A DNA stretch of 64,000 nt from an uncultured Aliarcobacter sp. (GCA_963664305.2 CAXXLV010000001.1:544001-608000); one strand, 5' to 3'. Positions 1 through 64,000 are shown, counted from the stretch's first letter. The notes: generated by a model from the letters alone, not told the origin. A program made the numbers and translations.

Positions 1-355
1 TTTCAACATTCAAAATACTTCTTAATTTATCAGCTTTCTCTTTTTTTATAAAAACAGACAGTCCAATATTTGAGGCAAAATATTCTAAAGCTCTTAAATT
101 TATACCCTTTAGCTTAAAACTTAGCTTTGATTGCCAATATTGTTTTAAAGCTTCAGTTGTTGGTGTTCTTCCACTACTAATATGTTCTTGTGCAAGATAG
201 CCCTCTTCACCTAACTTTTTAAAGTAACCTCTAATAGTCGCTGGTGAATAAGTAATATCATACATAGATTTTAATTGTGTTGAACCAATCGGCTCTAAAT
301 GTTCTATGTAAGCTTTAATAATAGATTGTAATAAAAACTCTTTTTTATCAATCAT
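1..355 (-). CDS. hrcA: Heat-inducible transcription repressor HrcA, 5' part (runs off window start)
   Basis: Manual minus-strand translation from ATG at 355: MIDKKEFLLQSIIKAYIEHLEPIGSTQLKSMYDITYSPATIRGYFKKLGEEGYLAQEHISSGRTPT, matching the HrcA winged-HTH (EPIGS, SPATIR, HxSSGRxPT). CIRCE-like site directly upstream. Not in ORF track. Confidence 0.92.
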   Translation of the reverse strand, partial: MIDKKEFLLQSIIKAYIEHLEPIGSTQLKSMYDITYSPATIRGYFKKLGEEGYLAQEHISSGRTPTTEALKQYWQSKLSFKLKGINLRALEYFASNIGLSVFIKKEKADKLRSILNVE

Positions 356-377
356 AAAAACAACCACTTTTAAATTT

Positions 378-404
378 TTAGCACTCTATATCTTAAACTG
401 CTAA
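378..404. promoter_or_regulatory. CIRCE-like operator (HrcA site)
   Basis: TTAGCACTC-N9-AACTGCTAA versus consensus TTAGCACTC-N9-GAGTGCTAA; lies between the -10 box and the hrcA start. Confidence 0.88.
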
Positions 405-407
405 AGA

Positions 408-437
408 ATTATAACCTATTGAGTCTTTTTTTGTCAA
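408..437 (-). promoter_or_regulatory. Sigma70 promoter of hrcA
   Basis: Minus strand TTGACA (437-432), 18-bp spacer, TATAAT (413-408). Confidence 0.75.
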
Positions 438-438
438 G
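418..438. promoter_or_regulatory. HAIR-like operator (putative HspR site)
   Basis: ATTGAGT-N7-TGTCAAG versus HAIR consensus CTTGAGT-N7-ACTCAAG; overlaps the -35 box and spacer. Confidence 0.6.
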
Positions 439-590
439 TATTTTTTATAAATTATTGTAAATTTATATAAAAAAATATTTTTATTAAACCATTTAGATAA
501 TTTTTAAATATTTAAATTAAAAAATTTGCAATTTTTATGTAATTTATATATAATTTATACATTATTTGTAAATCAATAGTTATATTTTGT

Positions 591-599
591 TGATATAAT
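591..599 (+). promoter_or_regulatory. Extended -10 promoter of TAXI operon
   Basis: TGATATAAT (TGnTATAAT) 40 bp upstream of ATG 640; SD AAGGAG at 626-631. Confidence 0.65.
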
Positions 600-639
600 C
601 ATTTACTTACAAAATAAAATAAATTAAGGAGACTAAATT

Positions 640-1599
640 ATGAAATTTAATGGTAAAAAAATAGCAGCAGCAACTTTAATTGGAATGTTATCTATTCCAG
701 CTTTTTCTGCAGAGTTCGTAACTATTGGAACAGGTGGAGTAACAGGAACTTATTATCCAACTGGTGGTGCTATTTGTAGATTAGTAAACCAATACAAAAA
801 AGAGACAAAACTTAGATGTTCTGTTGAATCAACTGGTGGTTCAGTTTATAATGTAAATACTATTAAAAATGGTGAATTAGATTTTGGTATTGTTCAATCT
901 GATATTGTTTATCAAGCAAGTAAAGGTGAAGGTGCTTTTGAAGGTGCTGCTATTCCAAAACTAAAATCTGTTATGGCAATCTACCCTGAATTACTTACTT
1001 TAGTTACAAGAAAAGATGCGAACATCAACTCTTTAATGGATGTAAAAGGGAAAAGAATTAACCTTGGAAATCCAGGAAGTGGAAATGAAGCAACTGCTTT
1101 AGCACTTTTTGAAGAGAGTGGAATTCAAAAAACTGATTTAAAATTTGCAGGTGCATTAAAAGCTTCTGAAATGCCAGATGCATTAAGAGATAACAAAATT
1201 GATGGATATTTTTATATGGTTGGACATCCAACTGCAAATATCAAAGATGCATCAAACTCAGTTGATGTAAAAATTACTCCAATTGAAGGTGCAAATGTTG
1301 ATTCTTTAATCAAAAAATATCCATATTTTGCAAAATCAAATGTTCCTGGTGGAATGTATAAAGGAAATGATGCTGACACTCCAACATTTGGTGTAAAAGC
1401 TGTATTAGTTACAAGTGATGATGTAAGTTCAAATGCAGTTTATGCGGTTGTTAAAGCTATTTTAGAAAACTTTGATGAATTCAAACAATTACACCCAGCT
1501 TATGCAAATATCACAAAAGAATCTTTATTAGATGGACTATCTGCTCCTTTACATGAAGGTGCTAAAAAATATTACCAAGAAATTGGTTTAATTAAATAA
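640..1599 (+). CDS. TAXI-family TRAP transporter solute-binding protein
   Basis: Signal peptide; TIGTGGVTGTYYPTGG, STGGSVYN and PLHEGAKKYY motifs typical of TAXI receptors. Confidence 0.93.
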   Translation: MKFNGKKIAAATLIGMLSIPAFSAEFVTIGTGGVTGTYYPTGGAICRLVNQYKKETKLRCSVESTGGSVYNVNTIKNGELDFGIVQSDIVYQASKGEGAFEGAAIPKLKSVMAIYPELLTLVTRKDANINSLMDVKGKRINLGNPGSGNEATALALFEESGIQKTDLKFAGALKASEMPDALRDNKIDGYFYMVGHPTANIKDASNSVDVKITPIEGANVDSLIKKYPYFAKSNVPGGMYKGNDADTPTFGVKAVLVTSDDVSSNAVYAVVKAILENFDEFKQLHPAYANITKESLLDGLSAPLHEGAKKYYQEIGLIK

Positions 1600-1603
1600 T
1601 TTT

Positions 1604-1668
1604 ACTAAGGAGTAAAACTCCTTAGTGCATCTTTTTATACTTCATTTAAAATTATTTGGATGAAGTAT
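1604..1668 (+). other. Two intercistronic stem-loops between TAXI receptor and permease
   Basis: ACTAAGGAG-taaaa-CTCCTTAGT (1604-1626) and ATACTTCAT...ATGAAGTAT (1637-1668). Confidence 0.65.
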
Positions 1669-1708
1669 GAGAACAACTATTTTATAACTACAAAAGGATA
1701 AAAAACCT

Positions 1709-3811
1709 ATGGCGATTTACGAAGAAAAACCCCATAAAATTTCCCAACTAGAAGTCGAAGAAGCTAATGAAACAGAAGCTAGACTAAATGAAATGGAAGG
1801 GCAAAGAGTATTTGGAAGAGAACATTATGAATTTTGGATAATTTCTATTATTGCTCTTGCTTGGTCACTATTTCAACTTTATATTGTAATAGAACCAACA
1901 AACTCAACTATTTCAAGATCTGTTCACTTATCATTTGCAATGGTACTTGCATTTTTAATTTATCCAATGATTAAAAAACCTTATTTTTTATTAAAAATTA
2001 GATGGTTTGGATATATGTTTGCAACGATTGGATTGGTAACTGCTGCTTATATTGCATTTTTTTACGAAGAGTTATCTTTAAGACCAGGTGATTACACAAC
2101 TTTAGATATTGTTATGGCAATTATTGCTGTACTTATTTTACTTGAAGCTGGAAGAAGAGTTCTAGGACTTGCTCTTAGTGTTATTGCGATTTTCTTTTTA
2201 GCTTACGATTTACTTGGACCTTATATGCCTGAGCTTATTGTTCATAAAGGTGCTAGTTTAAATAAACTTGCAGGTCACATGTATTTAACAACAGAAGGTA
2301 TTTTTGGTGTACCTCTTGGAGTATCTGCTGGATTTGTATTTTTATTTGTACTTTTTGGTTCTTTATTAGATAAAGCTGGAGCTGGAGAATATTTTATTAA
2401 TTTAGCTTTTTCAATGCTTGGAAAATATAGAGGAGGTCCAGCTAAAGCTGCTATTGTTGCTTCTGGATTTACAGGAATTATGAGTGGAAGTTCTATAGCA
2501 AATACTGTAACAACAGGAACATTTACTATTCCTCTTATGAAAAGAACAGGTTTTAGACCAGAACAAGCAGGAGCTGTAGAGGTTGCAGGTTCAACTATTG
2601 GACAATTAATGCCACCTATTATGGGAGCTGCTGCATTTATTATGGCTGAATTTTTGGGTATGGCATATACAGATGTTGTTATTAGTGCATTTATTCCTGC
2701 TTTTGTTTCTTATTTTGCTTTATTTTACATAGTTCATCTTGAAGCTTTAAAATTAGGATTAAAAGGTCTAAAAAAAGAGGATTTACCTGAAAAATTAAAA
2801 ACATTTTTACAAGGTATTCACTATTTAATTCCTATTTTCTTCCTATTATATACATTAGTTGTATTAAGAGAAAGTGCTGCAAGTGCTGCATTTAATGCAA
2901 TTATGCTTTTAATGATTCTTATGATTGTTCAACATCCATTTAGAGCTTTTGTTTCAAAACAAAAAATTACTAGAGATATTTGGCTTTCAGGTTTTGTTGA
3001 TATTTTAGCGGGAATGATTAGTGGTGCTAAAAACATGATTCCAATTGCAATTGCAACTGCATTAGCTGGAATTGTTGTTGGTTCAATTACACTTACAGGA
3101 TTAGGACAAGTTTTACTTGATGTTGTTGAAACTTTAGCAGATGGAAATATTTTTGCAATTTTATTACTTGCAGCATTAATTTCACTTATTTTAGGAATGG
3201 GTCTTCCAACAACAGCAAACTATATTGTTATGGCTTCATTAACTGCACCTGTTATTTTAACACTTGCTGCTGATAATGGATTCTTAATTCCTGCAATTGC
3301 AGCGCATCTATTTGTATTCTATTTTGGTATTTTAGCAGATGTTACACCACCTGTTGGACTTGCAGCTTATGCAGCAGCTGGTATTGCAAAAGCAGACCCT
3401 ATAAAAACTGGAATTATTGGATTTATGTATAATATTAGAACAGCAATTTTACCATTTATGTTCTTCTTCAATCCGGAATTATTATTGATTTCAGGTGTTG
3501 ATCCACTAAATCCAAGTGATCCTCATGGTTGGATTTGGATTACAAATCCAGTAGAAATTGCAGTTATTTTTACAACAGCATTTATTGGTATGATATCTTT
3601 CTCTTGTGCTATGATTGGTTACTTTGTAACTAAAACAACTATTGTTGAAAGATTATTGTTCTTAGTTCCTGTACCATTTATGTTCTTACCAAAAGTAATA
3701 GAGGCAAACTTACCTTTTGTTACAAACCATTATGTTTCATATCTAATTGGGATAGCGATACTTGTAGGATTATATTTTATTCAAAAATTGAGAGTAAAAG
3801 TAGAAGCTTAA
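1709..3811 (+). CDS. TRAP transporter fused 4TM/12TM permease (TAXI type)
   Basis: 700 aa polytopic protein with GGPAKAA, SGSSIAN, MPPIMGAAAF, LGMGLPTTANY and TPPV motifs. Confidence 0.93.
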   Translation: MAIYEEKPHKISQLEVEEANETEARLNEMEGQRVFGREHYEFWIISIIALAWSLFQLYIVIEPTNSTISRSVHLSFAMVLAFLIYPMIKKPYFLLKIRWFGYMFATIGLVTAAYIAFFYEELSLRPGDYTTLDIVMAIIAVLILLEAGRRVLGLALSVIAIFFLAYDLLGPYMPELIVHKGASLNKLAGHMYLTTEGIFGVPLGVSAGFVFLFVLFGSLLDKAGAGEYFINLAFSMLGKYRGGPAKAAIVASGFTGIMSGSSIANTVTTGTFTIPLMKRTGFRPEQAGAVEVAGSTIGQLMPPIMGAAAFIMAEFLGMAYTDVVISAFIPAFVSYFALFYIVHLEALKLGLKGLKKEDLPEKLKTFLQGIHYLIPIFFLLYTLVVLRESAASAAFNAIMLLMILMIVQHPFRAFVSKQKITRDIWLSGFVDILAGMISGAKNMIPIAIATALAGIVVGSITLTGLGQVLLDVVETLADGNIFAILLLAALISLILGMGLPTTANYIVMASLTAPVILTLAADNGFLIPAIAAHLFVFYFGILADVTPPVGLAAYAAAGIAKADPIKTGIIGFMYNIRTAILPFMFFFNPELLLISGVDPLNPSDPHGWIWITNPVEIAVIFTTAFIGMISFSCAMIGYFVTKTTIVERLLFLVPVPFMFLPKVIEANLPFVTNHYVSYLIGIAILVGLYFIQKLRVKVEA

Positions 3812-3816
3812 TTATA

Positions 3817-3848
3817 AAAAATAAAAGAGAAATTTCTCTTTTATTTTT
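3817..3848. terminator. Bidirectional intrinsic terminator
   Basis: 32-bp perfect palindrome AAAAATAAAAGAGAAATTTCTCTTTTATTTTT between convergent genes. Confidence 0.75.
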
Positions 3849-4566
3849 CTAATGTTTTTTCAATTATATATCCAAAACCTTTATGAGAAATTATAAAATC
3901 ATCATCTTTTATTTTATCTTTTAATCTTTTCATTACTGTTCTAAAAGAAGAATCATTTATTGTTACATCATTCCAAATCAATTCTTTAAATTTATCAACA
4001 GAAATTAATACACCAAGATTTTCTATAAGTATTTCTAGAACTTCTGACTCTTTTTTAGATAATTTTACAATTATTCCATTGTTATATAATTTGTTTGATT
4101 CTAAATCGAAAGTATAACTATTATTTAGTTTTAAAAGTTTATTTGCTTTTTTTTCTACTTTTGGTTGTTTATCTAAAAGAACTTCTTGTTTTGCTTTTTG
4201 AAGCATTTCCATCATATTATCAATATTTAAAGGTTTTACAAAATATCCACTAACTCTTAGATTAATTAGTTTTAATAAATCTTCTTCATTTTTATGAGCA
4301 CTTACAATTATAAATCTTTGATTTGGAATAAGTTTTAATATCTCATCAATCATTTGCATACCATTTACATTTGGCATGTTTAAATCTGTAATTATCAAAT
4401 CAAAATTCTCTTCATTGTCAAAACTTTTTTGAATAATCTCTAGTGCATCTGCGCCATCACAAGCAACCACTACTTCATCGAAAATCGTATTTAAATAAAA
4501 AGCTAATGTCTTTCTTGCTAATTCTTCATCTTCAACTAATAAAACTTTTGTTTTAAAATTTTGCAT
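3841..4566 (-). CDS. OmpR-family response regulator
   Basis: Receiver domain (LLVEDE, ITDLNMP, FVKP) plus winged-helix C-terminus (LSKKE, KRLKDK, KGFGY). Confidence 0.93.
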   Translation of the reverse strand: MQNFKTKVLLVEDEELARKTLAFYLNTIFDEVVVACDGADALEIIQKSFDNEENFDLIITDLNMPNVNGMQMIDEILKLIPNQRFIIVSAHKNEEDLLKLINLRVSGYFVKPLNIDNMMEMLQKAKQEVLLDKQPKVEKKANKLLKLNNSYTFDLESNKLYNNGIIVKLSKKESEVLEILIENLGVLISVDKFKELIWNDVTINDSSFRTVMKRLKDKIKDDDFIISHKGFGYIIEKTLEK

Positions 4567-4616
4567 TTTTTCTCTTTTAAATATTAATTTAATTATAAAT
4601 TATATCTAAAATGATT

Positions 4617-7142
4617 TTAAGCATTTAATTTTATTAAGAACTCTACTCCATCATCTTTATTTATTGCTTCGATTTTACCTCTCATATTCTTTTCTATAAT
4701 AACTTTTGTCATATAAAGTCCTATTCCAGTTCCCTGATTTTCAAACTTTGTAGTAAAATATGGTTCAAAAATCCTTTCAATGATATCTTCATTTATATTT
4801 CCACAATTATTAAAAATTGAAATAAATATATTTTCATTTTCCTTATAAATCTTTATTTCTATTTTTGCTTTAAATTTTGTAGTTTTATCTTTTATGATTT
4901 TTGCATCAATGGCATTATTTAAGATATTAACTATTACTTGTTCAAACTCATTTTCATAGTTTTCTATTTCAATATTTATTGCATCTATAACTAATTCTAT
5001 AGAATTTTTTTCTAAAGAAGATTTCACTATTTTTGAACTTTGAACAATAGAATCTTTTATATTAAATACTTTTTTCTCTTTTGATGGTTTATAAAAATTT
5101 CTAAAATCATCAATTGTTTGAGACATAAAATCTATTTGTAATTTTGCATTTTTTATTGTTTCATTTAATTCATCTTTTGAAATCAATCCATAAGAATCAC
5201 GTATATAATAAATTAAAAGATTTATATTATTAAGTGGTTGTCTCCATTGGTGAGCGATATTCCCAAGCATTTCACCCATAGAAGCCAATTTATTTTGTTG
5301 TACTAATAACCTATCTTTTTCAAGATTTTTTTCAAGTTCATTTTGAACTTTTAGTTTTAATTCCTCTTCATTCATTTTAAGTTTTGTTACATCATTTAAA
5401 TAACCATAAAAACCTATAACATTTGAGTAATCATCTTTTATTAAAATAGCTCTTGTATAAACCCATTTTATATTATTGTTTTTGTCTAAAACTCTATAAA
5501 TATAGTTAAAAGAATCACTATCCTCTTCAACTGCTTTTCTAATAACATCTTTTAATGGTTTAACATCATCTTTAAAAACAAAATCAAAAAAGTTGTTTTT
5601 ATTTTCAAAATCATTTACTTCATAACCATAACCATTAATACTTTTTGAAACAAACTTTACAGTTAAATTTTCATCATTTTCCCATCTAAAAACAACAATT
5701 CTTCCATATTCAGTTAATAATTCAACATCTCTTAACTCTTTAGTTAATTTAATTCTTTCATCAATATTCATTGACATCATTAAAATTCTATTTGAATTAA
5801 ACTCTTTTCCTCGCACTAAAATCCACTTAAAGTTATTCCATTTATCTTTTAATCTATATTCACAAATAAAGTGTTCACTTTGTTTATTTATATGCTTTTC
5901 AAATTCATTTAGAACTCTTTGTTTGTCATCTTCATGAATTAAATTTAACCACTCATCAAAAGTTTGAATATCATTTCTTTTATATCCAAACATTTCAAGC
6001 CATTTATTTGAAAAGAAAATTTTTTTTGTTTCTAAATCCATGTCCCATAATCCATCATTTGATGCAATAATGGCAAGTTCATATCTCTCTTTCCATTTTT
6101 TAAACAAAAAATTCTTTCTTTCTAATCTTTTGTTATATCTATTAAAAATCGTATTGATGAATTTCCCAAAAATATTAAAAGAGGTAATAAGTAATAAAGC
6201 AATAAAAGTAACCAAAAGATAAAAACCAATTAATTTAGTTTCATACTCTTCTTCTATTTTTCTTTTATCTTGATTATTCTCATTTGATTTTATAAATATT
6301 TTATATTGATATTTAGGAAATGTGTATGAAAAATCAGAAGAACTCTCTTCTTTAAATTTTTCTATATTATCAATATGTTCAATTTTTCCACTCATTTTAT
6401 AGTTAAAAACACTATTATCATGTACATCATAAAAGTAAAAATGTGAATTATTCAAAGTTTTACTTTTTGCAACTATTGAATCAAGAATTGCTTTTTTTGT
6501 AAGAACTTTCATATCATCAATCTTTGAATATGCACCAATATATATATTTAAAAAATCTATATATTTTATGTAACTTAATTGAATATTTCTTTTTTGATTA
6601 TCAATACTATACATAAGATTATTATCACCAATATATTCAATATTTCTTAACATATAATATTTGAATTTTGCTGTTCTATTTTCTGAGTTTGTTAGTTCAG
6701 TTAGACTATTTAAAAGTTTTTCACCATGTAATAATTTATAATTTATATTATCAAATAATAAAAAATTTATATTCTTTTCTTTTTCAATCTCTTTTAAATA
6801 TGGCTCTAAAAAACCCATATTAAAAGATTTTCCATCTTTTAAATTTGCTTTTATAAACCCTATAATTTCATAAATCGAGTTACTCAAATCATTTTCAATA
6901 TCATCAAAACTCACACTTGTGTTGTATTTAATACTTGAAATATAAGTTTTTAAAACATCATTTTTGTAAAAATTTTCATTTTGAATAAGTATGTTTATTC
7001 TATTCTTTTTTTCATATTCTAAAAATAAAAAAATAGAGATAAATGAGATAACAGAAAGAAACAAAACAAATATTAAAGGGGTATAAATTATCTTATTTTT
7101 TATATCTAAAAGTGTATAAAACTTCTTTTTTTTAAAAAACAT
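4617..7142 (-). CDS. Membrane PAS-domain sensor histidine kinase
   Basis: Two TM helices flanking a periplasmic domain, two PAS/PAC regions, H-box NIAHQWRQPL, N-box NILNNAIDA, IFEPYFTTK, GTGIGLY. Confidence 0.92.
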   Translation of the reverse strand: MFFKKKKFYTLLDIKNKIIYTPLIFVLFLSVISFISIFLFLEYEKKNRINILIQNENFYKNDVLKTYISSIKYNTSVSFDDIENDLSNSIYEIIGFIKANLKDGKSFNMGFLEPYLKEIEKEKNINFLLFDNINYKLLHGEKLLNSLTELTNSENRTAKFKYYMLRNIEYIGDNNLMYSIDNQKRNIQLSYIKYIDFLNIYIGAYSKIDDMKVLTKKAILDSIVAKSKTLNNSHFYFYDVHDNSVFNYKMSGKIEHIDNIEKFKEESSSDFSYTFPKYQYKIFIKSNENNQDKRKIEEEYETKLIGFYLLVTFIALLLITSFNIFGKFINTIFNRYNKRLERKNFLFKKWKERYELAIIASNDGLWDMDLETKKIFFSNKWLEMFGYKRNDIQTFDEWLNLIHEDDKQRVLNEFEKHINKQSEHFICEYRLKDKWNNFKWILVRGKEFNSNRILMMSMNIDERIKLTKELRDVELLTEYGRIVVFRWENDENLTVKFVSKSINGYGYEVNDFENKNNFFDFVFKDDVKPLKDVIRKAVEEDSDSFNYIYRVLDKNNNIKWVYTRAILIKDDYSNVIGFYGYLNDVTKLKMNEEELKLKVQNELEKNLEKDRLLVQQNKLASMGEMLGNIAHQWRQPLNNINLLIYYIRDSYGLISKDELNETIKNAKLQIDFMSQTIDDFRNFYKPSKEKKVFNIKDSIVQSSKIVKSSLEKNSIELVIDAINIEIENYENEFEQVIVNILNNAIDAKIIKDKTTKFKAKIEIKIYKENENIFISIFNNCGNINEDIIERIFEPYFTTKFENQGTGIGLYMTKVIIEKNMRGKIEAINKDDGVEFLIKLNA

Positions 7143-7150
7143 TTTTACCC

Positions 7151-7873
7151 TTAATATTTTATTTTTGCCAAATACAATCCATTTGCTTTAATTGGTGTTC
7201 TAAATATATTTTTTTCGCATCTTAACTGTTTTTTTAAATCTTCAATAGTTAATTTTTTATCATTAATTGCTAATAAAAATCCAACCATTAATCTAATTTG
7301 AGAACGTAAATAAGAGTTTGCAACAAATTTAAAAACATAAATATCTTTATGTTTATAAAAAGCCGTTTCAAATATTTCTCTTATTGTAACATCTTTATCA
7401 CTTCCTGTTTTATGAAAATATTTAAAATCATAAACACCTATAAACTCTTTTATTGCTTCTTTTAAAAGTTCTTCATCTACAGTTTTTACAAAAGTAATAA
7501 ATTTATCATTAAAAGGTGTTGTTGGTTTTGTTGTGATTAAATATCTATAAACTCTCTTTTTTGCATGAAATCTTGAATGAAAATCATCATTTACTTTTAT
7601 GATATGTCTAATTTGTATAGAACTAGGTAATCTTTTGTTTAAAATCTCTTGTAGTTTAAAAAAATCTGTCCAAAAATCTGGAATTATGCAGTTAAAAACT
7701 TGTCCTGTCGCATGAACTTCTTTATCAGTTCTACCACTTAAAACTATTGAAGTTTGTATATTTAAAGTTTTAAAAGCTTTAAGTAATTCATCTTCTATTG
7801 TATTTTTATTTGGTTGCTTCTGACTTCCTAAATAAAGGCTTCCATCATAAGCAACAGTAAATTTCAAATTCAT
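7151..7873 (-). CDS. truA: tRNA pseudouridine(38-40) synthase
   Basis: AYDGS, SGRTDKEVHA, FHSRF, YLRSQIR, GLYL motifs. Confidence 0.95.
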   Translation of the reverse strand: MNLKFTVAYDGSLYLGSQKQPNKNTIEDELLKAFKTLNIQTSIVLSGRTDKEVHATGQVFNCIIPDFWTDFFKLQEILNKRLPSSIQIRHIIKVNDDFHSRFHAKKRVYRYLITTKPTTPFNDKFITFVKTVDEELLKEAIKEFIGVYDFKYFHKTGSDKDVTIREIFETAFYKHKDIYVFKFVANSYLRSQIRLMVGFLLAINDKKLTIEDLKKQLRCEKNIFRTPIKANGLYLAKIKY

Positions 7874-7878
7874 AAAGT

Positions 7879-8895
7879 CTAATACTCTTTTTTAATCGTT
7901 TTTGAATATAAAATATATGTACCAATAATCCAAATAATTGGGATTATATATAATGCATGTAAAAGAATTTTATCTCCTATTGCTTTTATTAAAACATAAT
8001 AAGAAACAACAGCAACCAAAGAGTATAAAACTGCTCTATTTTTTTCGTATCTTGGATTAAAATATCCAAAAGTAATCACTAAAAATAAAGAAACTAAAGG
8101 AAAAACTGAAGTTAAGATATAAAATGTTAAATCATCAATATCAATATTCTTTTTGATATTATTTTTCCAATATTCATAGGTATTTGTAAAAATTCCTATT
8201 TTACTATCGGCGATTGAATCATTTATATACATTGATTCATAATCGATTTGATTAAACTCTTTTTCATCAATAATAAAAGCTTTCCCATTTAATAATTTGA
8301 AACTAAGACTTCCGTTGTCATTGTTTAAAATCGCTGTATCACTAACTATAAATTGGTCGTTTTTTTTATCAGTTTTAAATAGTTTTACATCTTCATAAAC
8401 TTTATCGTTTTTTCCACTAATATAAATAAGCCAATCTCCAAATTTTTGTCCAAATTCACTGGCTTTTATATTGAAGTTTGCCTCTTTTGTTTTTACATCT
8501 AAAAACTGTTTTGTTAAAAATTTAGTTTTTGGAATTAATCCAACTGAGATAATTAAAAGTAAAATTGATAAAAGAAGAGTTATTGGTAAAAAAACTTTTA
8601 GAATTTTTACAGGATTTAGTCCAAATGATGTAATAACTGTTAATTCATACTCACTTGCAAGTTTTGCTAAAGTAATAACCAATGAGATAAAAAAAGATAT
8701 TGGCATAGTATAAAATATAATTTGAGGAATTACATAAGCATATAGTTTAAATAATTCAAAAAAATCCATTGTAATTACAGATGTTAAAGAAGCGATTTTT
8801 ACTAAAAAAACGATTGAAGTAATAAAAAATAGTCCTAAAAATATAGGGAAAAATGTAACTGCTAATTGAGAATATAAGTATTGGTTTAATTTCAA
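7879..8895 (-). CDS. LptF/LptG-family LPS export permease
   Basis: 3 TM + periplasmic domain + 3 TM; LASEYELTVITSFG motif. Confidence 0.85.
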   Translation of the reverse strand: MKLNQYLYSQLAVTFFPIFLGLFFITSIVFLVKIASLTSVITMDFFELFKLYAYVIPQIIFYTMPISFFISLVITLAKLASEYELTVITSFGLNPVKILKVFLPITLLLSILLLIISVGLIPKTKFLTKQFLDVKTKEANFNIKASEFGQKFGDWLIYISGKNDKVYEDVKLFKTDKKNDQFIVSDTAILNNDNGSLSFKLLNGKAFIIDEKEFNQIDYESMYINDSIADSKIGIFTNTYEYWKNNIKKNIDIDDLTFYILTSVFPLVSLFLVITFGYFNPRYEKNRAVLYSLVAVVSYYVLIKAIGDKILLHALYIIPIIWIIGTYILYSKTIKKEY

Positions 8896-9665
8896 TAAAA
8901 GACCTTTATAAATGTTTCTAATTTAAAAAAATATTCAGTTAAAAAACCTAAAACTAAATAAGGAATAAATGGAGTTTGAATATCTTTTTTTACTAAATTT
9001 GAATAGATTGAAGGTATTATAGCAAAAAAAGCCCCTAAAAATATAGCTAATACTCCACCTGTTAATCCTAAAATCACTCCAATCATTGCAATAATAGGAA
9101 TATCCCCCTCACCTAAAGCCACTTGAGTTTTTAAACTTTCATCTTTTAAAAGTTTTGATTTTATATTTTGAATATAAAATGTAACTATAAAATTTAGTAA
9201 AACAACTGCTCCACTAAATAAAAAAGCATTTTTCAACGATTCCGTAAAAGACAAATCTGTAACAAAAAAAGATAAAACAAATGCAAGTAAAAGTAAATAA
9301 TCAGGAACTGCTTTATATTTAAAATCTATAAAAGATAATACTATTAGCACATATACCAATAAACTCATTAAAAGAAATTCTTTTGAAAGACCTAATTTTA
9401 AAAATATTAAAAGAGTTAAAACTGCACTAATTAACTCCACAGTAAAATATAAACTTGAAATTTTAGCTTTACAATAAGCACAATGTTTTTTTAAAAAAAG
9501 ATATGAAATAAGTGGAATATTGTGATACCAAAAAATTATGTGATTACAAGAGGGACATCTACTTCTATTTTTAGTAAATATTGTTTCATTAGTCGGAAGT
9601 TTTAATATTAAAACACTCAGAAATGAGCCAATACAAGCACCAAAAATAAAACTAAATACCTCCAA
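8892..9665 (-). CDS. Prepilin peptidase (A24 family); start probably TTG at 9665
   Basis: GACIGSFL, RSRCPSC and CAYC Zn-binding motifs, IDFKY, GEGD, PFIPYL. Confidence 0.88.
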   Translation of the reverse strand: MEVFSFIFGACIGSFLSVLILKLPTNETIFTKNRSRCPSCNHIIFWYHNIPLISYLFLKKHCAYCKAKISSLYFTVELISAVLTLLIFLKLGLSKEFLLMSLLVYVLIVLSFIDFKYKAVPDYLLLLAFVLSFFVTDLSFTESLKNAFLFSGAVVLLNFIVTFYIQNIKSKLLKDESLKTQVALGEGDIPIIAMIGVILGLTGGVLAIFLGAFFAIIPSIYSNLVKKDIQTPFIPYLVLGFLTEYFFKLETFIKVFY

Positions 9666-10338
9666 ATCTTCTCTCTCTTTTTGTAAAATCACTTAAAATA
9701 TCATCAAGTTCATTTACACTAAAGTCTGGCCAATATGTTTGCGTAAAAAACATTTCTGCATAAGCATTTTGCCACAATAAATAATTAGAAAGTCTAACTT
9801 CTCCACTTGTACGAATTAGAATATCAACATCACCAAAACCTGCTGTATCAAGACAAGATTCAATATTCTCTTCTGTTACTTCTAAATTTTGTTCATTTAA
9901 TTTTTTAACAGCTCTTACTATTTCATCTTTAGAGCCATAATTAAGTGCTAAAACTTGAGTTAAACCTGTACACGAAGAAGTTTTAGTTTCTGTATCTTTT
10001 ATAGTTTTTTGTAAACTTTTTGAAAATTTACTTAAATCTCCAATAGCTTTAAATCTAATATTGTTTTCAACATAAACAGTTAACTCTTTTTTTAAATATC
10101 TATCTAATAATTTCATTAAAAATTCAACTTCAAGCTTTGGCCTTTGCCAGTTTTCTGTTGAAAATGCATATAAAGTGAGATACTTTACTCCTATTTCTGA
10201 ACAATATTGAGTAATTTCCCGAACTGTTTTAGCACCTTCTTCATGACCAGCAGTTCGATTAAGACCTCTATCTTTTGCCCATCTTCCATTTCCATCCATA
10301 ATAATTGCTATATGTGAAGGAATATTTATATCACTCAT
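9652..10338 (-). CDS. uppS: Undecaprenyl diphosphate synthase
   Basis: HIAIIMDGNGRWA, FSTENW, IRTSGEVRLSNYLLWQ. Confidence 0.96.
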   Translation of the reverse strand: MSDINIPSHIAIIMDGNGRWAKDRGLNRTAGHEEGAKTVREITQYCSEIGVKYLTLYAFSTENWQRPKLEVEFLMKLLDRYLKKELTVYVENNIRFKAIGDLSKFSKSLQKTIKDTETKTSSCTGLTQVLALNYGSKDEIVRAVKKLNEQNLEVTEENIESCLDTAGFGDVDILIRTSGEVRLSNYLLWQNAYAEMFFTQTYWPDFSVNELDDILSDFTKRERRFGGI

Positions 10339-11602
10339 ATTGACTAAACTCTCTTTGTAAATTCTCTAAAATTTCTAAAGAGATATCTAATTTTGAACCT
10401 TTAAATTCATAAGAATTATTTTTTAAAATTAATTCAATATTATTATTATCACTTCCAAAACTATTTTCATCATTTAAAATATTTAAACATACAGCATCAA
10501 GATTTTTATTTTCAAGCATTCTTGTAGCACTATTTAATGCAGTAGTCTCATCCATTTCTGCTTTGAAACCAATAGATACAATTCCTTCTTTATCAAGTGA
10601 TTTTAAAATATCCATGTTTTGTTTTAACTCTAAATTCCAGTGTGTTCCAATCAACTCTTTTTTTAGTTTCCCTTCTTGTGGGTATGAGGGTAAATAATCA
10701 CTAACCGCTGCAACCATAAATAAAAATGGTCGTTTTAATATCAATGTTGGAGTTGAATTATCCATTAAAGTTGGTTTTGTAAGAATTCCTTTTTTAGCAA
10801 CTCTAATTGAGTCAACTAAATATTCATACATTTCATCTGAACCTTGAACTTTTATTAAATGTATTCCTTTTGGTAAACTCTCATAACCTCTAGTACTTAC
10901 TAAACAAATATCTGCACCTTTATAATAAAGTGCTGTTGCTAAACTAGTTGCCATTTTTCCAGATGAAAAATTTGAAATATATCTAACATCATCAATCTTT
11001 TCAACTGTTCCACCACCACTTAATACAACTTTTCTATTTACCCAATAACTATCTTTTAAAAGTTCTCTACAAGTTGCATCAAAAATATCATTTGGTTCTG
11101 CCATTGCACCATCACCAACATCTTTACAAACTAACTCTTTTGTTTGTGATGAGATAATTTCATAATTACAAAGTTTAAGCATTTTAAGGCTTGCTTGAGT
11201 AATAGGATTTTTTAACATATTTGTATTTGCTGCTGGTGCTATTAGTTTAATTCTTGGATATGCAAGTGCGGTTTGTAATAATAAATTATTCCCTAAACCA
11301 TTTGCTAAAGCATTTATTGTATTAGCGCTCGCTGGTGCTATTACAAAAATATCAGACCATTTTCCAATATCTATGTGATTATAATCTTGAGTTTTATCCC
11401 AATTTTCACTACTTTCATCTAAAACTCTATTTTGTGAAATTGCTTCAAATGTAATTGGATTTATAAATTTTCTAGCACCTTCAGTCATAATAACTCGCAC
11501 CTTGGCACCAGCTTTTACATAAAGTCTAATAAGTTCTAAAGTTTTATAAATAGCAATTGAACCAGTAACTCCAACTAATATTTTTTTGTTTTTTAAAAGC
11601 AT
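10331..11602 (-). CDS. coaBC: Phosphopantothenoylcysteine decarboxylase/ligase
   Basis: GVTGSIAIYK, APASANT, IDDVRYISNFSSGKM, AAVSDY, GFKAE. Confidence 0.95.
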   Translation of the reverse strand: MLLKNKKILVGVTGSIAIYKTLELIRLYVKAGAKVRVIMTEGARKFINPITFEAISQNRVLDESSENWDKTQDYNHIDIGKWSDIFVIAPASANTINALANGLGNNLLLQTALAYPRIKLIAPAANTNMLKNPITQASLKMLKLCNYEIISSQTKELVCKDVGDGAMAEPNDIFDATCRELLKDSYWVNRKVVLSGGGTVEKIDDVRYISNFSSGKMATSLATALYYKGADICLVSTRGYESLPKGIHLIKVQGSDEMYEYLVDSIRVAKKGILTKPTLMDNSTPTLILKRPFLFMVAAVSDYLPSYPQEGKLKKELIGTHWNLELKQNMDILKSLDKEGIVSIGFKAEMDETTALNSATRMLENKNLDAVCLNILNDENSFGSDNNNIELILKNNSYEFKGSKLDISLEILENLQREFSQYE

Positions 11603-11604
11603 TT

Positions 11605-12903
11605 TTACTTCTTTTTATTTGAAAAATGCTTATAAAAATAACCATCAATTGTTTTTGCTTTTGCACGTGTAAGATATAACTCACCTTTTTTAACGTCACC
11701 AGTTACCGTTGAACCAGCACCAATTAACACATCATCTTCTATATTAACAGGAGCTACAAACTGTGTATCACTTCCAACAAAAACATTTTTCCCTATGATT
11801 GTTTGATGTTTATTCACACCATCATAATTACAAGTAATTGTTCCACATCCAATATTTGTTCCCTCATCTATTGAACAATCTCCAAGATATGATAAATGCC
11901 CAGCTTTTACACCATTTAAAATTGCTTTTTTTGTCTCTACAAAGTTTCCTATATGAGTATTTGTTAGTTCACTTCCTGGTCTTACTCTTCCCATTGGTCC
12001 AACATCACTATCTTTTACAATTGAGTCTTCAACAACAGAATTTGTTTTGATATGAGAGTTTATAATTTTAGCATTTCCAAGTAAACTTACACCATTTTCT
12101 ATGATACTTTCACCTTCAATTTCAACACCCTCTTCTATATAAATAGTATCAGGTAATCTCATAATAACACCAGCTTTTAAGAACTCTTTTTTAATTCTAT
12201 TTTGATGAATAACTTCAGCATCAGCTAATTCTACTTTTGAATTAACTCCTTTAAAATTTTCTTCATTTACAACAAGAGGTTTTAAAACTAATCCTTGATT
12301 TATTGCCATTTCCACTAAATCTGTGATGTAGTACTCTTTTTGTGCATTGTTATTGTCTAATTTTGGAAGATTCTCAAGTAAAAATTTTGTTTCAAATTGA
12401 TAAATCCCTGCATTTGCAGTTGTAATTGCTAACTCTTCAGGAGTTGCATCTTTTTGTTCAACTATTTTTTTAACATTACCATTTTCAATAATTACTCTTC
12501 CATAACCATCTGCACTTTTCAGTTCTAAAACAGACATCACAATCGTTGCATCAATTTCAAATTTTTCCAACTCACTTGCTTGAATTAAAGGCATATCACC
12601 ATTTAAAACTAATACTTTTTCATATTTTGGAACTATTCCCATAACAGCCCCACCAGTTCCTGGGAAATTTAAGTGGTCTTGAATTACAAAATTTATATTT
12701 GAAAAATATTTTTCTATTTCAGCTTTTACACGTTCAAATTGGTGAAATAAAACCACTGTAATATCATCACTTAATTTTAAAGCCTCTTTTATTGAATAAT
12801 ATAACATTGGTTTACCTGAAATCTTATGTAATACCTTTGGAGTATCTGATTTCATTCTAGTTCCTGCACCTGCTGCAAGTATAATTATTGATTTATTAAA
12901 CAT
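11605..12903 (-). CDS. glmU: Bifunctional UDP-GlcNAc pyrophosphorylase/glucosamine-1-P acetyltransferase
   Basis: [35 protein letters not shown], hexapeptide repeats. Confidence 0.97.
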
Positions 12904-12913
12904 TCTTTTCCTT

Positions 12914-14848
12914 CTAAATTAATACTTCATTTACTTCTTTTTTTAAATTCTCAACTACCTCTTCTAAGGCATTTTTCATCTTACTGTCATTTACATTTGC
13001 ACTTAATAATTTATCCAAATTTTTTTCTCTATCTTTGAAAAATTGTGCAACTTTTCTATTCTTTGGATTTCTATTATACATTAAAACTCCAGAAGCAACT
13101 AAGGCAATTACCAATCTTGCATGCCCAAAAATTGCTGCATAATTTAATAAAGTAAATCCTGAATTATCAGGTTGATTCATATCTGCACCAGCAGAGATAA
13201 GCCATCTTGCTATTTTATAATTCCCATGCCATTGCGTATGATGAAGAGCTGTTCTTCCATGAATATCTTTTATTGTTAAATCAGCTTTTTTTGTCAAAAG
13301 TTTTTCTACAACAACTAAATCATCAGCAATTACAGCTTTATGAATTACAGTTCTTCCGTCATTATCTTGAATATCTATATTTACTCTATACTTTAAAAAA
13401 TTAACCAATCTTTCAATAAATGATTCTCTTTCTCTTTTCTCTTTTAGTTTTATTCCCTCTTCTACCATATACATCAAAGGAGTAGAGCCATTTTTATCTG
13501 TAATATTCAGATTTACACCATAATTAATAATTGTTCTTAATGTTTCAAAATCATTATATAAAACAACATCAAATAAAATATTTTTTCCATCTAATCTTTG
13601 AGTCTCAATATTTGGTCGATAAGTTAATATTTTTTTTAGTAAAACATCATACTTTTCATCTTCTTTTATCAATTGTGTCAATATTGGATTTGATTTTTTA
13701 AATCCTTTATTAATTGCAATTATCTCAACTATATCATCAACTACACTTCTTTCATCCAAATCTCTTGCATCAAGATTTGCACCTTTAGAGACTAAAAAAT
13801 CTATCATTTTATAGTTTGAATATCCTTTTAGAATCTCTTTATAAACTATATTTTTATTATTCTCATCACTAAAATTGACATTCGCACCACAATTTACTAA
13901 AAATTCTGCATTAGAGAAATTTTTATTTTCTATTTCTCTTTGTAATGTAGTTTTACCATCTTCATGAATCTTATCTATTTCTAAACCATTATCAATAAAT
14001 AAAAGTGCTAATGGTAAATAATCTTTATCCAAAGTTATAAGTTTATATTTCCCTTCTAACTCTTTTTGCTCATTTTTTTGTAAATCAACAATATATAAAA
14101 GTTCATCTATTATATTTTTATTAAAATTATCAACAAGATTTATATTTATATTTTTTTTGATTAAAAGCTCAATTAAAGGAATTGCTTTTGAACCTTGTAA
14201 AATTGCATTAAAAAGAACATTTTGTCCATTTCTATCTAAAAAGTTTACATTTGCACCATTTAAAATAAGCGTTAATGCAATATTTATATCTTCTTTTAGA
14301 ACTGCTCTAAAAAGTGCTGTTTGTGAATTTTCATCTAAAGTATTTAAAGTATCTAAATTATTAACTATATCTTTTAAAATAGTTAAATTTTCACCTTCAA
14401 CAGCATCAAATAAAACAGTTTTTCCATAACCATCTTTTATATTAAAATCAGGATTATATGTTATTAATATTTGGAACATTTTAAGATTTGCAAGTAAAGC
14501 CATATCTTGTAAAATAGTTCGTCCTGAACTATTTTTTCTATTTATATCAAAACCATTTTCAAGAAAAAACCTAACCATAATTCCATCAGTTCTTTCACAA
14601 GCATCATCTAAAACAGTTTTTCCATAATTATCTTCTATATAAAAATTAGCACCGTTTTTTAATAAGATTCTAATTGCGTCTAATTTCTTTTTTGCAGATA
14701 AAGAAAAAAGGATTGTTCTTCCTTTTTCATCTTTTTTGTTTAAATCAATACCTCTATTTATATATCTTTGGATTTTATTTACATCTAAATTTTCAGAGAA
14801 TAACTCTTTATAAAAAAGGTCTTCATTTACCTTAAAAAGATTAAACAC
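12914..14848 (-). CDS. Ankyrin-repeat protein (GTG start)
   Basis: Many ~33-aa repeats of type D-x-x-G-x-T-x-L-(F/H)...G-A-(N/D)-x-N; TATAAT and SD AAAGGA upstream. Confidence 0.88.
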
Positions 14849-14907
14849 TAAAACATTCCTTTATATATTATACTTTTGTTAAACTATACATTTTAGCTAA
14901 TTTTTGA

Positions 14908-16479
14908 TTAAATTGTTTTTCGCCTTCTTGGTTTGAAATCTTTTTTTCTTTCTGTTTCTTTTTTTTCTCCAAAAGGTTTTCTTTTTCTAAAAGTTCTTTC
15001 AGAATTATCTTCTTCTACTAAATTACCTTTTAAAGACTTTTCAATAAAACTATTAAATGAATTTCTTAAAATATATGCCTTATCATGGTCTGGAAAAAGT
15101 TCTGGAAGTTTATATGAAAGCCAAAGATACAAAGATATTTTTTTAACTTCATCTTCAACTAAAAGCAAATCTTTTTGAGTTATCGCTTTTTTAGGAAGTG
15201 TAATAGAAGGTTTATAGTGACAAACTCTTTTTTTAATTACACTTGCAATATATGCCTCATAAGCTTGTAAAATAATTGTTGATTTTGTAGTAATTGGAGC
15301 TTGGGCAAGAAGATATTTATCCTCAAGTTTTAAATTATATCTTGTATCAACTATTTTTGCAGCTTCAAGCATTGATGAAATATTTGCGGCTCTAAATGGT
15401 CCAGAAAAATACATATTGTCTGCAAAAAATTTTAATACTTTTGTTAAAGAATTAGTTTTTATATGACTTGCTAACGCTTCTAATTGATTGTTATTTATTT
15501 TTACTTTAAATGGCGGTTTTATGGTTCTTATTGGAGATTCAAATTCTTGAGCTATATAAGCTAAAACATCTCTTCTAGTTGCACCTAAATAACCAGCTTC
15601 AAAATGCCCATATCTTCCTGCTCGTCCTGCTATTTGAACTATTTCATTAACTGTTATTTTTCTTCTACTCTTTCCATCAAACTTTTCATCTGTTGTAAAT
15701 AAAATAGTTTTAATTGGAAGATTTAAACCCATTGCAATTGCATCTGTTGCAATTAGAATTTGTGTTTTTTTCTCTCTAAATCTTTTTGCTTCATCTCGTC
15801 TTACTTCAGGAGACAAATTTCCATAAATAACAGAAACCGAATACTTCTTTTGAAGTTTTTGTTTTAATTTTAAAACATCACTTCTTGAAAAGGCAATCAA
15901 TGCTGTTCCATCTTCAAGTTTTTCTAAAGGAGTCCATTTTGGTAAAACTTTTAACTCATTTTTTCTTTGATGTTTTATAATTTCTAATTCTTCACCCAAA
16001 TAAGTTGCTATTCTTTTGATAGCATCAAGGGCATTGACACTTCCTGTCATAATGATTTTTTTAGCAGGACATCCAATAATGGCATTTACCCAAGCCCAAC
16101 CTCTATCAACATCTTCAAGCATTTGAACTTCATCAATAACAGCAACATCAACATCTAAATCAAAATCTAACATTTCAATAGTTGAACAAACATGTGCTGC
16201 TTCTTCATCTAACATTTGTTCTTCACCAGTAATAAGTGATGCTTTTATTTTTGATTCTTTTAAATCTTCATAACCTTCTAATGCCAAAAGTCGTAAAGGT
16301 GCCAAATAAAGTCCAGAATTTGCATCTTTTAATTTTTGCATTGCATTATATGTTTTCCCACTATTAGTAGGTCCCACATAAAACTCCAGTTTTCGATTTA
16401 GACTTCTTGCTAATGGATATAAAGTTTTTAAATCACAGTTTAATAAGGTTTGTAGTTGTTCTTGCCAATTTTCTTTCAT
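14908..16479 (-). CDS. Suv3-like SF2 RNA/DNA helicase
   Basis: GPTNSGKT, PLRLLA, CSTIEM, IDEVQM, RGWAW, ATDAIAMGLN, QIAGRAGR: the Suv3 signature set. Confidence 0.9.
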   Translation of the reverse strand: MKENWQEQLQTLLNCDLKTLYPLARSLNRKLEFYVGPTNSGKTYNAMQKLKDANSGLYLAPLRLLALEGYEDLKESKIKASLITGEEQMLDEEAAHVCSTIEMLDFDLDVDVAVIDEVQMLEDVDRGWAWVNAIIGCPAKKIIMTGSVNALDAIKRIATYLGEELEIIKHQRKNELKVLPKWTPLEKLEDGTALIAFSRSDVLKLKQKLQKKYSVSVIYGNLSPEVRRDEAKRFREKKTQILIATDAIAMGLNLPIKTILFTTDEKFDGKSRRKITVNEIVQIAGRAGRYGHFEAGYLGATRRDVLAYIAQEFESPIRTIKPPFKVKINNNQLEALASHIKTNSLTKVLKFFADNMYFSGPFRAANISSMLEAAKIVDTRYNLKLEDKYLLAQAPITTKSTIILQAYEAYIASVIKKRVCHYKPSITLPKKAITQKDLLLVEDEVKKISLYLWLSYKLPELFPDHDKAYILRNSFNSFIEKSLKGNLVEEDNSERTFRKRKPFGEKKETERKKDFKPRRRKTI

Positions 16480-16534
16480 AGGCGTATTATATACAATAGA
16501 ATATAATACAAGTTTAAATAAATGAAGGACTTTA

Positions 16535-17656
16535 ATGAATTGTAAATATTTTGGTATTTGTGCATCTTGTACACTTTTTGATAAAACTTATGAAGAACAA
16601 TTAAACTACAAAATAGAAAGAGAGAAAAATAGATTTTCAAACTTTACAACAATGGATTTTGATATCATAAAAAGTAGTGAGAAAAACTTTAGAAATCGCG
16701 CAGAATTTAGGATTTGGTGGGATAAAGATGAAAATGGAAATGAAATTTTATCTTATGCGATGAATGATTTAAAAAAAAATATCTTAAAAATCGATTCATG
16801 TGAAATAGTTAGTTCTCATATTCAAGAAATTATGCCAAAACTGATATTTGAACTAGAAAAAGATTTAATTCTTTCTTATAAACTTTTTGCAGTTGAATTT
16901 TTAGGAAGTACTACAAAAGATTTACTTATAACTTTAATTTATCACAAAAAATTAGATGAAGAATGGAACAAAAAAGCAAAAGAGATTGAGTTAGCACTAA
17001 ATATCAAAATCATGGGAAGAAGTAGAAAACAAAAAATAGTTCTTAGTTCTGAGTCAATAAATGAAACATTACATATAAATAACAAAAATTTCAAATTTGC
17101 CTACCAAGAAGGTGGTTTTACTCAACCAAATACAAATGTAAATATTCAAATGATTGAATGGGTTTTAAATAATATTAAAAATTCATCAAAAGATTTATGT
17201 GAACTTTATTGTGGTGGAGGTAATTTTACTATTCCACTATCTACAAAATTTAACAAAGTTTTAGCAACTGAAATTTCAAAAACTTCTATAAAATCTGCTT
17301 TAAAAAATTGTGAACTAAATAATATAGAAACTATTAGCTTTATTAGAATGAGTGCAGAAGAGTTTGTACAAGCATTAAATGAAGTAAGACCATTTAATAG
17401 ATTGAAAGATATAAATTTAAAAGATTATAACTTTGATACTATTTTTATGGATCCACCACGTTCAGGTTTAGATGATACAACAAGAGGATTAGCAAAAGAT
17501 TTTGAAAATATAATATATATTTCTTGTAATCCTGAAACTTTACATAGGGATTTAGAAGAGTTAACAAAAACCCATGAACTCGTAAAATTCGCACTATTTG
17601 ATCAATTTGCATTTACAAATCATATTGAAAGTGGAGTAATTCTGAAAAAAAAATAA
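16535..17656 (+). CDS. trmA: tRNA (uridine(54)-C5)-methyltransferase
   Basis: FRNRAEFRIW, FTQPN, ELYCGGGNF, DPPRSG, YISCNPETL, DQFAFTNHIE. Confidence 0.93.
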   Translation: MNCKYFGICASCTLFDKTYEEQLNYKIEREKNRFSNFTTMDFDIIKSSEKNFRNRAEFRIWWDKDENGNEILSYAMNDLKKNILKIDSCEIVSSHIQEIMPKLIFELEKDLILSYKLFAVEFLGSTTKDLLITLIYHKKLDEEWNKKAKEIELALNIKIMGRSRKQKIVLSSESINETLHINNKNFKFAYQEGGFTQPNTNVNIQMIEWVLNNIKNSSKDLCELYCGGGNFTIPLSTKFNKVLATEISKTSIKSALKNCELNNIETISFIRMSAEEFVQALNEVRPFNRLKDINLKDYNFDTIFMDPPRSGLDDTTRGLAKDFENIIYISCNPETLHRDLEELTKTHELVKFALFDQFAFTNHIESGVILKKK

Positions 17657-17685
17657 CTATTTTAATCTAATTTTAAGAAATGCAG

Positions 17686-17694
17686 TGTCATAAT
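17686..17694 (+). promoter_or_regulatory. Putative extended -10 promoter of first flagellin
   Basis: TGTCATAAT (TGn-CATAAT), conserved in the second copy at 18999-19007; no sigma28 or sigma54 consensus recognised. Confidence 0.5.
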
Positions 17695-17700
17695 TTCATT

Positions 17701-17828
17701 ATAAAAATTAGGGATCAATGGATTCCGAAGAGATGAAAAGCTTTCTTCTCTATGCTTGGTGGTACAAGAATGTTTGAAGTTGTGATTTAATTTTATTAGT
17801 CACAATATGTAATTAAAAAGGATTTATT
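17701..17828 (+). ncRNA. Putative structured 5' leader of flagellin 1
   Basis: Four hairpins (17711-17726, 17729-17751, 17755-17768, 17780-17805); pairing conserved in the second copy. Confidence 0.55.
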
Positions 17829-18707
17829 ATGAGAATTAATACAAACGTTTCATCTTTAACAGCTCAAGAAGCTGCATCAAACACATCAAAAAGAATTACT
17901 GGTTCATTAGAAAAGCTTTCTACTGGTTTAAGAATTAACAAAGCTTCTGATGATGCTTCTGGTCTTGCTATTGCTGATAAATTAAGAACTCAAGCTACAT
18001 CAATTAATCAAGGTATTGCAAATGGTAACTCTGCAGTTTCTTTATTACAAATTGCTGATAAATCAATGGCTGAGCAATCAAACATTCTTGATACAGTTAA
18101 AGCTAAATTAATTCAAGCTAATACAGATACAACTTCTGATGATGGTAAATTATCTATTGCAAAAGATATTAATAAACTTTTAGATCAGTTAAATAATATT
18201 GCGAAACAAACAAACTATAATGGTACAACTCTATTACAAAAAAATAGAAACTCTGCTGTTTCTCAAACTGGTTTATCATTCCAAGTTGGGGAAAACAGAT
18301 CTGATACTATTAAAACAGCAAGTATTAACTCTAATACAACTGGTTTAAAATTAACTACGTTAAAATCAGGTGTTAGTGCAGCTGCTGCTCTTACAGCTGG
18401 AGCAATTGATACAAAATTTGGTAAAACAATTATTTCTGCTGCACAAAAATTAGTTGATGATGCAATTTCTAAACTAAATGGATATAGAGGGGACATGGGT
18501 TCTACTCAAAATCAAGTTGAATCTGCTGTTAGAAACTTAATGACTCAATCTACAAACGTAAGTGCTGCTGAGTCAATTATTAGAGATGTTGATTATGCAC
18601 AAGAGTCTGCAAACTTTAATAAACAAAACATTATTTCTCAAGCTGGTTCATATGCAATCAGTCAAGCAAATTCTGTTCAACAAAACGTATTAAGATTATT
18701 ACAATAA
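17829..18707 (+). CDS. flaA: Flagellin (first copy; A/B naming by order only)
   Basis: MRINTNVSSL, LSTGLRINKASDDASGLAI, IRDVDYAQE, VLRLLQ. Confidence 0.96.
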   Translation: MRINTNVSSLTAQEAASNTSKRITGSLEKLSTGLRINKASDDASGLAIADKLRTQATSINQGIANGNSAVSLLQIADKSMAEQSNILDTVKAKLIQANTDTTSDDGKLSIAKDINKLLDQLNNIAKQTNYNGTTLLQKNRNSAVSQTGLSFQVGENRSDTIKTASINSNTTGLKLTTLKSGVSAAAALTAGAIDTKFGKTIISAAQKLVDDAISKLNGYRGDMGSTQNQVESAVRNLMTQSTNVSAAESIIRDVDYAQESANFNKQNIISQAGSYAISQANSVQQNVLRLLQ

Positions 18708-18717
18708 TCTTCTTCTT

Positions 18718-18748
18718 AAAAAGAGTGAGTTTTTCTCACTCTTTTTTT
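18718..18748 (+). terminator. Intrinsic terminator after flagellin 1
   Basis: AAAAAGAGTGAG-ttttt-CTCACTCTTTTTTT. Confidence 0.88.
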
Positions 18749-18809
18749 ATATTACTCTTTCTAAACAATATTAATCTTACAAAATTTAGACTATAAACAA
18801 AAGTTTTAA

Positions 18810-18943
18810 CAAAAGATTTTGAAAATATAATATATATTTCTTGTAATCCTGAAACTTTACATAGGGATTTAGAAGAGTTAACAAAAACCCATGAACTCGT
18901 AAAATTCGCACTATTTGATCAATTTGCATTTACAAATCATATT
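18810..18943 (+). pseudogene. Duplicated 3' fragment of trmA
   Basis: 134 bp identical to 17493-17626 (KDFENIIYISCNPETLHRD...FTNHI); no start codon. Confidence 0.88.
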
Positions 18944-19013
18944 AAAGTAGAGTTATTAAAAAAAAACTACATAATTAATCTAATTTTAAGAAATGCAGTG
19001 TCATAATTTCATT

Positions 19014-19144
19014 ATAAAGATTAGGGGTCAATAGATTCCGAAGAGATGAAAAGCTTTCTTCTCTATGCTTGGTGATACAAGAATGTTTAAGGCTGTAATT
19101 TAAATTCTTAGATTACAATGTGTCATAATTAAAAAGGATTTATT
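19014..19144 (+). ncRNA. Putative structured 5' leader of flagellin 2
   Basis: Paralogous to 17701-17828 with structure-preserving substitutions. Confidence 0.55.
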
Positions 19145-20023
19145 ATGAGAATCAATACAAACGTTTCATCTTTAACAGCTCAAGAAGCTGCATCAAACAC
19201 AACTAAAAAAATTACTGGTTCATTAGAAAAACTTTCTACTGGTTTAAGAATTAACAAAGCTTCGGATGATGCTTCTGGTCTTGCTATTGCTGATAAATTA
19301 AGAACTCAAGCTACATCAATTAATCAAGGTATTGCAAATGGTAACTCTGCAGTTTCTTTATTACAAATTGCTGATAAATCAATGGCTGAGCAATCAAACA
19401 TTCTTGATACAATTAAAGCTAAATTAATTCAAGCTAATACAGATACAACTTCTGATGATGGTAAATTATCTATTGCAAAAGATGTTAATAAACTTTTAGA
19501 TCAGTTAAATAATATTGCGAAACAAACAAACTATAATGGTACAACTCTATTACAAAAAAATAGAAACTCTGCTGTTTCTCAAACTGGTTTATCATTCCAA
19601 GTTGGGGAAAACAGAGCAGACACTATTAAAACAGCAAGTATTAACTCTAATACAACTGGTTTAAAATTAACTACACTTAAAAAAGGTGTTAGTGCGGCTG
19701 CTAAAACTACAGCTGGAGCAATTGATACTAACTTTGGTAAAACAATTATTTCTGCTGCACAAAAATTAGTTGATGATGCAATTTCTAAACTAAATGGATA
19801 TAGAGGGGACATGGGTTCTACTCAAAACCAAGTTGAATCTGCTGTTAGAAACTTAATGACTCAAGCTACAAACGTAAGTGCTGCTGAGTCAATTATTAGA
19901 GATGTTGATTATGCACAAGAGTCTGCAAACTTTAATAAACAAAACATTATTTCTCAAGCTGGTTCATATGCAATCAGTCAAGCAAATTCTGTTCAACAAA
20001 ACGTATTAAGATTATTACAATAA
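19145..20023 (+). CDS. flaB: Flagellin (second copy)
   Basis: 292 aa; 10 amino-acid differences from the first copy by manual alignment. Confidence 0.96.
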   Translation: MRINTNVSSLTAQEAASNTTKKITGSLEKLSTGLRINKASDDASGLAIADKLRTQATSINQGIANGNSAVSLLQIADKSMAEQSNILDTIKAKLIQANTDTTSDDGKLSIAKDVNKLLDQLNNIAKQTNYNGTTLLQKNRNSAVSQTGLSFQVGENRADTIKTASINSNTTGLKLTTLKKGVSAAAKTTAGAIDTNFGKTIISAAQKLVDDAISKLNGYRGDMGSTQNQVESAVRNLMTQATNVSAAESIIRDVDYAQESANFNKQNIISQAGSYAISQANSVQQNVLRLLQ

Positions 20024-20034
20024 TCTTTCTTCTT

Positions 20035-20065
20035 AAAAAGAGTGAGTTTTTCTCACTCTTTTTTT
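20035..20065. terminator. Bidirectional terminator between flagellin 2 and maf
   Basis: AAAAAGAGTGAG-ttttt-CTCACTCTTTTTTT abutting the maf stop codon. Confidence 0.88.
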
Positions 20066-22097
20066 ATATTACTCTTTCTAAGCAAATAATATAATCATTA
20101 GTAATATTTTTCATTTGTTCTATAAAAATTTCTTTTATCTTTTTTACTTTCTTTTTCTCATTTTTAACTTTTAAATCATTGAAATGATATGATAAATATG
20201 GAACAACCATTTGAAAATAATTTGCTAATATTTGGTAAAAAATTGGGCATCTATTTTCTGAAACTTTTTTTGCAAATACGAATATTTCATCAAAGAACTC
20301 ATCATAATTTTCAAAATCTTTATTTTTAATACTATTTAAAATATCTTTTGCTTCGCCATTTAAAAATAATATTTCTCTTCTAAATTCTTTTTTAGACTCT
20401 AGTGATAATTCTGTAAATGAAGTTTCTTCTAGTAAATTAGTAAATTTTATATCTTTTGATTTAAAACTATTAAAATTTTTTATTTCTATCTCTTCTACTT
20501 TTTGAGGAATTGCTCCTTCAAAAAATGCACCATGAGTTGAAAGATTATAAATTATTGTATCTTCACTCTTCTTTGAAATTTTTCCTTCAGCACTTTTAAT
20601 TGAACTATAAAAAATTGGAGTTGTAAAAACTTCTTCTTCAAAATTACCTTTTACTTTTAATAAACTCTCATCAATTATAAAAGTATCTCTTTTTTGTTCT
20701 TTATTTAAATCTATAACCTGAATAAGAGAGTTTGAAGCTTTAGCATGAGATTCACCTGTTTTTTGATTTAAAGCTAAATCAAGTCCTATTAAATATAACT
20801 GCTTAGGATTAAAATTTAATAAAATTGCTAAAGTTATTTCACCAATACTAAAGCCATCAAAAACATTGTTATCCATTTGAAAAGGTGTAAATATTTCAAA
20901 TAAAAATAAATTTTCTTGATTAAATTTTTTTAATACATTTTGATTTGTCATTACAGAAGCTAATATGATAGTTCCCTTACTAATTTTTGATACACTTTCA
21001 TCATCAAATTGTAATTTTTCTAAAATATCACTTTCATCAACAGTTGTTATTACATCAATTTTTATATCATGGGCTAATAATTTTTTATATGCTGCTCCAA
21101 TTGTCACAATAAAAAATTTATCCTGATTTTCTTTGATCCAGTTAATATTTTCATCTAAAGATGGACCCGCTGCAAGATATAAAATTGGTATTTCATTAAA
21201 AATATTTGATTTTTCTTTTATTTTATTTAAATGAATTATTTTATAATCACTATTAAGAACTTTTGATGTTCTATTTGCATGAATATATAACATTCTTACA
21301 TAATCATATGATGTAGGTCTAACAGAATTTAACATACTTAATATGTTATCAATGTATTGATCTATATTTATTCCAGTTGATGAAAATTTAATTAAATAAT
21401 TTTCAATATTGTTTACACTAATAAATTTAGAAATTTTATTTTCTTCATCTACAATATTATCCATTATTGAAAAAATTGCTCCCTTATTTGCAAGGATTGT
21501 ATAATCTACAACAAATAAAGATAATCTAAATATTTCAAGATTTCTTTCAAGAACTAAATACATTTCAGCATCAACTTTTTCCGCAATTCGTGGTATATGT
21601 CGTCCCAATAAAGTTCCTAAAAAAACAAATTTCTTAATTTTTTTTAGTTTCTTTTTCTTATTCTCTAAAAAATCATTTAACGTACTTGAATATTGCCACA
21701 TATTATTATTTGTCATTGATACTGAATCACTTATTTTTTCATGATTAAATCTATTTTCCATATCAACTTCAGAAGAATCTTTTAAAAGAAAGTATTCAGA
21801 AAGACTAAAAATTGCATTGTTTTCATCAAATTGAACTTTTCTTACCATATTATCATTTATTTTTTTAGGATTTTTACCATATAAATATTTATCATTTACA
21901 ATATCATATATATCAAAATCTCCACTTTCCATTATAAAATCTAATACATATTTCTCTTTATAAGTACCATTTACTATCATTTTTGATAGCTCATCTACTT
22001 TTTGATAAAGTTCATTATCATATTCACTCAAGAATACAAGATTTGCTAGAAAAGTGGTTGTTAATGCATTTTGTAGTTGTTTTTCTGCTTCTGTCAT
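20064..22097 (-). CDS. maf: Motility-associated factor (Maf) flagellin glycosyltransferase
   Basis: DUF115/MAF_flag10-like core LAAGPSLDENINWIKENQDKFFIV, LIGLDLA; adjacent to flagellins and nonulosonate genes. Confidence 0.85.
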   Translation of the reverse strand: MTEAEKQLQNALTTTFLANLVFLSEYDNELYQKVDELSKMIVNGTYKEKYVLDFIMESGDFDIYDIVNDKYLYGKNPKKINDNMVRKVQFDENNAIFSLSEYFLLKDSSEVDMENRFNHEKISDSVSMTNNNMWQYSSTLNDFLENKKKKLKKIKKFVFLGTLLGRHIPRIAEKVDAEMYLVLERNLEIFRLSLFVVDYTILANKGAIFSIMDNIVDEENKISKFISVNNIENYLIKFSSTGINIDQYIDNILSMLNSVRPTSYDYVRMLYIHANRTSKVLNSDYKIIHLNKIKEKSNIFNEIPILYLAAGPSLDENINWIKENQDKFFIVTIGAAYKKLLAHDIKIDVITTVDESDILEKLQFDDESVSKISKGTIILASVMTNQNVLKKFNQENLFLFEIFTPFQMDNNVFDGFSIGEITLAILLNFNPKQLYLIGLDLALNQKTGESHAKASNSLIQVIDLNKEQKRDTFIIDESLLKVKGNFEEEVFTTPIFYSSIKSAEGKISKKSEDTIIYNLSTHGAFFEGAIPQKVEEIEIKNFNSFKSKDIKFTNLLEETSFTELSLESKKEFRREILFLNGEAKDILNSIKNKDFENYDEFFDEIFVFAKKVSENRCPIFYQILANYFQMVVPYLSYHFNDLKVKNEKKKVKKIKEIFIEQMKNITNDYIICLERVI

Positions 22098-22108
22098 AAT
22101 TTTTCCTT

Positions 22109-22633
22109 TTATTCAACTATTATATTTTTTATGAAATTAATATCTTTACATTTATATTCAAATTTAGAAATATTTTTAATATCCAATATACTATTATCAA
22201 TCATTATTGTATTTCTTATTTTTGCATTTTTAGCACATTGAATATCTGTTAATTTATCGCCAATCAACCAAGAATTTGGTAAATCTAAATTATAACTTTT
22301 TAAAATATTTTCTATCATTCCCGTTTCTGGTTTTCTACACTTACAATTTTCTGTAGGATGATGAGGACAAAATTCAACTTGAGAAATAAAAATATTCTCT
22401 TTTTCTAATTCATTTATCATCCAATTATTTAATTTTAAAAAATCTTCTTCTGCATAATAACCTCTACCAATACCAGATTGATTAGTAATTATGAATAACA
22501 AATAATCTAAATCTTGAAGATATTTTAAAATATCAAATATTTTTGGAACAAATTCAAAATCACTGATTTTATAAACATAATTTTTATCTATGTTTATCAC
22601 ACCATCTCTGTCTAAAAAAATAGCTTTTTTCAT
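22109..22633 (-). CDS. gmhB: Heptose-1,7-bisphosphate phosphatase (GmhB family)
   Basis: FLDRDGVIN, ITNQSGIGRG, CPH..CKCRKP, IGDK..D. Confidence 0.92.
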   Translation of the reverse strand: MKKAIFLDRDGVINIDKNYVYKISDFEFVPKIFDILKYLQDLDYLLFIITNQSGIGRGYYAEEDFLKLNNWMINELEKENIFISQVEFCPHHPTENCKCRKPETGMIENILKSYNLDLPNSWLIGDKLTDIQCAKNAKIRNTIMIDNSILDIKNISKFEYKCKDINFIKNIIVE

Positions 22634-23337
22634 TTTATTAAATCTAAAATATCTATTTGTGCTTCAGCAAAAGAGTTTATAGTACCAATATCTTTATGAT
22701 AAGTACTATTAAGATAAGTGTTTATTTTACCAAGTAATTTTGGGATTACATCTAAAGAAAAATCAATATTAATTTTATTTAGAGTTTCAAGAAATTCAAA
22801 AATTTCATAATTACAGATATAAACAGCTCCATTTGCTAAATTAGATGGAGGATTTGAAACTTTTTCATAAAATTCTTGAACTATATTATTTTCATCCAGT
22901 TTTACTATTCCACAAGATTGAGGGACATCTGTTCTAAATAACATCATTGTAAGGAGATATTTTTCATTTTTTTTATGAGATTCGATAAATTCTTTGAAAT
23001 TGCAAAAAGATAAATTATCAGCATGAATAAGTAAAAAAGGTTCATCTTTATCAAAAAGATTTTTATTATGAAGTAATGTACCGCCTGTGTTTAACAGCTC
23101 TTTTTCATAAACTAATTTTATTTTATCTCTATAAATACTATTTTTTACAAATTCTTCAACTTTTTCACTAAAATAATGAGTATTTACAATAAATTCTGAT
23201 ACTCCAGCTTTTGATAAATTTTCTAGCCAATATTGAAGTAATGGCTTTCCATTTATTGGTACTAAACATTTAGGTATATTGTTAGTTATTGGTCTTAGTC
23301 TTGTTCCTAATCCAGCACATAATAATAAAGCTTTCAT
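22630..23337 (-). CDS. Sugar-1-phosphate nucleotidyltransferase (HddC/GDP-mannose pyrophosphorylase-like)
   Basis: LLCAGLGTRLRPIT..PKCL, EKELLNTGG, FYEK, ANGAVY, DIGT. Confidence 0.85.
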   Translation of the reverse strand: MKALLLCAGLGTRLRPITNNIPKCLVPINGKPLLQYWLENLSKAGVSEFIVNTHYFSEKVEEFVKNSIYRDKIKLVYEKELLNTGGTLLHNKNLFDKDEPFLLIHADNLSFCNFKEFIESHKKNEKYLLTMMLFRTDVPQSCGIVKLDENNIVQEFYEKVSNPPSNLANGAVYICNYEIFEFLETLNKINIDFSLDVIPKLLGKINTYLNSTYHKDIGTINSFAEAQIDILDLIK

Positions 23338-24762
23338 TTAAAATTGAATCTCTTTTATTAATTCATCTTTTTTTATTGGTATATTTCCAACTCGACTTAC
23401 TTGTATAGCAGCAGCAATTGAACCTAAATATGCACTTTCCCAAATATTTGCTCCAACAACTTTTGCCATTGCAGAACAAGTTAATAAGGAATCACCTGCA
23501 CCACTTACATCTTTAGCATTAGTGTTTAAAGCTTGTATATTATCAGTTAATAATTCATTTTCATTTGAATTATAAATCATTATTCCTTCATTACCTAAAG
23601 TGGTAAAAACATGTTTTGAGTTTGATTTTTTGTGAAGTTTTTCAGATAATACAACTAGACCCGATTCAAAATCATTTATTGATAATCTAATTTCTCGCTC
23701 CGTTGGAGTTACTATATCCATATCTTTAAATTTTGATATATCACCAATTTGAGATGAACTTTGTGAATCAGCAACCATAACTATTGATTTCTTTTTTGCA
23801 TATAATGTTATATTTTCAATAATATTTTTGGTTAAAACTCCATAAGAAAAATCAGAAAAAATTATCAAATCATAATCTTCTAAATCATCAACAAAATTTT
23901 CTAATATTTTTTCTTCTAAATCTTTTGAGATATTATGTTGTTTCAAATGATTTACTCTAAGTAAAGTTTTATTCTGAGCTCTAAATCTTTGTTTTAAAGT
24001 TGTTGGTCTTGTACTATCTTTTAATAAATATGTATTAATTCCTAAAGATGTTAAATAATCATGTGTAAATTCATAATTTTCATCATTTCCTAAAACCGAC
24101 ATATAAGAAACATTTGAACCTAATGTTTTAGCATGTGAAGCAACAATAGCTGCTCCTCCTATAAATTTCTTATTTGAAATTGGAGTTACAACTATTGTGG
24201 GGTCTTCTTGACTCATACCAACAGCATCACAAGTGATATATTCATCAATTATAGTATCTCCAATAACTAAAATATTCAAATCAGAAAATTTATTTATAAA
24301 ATCAATTAATTTTGTTTTATCAATTTTATGTCTTTTTATAAAATTGTTATCATGAGATAAATTTAAAAAACTAATTTCAAAATCTTTTTGAAGTAAATTT
24401 AAAGAAGAAAAACCTATTTCTCCTGATGAAAATAGAATTTTTCCACCATAGGTTTTCATAATCTCTTCTTCAGGATTATATCTATTTTCAAACTCCTTAC
24501 CTTTTATAAGGATATCAGGTTTTTTTCTTTTTATATATTCTAAAACATCTTCATTTAATAAAAAAACTTCATCTACATAGCTCGTTGATTTTATGGATTC
24601 TAATCTAATATCTTCTTCTAATAAATTTGAGTTATTTGCTAATCTATCTGAATTTACACCAACAATTAAATAATCACTACTCTCTTTTGCAAATTTTAGT
24701 AATCTTAAATGTCCTGGATGAAAAATATTAAAATTTCCATAAACAAATGCTACTTTTTTCAA
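23338..24762 (-). CDS. HldE/RfaE-like bifunctional protein: N-terminal cytidylyltransferase-like domain, C-terminal PfkB sugar kinase (TTG start)
   Basis: GNFNIFHPGHLRLL and VGVNSD at N-terminus; IGDTIIDEY, GGAAIVA, SDFSYG, TPTERE, DVSGAGD in C-terminal part. Confidence 0.88.
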   Translation of the reverse strand: MKKVAFVYGNFNIFHPGHLRLLKFAKESSDYLIVGVNSDRLANNSNLLEEDIRLESIKSTSYVDEVFLLNEDVLEYIKRKKPDILIKGKEFENRYNPEEEIMKTYGGKILFSSGEIGFSSLNLLQKDFEISFLNLSHDNNFIKRHKIDKTKLIDFINKFSDLNILVIGDTIIDEYITCDAVGMSQEDPTIVVTPISNKKFIGGAAIVASHAKTLGSNVSYMSVLGNDENYEFTHDYLTSLGINTYLLKDSTRPTTLKQRFRAQNKTLLRVNHLKQHNISKDLEEKILENFVDDLEDYDLIIFSDFSYGVLTKNIIENITLYAKKKSIVMVADSQSSSQIGDISKFKDMDIVTPTEREIRLSINDFESGLVVLSEKLHKKSNSKHVFTTLGNEGIMIYNSNENELLTDNIQALNTNAKDVSGAGDSLLTCSAMAKVVGANIWESAYLGSIAAAIQVSRVGNIPIKKDELIKEIQF

Positions 24763-24773
24763 AATCTTACTCT

Positions 24774-25892
24774 CTATACAAAATTAATATGATTAGGTGG
24801 TGTACCCTTTGGCTCTTCCAGTTTTATATCACCTTTTTTATAGCCATCCAAAAATTCATTTACTTTATGTTGTAAACATAATGAACCACACATTGTTTGA
24901 GCATCAAAATTAGGAGAAGCCAAATGATTCATTACTTCCCAATATCTATCACTATTTACAATATCTTTAAATCTTTGTTGAGTTATATTTCCTATATGAA
25001 ATCTACTATATCTTTCATTAAATAACATACCACATGGTGCAACTAAACCTGAACCAGAAATTTGTATTTGAAATGGTGGACCATAACATCTTTGATAACT
25101 TCTTTTTCCTTCAGTATTTATTTTTGACCATTTAACACTTACTTGATATTCTTCATCACTATAAGATTCTGCTTCTTCTAAAATATGTGTTAATTCTGCA
25201 TATTTAGAATAATCAACACCTAATTTTCCATCTTCACTATCACTTGTATGTTTTACAACTAAATAATCAGGTCTAATTTCTTTTCCAAGTTTAGCTAAAG
25301 GTATAACTTGGTCTGCATCTTCTGGCATTAAAACCATTTGCATACCTATTGTTACATTTAGATTATTTTTTTTCTTAATTTCAACCATATCTTTTATATT
25401 TTGAATTACTTGATGGAAATGTTTTTCTTTTACTCCCATAATTTGTGCATATCTTTCTGGTTCTCCAGCTGATATATTAATTCTTATATAAGTCAAATAC
25501 GGTAAAACTCTTTCTAAAGCTTCATATTTTAGATTAAATCCATGAGTTGCAGATGCCATTGATATACCCAATTGAGCACCTCTAATAATTGTATGTTCAT
25601 AAATTGGTGATAAAGTACTCTCACCATCACTTACAAGGGAAATAGCTTTTACTCCCATCTCTTTACAATCTTCTAAAAATGCATCTATGTGCTCTTTTGT
25701 TATATCAAATCGGTCATTTTCTTGAAGTCTTGCATAACAGAAGTGGCATCCATAATTACAAGCTCTTGTTAGTGCCATATCAATAGTTAGAGGAGCTATT
25801 CTTTCTCCTCTTTCCCACTGCTTGATTCTTTCTTGATGCCAATAAATTTTAGTAGCATCTAATATATATTTATTTTCTTTTTTTGTTTTCAT
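24774..25892 (-). CDS. Radical SAM protein with twitch/SPASM-like C-terminal domain
   Basis: CNYGCHFC; DGES at the GGE position; CYGPP...SGLVAPC...IGNI...CGSLC. Confidence 0.9.
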   Translation of the reverse strand: MKTKKENKYILDATKIYWHQERIKQWERGERIAPLTIDMALTRACNYGCHFCYARLQENDRFDITKEHIDAFLEDCKEMGVKAISLVSDGESTLSPIYEHTIIRGAQLGISMASATHGFNLKYEALERVLPYLTYIRINISAGEPERYAQIMGVKEKHFHQVIQNIKDMVEIKKKNNLNVTIGMQMVLMPEDADQVIPLAKLGKEIRPDYLVVKHTSDSEDGKLGVDYSKYAELTHILEEAESYSDEEYQVSVKWSKINTEGKRSYQRCYGPPFQIQISGSGLVAPCGMLFNERYSRFHIGNITQQRFKDIVNSDRYWEVMNHLASPNFDAQTMCGSLCLQHKVNEFLDGYKKGDIKLEEPKGTPPNHINFV

Positions 25893-26163
25893 CTACTCTA
25901 TCTTTCAAAAGAACAATTACAGGGAAATTCCCTAATTTTTCTCTTATATAATTTTCATATTTAACTAAAAAATCATACACATCTTTTTTATCTACAGAAA
26001 GATTAACTTCTATAGCTTGATTTTTTACACTATTAACATCTAATTTATCTTTAAAAATATCACTATATGAATTTACTATTTCAAATTGTTCATCATAAGA
26101 AAGTTTTTTCCAGGCAATTAATTCTGGAGATTCATATCTTTTATAATTATTTACATCTAACAT
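25870..26163 (-). CDS. Small hypothetical protein (~97 aa; start probably ATG 26163)
   Basis: Fills the gap in the operon and overlaps both neighbours; no recognisable motif. Confidence 0.7.
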   Translation of the reverse strand: MLDVNNYKRYESPELIAWKKLSYDEQFEIVNSYSDIFKDKLDVNSVKNQAIEVNLSVDKKDVYDFLVKYENYIREKLGNFPVIVLLKDRVDENKKRK

Positions 26164-26638
26164 ATACAGGCCCTTCATAATCAAACATTTTTTTTATATC
26201 ATCTTTTAAAGTCTCTTCTGTTGGTGATAATATCAAAAAATTTTTAAATATACTAATCATTTCAAAATCATCATTATCTAAACAATGACTTCTCCCTAAT
26301 TTCTCAAAATAGTTATTTACGCCAACACCAATCAACTTTATATTCATTTTATGTTCATTCAAATCATATCTAATTTGTTCATAAGCTCTCATCACTAAAA
26401 AAGGTATTTGAGAATAAACTATGGGTTTTAGACCTGTTAGATACATTCCAGCACTCATACTAATCATAGCTTGTTCACAAATTCCCACATTAAAAGATCT
26501 ATCACTATGATTATTGAAAAATTTATCTAAAACTGCAAATCCCATGTCTCCAACCAAAAGAGTCATTTTTTCATCATTTTTAAAATATTCATATACTTCT
26601 TTCATAACTTCTTGTTTAGAAACATAATTATTCATCAT
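26147..26638 (-). CDS. Transketolase-like pyrimidine-binding subunit (short)
   Basis: LVGDMG, DRSFNVGICEQAMISMSAG, FLVMRAYEQIRYD, GRSH, GPVYVR. Confidence 0.88.
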   Translation of the reverse strand: MMNNYVSKQEVMKEVYEYFKNDEKMTLLVGDMGFAVLDKFFNNHSDRSFNVGICEQAMISMSAGMYLTGLKPIVYSQIPFLVMRAYEQIRYDLNEHKMNIKLIGVGVNNYFEKLGRSHCLDNDDFEMISIFKNFLILSPTEETLKDDIKKMFDYEGPVYVRCK

Positions 26639-27419
26639 CTTCCTTTAATACAAATCCATCTTCACTAGGGCATCTGTAATGGTATTTGATAGAGTTTTCC
26701 ATAAAGTCTATACCTTTACCTTTAATGGTATCACAAAACATTATAGAAAAACTTTCATTTTTGGCTTTAAAAAATTTGTCAAAACTTTCTCTTAATTGCA
26801 AAACATTATGTCCATCTAATCTAGAAAAACTACATGGGTAAGCTTTTAAAACATTTGCTAATTGATTATTATCTAAACCAACATCTTCAACTCTGTCCAT
26901 AGCTTGCAATTTATTTCCATCAATGATAATCAATAAATTATCTAACTTAAATCTACTAGCAAGTTGAAGAGCCTCAAAATTACTTCCTTCTTGCATTTCA
27001 CCATCACCAACTATACAAACAACTTTATTCTTCTTTTTTTGCATTTTAAAAGATTGTGCCATTCCTACAGCAATTGGTAATCCATGTCCTAAAGAACCAG
27101 TAGATGCTTCTAACATATATTTAGGATTATAAGTTAAACACCCTTTTAAAGAGGAGTTCTTATAAAAACTCTCTATTTCAAAATCAGGAATAATTCCTAA
27201 TTCATTTAATATAACATAATACGAATAGGCACCATGTCCTTTACTAAAAATTAGTCTATCTCTTGTTTCATCAAAAACATTGTTTTTGTCAAAAACTAGA
27301 TATTCATTAAAAAGTATAACTAAAATTTCCAAGCAAGATAAAGAGGGTGCTAAATGCCCTGCTCCAGTATCACATGAAAGTTTTATAGTTTTATGTTTAA
27401 TATCTTCTATATCTAACAT
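26628..27419 (-). CDS. Transketolase-like N-terminal ThDP-binding subunit
   Basis: GHLAPSLS, RDRLIFSKGH, STGSLGHGL, GDGEMQEG...DGN, TIKGKG. Confidence 0.92.
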   Translation of the reverse strand: MLDIEDIKHKTIKLSCDTGAGHLAPSLSCLEILVILFNEYLVFDKNNVFDETRDRLIFSKGHGAYSYYVILNELGIIPDFEIESFYKNSSLKGCLTYNPKYMLEASTGSLGHGLPIAVGMAQSFKMQKKKNKVVCIVGDGEMQEGSNFEALQLASRFKLDNLLIIIDGNKLQAMDRVEDVGLDNNQLANVLKAYPCSFSRLDGHNVLQLRESFDKFFKAKNESFSIMFCDTIKGKGIDFMENSIKYHYRCPSEDGFVLKEDDE

Positions 27420-27420
27420 T

Positions 27421-28404
27421 TTATTTACCTAAATATTTAAACCAATCTTTTGTTGCGGCTTGAATTGATGTTTCATTCCAGATTGGAGCTTCTCTCCACA
27501 TTTCAATATTTTCTAGCATGATTTTTACGCCATCTTCAAAAGAAACTTTTGGATACCAATTTAATAACTCTTTTATTTTAGTAATATCCGCAAATGTACA
27601 ATCAGGCTCACCTGGTCTTTTTGGGATATATACCTTTTCTCCACCTAAAAGTTCAACTAAATAATTTATACTATAAGTATTATCACTTCCAACATTAAAA
27701 ATTTCATTACTAATATTAGATTTTGCAGCAGTATAACATGCATCCACAACATCCGTAACAAAAGTAAAATCTCTTGTTTGTTCTCCATCACCAACAATTG
27801 TTAATGGCTTATTATTTAATAATTGAGCTAAAAATACTCCAAAAACTGCTCCATATGTTCCACTTGTTCGGTGTCTTAATCCATATACATTAAAAAATCT
27901 CATTGAAACTACAGGTATTTTATAAATTTGTCCCCAATGTAAAACATACTCTTCTCCAATTCTTTTTGTATGAGCATATGGATATTCAGGTTTTATTGGT
28001 GAGTTTTCTGGAGTTGGATAAACTTCAGGTATACCATAACATGAGCTTGAAGCTGCATAAACAAATTTTTTCAAGTTTTTCGATTTTTTACTAGCTTCTA
28101 AAATATTAATTGTTCCATCTACATTTGATTTATGATATAACAAAGGATTATTTATTGAAGGTACAATATCAGCCATTGCTGCAAAATGAAAAACATAATC
28201 AACATCTTCAAAATATTCATCAAAATTAATATTATAATCACTTATATCTGCATGAATAAACTTAACTTTTGAATTAGTATTTATATTTTCAATTCTTCCA
28301 TTAGCTAAATTATCTATAATTGTTACTTCAAAATTCTCTTTTATAAGTAAATCTACCATGTGAGAACCGATAAACCCAGCTCCTCCAGTAACGACAGCTT
28401 TCAT
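27421..28404 (-). CDS. NAD-dependent nucleotide-sugar epimerase/dehydratase (extended SDR)
   Basis: TGGAGFIGSH, ASSSCYG, YAHTK (YxxxK), RFFNVYG, GDGEQTRDF. Confidence 0.92.
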   Translation of the reverse strand: MKAVVTGGAGFIGSHMVDLLIKENFEVTIIDNLANGRIENINTNSKVKFIHADISDYNINFDEYFEDVDYVFHFAAMADIVPSINNPLLYHKSNVDGTINILEASKKSKNLKKFVYAASSSCYGIPEVYPTPENSPIKPEYPYAHTKRIGEEYVLHWGQIYKIPVVSMRFFNVYGLRHRTSGTYGAVFGVFLAQLLNNKPLTIVGDGEQTRDFTFVTDVVDACYTAAKSNISNEIFNVGSDNTYSINYLVELLGGEKVYIPKRPGEPDCTFADITKIKELLNWYPKVSFEDGVKIMLENIEMWREAPIWNETSIQAATKDWFKYLGK

Positions 28405-28413
28405 ATATTTCCT

Positions 28414-29508
28414 TTAAATAAAATTATCATGTAAATTAGGATTTTTTAGTCGCCAAAGATATCTATTTACCTCATCCATTCTACAATTTACTCTACAATC
28501 TTTAATATCTAACTCATTCTTTACAAAATTTAAAGATTTTCTTCTTTTTTCACTTTCCCAAATTTCTTTAAAAGTGCTCTGATTTATATTTCCATAACAA
28601 AATTTTTCATCACTTAAATGAGCGCTGCATCCATAAACATCTCCATTTGCAGAAATGTAACCCCAAAAAAATGGTGTTGAATAACATTTCTCATAAGGTT
28701 GTTTTTTTTCTATGTATTTTTTCATTGTATTAATTCTAAATACAACGTTAAATTTTCCATCTGAAATTTTGTCAAGATCATCTTTTATATCTAACATTTT
28801 ACTATAGTCAATATTCTCATATTTTGTTGTTTCACTATATAAATGTTGAGAATATGGTTTTATTACCAGATAATCAACCCCTATTTCTTTACATTTTTTT
28901 GCTAGAACTACAGCTTCATCTTTATTTTCTGGTAAAAGTAACATTTGTACACCTAAAGTACAATTTAATTTATTTTCTTTTCTATATTCATTTGCATAAA
29001 TTAAATTTTCCATTACTCTTTCAAAATCTTTTTCACTTGTTCTATGAATTTCTGAATAAGTTTTTGCTGTTCCGGCATTTAAACTTACCTTTATCCAAGA
29101 ACAATTTTCCATACATTTTTCTATATTCTTTTTATTTAGAGGAACAAAATTTGTTGTTAAAGAAGTATCTATTCCCACTTTACTACAGTGTTCAACAATA
29201 ATATCTAGATTCTTAAATAATAAAGGCTCACCCTCACCTGCAAACATTACACTTTTTACGCCATTTTGGGCCATATTTGTTAGTGTGTTTTTTAATACTT
29301 CATAATCAAGTGATTTTTTATCATATCCCATATAATCTAAACCACAAAAAGTACATCTATGGTTACAACCACCATAAGGTGATATTTCAACATATATTGG
29401 ATAAATTGATTTTTGCTTTTCCCAATCATCTTTTGATTCCAACCACTTAGAAACTCTAGTTGGATGCAAAATAAGTTTATGGGAATCTATTGAATATTCA
29501 TCAGTCAT
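28414..29508 (-). CDS. Radical SAM protein with twitch/SPASM-like C-terminal domain
   Basis: CNHRCTFC; GEGEP; CYSTP...NGDVYGC...YGNI...CRVNC. Confidence 0.92.
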   Translation of the reverse strand: MTDEYSIDSHKLILHPTRVSKWLESKDDWEKQKSIYPIYVEISPYGGCNHRCTFCGLDYMGYDKKSLDYEVLKNTLTNMAQNGVKSVMFAGEGEPLLFKNLDIIVEHCSKVGIDTSLTTNFVPLNKKNIEKCMENCSWIKVSLNAGTAKTYSEIHRTSEKDFERVMENLIYANEYRKENKLNCTLGVQMLLLPENKDEAVVLAKKCKEIGVDYLVIKPYSQHLYSETTKYENIDYSKMLDIKDDLDKISDGKFNVVFRINTMKKYIEKKQPYEKCYSTPFFWGYISANGDVYGCSAHLSDEKFCYGNINQSTFKEIWESEKRRKSLNFVKNELDIKDCRVNCRMDEVNRYLWRLKNPNLHDNFI

Positions 29509-30952
29509 TTTTTTTACTCTCTACTATATTTAATATTTTTTCTACAAATGTTTTATATGTAAAATTTTTAATAAAAGATTCAAATTTTTCACTATTACAT
29601 TCATTAAATACATTTAATAATTCCTCTTTTGATTTATAATAAATCAAAACATCTTCATAATAAGGAGGATTATCCTTTTCTCGACAATCATATAAAATCG
29701 GTTGACAACCACAAGAAATAGCTTCTAAAACTCTTTGTTGTATTATATAATCTGCATGAGGAGCTAAAGTATATTTAGCACTTGAATAAACATCAACTAA
29801 AGCTTGTCCATAAGATAATTCACCTTTATAATAAGCTTTTGTTTGTGGGTATTCTTCCCATCCCCAACCATAAACTTCAATTTCAAATTTTTTTGATAAT
29901 TCACTTTCACATAACCAAATAACACTAAAATCTCTAACGATATATGGAATTACTTTTTGAACTAAGACATCTTTTGAAATAGTATATCTTTCTAATATTG
30001 AATCGATATAAGAATTATTAAACTTCAAACCTTTTTCAAGATGTTCTTTTAATTCATCTATTAAACTTTTTTCTAAATTATATGGTTTTACAATATTTGC
30101 ATAAGATGAACCGATAAATACAATTTTATTCTCTCTTTTAATATCTTTATTTACTTTAAAAATATTATCATTTATTGCAAAATTTTGTCTTTCATATGGT
30201 ATTTCTTTTCTCTCAAAACATTTATCAAAAAAATATGTCAATGAAAAAAAGTATTCTCTTTCTTTCTTTTGATATTTTTCTTCACTCATTATAAAAGGCA
30301 TTGGATCTTGAAACCATGTGATATTAAAAACTTTGTCATTACAAAAAGGAAATACATTATTTATATTTATTACAATATGTGGATTAAAATTATGATATTC
30401 AACAAGTACTGGTAAAAAATCTTGCATAGATTCAAAATCTGTCTCTTCAATAAATAATTTAACTTCATACTTATCATTTTCTTTTAAAACATCATGAATT
30501 GCTTTAGATACATATTGCATAACTGTAGTATATTTAGTAGTTGGGATGAAAATTCTAAGTTTTTCATCATTAAAATCTGGCTCTAGATTTTTATTTTCTA
30601 CTTTATATAATTGTATTAAATTATTTCTATCATTCTTAGCTATTTTTAATATTTCAACCAATTGATCAGTTAATAGTTTAGCTTCCATTGGATTATCAAA
30701 ATCATCATTATAAACAACAACTTTTGATGGTATTCTATATTTAGTAGTATAAAAAAAGTTATAAAAATTTTCTAAAGGAACATATTTACAATTTTCAGGT
30801 AAATTTTCTATTTCTTCATCTGCATTATAATAACATATTTGCTTGCCAAAAATTGTAGGATGACCTATATTAACAAGCTTATTTTGTTTGGCTTCTTCAA
30901 TCGCATCTGATGCATCAAAGAAATAACTATCATTTCCAAATTGATTTTGCAT
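29501..30952 (-). CDS. CgeB-like GT-B glycosyltransferase with unknown N-terminal extension
   Basis: WFQDP, IVFIGS, EVYGWGW, VYSSAK, QRVLEAISCG resemble the CgeB/Glyco_trans_1_2 C-terminal domain. Confidence 0.65.
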   Translation of the reverse strand: MQNQFGNDSYFFDASDAIEEAKQNKLVNIGHPTIFGKQICYYNADEEIENLPENCKYVPLENFYNFFYTTKYRIPSKVVVYNDDFDNPMEAKLLTDQLVEILKIAKNDRNNLIQLYKVENKNLEPDFNDEKLRIFIPTTKYTTVMQYVSKAIHDVLKENDKYEVKLFIEETDFESMQDFLPVLVEYHNFNPHIVININNVFPFCNDKVFNITWFQDPMPFIMSEEKYQKKEREYFFSLTYFFDKCFERKEIPYERQNFAINDNIFKVNKDIKRENKIVFIGSSYANIVKPYNLEKSLIDELKEHLEKGLKFNNSYIDSILERYTISKDVLVQKVIPYIVRDFSVIWLCESELSKKFEIEVYGWGWEEYPQTKAYYKGELSYGQALVDVYSSAKYTLAPHADYIIQQRVLEAISCGCQPILYDCREKDNPPYYEDVLIYYKSKEELLNVFNECNSEKFESFIKNFTYKTFVEKILNIVESKKND

Positions 30953-30953
30953 G

Positions 30954-31526
30954 TTATCCTTTCATTTTAAAATAGCTAAAAATTAAATGATTTATTATAC
31001 TATGAGCATCTTCAACTAAACCATATTCACCATTTTGTGTCTCAAAATGTAATTTTATATCAGATAATTCTTTTAATTTTCCACCATCAAATCCTGTTAA
31101 ACCTATAATTTTACAATTTTGTTCTTTTGCATATTCAACAGCTTTTATAATATTTGCAGAATTGCCACTACAAGAAATTGCAATAATTATATCTTTTGGA
31201 TTCAATATATTTTTTAATTGCATATAAAAAACATTTTCAAATCCTATATCATTTGAAATTGCATATCCAATAGCAGAATTATCAGATAAAGAAATAACCT
31301 TTAAATTTTTAATCTCTCTAATTTTTAATCCTATTGCTAAATCATTTGCCATATGAGATGCAGTTGCTGAACTCCCACCATTACCAATAATATAAATTGT
31401 AGAATCATTTTCTGCATTTAAAAGGATTTTATAAAAATCATCTAAACTCTCTAAATCCATTTTATTAAGTAATTCATTTAATCTAAAAATATAATCTTTT
31501 GCAAAATTTTTAAATTCCATAATCAA
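30954..31526 (-). CDS. gmhA: SIS-domain phosphoheptose isomerase (GmhA family)
   Basis: IGNGGSSATASH, ISND.GFENVF, ISCSGNSANI, TGFDGG, VEDAH. Confidence 0.88.
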   Translation of the reverse strand: MIMEFKNFAKDYIFRLNELLNKMDLESLDDFYKILLNAENDSTIYIIGNGGSSATASHMANDLAIGLKIREIKNLKVISLSDNSAIGYAISNDIGFENVFYMQLKNILNPKDIIIAISCSGNSANIIKAVEYAKEQNCKIIGLTGFDGGKLKELSDIKLHFETQNGEYGLVEDAHSIINHLIFSYFKMKG

Positions 31527-31530
31527 ATCC

Positions 31531-32208
31531 TTATAAAGCTAAGTAACACTTAGCTAATTTAAAATCTATCTCTTCATCAATATCTATAGAACTTTTTCTA
31601 TCCATTAAAAAAGCAAAAATATTACTTTTCAAAAAAAAACCTTCATTTTCTAAAAACTTATCTGTTCTACAAATATAAATAGCACCATTAATTCTATAAT
31701 ATTTTTCTAAATCTTGACTTCGTTTATTTAAAACATCATCTCTTAAAAATTTATTCATATTTCCATCTTCTGGTAAAGTATTACTCCAAAGAGGACTATG
31801 TTCCATTTCACATACGCTTACAACTGCATCTGCATTTTTACTTTCAAGTAATTCTATGGCTGCATCTATATGCTTTTCATTACGTAAAGGACTTGTAGCT
31901 TGAAGCAAAACAATATAATCATATTTTTTCATATTATCTATTGTATGCTTAATTGTATCAAAAGTACTAGATGTATCTTCTGCTAATTCATCTGGTCTTT
32001 TAATAGTAATTGCACCATATTTATTTGATATATTTAAAATCTCTTCATCATCACTACTTACAACTACATCATTAATATATTTACTTTTTAATCCGGCTTC
32101 TATACTCCAAGCTATAAGAGGTTTCCCTTCTAAATCTAAAATATTTTTCCTAGGAAGTCTTTTACTTCCTCCACGAGCTGGAATTATTGCCAAAAAAGTT
32201 TTATTCAT
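31531..32208 (-). CDS. neuA: CMP-nonulosonate synthetase (NeuA/LegF family); start probably ATG 32208
   Basis: IIPARGGSKRLPRKN, LQATSPLR, NGAIY, SIDID. Confidence 0.9.
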   Translation of the reverse strand: MNKTFLAIIPARGGSKRLPRKNILDLEGKPLIAWSIEAGLKSKYINDVVVSSDDEEILNISNKYGAITIKRPDELAEDTSSTFDTIKHTIDNMKKYDYIVLLQATSPLRNEKHIDAAIELLESKNADAVVSVCEMEHSPLWSNTLPEDGNMNKFLRDDVLNKRSQDLEKYYRINGAIYICRTDKFLENEGFFLKSNIFAFLMDRKSSIDIDEEIDFKLAKCYLAL

Positions 32209-33253
32209 TAAATATCCTAAAGTATTCACTTTGGGCTTGTTCAAAATCACTCATTCTTCCTATATCTAACCAATATTCATGAATTGGGAAAGATAAAACT
32301 TTTTTTTGTTTTTCTATTAATATATTAAATAATGTTGGCATATCAAAAAATTCATTTTGAGGAATATTTTCAAAAACATTAGGAGAAAGTACATAAATTC
32401 CTGCATTTACAAAGAATTTTTTTATTGGCTTCTCTTCAATTGAAGATATATTTCCATTTTCTATTTCTATAACACCATATGGTATTTGATACTCATACTC
32501 TCTAACACACATAGTTGCAATTGCATTTCCAAAACAATGAAAATCTAATAAATTAGAAAAATTTACATCTGTAAGTAAATCTCCATTCATAACAAAAAAA
32601 GGTTCATTTGGTTGTTGTTGTAAAAGGCTCAATGCTCCTGCTGTTCCCAATCTTGTGTTTTCTTCTACATAATCAATATTTACTCCAAAATCACTACCAT
32701 CTTTGAAATACTCTTTTATCATATCACCTTTATAATTTAGACTTATTGTAATATTTACAAAACCATGAGTTGCAAAATTTTTAATAATAGTTTCTAATAT
32801 AGGTCTATTTCCAACTTTTAACATTGGTTTTGGAGTATCTTCAGTAAGAGGTCTTAAACGTGTTCCTAAACCTCCTGCCATTAAAATTACTCTATTTCTT
32901 TTTTTAGTTACATTTAATAAAGTTGCTAAATTTACAATATCTACTAAATTATTATTCTCATCAATTATAGGTATTTGATATACTTGATTTTTTATAGCTT
33001 TTTGAATAATACTTTCTTTTGTTTCAGAACTATATGCAACTGTAGGATTTTTGAAATATAACTCTTTTATATCATCTTCTAAAGTATAATTTTTTAAAAG
33101 TCCCCTTCTTATATCTCCATCACTAAGTGTTCCTAAAAGTTTGTTATTTTCATCAACAACCAAGGCTATTCTAATTGCACCTTTATCTATGATTTGTAAA
33201 GATTCTTTAATAGTTGTGTTTTCAAAAACAAGTAAATTATTTATATTTTCCAT
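32201..33253 (-). CDS. CBS-domain nucleotidyltransferase (PtmE/LegX-like)
   Basis: N-terminal CBS pair (SDGDIRRGLL) plus MAGGLGTRLRPLT..PKPM, MNGD, WLDIG. Confidence 0.88.
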   Translation of the reverse strand: MENINNLLVFENTTIKESLQIIDKGAIRIALVVDENNKLLGTLSDGDIRRGLLKNYTLEDDIKELYFKNPTVAYSSETKESIIQKAIKNQVYQIPIIDENNNLVDIVNLATLLNVTKKRNRVILMAGGLGTRLRPLTEDTPKPMLKVGNRPILETIIKNFATHGFVNITISLNYKGDMIKEYFKDGSDFGVNIDYVEENTRLGTAGALSLLQQQPNEPFFVMNGDLLTDVNFSNLLDFHCFGNAIATMCVREYEYQIPYGVIEIENGNISSIEEKPIKKFFVNAGIYVLSPNVFENIPQNEFFDMPTLFNILIEKQKKVLSFPIHEYWLDIGRMSDFEQAQSEYFRIFNE

Positions 33254-33254
33254 A

Positions 33255-34412
33255 TTAATCCTTTAAATCATAAAATGTTTTTTTTAATATATTTTCCAAG
33301 TCAACTCTTTTTATTTCTTCAATAATTTTTTTGCTAGCACATCCATCACCATATGGATTTCTAACATTTAACAAACTGTTTTGAAATTCTAAAGAATATA
33401 ATTTCTCAAAAGTTTTTTTTATATCAAATTTATTTGCAGAGCAATCTATAATACTATCAGCTTTTATTCTACCTTTTTGTCTATCACCTATATTTATAGT
33501 TCCTATTTTAAAACTTGGAGCTTCTAAAAGTCCACTTGAACTATTTCCCACTACAGCATCAATAAATTGTAAAGCACTTAAATATCTTAGTTGTCCTAAA
33601 GAAGTGAAGCATATAGATTTATAAGAGTTTTTAGATACATATTCATCAATCATCTGATTTATAACTCTTCCATCTGTATCACTATTTGCTTTTGTAAAAA
33701 TGATATTTGTATCTTCTAATTCATCAATTGCATCTAACAATTGTTGGAATTGTTCTTTTGCTGTAGAATTTTCTAATGTTACAGGATGAAAAGTAACTAA
33801 TATATTTTTTTTATTTAGTTTAAAATCTATAGAATTTTCAAACTCTTCTTTTGTCAGAAGTTTTAATCTTTTGATATTTTCTATTCCCATACCACCAACA
33901 TTAAAAACTCTAGAAGGATGTTCACCTAATTGAATTACTCTATTTCTATACTCTTCTGTTGCAGTAAAATGAAGATGACTCATTTTTGTAATACTATGGC
34001 GAATTGATTCATCAAATGCACCTTCCGTTGTTTCTCCTCCATGAAGATGAACAATTGGGATACGAGCTATCATAGCAGTGCTAACAACACTAAATATCTC
34101 ATATCTATCTCCAAGAACTATCAATATATCTGGTTTTAGTTCTTCAAAAGCTTCACAAAAAGATATTTGAGCTAAACCCATAGATTTTGAAATACCTGTA
34201 GACGTATCAGAAGATAAAAGCATCTCTATTTTTTTATCAATTTTAAACTCTTTTTCTATCTCTTTATAAGTTAATCCAAATTCACTACTTAGGTGCATAC
34301 CTGTAACTATAAGTTGAAGTTGAAAGTCTTTATCAGCTTCTATTTCTTTCATAAGCCAATAAAGAAGTCCATATTCAGCCCTTGTACCAGTGACAACACA
34401 TATTTTTTTCAT
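33255..34412 (-). CDS. neuC: Hydrolysing NDP-sugar 2-epimerase (NeuC/LegG)
   Basis: TGTRAEYGL, LGDRYE, HGGE, TFHPVT, GNSSSG, NPYGDG. Confidence 0.93.
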   Translation of the reverse strand: MKKICVVTGTRAEYGLLYWLMKEIEADKDFQLQLIVTGMHLSSEFGLTYKEIEKEFKIDKKIEMLLSSDTSTGISKSMGLAQISFCEAFEELKPDILIVLGDRYEIFSVVSTAMIARIPIVHLHGGETTEGAFDESIRHSITKMSHLHFTATEEYRNRVIQLGEHPSRVFNVGGMGIENIKRLKLLTKEEFENSIDFKLNKKNILVTFHPVTLENSTAKEQFQQLLDAIDELEDTNIIFTKANSDTDGRVINQMIDEYVSKNSYKSICFTSLGQLRYLSALQFIDAVVGNSSSGLLEAPSFKIGTINIGDRQKGRIKADSIIDCSANKFDIKKTFEKLYSLEFQNSLLNVRNPYGDGCASKKIIEEIKRVDLENILKKTFYDLKD

Positions 34413-35407
34413 ATTAGCTCATCTTCTTTATAATCTTTAGTTGCTATACTTCCTACTATTTCATCCCATAGCATAGGATTTATTCCATTACCTGGTCTTT
34501 TTATTGCAAGATTATTTTCAGATAAAAGTTCACCTTTTTTAATATCCATTTTTGCAACAATTGATTTTCTAGCTATTTGCATATTTGGGATCTCACTAAA
34601 TGATGGTTTTTTAACACAACTTCCCAAAGCCAACTCTATATTTCTTATAGCTTTTACCATCGCTTTTAGTTCATCTGGTTCTAAACTTGCCTTATGGTCT
34701 GGTCCTTCCATAGTTTTATCTAAAGTAAAATGTTTTTCTATACAATAAGCACCCATAGCAACGGCTGCGATATCCACTTCAATACCTAATGTATGGTCAC
34801 TATATCCAAAAGCTATATCAAATGTATTTCCAATAGTCACCATAGCTTTTAAATTCACATCTTCCATAGGTGTTGGATATTCTGTATTTGCATGTAAAAC
34901 TGTTATATTTTCTTTTTTAGTCCCAGCTGCTATCAAAACATCTAAGGCATCTTCAATTTCACCAATATCAGCCATTCCAGTTGAAAGAATTACTTTTTTA
35001 TTTAATTTTCCTATATGTCTTAAATATGGTAAATTTGTGATTTCTCCACTAGGAATTTTAAATATTTCAAGTCCTAAATCATTTAAAAGTTCTATACTAT
35101 CATGGTCAAATGGAGTTGATAAAAACATAATATTTTTAGTTTTACAATAAGCCATAAGCTCTTTATGAGTATCAGAATCTAGTTCAAGTTTTTTTATCAT
35201 ATCAAATTGAGATTCATTTTTATCAGTTGTTTCTTTTTGATAATCAGCTTTTTGAGCATGTTTTGATACAAGTTTTTCAGCCTTAAATGTTTGAAATTTA
35301 ACTGCATCAGCCCCACTCTCACTTGCTACATCAATCAATCTTTTAGCAAGTTCAATTGAACCATTATGATTTACTCCTGCTTCTGCTATTATAAACACTT
35401 TATTCAT
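34409..35407 (-). CDS. neuB: Nonulosonic acid synthase (NeuB/LegI)
   Basis: IAEAGVNHNG, KIPSGE, LSTGM, GYSDHT, IEKHFTLD, C-terminal SAF domain KRPG. Confidence 0.95.
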   Translation of the reverse strand: MNKVFIIAEAGVNHNGSIELAKRLIDVASESGADAVKFQTFKAEKLVSKHAQKADYQKETTDKNESQFDMIKKLELDSDTHKELMAYCKTKNIMFLSTPFDHDSIELLNDLGLEIFKIPSGEITNLPYLRHIGKLNKKVILSTGMADIGEIEDALDVLIAAGTKKENITVLHANTEYPTPMEDVNLKAMVTIGNTFDIAFGYSDHTLGIEVDIAAVAMGAYCIEKHFTLDKTMEGPDHKASLEPDELKAMVKAIRNIELALGSCVKKPSFSEIPNMQIARKSIVAKMDIKKGELLSENNLAIKRPGNGINPMLWDEIVGSIATKDYKEDELI

Positions 35408-35979
35408 TTTACTAGACTCCCAGCTTTTATAAATCCATCTATTTCTATACTTTGTTTAGAAGTTGCATTACTTCCAAAAAAACTATTTTCTTTTACAGTA
35501 ACACCACCATTTATTACACTAGCTGTTGAAATATGACAATTATCTCCTATCACACAATCATGTTCAATAAGAGCTTTTGTATTTATTATACAATTTTTTC
35601 CTATTTTTACATTCGTATTTATCAATGCTTGATGCATTATGATTGTGCCCTCATCTATAAATGAATGTTTTGACACATATGCTAAAGGTGAAATTATTGT
35701 AGGTAAATTAAAACCTATTTGTTTTAAATTATTATAGATTTTAACTCTTATTTTATTTGATTCTATATGTCCTACTGTTATAACTGCGTTTTTGCAAGTT
35801 TGGAAAATAATTTCTAAATCATCATCACAAGCAATAATTTCATAATCTAAAACTTTTTTACCAATATTCTCTTTAATATCAACAATACCTATAATTTCAT
35901 ATTTATTTTCTTGCTCTATCACATCAATAACACTATGGCAATGTCCACCACCACCAATAAGAACTATTTTTTCTTTCAT
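35404..35979 (-). CDS. NeuD/PglD-family sugar acetyltransferase
   Basis: IGGGGHC, IISP.A, INTKALIEHDC hexapeptide repeats. Confidence 0.9.
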   Translation of the reverse strand: MKEKIVLIGGGGHCHSVIDVIEQENKYEIIGIVDIKENIGKKVLDYEIIACDDDLEIIFQTCKNAVITVGHIESNKIRVKIYNNLKQIGFNLPTIISPLAYVSKHSFIDEGTIIMHQALINTNVKIGKNCIINTKALIEHDCVIGDNCHISTASVINGGVTVKENSFFGSNATSKQSIEIDGFIKAGSLVK

Positions 35980-37115
35980 TATAAAATCACCGAACTTGGA
36001 ATATTTACAACTCTTTCTTCAAGATATTTTGCATTTTTTAAGTCTGTTTTTTGACAATCTTTGAACATTTCAAGTTCATTCATAAGTCTCCAAATAGGTC
36101 TTGTCATAACACCATTTTTATTTGAAAACTCTAAAAATTCATTTCTTTGGTTTATATCATTCAACAAAATAGCTTGAAGCCAATAGTTTGATTTTGAATC
36201 TTTTGGCTCTTCTATAAAATTTATATCTAAATTTGAAAAAAATTCTTTATATTTTGTTGCTAATTCTCTTTTTGAAACTAAAAATCTTTCCAACTGCTCT
36301 AACTGTGCAACTAAAAGTGCTGCATTTATATTTGGAAGTCTATAGTTGTATGCTATCTCATCATGTACATATTCATATGGATGGGGAATTTTTGCTGTTG
36401 TAGTGATATGTTTTGCTCTTTTTGCTAATACTTCATCATCAGTTACGATAACTCCACCACCACCAGAAGTTATGATTTTATTTCCATTAAAAGAAAATGC
36501 ACCAATTTTTCCAAAAGTTCCTGTATGTTTGTTTTTATAAAATGAACCTAAACTTTCAGCTGCATCTTCAACTAAAATAATATTCCAAATACTACAAATC
36601 TCTTTTATCTCTTCAATTTTACATGGATGCCCAAAAGTATGCATTGGAACACAAGCTTTTATGATTTTTCCTGTAGTTTTATTTATACAAATATTTTCTT
36701 TTAATTCACAATTTGTTTCTAAAAAATTTTTAAGTGATTTTGGACTTAAACCCATCGTATCTAAATCAACATCTATGAATATAGGTTTAGCACCAATGTA
36801 ACTTATTGCATTTGAAGTTGCTATAAAAGTAAGTGGTTGAGTGATAACTTCATCATCTCTTTTTACACCTGCTAATAATAAAGAAATATGAAGAGCTGCT
36901 GTACCATTTACAGTTGCTATTGCAAATTTACTTCCTACAGTTTTTGCAAACTCTTTTTCAAAAGTATCAACATATTTTCCAACACTTGATACAAATGTTG
37001 AATCTATACAATCATTTAAATACTTTTTTTCATTTCCAATAAATCTTGGTTCATGTAAAGGTATAAATTCATTTGTATTAAATGTTTCTTTTATAAAATC
37101 AATTATTTTTTGCAT
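35979..37115 (-). CDS. legC: LegC-family PLP aminotransferase
   Basis: PLHEP, FVSSVG, EDAAESLGS, FSFNGNKIITSGGGG. Confidence 0.9.
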   Translation of the reverse strand: MQKIIDFIKETFNTNEFIPLHEPRFIGNEKKYLNDCIDSTFVSSVGKYVDTFEKEFAKTVGSKFAIATVNGTAALHISLLLAGVKRDDEVITQPLTFIATSNAISYIGAKPIFIDVDLDTMGLSPKSLKNFLETNCELKENICINKTTGKIIKACVPMHTFGHPCKIEEIKEICSIWNIILVEDAAESLGSFYKNKHTGTFGKIGAFSFNGNKIITSGGGGVIVTDDEVLAKRAKHITTTAKIPHPYEYVHDEIAYNYRLPNINAALLVAQLEQLERFLVSKRELATKYKEFFSNLDINFIEEPKDSKSNYWLQAILLNDINQRNEFLEFSNKNGVMTRPIWRLMNELEMFKDCQKTDLKNAKYLEERVVNIPSSVIL

Positions 37116-38305
37116 TACATTTTCCCATCAAGATATTTACCAGTCTCTTTATGTCCAAAATCTGGAATCATTGTAAAAAACTCTTTTACTATATCTTCTT
37201 TTGTCCAAGATAAATTTGCTTTAAAATTTTTAATAGTTTTTTCAAAATGATTTAACTTATCTTCATCAAATAAAGCTTCATTTTTAATAATTCCAAGATT
37301 TTCAAATCTATTCATATCTAAGATTTCTTTATCTGTAAAAAACTCTTCAAAATCTTTTTCGCCTGTTGTATCACTTGAGGTAAATAAACAAGGCCATTTA
37401 CCTAGTGTTGGTAAAGTTTTTGCTAATTCTCTAGCTTCATCTTCATCTTTACATAAATATGGCTCATATCCTAAATTTTTTAAATATTTAACTGCAATAT
37501 CTGCAAAAGTAATAAGATGTAAATTTTCACTAAGTTTTGGGAAAAATATATCTCTATTTTCACCAAATATACATGACATTAAACAAAGTTCTCCACTTTC
37601 TTGAGGTGTTACAAAATATCTTTTTATATCATTTGGAGCGACTATTGGTTGGTTTTTTTGAATTCTTTGATTAAATCCATGAAGTAAGCTACCATCACTA
37701 AAAGCAACATTTGCAAATCTTGCCATTGAAACATCTATTTGTTTTGATTTTCGCATTACAAACATTTCCATGATTCTTTTACTTGCACCCATCATATTTA
37801 CTGGATTTGCAGCTTTATCTGTACTAACACAGAAATATTTCTTAGTTCCATTCTCACATGATTGTTGAAGAGTTTTATCTGTATTAAAAATATTTGTTTC
37901 TATCATTCTCATAAGAGTATAGGGGTCTTTTTCACTTCTTACATGTTTTAAAGCTGATAGATTTAAAACATAATCATATTTACCATCAGCTTTTATAAAC
38001 GCATCATATTCAAAACTCCCTATATCAAGAGCAAATGTGGCAAAATCTCCATCAATATACCCAAAACTACTTCTAATATCTCGAACTAATTCAACCATAT
38101 TATTTTCTGAGATATCAACAACATGAAGTTTTTTAGGATTTCTTTTGAATATCTCTTTTGTTACAGCTTGACCAATAGAACCAGCTCCACCGATTACTAA
38201 AAATGTGGAATTTGATACTATTTTTCTTAATTCTTCATCATTTTTATTTATATCTTCTAAAAAAAGTTCTTTTTGTCTTCCTATTAGCTCTAATGTATTA
38301 ATCAT
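37115..38305 (-). CDS. legB: NDP-GlcNAc 4,6-dehydratase (LegB type)
   Basis: GGAGSIG, SALKHVRSEKDP, STDKAANPVNMMGASK, RFANVAFSDGSL. Confidence 0.88.
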   Translation of the reverse strand: MINTLELIGRQKELFLEDINKNDEELRKIVSNSTFLVIGGAGSIGQAVTKEIFKRNPKKLHVVDISENNMVELVRDIRSSFGYIDGDFATFALDIGSFEYDAFIKADGKYDYVLNLSALKHVRSEKDPYTLMRMIETNIFNTDKTLQQSCENGTKKYFCVSTDKAANPVNMMGASKRIMEMFVMRKSKQIDVSMARFANVAFSDGSLLHGFNQRIQKNQPIVAPNDIKRYFVTPQESGELCLMSCIFGENRDIFFPKLSENLHLITFADIAVKYLKNLGYEPYLCKDEDEARELAKTLPTLGKWPCLFTSSDTTGEKDFEEFFTDKEILDMNRFENLGIIKNEALFDEDKLNHFEKTIKNFKANLSWTKEDIVKEFFTMIPDFGHKETGKYLDGKM

Positions 38306-38408
38306 TCGATATCCATAAAATTTATTTTTATATTACCAAAGAAAATATTTAAATAATATCATTTTAAATATTTTCTGTTAAAATTATTTTATTTATTAAA
38401 GGTAAAAA

Positions 38409-38621
38409 ATGCAAAATAGTACTATTCCAGATGATATAATCAAAATACAAAAAAAACTTGCTTCTTTTGAGAAAGATTCAAGAAATTATAAAAAATATAC
38501 AAAAATTTTGGCAAAACATATCAAATCTCATACTATGAAAAAAAGAGTTAATGCACATATCAAAACAATTGAAACAATTGAAAAAATGGAACAAAAAGGC
38601 ATTGATGATATTTTAAAATAA
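38409..38621 (+). CDS. Small basic hypothetical protein
   Basis: 70 aa ORF with SD AAAGG and extended -10 TGTTAAAAT (38376-38384). Confidence 0.7.
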   Translation: MQNSTIPDDIIKIQKKLASFEKDSRNYKKYTKILAKHIKSHTMKKRVNAHIKTIETIEKMEQKGIDDILK

Positions 38622-38666
38622 AAAATATTACAAATTGTAATAAAAATTAAAACTTTAAAAAATATC

Positions 38667-38675
38667 TGCTAAAAT
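38667..38675 (+). promoter_or_regulatory. Extended -10 promoter of recA
   Basis: TGCTAAAAT 42 bp upstream of the recA ATG. Confidence 0.6.
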
Positions 38676-38717
38676 CCCAACATAAAATATAAGAACAAAA
38701 TCAACATAGGAAATAAT

Positions 38718-39767
38718 ATGGATGAGAATCAAAAAAAATCATTAGAATTAGCTATCAAACAAATTGATAAAACTTTTGGAAAAGGTACACTTATTAGACT
38801 TGGAGATAAAGTTGTAGTTCCAACTGAAACAATTAGTACAGGTTCTTTAGGACTTGATTTAGCACTTGGTGTTGGTGGACTTCCAAAAGGAAGAGTTATT
38901 GAAATTTATGGACCAGAGAGTTCAGGAAAAACAACATTAACATTACATGCAATTGCTGAAGCACAAAAAGCAGGTGGAGTTTGTGCATTTATTGATGCAG
39001 AACATGCTTTAGATGTAAAATATGCAAAAGATATTGGTGTTGATACAGATAATTTACTTGTGTCTCAACCAGATTTTGGGGAACAAGCATTAGAAATTCT
39101 TGAAACTGTTATTAGAAGTGGAGCTGTTGATTTAGTTGTTGTGGATTCAGTTGCAGCTCTAACTCCAAAAGTTGAAATTGATGGAGATATGGATGACCAA
39201 CAAGTTGGTGTTCAAGCTAGACTTATGAGTAAAGCTTTAAGAAAAGTAACTGGTTTATTAAATAAAATGAATTGTACAGTTATTTTCATCAACCAAATAA
39301 GAATGAAAATTGGAATGACTGGATACGGAAGTCCTGAAACAACTACAGGAGGAAATGCCCTTAAATTCTACTCATCTGTAAGACTTGATATTAGAAGAAT
39401 TGCTACACTTAAACAAGGTGAAAATTCTATTGGAAATAGAGTAAAAGTAAAAGTTGTAAAAAATAAAGTTGCTGCACCATTTAAACAAGCTGAATTCGAC
39501 ATTATGTTTGGAGAAGGTATCTCAAAAACTGGTGAATTAGTTGATTATGGTGTAAAACTTGATATTGTTGATAAAGCCGGAGCTTGGTTCTCTTATGGTG
39601 ATTCAAAAATTGGACAAGGTAGAGAAAATTCAAAAGTATTCCTAAAAGATAATCCTGAAATTGCAAAAGAAATTGAAAATAAAATTCTTGAATCAATGGG
39701 AATAAATGATTCTATCATTAGTGGTGGTGCTGATGATATGGATGATATGTCTGATTTAGACGATTAA
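38718..39767 (+). CDS. recA: Recombinase A
   Basis: [37 protein letters not shown]. Confidence 0.99.
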
Positions 39768-39776
39768 TACATAAAA

Positions 39777-39800
39777 ATCAAAGGAAACTTTTCCTTTGAT
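39777..39800 (+). terminator. Stem-loop after recA
   Basis: ATCAAAGGAAA-ct-TTTCCTTTGAT; weak U-tail. Confidence 0.6.
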
Positions 39801-39898
39801 TACAAAAACTACAAAATTTCTCTCAACAAAAAACACAAAAGCAAATAACAAATCTTTTTTAGCTATAATCTTACAAATTATGAAAATAGGAGACCTAA

Positions 39899-41176
<1,278 letters not shown>

Positions 41177-41183
41177 GTAATAA

Positions 41184-41423
41184 ATGAAACAATTAAACGC
41201 ATATAAGAAATTCATATTAGTAGTAATCATATCTTTGATTGCTACTATATTTTTATCTTACCATGCGGTTATTGTTCTTTTTGGAGATAACTCTTTACAA
41301 GTTTACAATTCTTTAAAATATAAAAAAGAGTATCTTGAAAATGAAATATTGAGACTACAAAGAGAGAATGCTTACTTACAAAAAGAGTATTTTGAATTAA
41401 AAAATTTGGAGCCAGAAGAATGA
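41184..41423 (+). CDS. FtsB/DivIC-like septum formation initiator
   Basis: Single TM, FGDNSL, then coiled coil (LQRENAYL); follows eno. Confidence 0.7.
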   Translation: MKQLNAYKKFILVVIISLIATIFLSYHAVIVLFGDNSLQVYNSLKYKKEYLENEILRLQRENAYLQKEYFELKNLEPEE

Positions 41424-42148
41424 AAACTTTATTTTTATTTACATTATCAGTTGTTTTAGCATTAAATCTTAGTGCTAGAGAAAATCCTTTTTCTATGACA
41501 GATGTTTTTGAAGAAGAAACAGGAAAAATGATAGAACCAAATGAAAGGCCAACAACACCTGAAGAGTTGCAAGAAGCTCAATATATAAGAGAAATGCAAC
41601 AAAAAATGTCTAATGCAAATAAAAATAGTGTTGATACAACTACTCCAAAAGAAACTAAGCCTGCAACAAAAACTTATTCAAAACAAGAAGTTGATTCATT
41701 AATCCAAAAAACAAAAAAACAGACTGAACAAAAAACAAAAGAGATTGTAAAAAAAGAGTTAGCTAATACAAAGCCTAGTGAACCAGAACAAATCGTATAT
41801 GTAAAACCAAGAGCTGATATAAGTGAAGAAGATGCATTAGTTGCAAAAGAGATTCTTCCTTTTTTAAAAATTGAATATAGTGACAATAAATTAATTATTC
41901 ATACAGATAATAGTGTTTCTAAAAAATTCAATATATTAAAAGAGAATAAAATCGTTATTGATTATAAAGCTAAATTAAACTTCAATACTAAAAATGAAGA
42001 TATCGACTCTAAAAGTTTCAAAAAAATTGCTGTTGGAAATCATAGAAGCGAAGGTTTCTTTAGAGTTGCAATCGAAGTTGCTACAAAACCTACAAATTAT
42101 AACGTAACATATAAAGATAATTTAATTACTATTTCTAAACTTAATTAG
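41420..42148 (+). CDS. Exported AMIN-domain protein
   Basis: Signal peptide, ARENPF, C-terminal KIVIDY...IAVGNH...FFRVAIE. Confidence 0.7.
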   Translation: MKTLFLFTLSVVLALNLSARENPFSMTDVFEEETGKMIEPNERPTTPEELQEAQYIREMQQKMSNANKNSVDTTTPKETKPATKTYSKQEVDSLIQKTKKQTEQKTKEIVKKELANTKPSEPEQIVYVKPRADISEEDALVAKEILPFLKIEYSDNKLIIHTDNSVSKKFNILKENKIVIDYKAKLNFNTKNEDIDSKSFKKIAVGNHRSEGFFRVAIEVATKPTNYNVTYKDNLITISKLN

Positions 42149-43282
42149 AGTAGTAATTACTCTAATTATAACCATAACAAGTAATACTTCCAATATAGCT
42201 GCTAGAATCAACGCATAATAATACTCTTGTGAAATTGAATGATTATTGTATCCTATAGTTGTAACTGCAATTAAAAGAGTTAATGGCATTGCATGAGATA
42301 AACCTAACATAAAAAATCTATTCCATCCCATTTCATTTACAAATAATAAAGAAGCTAATAATCTAATAATTATCATAATTAATGTAATCAGTAATGCTTT
42401 AATTATCAAATCTATATTTAATAATGCATCAATTTCAAGTGATGCTCCTACGGAAATAAAGAAAATAGGAACAAGCCAACCAAAACCAAAATGTTCTAAT
42501 TTATGAGGTAATTGTTTATTATGTTCTTCAAAGAAAGTTGTAATAAAAATTCCTGCAATAAAAGCTCCAAAAGCAATCTCTAAATGCAAATACATCATAA
42601 CTGTAATCATTAAGAAAAATATTGCCATTGAAATTCTTATATCTTGTTCTTGATGGTCAACTTCAGGCATTAAATAGTTTTTAATTTCAGGGAACCACCA
42701 AATAAGATTATGAAATAGTTTATAAATAATTATCATTGTAACTATAAATAATAAGAATAGAACCATAATCTTATAAAAATCGAATCCTAGTCCATATTCC
42801 AAAACAGCAGAAACTGTTGTTAATGCAAAAATTGAAACTATCTCACCAATCAATCCAACAATAAATGCCATTTTAATCCACTCAGTATCACCATACTCTT
42901 TTTTAAGTGCTGCTAATACACCAATAGATATAAGAGGAAAAATCACTATAAATATTTTTGATAAATCAAAATATAGAGTAACAAAAAGGGAAGTTGAAAA
43001 AAGTACGACATTATATAAAAGCGATTTTTTAAGCATTGTGGGAGAAATTGATAAAAGTTTTTTCAAATCAATTTCAAGACCTGCTAAAAACATAAGATAT
43101 AAAAATCCTAGTTCAGCAACTAAATGAAAAATAGGATGTTCTGTAATAAATGCGAAATATGCAGCTATCGCACCTAACATAATTTCAACGGGGATTGTTG
43201 GAAGTTTTAAAAACTTTGAGAGTAATGGTGAAGTAAATATTATTAAAGATATTGAGATAATTATTAATATTTCTTCACTCAT
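42122..43282 (-). CDS. Cation:proton antiporter (CPA2-like)
   Basis: ~12 TM; LMFLAGLEID, GAFIAG, PIFFISVG. Confidence 0.88.
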   Translation of the reverse strand: MSEEILIIISISLIIFTSPLLSKFLKLPTIPVEIMLGAIAAYFAFITEHPIFHLVAELGFLYLMFLAGLEIDLKKLLSISPTMLKKSLLYNVVLFSTSLFVTLYFDLSKIFIVIFPLISIGVLAALKKEYGDTEWIKMAFIVGLIGEIVSIFALTTVSAVLEYGLGFDFYKIMVLFLLFIVTMIIIYKLFHNLIWWFPEIKNYLMPEVDHQEQDIRISMAIFFLMITVMMYLHLEIAFGAFIAGIFITTFFEEHNKQLPHKLEHFGFGWLVPIFFISVGASLEIDALLNIDLIIKALLITLIMIIIRLLASLLFVNEMGWNRFFMLGLSHAMPLTLLIAVTTIGYNNHSISQEYYYALILAAILEVLLVMVIIRVITTLIKFRNSN

Positions 43283-43294
43283 TAATCTACCTTA

Positions 43295-44146
43295 TTAATC
43301 TCTTTCTCTTTTTATTTTATACCCATGTTTTTCAAGTTCAGCAATATCATCAGCAGGTGTTTTTCCTTGTGTTGTTAAATAATCTCCAATAACAAACGCG
43401 TTTGCACCTTTTTCAAAGATTTTATATTGCTCATCACCAAACATTACTTCACGTCCACCTGCAACCATAATTTTCATTGCGTTTGGAATCATCTTTCTTG
43501 CAAGTGTTATTAACTCAAAAGCTTCTTCTCTTGTAATTGTATTTTTTACAATTGGTAAAGCTTCATTTGGATGGAAAAAGTTTAAAGGAACGTTCATTGG
43601 CTCTAAAGATGCAATTGATTCAAGCATAGAAATTCTTTGTTCTTGAGTTTCACCCATTCCAAAAATTCCACCACATACAAGTCTTAACCCAACTTGTTTT
43701 ACATTTAAACAAGTTTGATATCTATCATCCCAAGGGTGAGTTGTACAGATTTCATCATAAAAATCTCTAGCTGTTTCTAAGTTATGATTATATGCATCAA
43801 CTCCAGCATCTTTTAAAGTTTGAAGGTCTTCAACTGTAGCAATTCCATTACATGCAATTAAAATTAAACCTAAATTCTCTTTTTTAATTGCCTTTGCAGC
43901 TTCACAAACATACTCTAATCTTTTTGGAGTTAATCCTTTTCCAGCTGTTACTAAACAAAAACCGTTAGCATTATTTGCTCTTGCTCTTTTTGCTTCTTCA
44001 ACAATTTGTGCAATCTCTTTTTGTTTATATCTTTGAATATCTGCTTTATACTTTACACTTTGTGTACAGAATTTACAGTCTTCATTACATGTTCCACTTT
44101 CTATATTACAAATGGCACATAAAAAAATTTCGTCATTATTTTTCAT
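43295..44146 (-). CDS. bioB: Biotin synthase
   Basis: CNEDCKFCTQS, YNHNLET, CGGIFGMGE, VPLN, AGGRE, GDYLTT. Confidence 0.95.
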   Translation of the reverse strand: MKNNDEIFLCAICNIESGTCNEDCKFCTQSVKYKADIQRYKQKEIAQIVEEAKRARANNANGFCLVTAGKGLTPKRLEYVCEAAKAIKKENLGLILIACNGIATVEDLQTLKDAGVDAYNHNLETARDFYDEICTTHPWDDRYQTCLNVKQVGLRLVCGGIFGMGETQEQRISMLESIASLEPMNVPLNFFHPNEALPIVKNTITREEAFELITLARKMIPNAMKIMVAGGREVMFGDEQYKIFEKGANAFVIGDYLTTQGKTPADDIAELEKHGYKIKRERD

Positions 44147-44651
44147 AAATTATCTCTTCTTTTTTAAAATTTTCTTCATTAATATTTTTATAATAGCGTG
44201 TGATTATATACTCATTTTCATTAATCTCTAGTTTCACACATTCAATCACTGGCTTTTCTCGTGCGCAAACTTCGCCAGGATTTAGAAATAATGTTTTGTT
44301 TTTATAGTCACATTCAAACTCATGAGTATGACCAAAAATCACAATATCACTATCTGGTGTCAAATGATATGGAAGATGCATTAGTTTAAATTTCAAATCT
44401 TTAATTTTAAAATAATAAGGTTCTTGTTTTATATTATATTTTGAAGATAAAGAGAGTAAACCTCTATCATTATTACCAAAAACTGCAATATATTTTAAAT
44501 TAGATTCTTCCAAAAGTTGTAAGTTTTTCTCTGTACATAAATCACCTGCATGAATTAAGTATTCACATTCTTGTGTTTTCAAAAAATTTATTACATCACT
44601 CGTATAGTCACTTTTTAGATGACTATCCGATAAAATACCAATTTTAATCAC
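44136..44651 (-). CDS. YfcE-family metallophosphoesterase
   Basis: SDSH, HAGD, GNND, GHTH, NPG. Confidence 0.92.
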   Translation of the reverse strand: MIKIGILSDSHLKSDYTSDVINFLKTQECEYLIHAGDLCTEKNLQLLEESNLKYIAVFGNNDRGLLSLSSKYNIKQEPYYFKIKDLKFKLMHLPYHLTPDSDIVIFGHTHEFECDYKNKTLFLNPGEVCAREKPVIECVKLEINENEYIITRYYKNINEENFKKEEIIYEK

Positions 44652-46996
44652 TTTTTATCAGTACTCTTTTTTGTAGTTTTTTTAGTAGCTGTTTTTTTCT
44701 CAGCAGGAGCTTTTTTAGCTATAGTTTTTTTTGTTGTACCTTTTGAATCTTTTTCTATAATTTCAAGACAAGCTTCTAAAGTTAAATCATTTGCTTCTAC
44801 ACCTTTTGGTATTTTGAAGTTTTTTCTACCTTGTTTTATATATGGTCCATATTGACCAATTAAAATTTGGATTTTTTCTTTGTCAAAAGTTTTAATAGTT
44901 GATTTCTCTTTTGCCTCATCTGTTTCTTTGATGATTTCTAAAGCTCTATTTAAATCAACCGTATATGGGTCATCTACTTTTAAAGAGTAATATTTAGATT
45001 TAACTTGTAAATATGGTCCAAATCTACCAATATTTGCTTTTATTTCATCTCCATTATTATCATTTCCAACAACTCTTGGAAGAGTAAATAAAAATAGTGC
45101 TTCATCTAATGTAATAGTATCCATATTTAAATGGTCAGGAATTGCTACAAATTTTGGTTTTTCTTCATCATCTTTTGTTCCAATTTGAACAAAAGGACCA
45201 AATCTTCCCACACGTGCACTTACTGGTTTTCCAGATTTTGGGTCAATTCCTATTTCTCTTACTTGTAAATAATCCTCTTTTTGAACACTACTTTCTTTTT
45301 CATCAATTGTTTTTTTGAAATTTCCATAGAAATCTTTCATTACTTGTTCCCAAGCAATTTTCCCTTCTGCAATTTCATCAAACTCTTCTTCAATTTTGGC
45401 AGTAAATCCTAAATCTACAATATCAGAAAAATGGTCAACTAAAAAACTATTTACTATTTCACCAGTTTGAGTAGGAATTAACTTCTTATCTTCTGTTTTT
45501 GTTACATATTCTCTTGCTTGAATAGTTGAAATTGTTGGAGCATAAGTAGAAGGTCTTCCGATTCCTTCACTCTCTAATTTTTTAACTAAAGAAGCTTCTG
45601 TATAACGTGCAGGTGGTTGTGTAAACTTTTGTTCACTCTCTAATTTTTCTAACTCTAAAACTGTTCCAACTTTTATATTTGGTAGAATTTTTTCAGTACT
45701 ATCAAGTGCAGCTTCTGGATTATCACTACCTTCAGTATAAGCTTTCATAAATCCAGCAAAAATAATTCTTTGCCCTTTAGATTGAAATTCAAACTCTTTA
45801 TTACTTCCTGCTTCAATTTTATATGTTGTATTTGCAATTTTTGCTTGAGCCATTTGAGTAGCAAGTGTTCTTTTCCAAATTAGACTATATAATTTATATT
45901 GAGCTGGGTCAACAAACTCTTTAATCATACTTGGTTTTAATGCAAGATTAACTGGACGGATCGCTTCGTGAGCTTCTTGTGCACCTTTAGCAGTTGATTT
46001 ATAAACTCTTGGCTTACTTAAAGAGTACTCTTTTCCATACTCTTCTTCAATAACAGCTTTAGCTGCAGTTGTAGCAACCGTTGAAAGATTTAAAGAGTCA
46101 GTTCTCATATAAGTAATCAAACCACCTGTATGATTTGGAATATTACCAACATTTCCTTCATAAAGTTGTTGAGCAATAACCATTGTTTGTTTTACTGAAA
46201 GTCCAAGTTTTCTTGATGCTTCTTGTTGTAATGTTGAAGTTGTAAATGGAGCTGCTGGATTTCTAGTACTCTCTTTTTCTTCAATATCAACAAGTTTATA
46301 ACTTCCTTGTTTTAAAGAAGATTCTATTTTTAAAGCTTGTTCTTCATTTTCAATTTTTGCAGTTTTACCATTTTGTTTTACAAGTTCTGCTTTTAATTCA
46401 GGATTTATAAAATCAGCTTTTATTTTCCAATACTCTTCTGGAATAAATGCTCTTATTTCATTTTCTCTATCAACTATAATTCTAACTGCAACAGATTGAA
46501 CTCTACCTGCACTTAAACCATATCTTACTTTTTTCCATAAAAGTGGTGAAAGTTCATATCCAACTGCTCTATCTAAAATACGTCTAGCTTGTTGTGCATC
46601 AACTAAATGTTGGTCAACATCTCTTGGATTTTCTAATGCCTTTAAAATTGCATCTTTTGTAATCTCATGAAAAACAATTCTTTTTATAGGATTTTTTTCT
46701 ATTTTAAGTGCGGGGATTAAGTGCCAAGCAATAGCCTCTCCCTCTCTATCTTCATCGGCTGCTAGGTAAATTGTGGTATCTTTAGTAATATGTTTTTTTA
46801 AATCACTTATAACTTTTTTCTTATCAGCAGTAACCATATATTTTGGTTTGAAATTATCATCAGGGTCAAACCCTAAACTTGATTTTGGTAAATCTCTTAC
46901 ATGTCCCATCGAAGCCATTACGGTAAAATCATTACCTAAAAATTTTGATATTGTTTTTGCTTTTGCTGGAGACTCCACTATTACTAAATTTTTCAC
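44648..46996 (-). CDS. topA: DNA topoisomerase I; start probably GTG 46996
   Basis: LVIVESPAKAKTI, DEDREGEAI, SAGRVQS, ITYMRTDS, GIGRPSTY; SD AAGG and TGTTAGAAT upstream of the GTG. Confidence 0.97.
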   Translation of the reverse strand: MKNLVIVESPAKAKTISKFLGNDFTVMASMGHVRDLPKSSLGFDPDDNFKPKYMVTADKKKVISDLKKHITKDTTIYLAADEDREGEAIAWHLIPALKIEKNPIKRIVFHEITKDAILKALENPRDVDQHLVDAQQARRILDRAVGYELSPLLWKKVRYGLSAGRVQSVAVRIIVDRENEIRAFIPEEYWKIKADFINPELKAELVKQNGKTAKIENEEQALKIESSLKQGSYKLVDIEEKESTRNPAAPFTTSTLQQEASRKLGLSVKQTMVIAQQLYEGNVGNIPNHTGGLITYMRTDSLNLSTVATTAAKAVIEEEYGKEYSLSKPRVYKSTAKGAQEAHEAIRPVNLALKPSMIKEFVDPAQYKLYSLIWKRTLATQMAQAKIANTTYKIEAGSNKEFEFQSKGQRIIFAGFMKAYTEGSDNPEAALDSTEKILPNIKVGTVLELEKLESEQKFTQPPARYTEASLVKKLESEGIGRPSTYAPTISTIQAREYVTKTEDKKLIPTQTGEIVNSFLVDHFSDIVDLGFTAKIEEEFDEIAEGKIAWEQVMKDFYGNFKKTIDEKESSVQKEDYLQVREIGIDPKSGKPVSARVGRFGPFVQIGTKDDEEKPKFVAIPDHLNMDTITLDEALFLFTLPRVVGNDNNGDEIKANIGRFGPYLQVKSKYYSLKVDDPYTVDLNRALEIIKETDEAKEKSTIKTFDKEKIQILIGQYGPYIKQGRKNFKIPKGVEANDLTLEACLEIIEKDSKGTTKKTIAKKAPAEKKTATKKTTKKSTDKK

Positions 46997-47050
46997 TAAA
47001 AGTACCTTACATTTTTTTGGAGTTTGCATTCTAACATAAATTAATTAATA

Positions 47051-47839
47051 TTACTTATAAATAATTATCTCTTCTTCTATATCTATATCAAACTCTTTTT
47101 TTATTTTATCTTTTGCTAAATCTATCAAATAAACTGCATCTTCAAATGAACCTGTTCCATAATTTACTAAAAAATTTGCATGTTGTTCAGAAAAACTCAT
47201 ATCACCTTTTTTGATTCCTTTTAAACCAACAGCTTCTATTAATCTTCCTGCAAAATCACCTTTAGGATTTTTAAAACAACTTCCTGCACTTGCAACATGA
47301 GGTTGATTATCTCTCATTTTAGTAAACTCTTTTAACATCTCATTTGAAAAACCATATTCAATATTAAAAACCACTTCATAAACTATTGTATCGATTTTAG
47401 TTTCTCTATATGAGAAATCTACATCTTCTTTTTTTATATAACCATCTTTTGTTTTTATGCTATCTATATAATTAAAAACTTCCCAAGATTTTAATCCTGC
47501 ATTCATTTTTACCAAACCACCTAAATTTCCTGGAAGTTTTGCTAAAAATTCTAAATTTTTAATATCATGTTTTCTTGTATAAGTCAAAAGTTTTCCACTT
47601 GTTGTTGCACAACCAACATATAGTTTATTTCCCTCTTGTCTTATATAATCAAACTCTTCACCTAAAATTGCAAATTTTTTATCTGTATTTTGTGAAACTA
47701 ATAAATTATTAGCTCGCCCTATAATTTGATAATCACTATAATCACCTATTTCATTAATTACTAAAACATCTAATGTAGGTCCTATTCTTATTGATGAATA
47801 TCTTGTAAAATCTATTGTTCTAATACTATTTTGCATCAA
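47051..47839 (-). CDS. murB: UDP-N-acetylmuramate dehydrogenase
   Basis: IGRANNLL, LPGNLGGLVKMNAG, FSYR, SAGSCFKNP, HANFLVN. Confidence 0.94.
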   Translation of the reverse strand: MMQNSIRTIDFTRYSSIRIGPTLDVLVINEIGDYSDYQIIGRANNLLVSQNTDKKFAILGEEFDYIRQEGNKLYVGCATTSGKLLTYTRKHDIKNLEFLAKLPGNLGGLVKMNAGLKSWEVFNYIDSIKTKDGYIKKEDVDFSYRETKIDTIVYEVVFNIEYGFSNEMLKEFTKMRDNQPHVASAGSCFKNPKGDFAGRLIEAVGLKGIKKGDMSFSEQHANFLVNYGTGSFEDAVYLIDLAKDKIKKEFDIDIEEEIIIYK

Positions 47840-48703
47840 TTATCTTGCTCTTAACTCTTCATATTCACTTGGTATTAAAAAATCTTCTGCTTTAATCAAA
47901 TCTTGATAAAAACCATTTTTATATCCAATTTCAAATAGTTTATCAAGTGCTTTATATTGTATTTCACTCATTTTAACTGAATTGTCATTTGCATATAAAT
48001 CTAAATATTTATCAAGTGTTGGCGCATCAACTCTAATTAATCCTTTTTCTAAAAGCATGGGAGCTAAAACTTTTCTATTTTTATTTGCAACCTCAACAGC
48101 TTTTATTAGTGTATTCTCATAATTAATAGCATTATGAAGGGGAATTGAACGGCGTAAACACATTCCTCCAAGAGGTAAAGGTAATCCACCACCACTTAAT
48201 TCCAACCAAACATCCCACATTTCACGTTCAACTTCTAACTCATTATCATAAGTTAATATTGATTCATGAATTAATACACCTGCATCTACTGTTCCATCAA
48301 GAACTGCTTTTTCAATATCTAAGAAATTCATATATGTAATTCTTGCATTTGGATAAGCGATTTTAAACAAAAGTGCATTTGTTGTAAATTCTCCACTAAG
48401 AGCTACTTTAAAATTCTTTTTAAGAATAGTTCCTTTTTTCTTTATAAGTTTTGGTCCATAACCCTCACCAAAAGATACTGCCGTTTTTAAAAGTGCATAA
48501 TCATCTTTAACAAAAGGATATAAAGCAAAAGAGATTGCACAAATATCATATACACCTTTTAATGTAGCCTGATTTAATGTCTCTATATCTAAAGCTATAT
48601 TGTCAAATTTTGCATCATCTGGAGTCACCCAACCAAATTTAATTGCATAATACATAAAAATATCATCTGCATCAGGTGAATGTCCTACACTAATATTTTT
48701 CAA
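47840..48703 (-). CDS. mqnD: 1,4-dihydroxy-6-naphthoate synthase (futalosine menaquinone pathway; TTG start)
   Basis: HSPDADDIFM, DIETLN, GYGP, LIHE, LPLPLGG. Confidence 0.88.
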   Translation of the reverse strand: MKNISVGHSPDADDIFMYYAIKFGWVTPDDAKFDNIALDIETLNQATLKGVYDICAISFALYPFVKDDYALLKTAVSFGEGYGPKLIKKKGTILKKNFKVALSGEFTTNALLFKIAYPNARITYMNFLDIEKAVLDGTVDAGVLIHESILTYDNELEVEREMWDVWLELSGGGLPLPLGGMCLRRSIPLHNAINYENTLIKAVEVANKNRKVLAPMLLEKGLIRVDAPTLDKYLDLYANDNSVKMSEIQYKALDKLFEIGYKNGFYQDLIKAEDFLIPSEYEELRAR

Positions 48704-48754
48704 AATAATTCCTTTATTAATTCTTTGGGGATTTTAGCGAGATAAACTTTAAAT

Positions 48755-49243
48755 TTATAAGTTATATTCAAATCTCAGTTTTTTTATAATACTAAATATC
48801 GAGTTTGCATATAAAACTCCTACATTACTATTATATCTCCAACCAGCATTGTAACTTGCCCAAACCTTTACCCAATTTTCTTTATGAATTTCTCGCCAAT
48901 AATCAATCTCGACAATTGCATTTGCCGTTGAAAAAGCAACATCATTTAAAAGTTTGTAAGCAAAATATCTTCTATTATAATAGTTATCTTCTACATATTG
49001 TCTTCTTAATACACTTTTTATATTTGATTGGAAAAGTCCATAATCATTACTAAAATCATTTACTTGTTTTTTACCAACTGAAGACTCTTTTATTGCAATA
49101 GCCATTAAAGTATATTTCATCATTGTGTCATCAGTTAGGGATTTAATCTTTTTTAAAATGATTAAATCTGTATTTGTTAATCCTAATGAATTTGAAAAAG
49201 CGAGATTATAAATACATAAAATTAGAAGTAAAATTTTTTTCAT
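48755..49243 (-). CDS. Exported lytic-transglycosylase (SLT)-like protein
   Basis: Signal peptide; AIAIKESS (catalytic ES), GLFQ, ASYNAG motifs. Confidence 0.7.
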   Translation of the reverse strand: MKKILLLILCIYNLAFSNSLGLTNTDLIILKKIKSLTDDTMMKYTLMAIAIKESSVGKKQVNDFSNDYGLFQSNIKSVLRRQYVEDNYYNRRYFAYKLLNDVAFSTANAIVEIDYWREIHKENWVKVWASYNAGWRYNSNVGVLYANSIFSIIKKLRFEYNL

Positions 49244-49257
49244 AAAAGAAGTTTACT

Positions 49258-49293
49258 AAAATTCTAATCATTTTTCAAAATGATTAGAATTTT
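49258..49293. terminator. 17-bp-arm inverted repeat after nuoN (probable nuo terminator)
   Basis: AAAATTCTAATCATTTT-tc-AAAATGATTAGAATTTT. Confidence 0.7.
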
Positions 49294-49298
49294 TTAGT

Positions 49299-50801
49299 TT
49301 AAAAACCTGAACTAGAAACATACATTTCAATAATGTTTAATAAAGGCTCGATTAGTAAAATAGAAATAATTGTTAAAAATACAGCTAATCCAATCATTGA
49401 TTTCATTGGAGTTGTTGCATTTTGCATAAATTTAGTATTCATACCCTCTTCTGGATTTCTTAAGAACATATATGAAACTGGTCTTAAATAATAATATGCA
49501 GAAATTACAGAGTTTAATGCAATAATTACAGCTAAAGCAATATGTCCTGCATTTACTGCACTTCCAATTATGTACATTTTTCCCCAGAATAATGCAAAAG
49601 GAGGAAGTCCTGTTAAAGCGAAAAAGAATAATCCTAGAATTGAAGCTGTAAATGGTGAAATTTGAGCCAATCCAGAGAATTTTTTGAAAGTATATGGAGA
49701 GTTATAATCTGCATACTCTTTTCCTCTGTTTAACCAAAGCATTCCAAATGCTCCAAAATTTGTTATTGTAAATAAAATCCAATATAAAAATAGAGCTGTT
49801 GTTGCTTGATGTGTTCCAATTACAATTGTAGCCATTGCAATACCTGCATTTGATATTGATGAATAAGCTAACATTCTTTTTATATCTTTTTGTTGTAATG
49901 CAATTAAATTTGGAATTGTCATAGTTAAAATTACAGTTACATAAAGTAAAGTTTGAATTATTGGATCATTTAAATGAATAAACATTTCAAAAAATCTAAG
50001 TGCTACAACAAATCCAGCCATTTTAGGAATAACTGATAAAAATCCTGCCATTGCTGATGTTGAACCTTGATAAACATCTGGAACCCAAATATTATAAGGG
50101 AATAAAGAAAGTTTAAATCCAATTGCAGCAAACATAAATACAAACCCAACTAAAATCAATACATAGTTAGAATAATTTAATGTACTTAAGTATCCTTCTT
50201 GAGATAATACTTGTGCCATTTGTGCTAATTCTAAAGTTCCTGTTGTTGCATAAAAAATCATTGCTCCAAATACAAAGAATGCAGCAGCTAATGCTCCCAT
50301 TGTAAAATACTTCACAGCAGCTTCAATAGATACCATTCTATTATGCATTGCAATCATTGTATATAAAGATAAAGATGATGTTTCAAGTCCAACAAAAATC
50401 AAAATTAAAGAATCAGAACTTACCATAAACTGTAAACTTGCAACTACAAGTAAGTATAAAGCAAAATATTCTGCATATCTAAACTCTTGAAATCTTAGTT
50501 TTGATAAACCTAATAATACAAACATTATTGAACCAGCTATTATGATACATTGAGATAAAACTGCAATTCCATCTAATAACATAATATCAAACATTCCTCT
50601 TTCATCACCACTAAATGCTAAAAGAGTAAATAAGTCAAAAATTAAAAATAGTACAACTAAAATTACATAAAGAGATTTATGTTTATTTTTGTTAAATACA
50701 TCTGTTAATAAAATACCTAATGCACCAATAATTGCAATTGACATTGGTGCAATCGTTCCTAGGTTTAGAGATTCTAAACTTATTTTAATAGGTTCAAGCA
50801 T
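49299..50801 (-). CDS. nuoN: Complex I subunit N
   Basis: EAAVKYF, FKLSLFP..WVPDVYQG, KRMLAYSSI; operon position. Confidence 0.95.
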   Translation of the reverse strand: MLEPIKISLESLNLGTIAPMSIAIIGALGILLTDVFNKNKHKSLYVILVVLFLIFDLFTLLAFSGDERGMFDIMLLDGIAVLSQCIIIAGSIMFVLLGLSKLRFQEFRYAEYFALYLLVVASLQFMVSSDSLILIFVGLETSSLSLYTMIAMHNRMVSIEAAVKYFTMGALAAAFFVFGAMIFYATTGTLELAQMAQVLSQEGYLSTLNYSNYVLILVGFVFMFAAIGFKLSLFPYNIWVPDVYQGSTSAMAGFLSVIPKMAGFVVALRFFEMFIHLNDPIIQTLLYVTVILTMTIPNLIALQQKDIKRMLAYSSISNAGIAMATIVIGTHQATTALFLYWILFTITNFGAFGMLWLNRGKEYADYNSPYTFKKFSGLAQISPFTASILGLFFFALTGLPPFALFWGKMYIIGSAVNAGHIALAVIIALNSVISAYYYLRPVSYMFLRNPEEGMNTKFMQNATTPMKSMIGLAVFLTIISILLIEPLLNIIEMYVSSSGF

Positions 50802-52327
50802 TATTTAACCTCCCCTATAGAGTTTAAAGCTTTTAATTTCTCTTTTGTATCATCATTAACAGCTTTTACTTCCATAACATTTATTACTTGAGTTACTGAC
50901 CCATTTAATGGTTCTAAAATCAATTTAGGATAAATTCCTAAAGCTATAATTAAAACAACTAATGAACCAAGAGCAACTAACTCTCTTCCAAAAATATCTT
51001 TAATTGTTTTGTTTTCTGGTTTTACTAATTTTCCAAAGAATGTTCTTTTGTACATAGATAACATATAAACTGCACTTAAAACGATAGTTAAAGTTGCAAC
51101 AAATGTTAATTCTGGAGAGAATTTAAAGAATCCTAAAAGAGATAAGAACTCTCCAATAAATCCAATTGTTAATGGTAAACCAATAGATGCCATTAGAACG
51201 ATTGCATATATAGTTGCAAATACTGGCATATTATGAGCTAATCCACCAAACTCTTTTATCATTTTTGTATGTCTTCTATCATATAAAACTCCAACACACA
51301 TAAATAGTGCTCCTGAAACTAGACCATGCCCAATCATTAAGAAAACTCCACCTGAAATTCCTTCAACATTTAAAGCAAATACCCCAAGAGTAATTACACC
51401 CATGTGAGAAATTGATGAATATGCAATCATTTGCTTCATATCTTCTTGTGCATAAGCTACCATTGCTGTATAGATAATTGCTATTAGTCCAAGTGCAGCC
51501 ATGAATGGAACAAAATAAACTGATGCATCTGGGAATAATGGTAAAGAGAATCTAATAAATCCATATGTTTCCATTTTTAATAAAACAGCTGCAAGCATAA
51601 TAGAACCAATTGTTGGTGCTTGTCCATGAGCTAATGGTAACCAAGTATGGAATGGGAACATTGGAACTTTTACTGCAAATGCCATAAAGAATGCAATAAA
51701 TAACCATAATTGTAAATCAAATGGTAAAACCATTGAATTCCAATCCATTAAACTAAAGCTCCAAACACCTGTAGTTTGGAAATATACATAACCAAAATAC
51801 AAAATACCAATTAACATAATTAACGAACCAGTAAATGTATATAAGAAGAATTTAATTGCAGCATAAAATCTTTTTTCTGCTCCCCAAAATCCAATAACAT
51901 AAAACATTGGAATAAGAGTTAATTCCCAGAATACATAGAACATAATTACGTCTAAAGAAGCAAAAACTCCAACCATTGTCATTTCCAAGAATAACATTGT
52001 AATAATCAGATTTTTTATATCTTTCTTTTCAGTTAAACCAATTACTGCAATCATTGTCATGAATGTAATCATAACAATAAGGAAAAGAGAAATACCATCA
52101 ACACCAACAATATAATTAATACCATAAGCACTAATAAGTGGTAAGTTTTGGCTGAACTGCATTCCCGCAACATTTGTATCAAAGTAATACCACATTAATA
52201 GTGATAAAACAAATTCAACAACCGTTACCACAACCCCAAATTGTCTCATAGAATCTTTATGAATTAAAAATCCAACAACCGCAGCTGCAGCAGGGAAAAA
52301 TATTAACATAGCTAAAATATTTTCCAT
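50801..52327 (-). CDS. nuoM: Complex I subunit M
   Basis: GVDGIS, FYVFWE, VKVPMFPFHTWLP.AH, IAYSSISHMG. Confidence 0.96.
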   Translation of the reverse strand: MENILAMLIFFPAAAAVVGFLIHKDSMRQFGVVVTVVEFVLSLLMWYYFDTNVAGMQFSQNLPLISAYGINYIVGVDGISLFLIVMITFMTMIAVIGLTEKKDIKNLIITMLFLEMTMVGVFASLDVIMFYVFWELTLIPMFYVIGFWGAEKRFYAAIKFFLYTFTGSLIMLIGILYFGYVYFQTTGVWSFSLMDWNSMVLPFDLQLWLFIAFFMAFAVKVPMFPFHTWLPLAHGQAPTIGSIMLAAVLLKMETYGFIRFSLPLFPDASVYFVPFMAALGLIAIIYTAMVAYAQEDMKQMIAYSSISHMGVITLGVFALNVEGISGGVFLMIGHGLVSGALFMCVGVLYDRRHTKMIKEFGGLAHNMPVFATIYAIVLMASIGLPLTIGFIGEFLSLLGFFKFSPELTFVATLTIVLSAVYMLSMYKRTFFGKLVKPENKTIKDIFGRELVALGSLVVLIIALGIYPKLILEPLNGSVTQVINVMEVKAVNDDTKEKLKALNSIGEVK

Positions 52328-52339
52328 TTACATAACCCC

Positions 52340-54196
52340 TTAAAGTACCGATAAAACTAAGGCAAAAACTAATCCTAAGATTAGTCCTAAACTCATTAGT
52401 CTTAATGATGTTGATAAATTCCCAGACTGAATTGGTCTAGCTTTAACTCCTAATTTATTGATAAAGTGAGCTAAACCATCAATTGACGCATCAATTAATT
52501 TGATTTCAATTACTTTCCATACCCATACTGAAAATGCATAATATGGTTTTGAAATACAAACTTCATATATTTTTGGAATATAGTATTGATTACTTAATAA
52601 TTTGTAGAAGAAGTTATCTTCCCATGATTTACTAAACCCACCATTTCTATATTTATATACAGCAAATAAAATACCAAAAATCGCAACTCCACTTGTAACT
52701 AAAATTAAAATCCAAGCCGTTGAATGATTTAAATTTGAAGCTTCCCATGTTGGTAAGATTTGAGTTACAAACTCTACAAATGAATGTTCAAACCAACCTG
52801 CAATAATTGCTAAAGTTGCTAGTGGAATCATTGCTGCTATAACAAAACTTTTTGCTTCATGTGGATGTAAATTTTTATTGTAATTTGCTTCACCAAAGAA
52901 GATTTTCATTACAAGTCTAAATGAATAAAATGCTGTTAAACCAGCTGTAATCCATAAAATTGTCCATAAAATTGTTGCATCAGCATTAAATGCAGCTTCT
53001 AAAATTTTATCTTTTGAAAAGAATCCAGCAAGTGGGAAAATACCTGCTAGTGCCAATGAAGCAATCATCATAATATATGAAGTTGCTTTCATCTCTTTAT
53101 GAAGTCCACCCATTTTTCTAATATCTAATTCATCATGCATAGCATGCATAACATTTCCAGCCCCAAGGAATAATACTGATTTGAAGAAAGCATGTGTTGC
53201 TAAGTGGAACAATGCAACCCAATATGCTCCAAGACCAGCTGCAACAAACATATATCCTAATTGAGATAGAGTTGAATATGCAATAATTCTTTTCATGTCA
53301 TTATTTACTAAAGCCATAGTTGCAGCAAATATTGCAACAAATGCACCTAAACAAGCAATTGCATAACCTACTTCTGGAATTAATGCATATAATTCATTTG
53401 AACGAACTACTAAATAAACTCCAGCTGTTACCATCGTTGCAGCGTGAATTAAAGCTGAAACTGGTGTTGGTCCTTCCATAGCATCTGCAAGCCATGTGTG
53501 TAAAGGAAACTGTGCAGATTTACCCATCGCTCCTAAGAATAATAAAGCTCCAATCCAAATAAGTGTTGAAGTTTCAAGAGTTGAGAATTGTGCAAATACG
53601 ATATCATATTGTAAACTTCCAATGTTCCAGTAAATTAAGAACATCCCCAGTAATAATCCTAAATCTCCAACTCTATTCATAATAAAGGCTTCATTTGCTG
53701 CCCATGTTGCAGATTCTTTGCTATACCAAAATCCAATTAGTAACCAAGAACAAACTCCAACACCTTCCCATCCAATAAATAAAACAGCAAAGTTATCACT
53801 CATTACTAAAACTAACATTGAGAAAACGAAAGCAGATAAATATGAAAAATATCTATTAAATCCATCATCATGATCCATATAACCGATTGAATGAATATGA
53901 ACCATTGTAGAAACGATTGTTACAACACTCATCATTACTACACTTACATGGTCAACCACAAATCCAAAAGGAATATCTAAATTTCCAATAACTATCCAAT
54001 CAAACAAACTTACATGTAAAGTTATATCTTCTGTGTAAACAAAATATAATAAATTTAAAGAAGCATACATTGAAACAGCTAACATAAATGATGTAAACCA
54101 ACCTGTAAATGCCATCTTTGACTGAGTTGAAAACAACGCAGCAATTAAAGAACCAACTAAAGGGGCAAAAAGTGCAATATATATAAATTTTTCCAT
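52340..54196 (-). CDS. nuoL: Complex I subunit L
   Basis: GWEGVG, GKSAQFPLHTWLADAMEGPTPVSALIHAATMVTAG. Confidence 0.97.
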   Translation of the reverse strand: MEKFIYIALFAPLVGSLIAALFSTQSKMAFTGWFTSFMLAVSMYASLNLLYFVYTEDITLHVSLFDWIVIGNLDIPFGFVVDHVSVVMMSVVTIVSTMVHIHSIGYMDHDDGFNRYFSYLSAFVFSMLVLVMSDNFAVLFIGWEGVGVCSWLLIGFWYSKESATWAANEAFIMNRVGDLGLLLGMFLIYWNIGSLQYDIVFAQFSTLETSTLIWIGALLFLGAMGKSAQFPLHTWLADAMEGPTPVSALIHAATMVTAGVYLVVRSNELYALIPEVGYAIACLGAFVAIFAATMALVNNDMKRIIAYSTLSQLGYMFVAAGLGAYWVALFHLATHAFFKSVLFLGAGNVMHAMHDELDIRKMGGLHKEMKATSYIMMIASLALAGIFPLAGFFSKDKILEAAFNADATILWTILWITAGLTAFYSFRLVMKIFFGEANYNKNLHPHEAKSFVIAAMIPLATLAIIAGWFEHSFVEFVTQILPTWEASNLNHSTAWILILVTSGVAIFGILFAVYKYRNGGFSKSWEDNFFYKLLSNQYYIPKIYEVCISKPYYAFSVWVWKVIEIKLIDASIDGLAHFINKLGVKARPIQSGNLSTSLRLMSLGLILGLVFALVLSVL

Positions 54197-54198
54197 TC

Positions 54199-54498
54199 TT
54201 ATCCCTTCATTCCTGCAATATCATCTAAGTTAATAGACCCTGTTCTTTTATACCAAAGAATTAAAAGACCAAGACCAATTGCAACTTCACTTGCAGCAAC
54301 TGCAATAATAAAGAATGCAAACATTTGACCTGTTAAATCACCATGAAATTTAGAAATTGCAGCAAGTCCAACATTTACAGCATTTAACATAATTTCTGTA
54401 GAGAAAAAAAGCATTAAAACATTTTTTCTTCTAATTACACCAATTAAACCTATACAAAATAAAACTGTTGAAAGTATCAAATAAGCATTTAGTGTCAT
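54199..54498 (-). CDS. nuoK: Complex I subunit K
   Basis: RRKN, EIMLNA, AASEVAIGL. Confidence 0.95.
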   Translation of the reverse strand: MTLNAYLILSTVLFCIGLIGVIRRKNVLMLFFSTEIMLNAVNVGLAAISKFHGDLTGQMFAFFIIAVAASEVAIGLGLLILWYKRTGSINLDDIAGMKG

Positions 54499-55076
54499 TA
54501 AATATCCTTTGTAGATGATTCTTCTTGTTTCATAATCTCATCTATCTCTTCTTCTTTCATTTCTGAAAATGATATATTCATTTTTTTCCCTGCTAATACA
54601 ATTCCACCTACCATTGCAACTAATAACATTAAAGCCGCAAGTTCAAATGGAAGTAAATATTTTGTGAATAAAACAACCCCAACATCAGCAGTATTTCCAT
54701 ATTCAGGGTGAACTGGAAACTGTGCTTCTACATTTTGACCAATAATTGGAGCAATTAAAACAATAACTACAATAACTGCTATCATTCCAGATAATAAAAA
54801 TACCAATCTTGGATTATTGATTTTTTCCTTTACTTCTGATAATGAGTCAAAAAACATCATACCAAATGCGTATAAAGCCATAACTGCACCTGTATAAACT
54901 ACAATTTGAACTGCACCTAAAAAATCAGCATTTAATAAGAAGAAAAATCCTGAAATAAAAATCATTCCAGATGCTAATGCACTTAAAGCATAAAGTGAAT
55001 TATTTGTTAAAACTACAATACTAAACATACCAATAGTTAAAATAGAAAATATTATAAAAGCTATAATTTCAAACAT
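54498..55076 (-). CDS. nuoJ: Complex I subunit J
   Basis: QIVVYTGAV, YLLPFE. Confidence 0.94.
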   Translation of the reverse strand: MFEIIAFIIFSILTIGMFSIVVLTNNSLYALSALASGMIFISGFFFLLNADFLGAVQIVVYTGAVMALYAFGMMFFDSLSEVKEKINNPRLVFLLSGMIAVIVVIVLIAPIIGQNVEAQFPVHPEYGNTADVGVVLFTKYLLPFELAALMLLVAMVGGIVLAGKKMNISFSEMKEEEIDEIMKQEESSTKDI

Positions 55077-55085
55077 TCAATCTCC

Positions 55086-55706
55086 TTAGTATGATAATGG
55101 TGTTTTTTTAATTTTTTTATCGGCATCAGGAGATACTGAACCATAACCATCAAACTCTAACTGCATTCCTAAACCATTCGCACTTGTTAAGATATCCTCT
55201 TTTAAAGAGAAATGTGCTCTTTGTTCACTTGCATTTTCATATCTTCCACCATGAACAATCGCAAGCTCTGGACAAACCTCAGCACAATATCCACAGAAAA
55301 TACATCTTCCCATGTTGATTGTATATTGCATAACTTCTTTTCTAGAATTTTCATCAATTCTTGTTTCCATTCTAATACAATTTGCTATACATATTTTTTC
55401 ACAAAGTCCACAACCAATACATCTCTCTTCTCCTGATTCAAGAAGTCTAAGAAGTTTATGTACAGCTCTATATCTAGGTCCTATTGGTAATTTTTCTTTA
55501 GGATATTGAACAGTTGCCATTTCACCTTTGAATAAGGCTCTATACATTATTCCAAAAGTAATTCTCATTCCAACAAATAATTCACCTTTGATTGAACGTG
55601 CTAAAACTTGTTTGAACATATCCCAATTAGTTTTAGGGTAATTATCCTCTTGAACTACAACATAATCTTCACTAATATTTCTATTTTTAAACTCTTTTAG
55701 TTCCAT
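55086..55706 (-). CDS. nuoI: Complex I subunit I
   Basis: TVQYP.EK, CIGCGLCEKIC, CIFCGYCAEVCP. Confidence 0.96.
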   Translation of the reverse strand: MELKEFKNRNISEDYVVVQEDNYPKTNWDMFKQVLARSIKGELFVGMRITFGIMYRALFKGEMATVQYPKEKLPIGPRYRAVHKLLRLLESGEERCIGCGLCEKICIANCIRMETRIDENSRKEVMQYTINMGRCIFCGYCAEVCPELAIVHGGRYENASEQRAHFSLKEDILTSANGLGMQLEFDGYGSVSPDADKKIKKTPLSY

Positions 55707-55708
55707 AA

Positions 55709-56707
55709 TTAACTCCTAACCATAATCACAAAACCAGTAACTAAAACATTTAGTACTGAAAGTGGCATTAATATTTTCCAACATAACCACATCAATTGGT
55801 CAGGTCTAACATGTGGCCAAGAAGCTCTTGTCCATAAGAAAATAAATATCAAGAACATTACTTTTAATACAATTGCTAAACCACCTGGAATAAACCATAA
55901 TGGCTCAAATCCACCTAAGAATATAAGTGAAACTAAAAATGAAATTGTAAATAAGTTTGCATATTCTCCAATAAAGAACATCCCCCATCTCATTCCAGAA
56001 TATTCAGTTGCATATCCAGCAACTAACTCTGCTTCATGCTCAAGTAAGTCAAAAGGTGTTCTATTTGTTTCAGCAAAACCTGCAATTAAAAATAAAATAA
56101 ATGCTAAAGGTTGTGACCAAATTATCCAGTTTGAAATTCCACCTGCTTGATAGTTATTAATATCAATTAAAGACAGACTTCCAACCATCATTAAAGGTGC
56201 TAATAAAGAAAGTCCAGATACAACTTCATAAGATAAAAGTTGAATTGCTGTTCTTGCACCTCCAAGTAATGCCCATTTATTAGCACTACTCATACCACCT
56301 AAAAGTGGTCCATAAAGTCCAACTGCACCAACAGACAATACAAATAAAACTCCAACATTAATATCACTAATAATTGGTCTTACTGTATATCCAAACATTT
56401 CAAATTCTGGGAAAAAAGGAACTGCACTCATTGCGATAAATGCTGTTGCAGCTGTAATTAAAGGTGCAACCATAAATATTTTTTTGTTTACATTTGCAGG
56501 AATAATATCCTCTTTACAAAACAATTTAATTCCATCTGCTGCAATTTGTAATAATCCATAAGGACCAACATTTGTTGGACCTAATCTTCTTTGCATAAAA
56601 GCTAGAATTTTTCTCTCTATATAAGTTGTAAATCCAGCAAGTGCTGAAAAAACTGCAAGTACAACTACTACTTTTACAATAGTTTCTATAATAATACTTG
56701 TTTCCAT
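55709..56707 (-). CDS. nuoH: Complex I subunit H; start probably ATG 56707
   Basis: ERKILAFMQRRLGP, AETNRTPFDL.E, EYSG, RPDQLM. Confidence 0.96.
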   Translation of the reverse strand: METSIIIETIVKVVVVLAVFSALAGFTTYIERKILAFMQRRLGPTNVGPYGLLQIAADGIKLFCKEDIIPANVNKKIFMVAPLITAATAFIAMSAVPFFPEFEMFGYTVRPIISDINVGVLFVLSVGAVGLYGPLLGGMSSANKWALLGGARTAIQLLSYEVVSGLSLLAPLMMVGSLSLIDINNYQAGGISNWIIWSQPLAFILFLIAGFAETNRTPFDLLEHEAELVAGYATEYSGMRWGMFFIGEYANLFTISFLVSLIFLGGFEPLWFIPGGLAIVLKVMFLIFIFLWTRASWPHVRPDQLMWLCWKILMPLSVLNVLVTGFVIMVRS

Positions 56708-56708
56708 A

Positions 56709-59183
56709 TTATACCTTTGCCACTTTTGCTTTATTAAATCTATAAGTATTGAACAGAGCATTTGAAGAACTATTTTTCATAAATGTAGAAACATAAGAGA
56801 TGTTTCCTTTTATTTGAATATCTACATATGCATTTAAAGTCAATTCTTGATTATTTGCATTTACTTTTACTTTATCACCTTCAACTAAACCTAAATTCTC
56901 AAATGCTTCTTTTGAAAAGAATATTCCATCTTGAAGTTTCTCTTTAAACTCATGAGAAATTGCTGTAAATTCATTGAATTGATTAATTGGATTCGCTTTA
57001 TAAATTACAATTTCATTCTCTTCTAAAACTAATCTTTCAGTATTAGCTTCTTTTACACTCTCTTCTTTTAATACTTCAAAAGAGTTAATTTCATATCCTC
57101 TATATTCAACTTGGTCATTTCCAAAATGATTTGGTAAATCATCAAACTTAACAGTTTTATAACCTTTATTTATTGGAAGTTTAACTGTGTAATCTATCGT
57201 ATACTCTACATCACAACCTAAAACTTCATTTGCTACTTCATTTAAAGTATAACCTTTAAACTCTAAAGCAGCATTTGTAGGAATTACTTTTTTATCTATA
57301 TTTGTAAAAGTTCCTTCTTGTTGATTAAGAGCTGGTACATCTAAATCTCCATCACCTAAAGCAGAAAGTTCAAAATCAGCTTTCATGTTATAACCAACAC
57401 TTAAACCATCAACTTCTTGTGATAAAGTACAAATTTGTGCTACACCTAAAGTATTTGTTTGTGATGGAATAATTACTACATTAAAATCTGTATAAGCATC
57501 AATTAATCCACAAAGTTTTGCTAAATTTTCACTATTTGGATGAGTTATTAAATCTTCTCCAACCATTAAAGAGAAGGCATCTTTTTTAGCCAACATTTCA
57601 TCAACTAAATCAAGGAATTTTTCATCTCTTCCAAAATCTTCAACAAATGAAACCATCTCATATGAAACTTCTGTTGATACATTTTTAGAAACTACTTTTT
57701 TAACTTCTTTTTCTTCACCCGTTGCTTCATCAACAACTATCTCAACAACATTTTCTTTTACAACTTCAGTTACAGTTTTTGTTTTAGTCTCTTTTTTAGA
57801 ATCTATGTATGATTGAACTTCAGAGGGTAAATTTTTTCCAAATTTATATAAAATGAAATATAAAATTGACTCTTCAACCATTGGAGCGTGATAAATAAAA
57901 TCTGTTGTTTTCCCAATTTTTCCAATTTTTTCCATAACTGGATCAGCTATTGGATGGAAATATAATCCCGCACCTTTATTCATAACAACTGAATTATTAA
58001 AGGCATATCTTGCATTTGGTAAATCTGATTTTAAATAAGACCCAACAGAAATTACAAAGTTTGAGTTATGTACATCTGATAATTTTGAAGAATATAAAGT
58101 TTGTCCAGATGTTTTTGAATAATTATTTAAAAACTCTTGATATCTTCTTGCATCTTCATTTACAAGTTTTGCACCAGTAAACTCTGAAATTTTTTGTAAA
58201 ATTAAAGCTTCTTCATTTGTAATATATGAATTAAATTTAATATTTCTAGCACCTTTAAATGCCTCCACAGCTTTATCAAATGCAGCTTTATTTTTTTCTT
58301 CAACTTTGTTTTCAAAATCATAAGCAAATCTTCCAGCTCCATTTAAAGTTGAATAATGTGGCTCATTTGTAACTCTATAAATTCTTTTTGTTTTGTGATT
58401 ATCAATAGAATCATGTTTAATTTCATAATACATAAATGCACAATCACTTGAGTGAGGATTAGCTGCAGGTATTTTTTTAAGTTCCCAAGCATTTGAAGTA
58501 TATTGGAAATCATGTGATACTAAAGCTCCAACAGGACATGCAGAGATACACTCTCCACAGTTTGTACAGGCATCAGCATCATAACCAATAAGTGATTTAT
58601 TCAGTTTATTCCACATAGCATAAGCATCTTTTGGCATTTCATCTTTAAATACTTTATCGATGTTATCACTATCTCTTTTTACTGTATCTAAAGCGTTTGA
58701 ACCAACCATATCTTCACAAACAGTTACACATCTTTCACATACAATACATAAAGCTGGGTCATAATTCATAACTCCCCAATGTTGAGTTGGTCTATGTATA
58801 TCTTTGATACTATAACTTTGAGAATCTACTTTCATATATAAAGAGTAGTTTTGTAATTCGCACTCTCCACTTTGGTCACAAACACCACATTGTAAAGGAT
58901 GATTTACATCATAAACTTCCATAATTGCTCTTCTTTCAAGTGCAATATTTGGAGTTACTGTTGTAATATTCATATCTGCTTTTACTTTAGTATTACAACC
59001 ATAAACTTGTTTTCCATCAGCTTCTACTAAACATAATCTACATGCAAGAGTTGGTGAACATCTAGTTAAATAACAAACTGCTGGAACAAATACATTATTT
59101 GCTCTAGCAACATTTAATATAGACTCACCATCTTTTGCTTCAATAGATTTACCATCAATTGTTAGTGTAATCATATCACTCAT
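56709..59183 (-). CDS. nuoG: Complex I subunit G
   Basis: CRLCLVE, HPLQCGVCDQSGECELQ, CIVCERCVTVC, CTNCGECISACPVGAL, EGTFTN. Confidence 0.93.
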   Translation of the reverse strand: MSDMITLTIDGKSIEAKDGESILNVARANNVFVPAVCYLTRCSPTLACRLCLVEADGKQVYGCNTKVKADMNITTVTPNIALERRAIMEVYDVNHPLQCGVCDQSGECELQNYSLYMKVDSQSYSIKDIHRPTQHWGVMNYDPALCIVCERCVTVCEDMVGSNALDTVKRDSDNIDKVFKDEMPKDAYAMWNKLNKSLIGYDADACTNCGECISACPVGALVSHDFQYTSNAWELKKIPAANPHSSDCAFMYYEIKHDSIDNHKTKRIYRVTNEPHYSTLNGAGRFAYDFENKVEEKNKAAFDKAVEAFKGARNIKFNSYITNEEALILQKISEFTGAKLVNEDARRYQEFLNNYSKTSGQTLYSSKLSDVHNSNFVISVGSYLKSDLPNARYAFNNSVVMNKGAGLYFHPIADPVMEKIGKIGKTTDFIYHAPMVEESILYFILYKFGKNLPSEVQSYIDSKKETKTKTVTEVVKENVVEIVVDEATGEEKEVKKVVSKNVSTEVSYEMVSFVEDFGRDEKFLDLVDEMLAKKDAFSLMVGEDLITHPNSENLAKLCGLIDAYTDFNVVIIPSQTNTLGVAQICTLSQEVDGLSVGYNMKADFELSALGDGDLDVPALNQQEGTFTNIDKKVIPTNAALEFKGYTLNEVANEVLGCDVEYTIDYTVKLPINKGYKTVKFDDLPNHFGNDQVEYRGYEINSFEVLKEESVKEANTERLVLEENEIVIYKANPINQFNEFTAISHEFKEKLQDGIFFSKEAFENLGLVEGDKVKVNANNQELTLNAYVDIQIKGNISYVSTFMKNSSSNALFNTYRFNKAKVAKV

Positions 59184-59983
59184 TATGCTTCTACCTTTTC
59201 AATTTTCACTTGTTTATATTTATAACCATCAAAAATATCTGTACTATTATCTGCTTCTAAAATTGCAATTGTTCCTGTTAGAGAATCATCAATTTTTAAA
59301 ACTCTTTTTATTTTTTCATTTTTAGAATTTATATATATTTCATCACCATCTACAACTTTTGCAATATTTGCAAATGTTTTACTTGAGATTAATTCATTAC
59401 TATTTTTACCAATTAATTTATAAACTAAAGTACCATTAAATGATTTTAAATCTTCTATTTCTTCTAAATCAAAATCTTCACAACTATCTATTTTCTCTTC
59501 TAAATCTTTATCTAAAACTATTAAATTAAAATCCGTATATTTTTTTATTACTGCTAATAGCTTAATTATATTTTCAACTCTTTCATGATTTTTTATATCA
59601 TTACCTACAATTAATACTTTAGAATTTGAATCTAAAAAAGCTTCATAAGACTCTTCAAATTCCTCTTCACCAGCACTACTTTCAGCAGAAATGTATCCTA
59701 AATCTAAATCGTTTATATATTTGTTTATTTTCTCATTTGCATTTTTTACAAAAGTATTAAGTAATAAGGCACAAATTCCCTCTTCACTTCCTACTTCATA
59801 TTTAATAAACTGTGAATAAAAAGATTTTAAAGTCGGATTATCAATTGGGAACATATAAATAAATTTTGTTTTATTTTTTTCTATTGAATCTAATACACAA
59901 GTTTTTATTTCTTGATTATCTTCAAAATACGTTCCAAATGATAATATTAAATCAGCATTTAAAATAATCTCTTTATTATTCAT
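59183..59983 (-). CDS. Campylobacterota-specific complex I subunit in the nuoF position (Cj1574c/NuoY-like); start probably ATG 59983
   Basis: Between the nuoE-position gene and nuoG; no FMN/NADH or Fe-S motifs; YEVGSEEG and DLGYISAESS motifs; resembles the NuoG C-terminal half. Confidence 0.75.
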   Translation of the reverse strand: MNNKEIILNADLILSFGTYFEDNQEIKTCVLDSIEKNKTKFIYMFPIDNPTLKSFYSQFIKYEVGSEEGICALLLNTFVKNANEKINKYINDLDLGYISAESSAGEEEFEESYEAFLDSNSKVLIVGNDIKNHERVENIIKLLAVIKKYTDFNLIVLDKDLEEKIDSCEDFDLEEIEDLKSFNGTLVYKLIGKNSNELISSKTFANIAKVVDGDEIYINSKNEKIKRVLKIDDSLTGTIAILEADNSTDIFDGYKYKQVKIEKVEA

Positions 59984-60254
59984 CTTTTCCACTTTCAGCA
60001 ACTTCCTCAACAACTTTTGGTTCAGGTTTTACTTTTTTAACTACTAAAGTCCAATCTACTTCATTGAATTTTATAGAATTCATCAAAGTATATCCAGCTT
60101 CATAAATTACATCTGCTGATTTTTGGATATTTGAAAAATCTCCAATTTCAAACATAATAATTGCTGTTTCTTCAGGAGCTATTTGTTTATCAAGTAGTTC
60201 TAACATTCTGTCGTAAAAATCATTTTTTAAAAATCTTAAATCAAATCTTTTCAT
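59976..60254 (-). CDS. Campylobacterota-specific small complex I subunit in the nuoE position (Cj1575c/NuoX-like)
   Basis: [23 protein letters not shown]; 92 aa, no cysteines. Confidence 0.8.
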
Positions 60255-61477
60255 CTGTCAATCTCACCAAATACTATATTTAAATTACCAATTATTGTAA
60301 CAACGTCAGCTAATTGACATCCAACTAGCAGCTCTTCTAAAATCGCAGTGTGTTGGAAACTAGGAGTTCTTAATTTTAATCTATAAGCATAAGGACTTCC
60401 ATCACTTACAACAAAGTACCCTAACTCACCTTTTGGTGATTCAGTAGCAACATATACTTCACCAACTGGTGGTCTCATACCTTGAGTTACAAGTACAAAG
60501 TGTTGCATTAAAGAGTAGTTTTGAGTCATTATTTGCTCTTTTGGAGCTGAAATATAATTTGGAGCATGTGCCATTAATTGAGAATCTGATCCATAATACA
60601 TTGGGAATAATTGCCCTAAAATTTTTGCAGACTCTTTAATCTCAGCAATACAAATTTTATATCTTCCATATGAATCACATGTATCTGAAACTGGTACATC
60701 AAAATCTAATTCAGGATAAATTCCATAAGGCATCTCTTTTCTTAAATCCCATTTAATACCACTTCCTCTTAAAGCAACACCTGAACATGCCCAATCTTGT
60801 GCCATTTGAGGAGTAATAATTCCAACATTTTCAAGTCTCATTTTCCAAATTCTATTTTCAGTTAAAAGACCTTCATAAGTTTTTAACTCTTTATCTAAAA
60901 TTTCTAAAAATGATTTACAATCATCAATCCAGTTTGCTGGTAAATCTAAAGGAACACCACCAATTCTAACTGCACTATGAGTAAGTCTAGCACCACAATA
61001 ATCTTCAATTAAATCTATTGCGTATTCTCTTTCTCTAAAGCAATATAAAAACATTGACATAGCACCAACATCAAGAGCATGAGTTGCTAACCAGAATAAG
61101 TGAGAGATAATTCTATTTAACTCTAAAAGCATTGTTCTAATAATCTCTGCACGTCTTGGAGCTTCAATTCCAAGTAATTGCTCAATTGCTAAAGCGTATC
61201 CATAGTTATTTGAAGTTGCTGCAATATAATCCATTCTATCAGTTGTAGGTAAGAATTCATTGTAAATCATATTTTCCGCCATTTTTTCCATACCTCTATG
61301 AAGATATCCAATCATTGGTCTTGATTTTACAACTTCCTCACCTTGAAGTTCTAATATAAGTCTTAATTGTCCGTGAGCAGATGGATGTTGTGGTCCAAAG
61401 TTTACCATCATAGTATTATCTTCACGTTCAAAGTGAATATTTTCAAAAAAAGGTTTTAATCTATTTGGTTGTTGCAT
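60251..61477 (-). CDS. nuoD: Complex I subunit D
   Basis: [38 protein letters not shown]. Confidence 0.97.
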
Positions 61478-61482
61478 ATTTT

Positions 61483-62286
61483 CTACCTTCTTCTTTTTAA
61501 AACAACTGATTCTTCAGGTTTTAATTTTTTAACTAAAGTATTTCCACCCTCTTCTTCATAAGAGATAGCAGTTTCTGGTTCAAATTGAGAAATATCCATT
61601 CCAAAAGGAACTTCATGTCCAAGTCTTGCAAATCTTGTAGTATCATATCTATCAATTGCAGCTGGGTCTCTTTGCTCAGGTCCAATGATATCACGGGCTT
61701 CTTTTCCAAAAATTTTATCAACTTCATACCAAGCAGCAACTTCATCACCTTGTAATGGATAAGTTTTTTTCAATGGATGGTCATACCAATCATCTGGCAT
61801 AATTAATCTTTTTAAGTTAGGATGATTATCAACTTTTACACCTAACATATCATACATTTCTCTTTCAGACCAATTTGCTGATTTGTAAAGTGAAGTAACT
61901 GATTCTATAGATTCATCTTTTTGTACAAAACATTTAACTCTTAATCTTTTATGTTTACTTAGAGATAACATTTCATAAAAAACTTCATAACCATCTTTTG
62001 AAGCTATATAATCAACTGCTGATAATTCCATCAACATTTCATATCTCAAATTTTCTTTTAAAAATGTCAATGCTTTTACATTTTCCTCTTTGTTTATAAT
62101 TAAAACTAAATGAGTATGCTCAATATAAGCATCTTTAATTTCTACTTCTTTTGAAATTTTTTCTAAATCTTTTGAAAAAATTTCATCTTCACTTATTTCA
62201 TATCTTGGAACATTTGGACTTACAAAAAATCTATCTGAAAAATAAGCTTGTCTTTGAACATTATCTTTTGGTGTATATTTTCTCAT
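61483..62286 (-). CDS. nuoC: Complex I subunit C
   Basis: [29 protein letters not shown]. Confidence 0.95.
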
Positions 62287-62795
62287 TATACTAACCTCTT
62301 TTTCTTGTGTGCTCTAAAAATTGATTCTTTTCTGATTTTTTGTTGTAATGTCATTAATGCATACTGTAAAGTTTCAGGTCTTGGTGCGCAACCTGGTAAA
62401 TAGATATCAACTGGAATAATTCTATCTGCACCTTGAACAGTTGCATAAGTATTAAACATACCACCTGTATTTGCACATGACCCCATAGAAATCACCCATT
62501 TAGGATCAGGCATCTGGTCATATAATCTTCTCATAAACTCAGCATGTTTTTTTGTTAGAGTTCCTGCAATTATTAAAACGTCAGATTGTCTTGGACTTGC
62601 TCTAAAAATAGTTCCAAATCTATCAAAGTCATATCTTGAAGCTCCTGTTGCCATCATTTCGATAGCACAACATGCAAGTCCATAAGTCATAGGCCATAAA
62701 GAGTTTGAACGACCAAAATTAACTAACTTATCAATTGTAGTTAATTTAACTGCTGCTCCATTATCTTGTAAATAATTTATTTTATGCTGTGCCAT
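62286..62795 (-). CDS. nuoB: Complex I subunit B
   Basis: [33 protein letters not shown]. Confidence 0.97.
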
Positions 62796-63166
62796 TCAAG
62801 CGCTCCTTTTTTCCAAGCATATACAAATCCAATTGCTAATAAAATGATAAATAAAATCATTTCAATAAAACCAAACCAACCAAGTATTTTAAAATTAACA
62901 GCCCATGGGAACATGAAAATTATTTCAACATCGAATAAAATAAATAAAAGCGCTGTTAAATAAAACTGTGCAGAAATTCTATTTGGTTGTTTTGTAACCT
63001 CTGGACCACACTCATAAAGTGTTGTTTTTAATTTCTCTGTATCTAGTCTTGCAATTTTTCTACTAATGTATCTTGAAAGCCATACTGTTGCACCAAATGC
63101 ACCAAATGTCACAATAAACATCACAAATGCACCAAAATAGGGATGGGCAAATTCCATATGTGTCAT
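62777..63166 (-). CDS. nuoA: Complex I subunit A
   Basis: [19 protein letters not shown]. Confidence 0.96.
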
Positions 63167-63479
63167 TTAATCTATCCTTTTAAAGCTAAAAAGTATTTTG
63201 TTTTTTTGTAAAAATTAATAATTTCACAAGAAAAATGGTCATAAAAATGTAATAGATAATATTTAAACCTAATAAAAAATTAGCTTTAAGCTTAATGTTT
63301 CTCTAAGTATTCAATATAAATTGGTACAAAAAGAAACACTAAATCTAAACTTAAATTTTATTAATAAAATATCTTTGTATTTTTTGTTTTCTTAGAATTT
63401 ATTTAAAAAATAAATGTAATTATATCTTTTAAAGATAAAATCAAAATAAAAAGAAGGAAGAGAAGGTTTGAAACAAATG

Positions 63480-64000
63480 TTAGAAGAATCCAACTTTTGT
63501 TTCACTGTCAAATTGACCTTTTTGTTCTTTAGTAATTTGCTCTTTAAAATCTTCTAGTTTGAAAATTGGTTCATCACTAATTGCAATTTTGTAAGCTGTA
63601 TTTTTAATTACTAATTCTATTTGTCCACCAGTTAACTCATATTTTGCAAGTTCTTCAATATCAAAATCTTTTTCTAAAGGAAGATTTGCAGGAATTAGTT
63701 TTTTCCAAAGCTCAATTCTTTGGCTTTTATTTGGTTTTACAAATTCAATTTTATAGTTAAATCTTCTTGAAAATGCTTTATCTAAGTTTTCAAGTAAGTT
63801 TGTTGTTGCGATTAAAATTCCATCAAATCTCTCTATTTGCTCTAAAAAAATATTTTGCATTTGATTGTGCATTTTATCACTACTACTCATTCCACCTTGC
63901 GCCCTTGAACTTAAAAATTGGTCTGCTTCATTTAAAAGTAAAACTGGTTCAGATTTTGTTTGAGCTCTTAGTTCATAATATTTATCAAAAATATTTCTTA
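63480..64000 (-). CDS. AAA+ ATPase, 3' part (starts beyond window end)
   Basis: Frame stays open to the window edge: PVLLLNEADQFLSSR...ILIATTN...LDKAFSRRF...LTGGQI. Confidence 0.88.
   Translation of the reverse strand, partial: RNIFDKYYELRAQTKSEPVLLLNEADQFLSSRAQGGMSSSDKMHNQMQNIFLEQIERFDGILIATTNLLENLDKAFSRRFNYKIEFVKPNKSQRIELWKKLIPANLPLEKDFDIEELAKYELTGGQIELVIKNTAYKIAISDEPIFKLEDFKEQITKEQKGQFDSETKVGFF

What the first reader, a model, noticed from the sequence alone, without database searches (positions are those of the whole stretch)
22109..31526. Uncharacterised 11-gene higher-carbon/modified sugar module inside the flagellin glycosylation island
Seen: between the nonulosonate genes and maf lie 11 co-oriented, tightly packed or overlapping genes: GmhA-like isomerase, CgeB-like GT, radical SAM 1, SDR, transketolase N, short transketolase C, small unknown, radical SAM 2, HldE-like kinase/transferase, HddC-like transferase, GmhB. 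Known: isomerase/kinase/phosphatase/nucleotidyltransferase is the NDP-heptose route, and the same logic with a chain-extending enzyme gives GDP-octose in lincomycin (LmbR/N/P/K/O). ThDP enzymes can also add C2 branches to NDP-4-keto sugars (YerE). Inference: the module builds an unusual heptose/octose or branched sugar, tailored by radical chemistry, and the CgeB-like GT adds it to the Maf-installed nonulosonate on flagellin. I know no characterised flagellin glycan pathway with this gene set. Best candidate for a new system in the window.
Basis: partly seen in the sequence, partly recalled or inferred. Interest (0 to 1): 0.85.

Follow-up and report, generated by a model that had tools for sequence, protein, structure and literature searches.

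The report
Uncharacterised radical-SAM/thiamine heptose-type sugar module
Eleven tightly packed genes inside a flagellin sugar-coating island most likely build and remodel an activated seven-carbon-type sugar using two radical enzymes and a stripped-down thiamine enzyme, a gene set found in many bacteria whose product is still unidentified.

Summary
Window 22109-31526 (- strand) carries 11 co-oriented genes with the stated domains, between maf plus two flagellin genes and a legionaminic-acid-type pathway.

What the tools added:
- The "HldE-like" gene has reversed domain order.
- The "short transketolase C" is a conserved 162-163-aa Pyr-domain-only subunit, not a truncation.
- The "small unknown" is the C-terminal domain of a conserved partner of radical SAM 2. 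Full-length partners have an IscU-like fold and are predicted to bind the enzyme.
- The module is one of two mutually exclusive variants of a cassette found in 503 species genomes. The split-transketolase variant always has the second radical SAM. The other variant has a PDH-E1 alpha/beta pair and two aminotransferases.
- The transketolase variant occurs in Campylobacterota and Pseudoalteromonas. It lies beside nonulosonate genes in 13 of 16 loci and in a maf/flagellin island in P. luteoviolacea.
- This genome has no other GmhA/HldE/GmhB, and here the module carries its own gmhB. Five module-bearing relatives have housekeeping copies, and three checked modules lack gmhB.

Best reading: a nucleotide-activated heptose-type sugar, oxidised or epimerised and given a two-carbon unit, for the flagellin glycan. 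The product is unknown. The only genetics is for Coxiella burnetii cbu0678. This scan has met the cassette before on other DNA.

The parts
30954..31526 (-). GmhA-like SIS sugar-phosphate isomerase (190 aa), a divergent paralogue
   Evidence: SIS_2/SIS domains. The gmhA model scores 108.9 bits against a cut-off of 209.45. It is the only such gene in this genome. In 5 of 5 module-bearing relatives a housekeeping gmhA (207-239 bits) coexists with the module copy (99-114 bits).
29501..30952 (-). Glycosyltransferase-like protein (483 aa), CgeB-type C-terminal domain
   Evidence: PF13524 Glyco_trans_1_2, E 2.8e-8, residues 353-452. No NCBIfam match. A homologue (27-75% identity) is present in 12 of 16 transketolase-type loci.
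28414..29508 (-). Radical SAM/SPASM enzyme A (364 aa)
   Evidence: Radical_SAM and SPASM domains. CX3CX2C at residue 48; C-terminal Cys at 275, 294, 304, 338 and 342. 31% identical to enzyme B. Present in 16 of 16 transketolase-type loci and 0 of 37 E1-type loci. Best PDB sequence match is DesII, E 9e-7.
27421..28404 (-). Extended SDR, NDP-sugar 4-epimerase-like (327 aa)
   Evidence: Epimerase/GDP_Man_Dehyd domains. GGAGFIG and YAHTK motifs. Nearest solved relatives are UDP-Glc, UDP-GlcA and UDP-GlcNAc 4-epimerases (4zrm, 6zl6, WbpP). Orthologues of 55-61% identity occur in E1-type cassettes of other phyla.
26628..27419 (-). Transketolase PP-domain subunit (263 aa)
   Evidence: Transketolase_N domain. 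GDG...N ThDP motif. Best PDB match is the N chain of split transketolase 6yak, E 5e-39. The His of the reference's GHP is a Cys here (GCL).
26147..26638 (-). Transketolase Pyr-domain-only subunit (163 aa); no TK C-terminal domain
   Evidence: Transket_pyr is the only domain. It aligns to residues 37-190 of the 341-residue C chain 6yaj and keeps the GI(A/C)EQ Glu. The reference's THAG and GEDG are replaced by GVGV and EKLG. Relatives have the same length, 162-163 aa.
25870..26184 (-). Short form (104 aa) of the conserved partner of radical SAM B; C-terminal domain only
   Evidence: No Pfam family. Homologous to partners of 200-440 aa found upstream of enzyme B elsewhere. Keeps the C-terminal D-x-N-x-x-R motif. 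Overlaps the start of enzyme B by 23 bases.
24774..25892 (-). Radical SAM/SPASM enzyme B (372 aa), the most conserved gene of the cassette
   Evidence: Radical_SAM and SPASM domains. Invariant Cys at 45, 49 and 52, plus 269, 287, 335 and 339. 66-78% identical across phyla. AF2 model pLDDT 76; best fold match is DesII, E 7e-14, TM 0.63.
23338..24762 (-). Reversed HldE-like fusion: N-terminal nucleotidyltransferase and C-terminal PfkB sugar-phosphate kinase (474 aa)
   Evidence: CTP_transf_like at 7-94 and PfkB at 163-461. rfaE_dom_I 215.6 bits against a cut-off of 345. PDB heptose-7-phosphate kinase 4e84, E 3e-23. It is the only such gene in this genome. It coexists with a canonical HldE in 5 of 5 relatives.
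22630..23337 (-). Sugar-1-phosphate nucleotidyltransferase (235 aa), HddC-like but below cut-off
   Evidence: NTP_transferase domain. HddC model 98.6 bits against a cut-off of 300. Present in 16 of 16 transketolase-type loci.
22109..22633 (-). GmhB-type HAD phosphatase (174 aa); accessory to the module
   Evidence: TIGR00213 162.8 bits, above the cut-off of 149.6. DRDGV motif and a C-x-H...C-x-C loop. It is the only GmhB in this genome. Present in 1 of 16 related transketolase-type loci. 5 of 5 relatives have gmhB elsewhere in the genome.
20064..22097 (-). Maf-type flagellin glycosyltransferase (context)
   Evidence: MptE-like and Maf_flag10_N domains.
31531..38305 (-). Legionaminic-acid-type nonulosonate pathway (context), same strand and contiguous with the module
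   Evidence: LegC family 571.7 bits (cut-off 420), NeuC 503.7 (cut-off 235.9), NeuB 523 (cut-off 399.65), NeuD 167.8 (cut-off 160.8). CMP-transferase, CBS-nucleotidyltransferase and dehydratase.
17829..20023 (+). Two tandem 292-aa flagellin genes (context)
   Evidence: Flagellin_N and Flagellin_C domains in both.

Best explanation
The 11 genes are a dedicated pathway for a nucleotide-activated, heptose-type sugar that is remodelled and then built into the flagellin glycan together with the legionaminic-acid-type sugar made next door.

Entry (inferred from family likeness):
- The GmhA-like isomerase converts a ketose phosphate to an aldose phosphate.
- The PfkB half of the reversed HldE-like fusion phosphorylates C1.
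- GmhB removes the distal phosphate.
- One of the two nucleotidyltransferases (the N-terminal half of the fusion or the HddC-like enzyme) makes the NDP-sugar.

Tailoring (inferred):
- The 4-epimerase-like SDR and the twitch-type radical SAM enzymes oxidise, epimerise or deoxygenate the sugar and create a carbonyl.
- The minimal two-subunit transketolase (PP and Pyr domains only) adds a two-carbon unit to that carbonyl, giving a branched or chain-extended sugar.
- Radical SAM B works as a complex with the small partner protein encoded just upstream.
- The CgeB-like glycosyltransferase transfers the product.

Shown: the genes, their domains, the conserved gene order, the distribution, the link to nonulosonate and flagellar genes, and the complementary gmhB pattern.

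Not shown: every chemical step, the nucleotide used, the acceptor and the product.
For: Domains and motifs are intact in all ten genes that have a recognisable family.

Gene order and location:
- The order gmhA-GT-rSAM_A-SDR-tktN-tktC-partner-rSAM_B-revHldE-hddC recurs in Campylobacterota and in two Pseudoalteromonas species.
- 16 of the 80 fetched loci are of this transketolase type.
- In P. luteoviolacea the module lies between neuB/CMP-transferase and maf-fliS-fliD-flaG-two flagellins. The link to a Maf island therefore appears in two phyla.
- Nonulosonate genes (neuB or the CMP-transferase) lie within 10 kb in 13 of 16 transketolase-type loci. neuB does so in 3 of 37 E1-type loci.

ThDP enzyme as part of the core:
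- Of 49 loci with at least 6 kb on both sides of radical SAM B, 43 carry a two-subunit ThDP enzyme: 16 transketolase, 27 E1, never both.

Dedicated paralogues and a bisphosphate step:
- This genome's only GmhA-, HldE-kinase- and GmhB-like genes are the module's.
- All 5 module-bearing relatives searched have a separate housekeeping GmhA, HldE and GmhB as well as the divergent module copies.
- The three of their modules that I inspected (L003, L004, L020) lack gmhB.
- This fits a pathway that needs a GmhB step but uses its own isomerase and kinase.

Other support:
- The SDR's nearest solved relatives are NDP-sugar 4-epimerases.
- Radical SAM B's nearest solved fold is DesII, which acts on a TDP-sugar (E 7e-14, TM 0.63).
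- Partner binding: ESMFold2 complex of the Sulfuricurvum (L014) pair scored 0.82, best of 3 controls 0.01. That mark was reached by 116 of 157 solved complexes and 2 of 215 mismatched pairs. The runs agree in at least 66% of contacts and the partner's pLDDT is at least 79. My own alignments were used, so the counts hold only roughly.
- Genetic precedent: C. burnetii cbu0678 has the same reversed domain order. It lies in an operon with an epimerase (cbu0676) and an epimerase/dehydratase (cbu0677), with a phosphoheptose isomerase (cbu0674) close by. It is needed for full-length O-antigen (PMC5843353, passages). Pyruvate-dehydrogenase-type genes CBU_0686, 0692 and 0693 are numbered nearby (PMC5423948, passage).
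- Weak: contigs from RNA libraries of 3 studies, 98-99% identical, cover revHldE, rSAM_B and the partner gene. DNA carry-over is not excluded.
Against: No enzyme of the set has been assayed, and no product is known.

Family scores:
- The isomerase, kinase and HddC-like proteins all score below their families' curated cut-offs. The starting sugar may therefore not be sedoheptulose 7-phosphate.

Unexplained or atypical parts:
- Two nucleotidyltransferases are present and I cannot say why.
- The transketolase lacks its C-terminal domain and, at aligned positions, several residues of canonical transketolases. It may do something other than C2 transfer.
- The fold match of radical SAM B to DesII is modest. 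Peptide-modifying enzymes (SkfB, SuiB, PqqE) score nearly as well.

Limits of the partner-binding result:
- The window's partner is only 104 aa. It lacks the IscU-like domain that gives the most confident contacts in the modelled complex (residues 108-116 of the L014 partner). The complex was modelled for another organism's pair.

Limits of the context evidence:
- Maf or flagellin genes are within 10 kb in only 4 and 3 of the 16 transketolase-type loci.
- In Malaciobacter halophilus the module sits beside sulfate-activation genes and recA, with no flagellar gene in view.
- E1-type relatives sit in ABC-transporter/GT polysaccharide loci.
- 8000 bases of this genome are withheld, so a housekeeping heptose operon cannot be fully excluded.
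Confidence: 0.55

Rival explanations
1. Chain extension comes first, as in lincosamide octose synthesis. The minimal transketolase makes an unusual ketose phosphate, for example an octulose 8-phosphate. The dedicated GmhA-like isomerase, kinase, GmhB and nucleotidyltransferase turn it into an NDP-octose. The radical SAM enzymes and the SDR only tailor it afterwards.
For: - The isomerase and kinase are divergent paralogues, below family cut-offs.
- They are kept alongside housekeeping GmhA and HldE in 5 of 5 relatives. This suggests a substrate other than the normal heptose phosphates.
Against: - In the sister cassette the ThDP enzyme is a PDH-E1 alpha/beta pair (300 and 277 bits to PDH E1 models), and the two types never co-occur.
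- A pyruvate-derived C2 unit added to an aldose phosphate would give a 1-deoxy-ketose, which an aldose-ketose isomerase cannot use (inference).
- At positions aligned to the split transketolase 6yaj and 6yak, the THAG, GEDG and GHP residues are replaced. By my recollection of E. coli transketolase, these include phosphate- and hydroxyl-binding residues.
Confidence: 0.15
2. The module serves lipooligosaccharide or capsule rather than flagellin. Its place in the island is only a matter of genomic neighbourhood.
For: - It holds the only GmhA/HldE/GmhB-type genes of this genome.
- E1-type relatives lie in ABC-2 transporter/GT4/GT2 polysaccharide loci.
- The C. burnetii relative is an O-antigen gene (PMC5843353, passages).
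- M. halophilus carries the module without flagellar genes in view.
Against: - Here the module is wedged, on one strand and almost without gaps, between maf and the nonulosonate genes.
- The same arrangement beside maf, fliS, fliD, flaG and flagellins occurs in P. luteoviolacea.
- 13 of 16 transketolase-type loci have nonulosonate genes nearby.
- No lipid-carrier transferase, flippase or ABC exporter lies within 16535-38305.
Confidence: 0.15
3. The module does not make a separate sugar. It makes or installs a substituent on the legionaminic-acid-type sugar itself, for example by radical or ThDP chemistry on the CMP-nonulosonate or its precursors.
For: - Tight linkage of the transketolase variant to nonulosonate genes, 13 of 16 loci.
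- Nonulosonates on flagellins are known to carry varied substituents (recalled knowledge).
Against: - A full isomerase/kinase/phosphatase/nucleotidyltransferase set and a glycosyltransferase are hard to explain without a second activated sugar.
- The same core occurs in 37 E1-type loci, of which only 3 have neuB nearby.
Confidence: 0.1

Closest known systems
NDP-heptose pathways (ADP-heptose: GmhA, HldE, GmhB; GDP-heptose: GmhA, HddA, GmhB, HddC)
   Same: Isomerase, PfkB-type heptose-phosphate kinase, HAD phosphatase and nucleotidyltransferase are all present. The closest families by HMM are gmhA, rfaE domains I and II, GmhB and HddC. The solved heptose 7-phosphate kinase 4e84 is the best PDB match of the kinase half.
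   Different: - Only GmhB passes a curated cut-off.
- The fusion has reversed domain order.
- Relatives keep canonical copies as well.
- No HldD or HddA was seen in the module.
- Two radical SAM enzymes, a ThDP enzyme and an SDR are added.
Coxiella burnetii O-antigen region cbu0674-cbu0678 with CBU_0686/0692/0693 (region implicated in virenose synthesis)
   Same: - A reversed-domain HldE-like protein (CBU0678).
- A phosphoheptose isomerase (CBU0674).
- Two epimerase/dehydratase SDRs (CBU0676, CBU0677).
- Stand-alone pyruvate-dehydrogenase-type genes in one glycan region.
- cbu0678 mutation truncates the O-antigen (PMC5843353, PMC13552124, PMC5423948, PMC5554327; passages read).
   Different: - It is an O-antigen locus, not a flagellar one.
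- The ThDP enzyme is E1-type, not transketolase.
- None of the passages I read mentions a radical SAM gene.
- PMC5843353 states that the function of CBU0678 is unknown.
- I did not compare sequences with that organism.
ThDP-dependent two-carbon branching of NDP-keto-sugars (YerE of yersiniose; E1-like pairs such as AviB1/AviB2)
   Same: A stand-alone ThDP enzyme inside a sugar pathway, with no E2 or E3 partners. The sister cassettes use an E1 alpha/beta pair.
   Different: - Here the enzyme is a transketolase-family PP plus Pyr pair without the C-terminal domain.
- The donor would be a glycolaldehyde-type unit rather than an acetyl-type unit (inference).
- These reference systems are recalled or taken from earlier notes and were not compared by sequence here.
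DesII, BtrN and AprD4-type radical SAM enzymes of sugar tailoring
   Same: - Radical SAM core.
- Radical SAM B has four C-terminal Cys, enough for one auxiliary cluster.
- DesII is the best fold match of enzyme B and the best PDB sequence match of enzyme A.
   Different: - Identity is only 14-16% and TM about 0.6.
- Peptide maturases score nearly as well.
- None of these is known to me to need an IscU-fold partner (recalled).
Maf-type flagellin glycosylation islands (Campylobacter, Helicobacter, Aeromonas)
   Same: Maf, tandem flagellins and a nonulosonate pathway lie side by side.
   Different: I found no description of an island with this radical SAM/transketolase/heptose-type module.

Membership tests
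NDP-heptose pathway | GmhA sedoheptulose-7-phosphate isomerase above the family cut-off | tested here: not met
   TIGR00441 scores 108.9 bits against a cut-off of 209.45. Housekeeping copies in relatives score 207-239.
NDP-heptose pathway | HldE: kinase domain N-terminal, adenylyltransferase C-terminal, above cut-off | tested here: not met
   The order is reversed (CTP_transf_like 7-94, PfkB 163-461). rfaE_dom_I 215.6 against 345; rfaE_dom_II 69.9 against 181.5.
NDP-heptose pathway | GmhB heptose-1,7-bisphosphate phosphatase | tested here: met
   TIGR00213 162.8 bits, above the cut-off of 149.6. NF050049 scores 190.5, below its cut-off of 250. DxDG motif and Cys/His loop present.
NDP-heptose pathway | HddC heptose-1-phosphate guanylyltransferase | tested here: not met
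   NF049965 scores 98.6 bits against a cut-off of 300. Other sugar-1-phosphate transferase models score as well or better.
Transketolase | ThDP-binding GDG...N motif and catalytic Glu of the Pyr domain | tested here: met
   GDGEMQEG...DGN at residue 138. GICEQ aligns to GIAEQ of 6yaj.
Transketolase | Three-domain architecture (PP, Pyr, C-terminal) and score above family cut-off | tested here: not met
   No Transketolase_C domain in any module gene. The Pyr subunit ends at the Pyr/C-domain border of 6yaj. NF004559 scores 182 against a cut-off of 488.
Transketolase | Canonical substrate-contact residues (GHP His; THxG His; GEDG Asp) | tested here: not met
   GHP becomes GCL. THAG becomes GVGV and GEDG becomes EKLG. 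The roles of these residues are recalled, not tested.
Radical SAM, SPASM/twitch subgroup | CX3CX2C cluster motif and a C-terminal auxiliary-cluster domain | tested here: met
   CNYGCHFC and CNHRCTFC. PF13186 SPASM in both enzymes. Enzyme B has only four C-terminal Cys, all invariant. By my reading that means one auxiliary cluster rather than two.
Maf-type flagellin glycosylation island | Maf transferase, flagellin genes and a nonulosonate pathway adjacent | tested here: met
Lincosamide-type octose pathway (LmbR/N/P/K/O) | Transaldolase-type chain-extending enzyme | tested here: not met
   No transaldolase domain in the 11 genes. The carbon-transfer enzyme is of the transketolase family.
Coxiella cbu0674-0678-type O-antigen cassette | Reversed-domain HldE-like protein with a phosphoheptose isomerase and SDRs | tested here: inconclusive
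   The architecture matches the published description (PMC5843353, passages). No sequence comparison was made.

The most novel reading that the evidence does not exclude
Radical SAM B, its IscU-fold partner and a stand-alone ThDP enzyme form a previously unrecognised way to make carbon-branched or chain-extended sugars from an NDP-heptose-type precursor. The radical enzyme creates the carbonyl at an unactivated position. The ThDP enzyme then adds two carbons: a glycolaldehyde-type unit in the transketolase variant and an acetyl-type unit in the E1 variant. If so, this module decorates flagellin with a monosaccharide not yet described. The cassette as a whole, found in 503 species genomes, would stand for a family of unknown bacterial surface sugars.
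Probability: 0.35. Interest if true: 0.85.

Novelty: new variant of a known kind. Interest (0 to 1): 0.65.

Why it matters
Flagellin glycans shape motility, immune recognition and phage attachment, and their rarer sugars are mostly unknown.

This module pairs two very strongly conserved radical SAM enzymes with a minimal transketolase. One of the radical enzymes has a cysteine-poor IscU-fold partner that belongs to no described family. The combination has no assigned chemistry, yet it recurs across many phyla in flagellar and polysaccharide loci.

Identifying the product would name a new sugar. It would also give functions to several large unannotated protein families, and it would bear on a genetically important but biochemically unexplained O-antigen region of Coxiella burnetii.

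Cultured, harmless carriers exist, such as Malaciobacter halophilus DSM 18005 and Pseudoalteromonas luteoviolacea ATCC 29581, so the question can be tested directly.

Tried and rejected
Searches that found nothing useful:
- Six paper searches for the gene combination found no description. Two incidental hits (PMC7029224, PMC8743553; passages read) concern other radical SAM genes.
- Sequence search of the PDB with both radical SAM enzymes gave only weak generic matches.
- The protein atlas gave unnamed radical SAM clusters only.
- Pfam at E up to 10 found nothing for the partner proteins. A profile of them against the PDB gave only a NifU hint at E 0.22.
- An earlier-findings look-up by place returned nothing for this genome.

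Ideas considered and dropped:
- The 163-aa transketolase subunit and the 104-aa ORF as two halves of a broken normal C-terminal subunit. Relatives have the same 162-163-aa subunit, and the ORF belongs to a different, conserved family.
- The conserved K-D-x-N-x-x-R-R tail of the partner as a by-product of a ribosome-binding site. In L058 it lies about 50 bases before the next start codon, so it is a protein-level feature.
- A recent foreign insertion. The GC content of the module (0.24-0.28) matches the flanks.

Not interpreted:
- RNA-library contigs leave parts of the module uncovered. I draw nothing from the gaps.

Full report
**1. Observation**

ORF listing shows 11 genes on the - strand from 31526 down to 22109. 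Gaps or overlaps between them run from -38 to +11 bases. They continue without a break into maf (20064-22097) on one side and a seven-gene nonulosonate pathway (31531-38305) on the other. GC content in the module is 0.24-0.28, like the flanks.

- GmhA-like SIS isomerase.
- A Glyco_trans_1_2 (CgeB-type) protein.
- Two radical SAM/SPASM proteins.
- An extended SDR.
- Transketolase_N.
- A 163-aa protein with Transket_pyr only.
- A 104-aa ORF without family.
- A fusion of a cytidylyltransferase-like domain and PfkB.
- An NTP_transferase.
- GmhB.

The catalytic motifs are intact: CX3CX2C in both radical SAM enzymes, GGAGFIG and YAHTK in the SDR, GDG...N in the transketolase, HxGH in the transferase domain, and DxDG in GmhB.

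The flanking pathway is of the legionaminic-acid type. The LegC family scores 571.7 bits, NeuC 503.7, NeuB 523 and NeuD 167.8, all above cut-off. Two 292-aa flagellin genes lie beyond maf.

**2. Corrections to the parts list**

- Only GmhB passes a curated family cut-off. The isomerase (108.9 against 209.45), the kinase domain (215.6 against 345) and the HddC-like protein (98.6 against 300) do not.
- The fusion has the transferase domain first and the kinase second, the reverse of HldE.
- The short transketolase subunit is not a local truncation. Relatives in Sulfuricurvum and Pseudoalteromonas have 163 and 162 aa.
- That subunit aligns to residues 37-190 of the 341-residue C chain of the split transketolase 6yaj. 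This is the Pyr domain, and the subunit ends where the C-terminal domain would begin.
- Where the reference enzymes have GHP, THAG and GEDG, the window has GCL, GVGV and EKLG. The ThDP motif and the catalytic Glu are kept. As I recall E. coli transketolase, the replaced residues contact the substrate's hydroxyl and phosphate groups. That role is recalled, not tested.

**3. The small ORF is a conserved partner of radical SAM B**

In 59 of 80 related loci (41 of 49 with full flanks), the gene ending just before radical SAM B carries the C-terminal motif D-x-N-x-x-R, usually ...E-x-x-K-D-x-N-x-I-R-R-L.

These proteins are 200-440 aa long, are mutually homologous and match no Pfam family. A profile of them finds 967 cluster representatives at E up to 0.001 and 503 at E up to 1e-30 in 1.84 billion proteins.

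An AlphaFold2 model of the 241-aa Sulfuricurvum member (pLDDT 90) has an N-terminal half with the IscU/NifU/SufU fold (Foldseek probability 1.0, E from 6e-4, TM to target 0.56-0.68). The three cluster-binding cysteines of IscU are not conserved.

The window's 104-aa ORF corresponds to the C-terminal domain only. So do the 92-104-aa forms in seven other loci (L003-L007, L019, L020).

A complex prediction for the Sulfuricurvum pair scored 0.82 against a best control of 0.01. That mark was reached by 116 of 157 solved complexes and 2 of 215 mismatched pairs. The runs agree in at least 66% of contacts, and the partner's pLDDT is at least 79. My own alignments were used. The model supports binding but does not show it. 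Its most confident contacts involve the IscU-like domain, which the window's short form lacks.

**4. Distribution**

Radical SAM B is unusually conserved, at 66-78% identity across Campylobacterota, Alpha- and Gammaproteobacteria, Planctomycetota, Elusimicrobiota, Nitrospinota, Chloroflexota and others. All source names are generic. A pattern scan of one genome per species found 503 relatives among 530 candidate stretches, and the best 80 loci were fetched.

tblastn of the window's proteins, and of those of a SAR116 locus, against these loci shows two variants.
- Of 49 loci with at least 6 kb on both sides, 43 have a two-subunit ThDP enzyme nearby.
- 16 of these have a split transketolase, 27 have a PDH-E1 alpha/beta pair, and none has both.
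- All 16 transketolase-type loci have radical SAM A. None of the 37 E1-type loci does.

E1-type loci instead carry a second SDR and two DegT aminotransferases. In the one E1-type locus I annotated (the SAR116 locus L066) the cassette sits beside ABC-2 transporter, GT4 and GT2 genes.

Shared by both variants are radical SAM B with its partner, the 4-epimerase-like SDR (55-61% identity across phyla), the reversed HldE-like fusion and a GmhA-like isomerase.

The transketolase type is confined, among the 80, to Campylobacterota and two Pseudoalteromonas species, with conserved gene order. Within Arcobacteraceae, radical SAM B occurs in 10 of 184 species genomes and 5 of 22 genera, counting the window's own. 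The module is therefore a patchy accessory.

**5. Link to flagellin**

Within the 16 transketolase-type loci:
- neuB or the CMP-transferase lies within 10 kb in 13.
- The GT is present in 12.
- maf is present in 4.
- A flagellin gene is present in 3.

In P. luteoviolacea the module lies between neuB, an FkbM methyltransferase and a CMP-transferase on one side and maf-fliS-fliD-flaG-two flagellins on the other. The same association thus exists in a second phylum.

Against a universal flagellar role, the Malaciobacter halophilus module sits with APS kinase, ATP sulfurylase, TauE, a DegT and a third radical SAM gene next to recA. No flagellar gene is in view there.

**6. A natural experiment on gmhB**

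In the window's genome (99.96% complete, 8000 bases withheld), the only matches to the gmhA, rfaE-kinase and GmhB models are the module's genes.

Five module-bearing relatives each have a housekeeping HldE (363-384 bits), a GmhB (185-192 bits) and a GmhA (207-239 bits) elsewhere. They also keep the divergent module copies (211-215 and 99-114 bits). The three of their modules that I inspected (L003, L004, L020) lack gmhB. Among the 16 loci, only L011 has gmhB.

From this I infer two things. The pathway needs a GmhB-type dephosphorylation, so it runs through a sugar bisphosphate. The isomerase and kinase are not interchangeable with the housekeeping ones.

**7. Mechanism**

The entry steps follow the NDP-heptose logic.

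For the tailoring steps, the SDR's nearest solved relatives are NDP-sugar 4-epimerases, which work through a 4-keto intermediate. Radical SAM B has four invariant C-terminal cysteines, enough for one auxiliary cluster. Its best fold match is the TDP-sugar enzyme DesII.

The ThDP enzyme is interchangeable between a transketolase and an E1 pair around the same core. An E1-type product would not suit an aldose-ketose isomerase. I therefore favour late addition of a two-carbon unit to a sugar carbonyl over early chain extension. This ordering is inference, and I put it at roughly 3 to 1 among readings in which the module makes its own sugar.

**8. What is known**

I found no paper describing this gene set.

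The nearest studied case is the Coxiella burnetii O-antigen region.
- CBU0678 is described as having an unconventional reversed domain arrangement.
- It is in an operon with cbu0676 and cbu0677. cbu0674, annotated as a phosphoheptose isomerase, lies in the same region.
- Truncating cbu0678 converts full-length LPS to an intermediate form.
- Its function is stated to be unknown (PMC5843353, passages).
- A 2026 review says cbu0678 is essential for phase I LPS and virenose production (PMC13552124, passages).
- Pyruvate-dehydrogenase-type genes CBU_0686, 0692 and 0693 are reported as horizontally acquired (PMC5423948, passage). CBU_0686 lies in the LPS region (PMC5554327, passages).

I did not compare sequences with that organism.

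Earlier notes of this scan describe the same cassette on other DNA, including a flagellar-island copy, the IscU-fold partner and the minimal transketolase. I reached the partner fold, the two variants and the minimal transketolase before reading those notes. The Coxiella lead came from them.

**9. Expression**

Contigs from RNA libraries of three studies, 98-99% identical to the window, cover revHldE, radical SAM B and the partner gene. One example is a 1436-base contig over 24525-25959 with 19 differences. DNA carry-over in such libraries is not excluded, so this is weak evidence.

**10. Verdict**

This is a real, intact and uncharacterised sugar module: a flagellar-island variant of a widespread cassette. 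Its mechanistic guess is partly supported. The claim of uniqueness must be softened.

Noticed in passing
window 12914-14848 (-): A 644-aa protein made almost entirely of ankyrin repeats (Ank_2, E 5e-61). It sits next to a Suv3-like DEXQ helicase at 14908-16479. Both are unusual for a bacterial genome.
   Followed up: no
window 38718-47029 and L005 13347-20866: The glycosylation island abuts recA-eno, followed by a Na/H exchanger, a BioB-like radical SAM gene, a metallophosphoesterase and topA. Malaciobacter halophilus has the same flank, but there the module faces recA in the opposite orientation and with different neighbours. This looks like a variable island at a conserved chromosomal site.
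   Followed up: partly
L005 100-6377: The M. halophilus variant adds a third radical SAM gene, an unknown 305-aa ORF, a DegT aminotransferase, APS kinase, TauE, ATP sulfurylase and a pyruvate-kinase-barrel protein upstream of radical SAM A. This suggests a sulfated product.
   Followed up: no
L006, L007, L019, L020: In four Sulfurimonas/Arcobacteraceae loci the 4-epimerase-like SDR is absent from its usual place. A different SDR (23-31% identity) lies between the transketolase Pyr subunit and the partner gene.
   Followed up: no
protein atlas: One of the nearest feature clusters to radical SAM B (score 0.99, 101 members) is 78% viral (Uroviricota). Phages may carry this enzyme family.
   Followed up: no
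P0130: A sequence filed under the eukaryote Anaeramoeba flamelloides is 78% identical to radical SAM A over its full length. It probably comes from an associated bacterium rather than the amoeba.
   Followed up: no
window 17829-18707 and 19145-20023: The two flagellin genes are the same length (292 aa), short for flagellins, and each contains a 77-aa antisense ORF at the same relative position. This indicates a recent tandem duplication.
   Followed up: no
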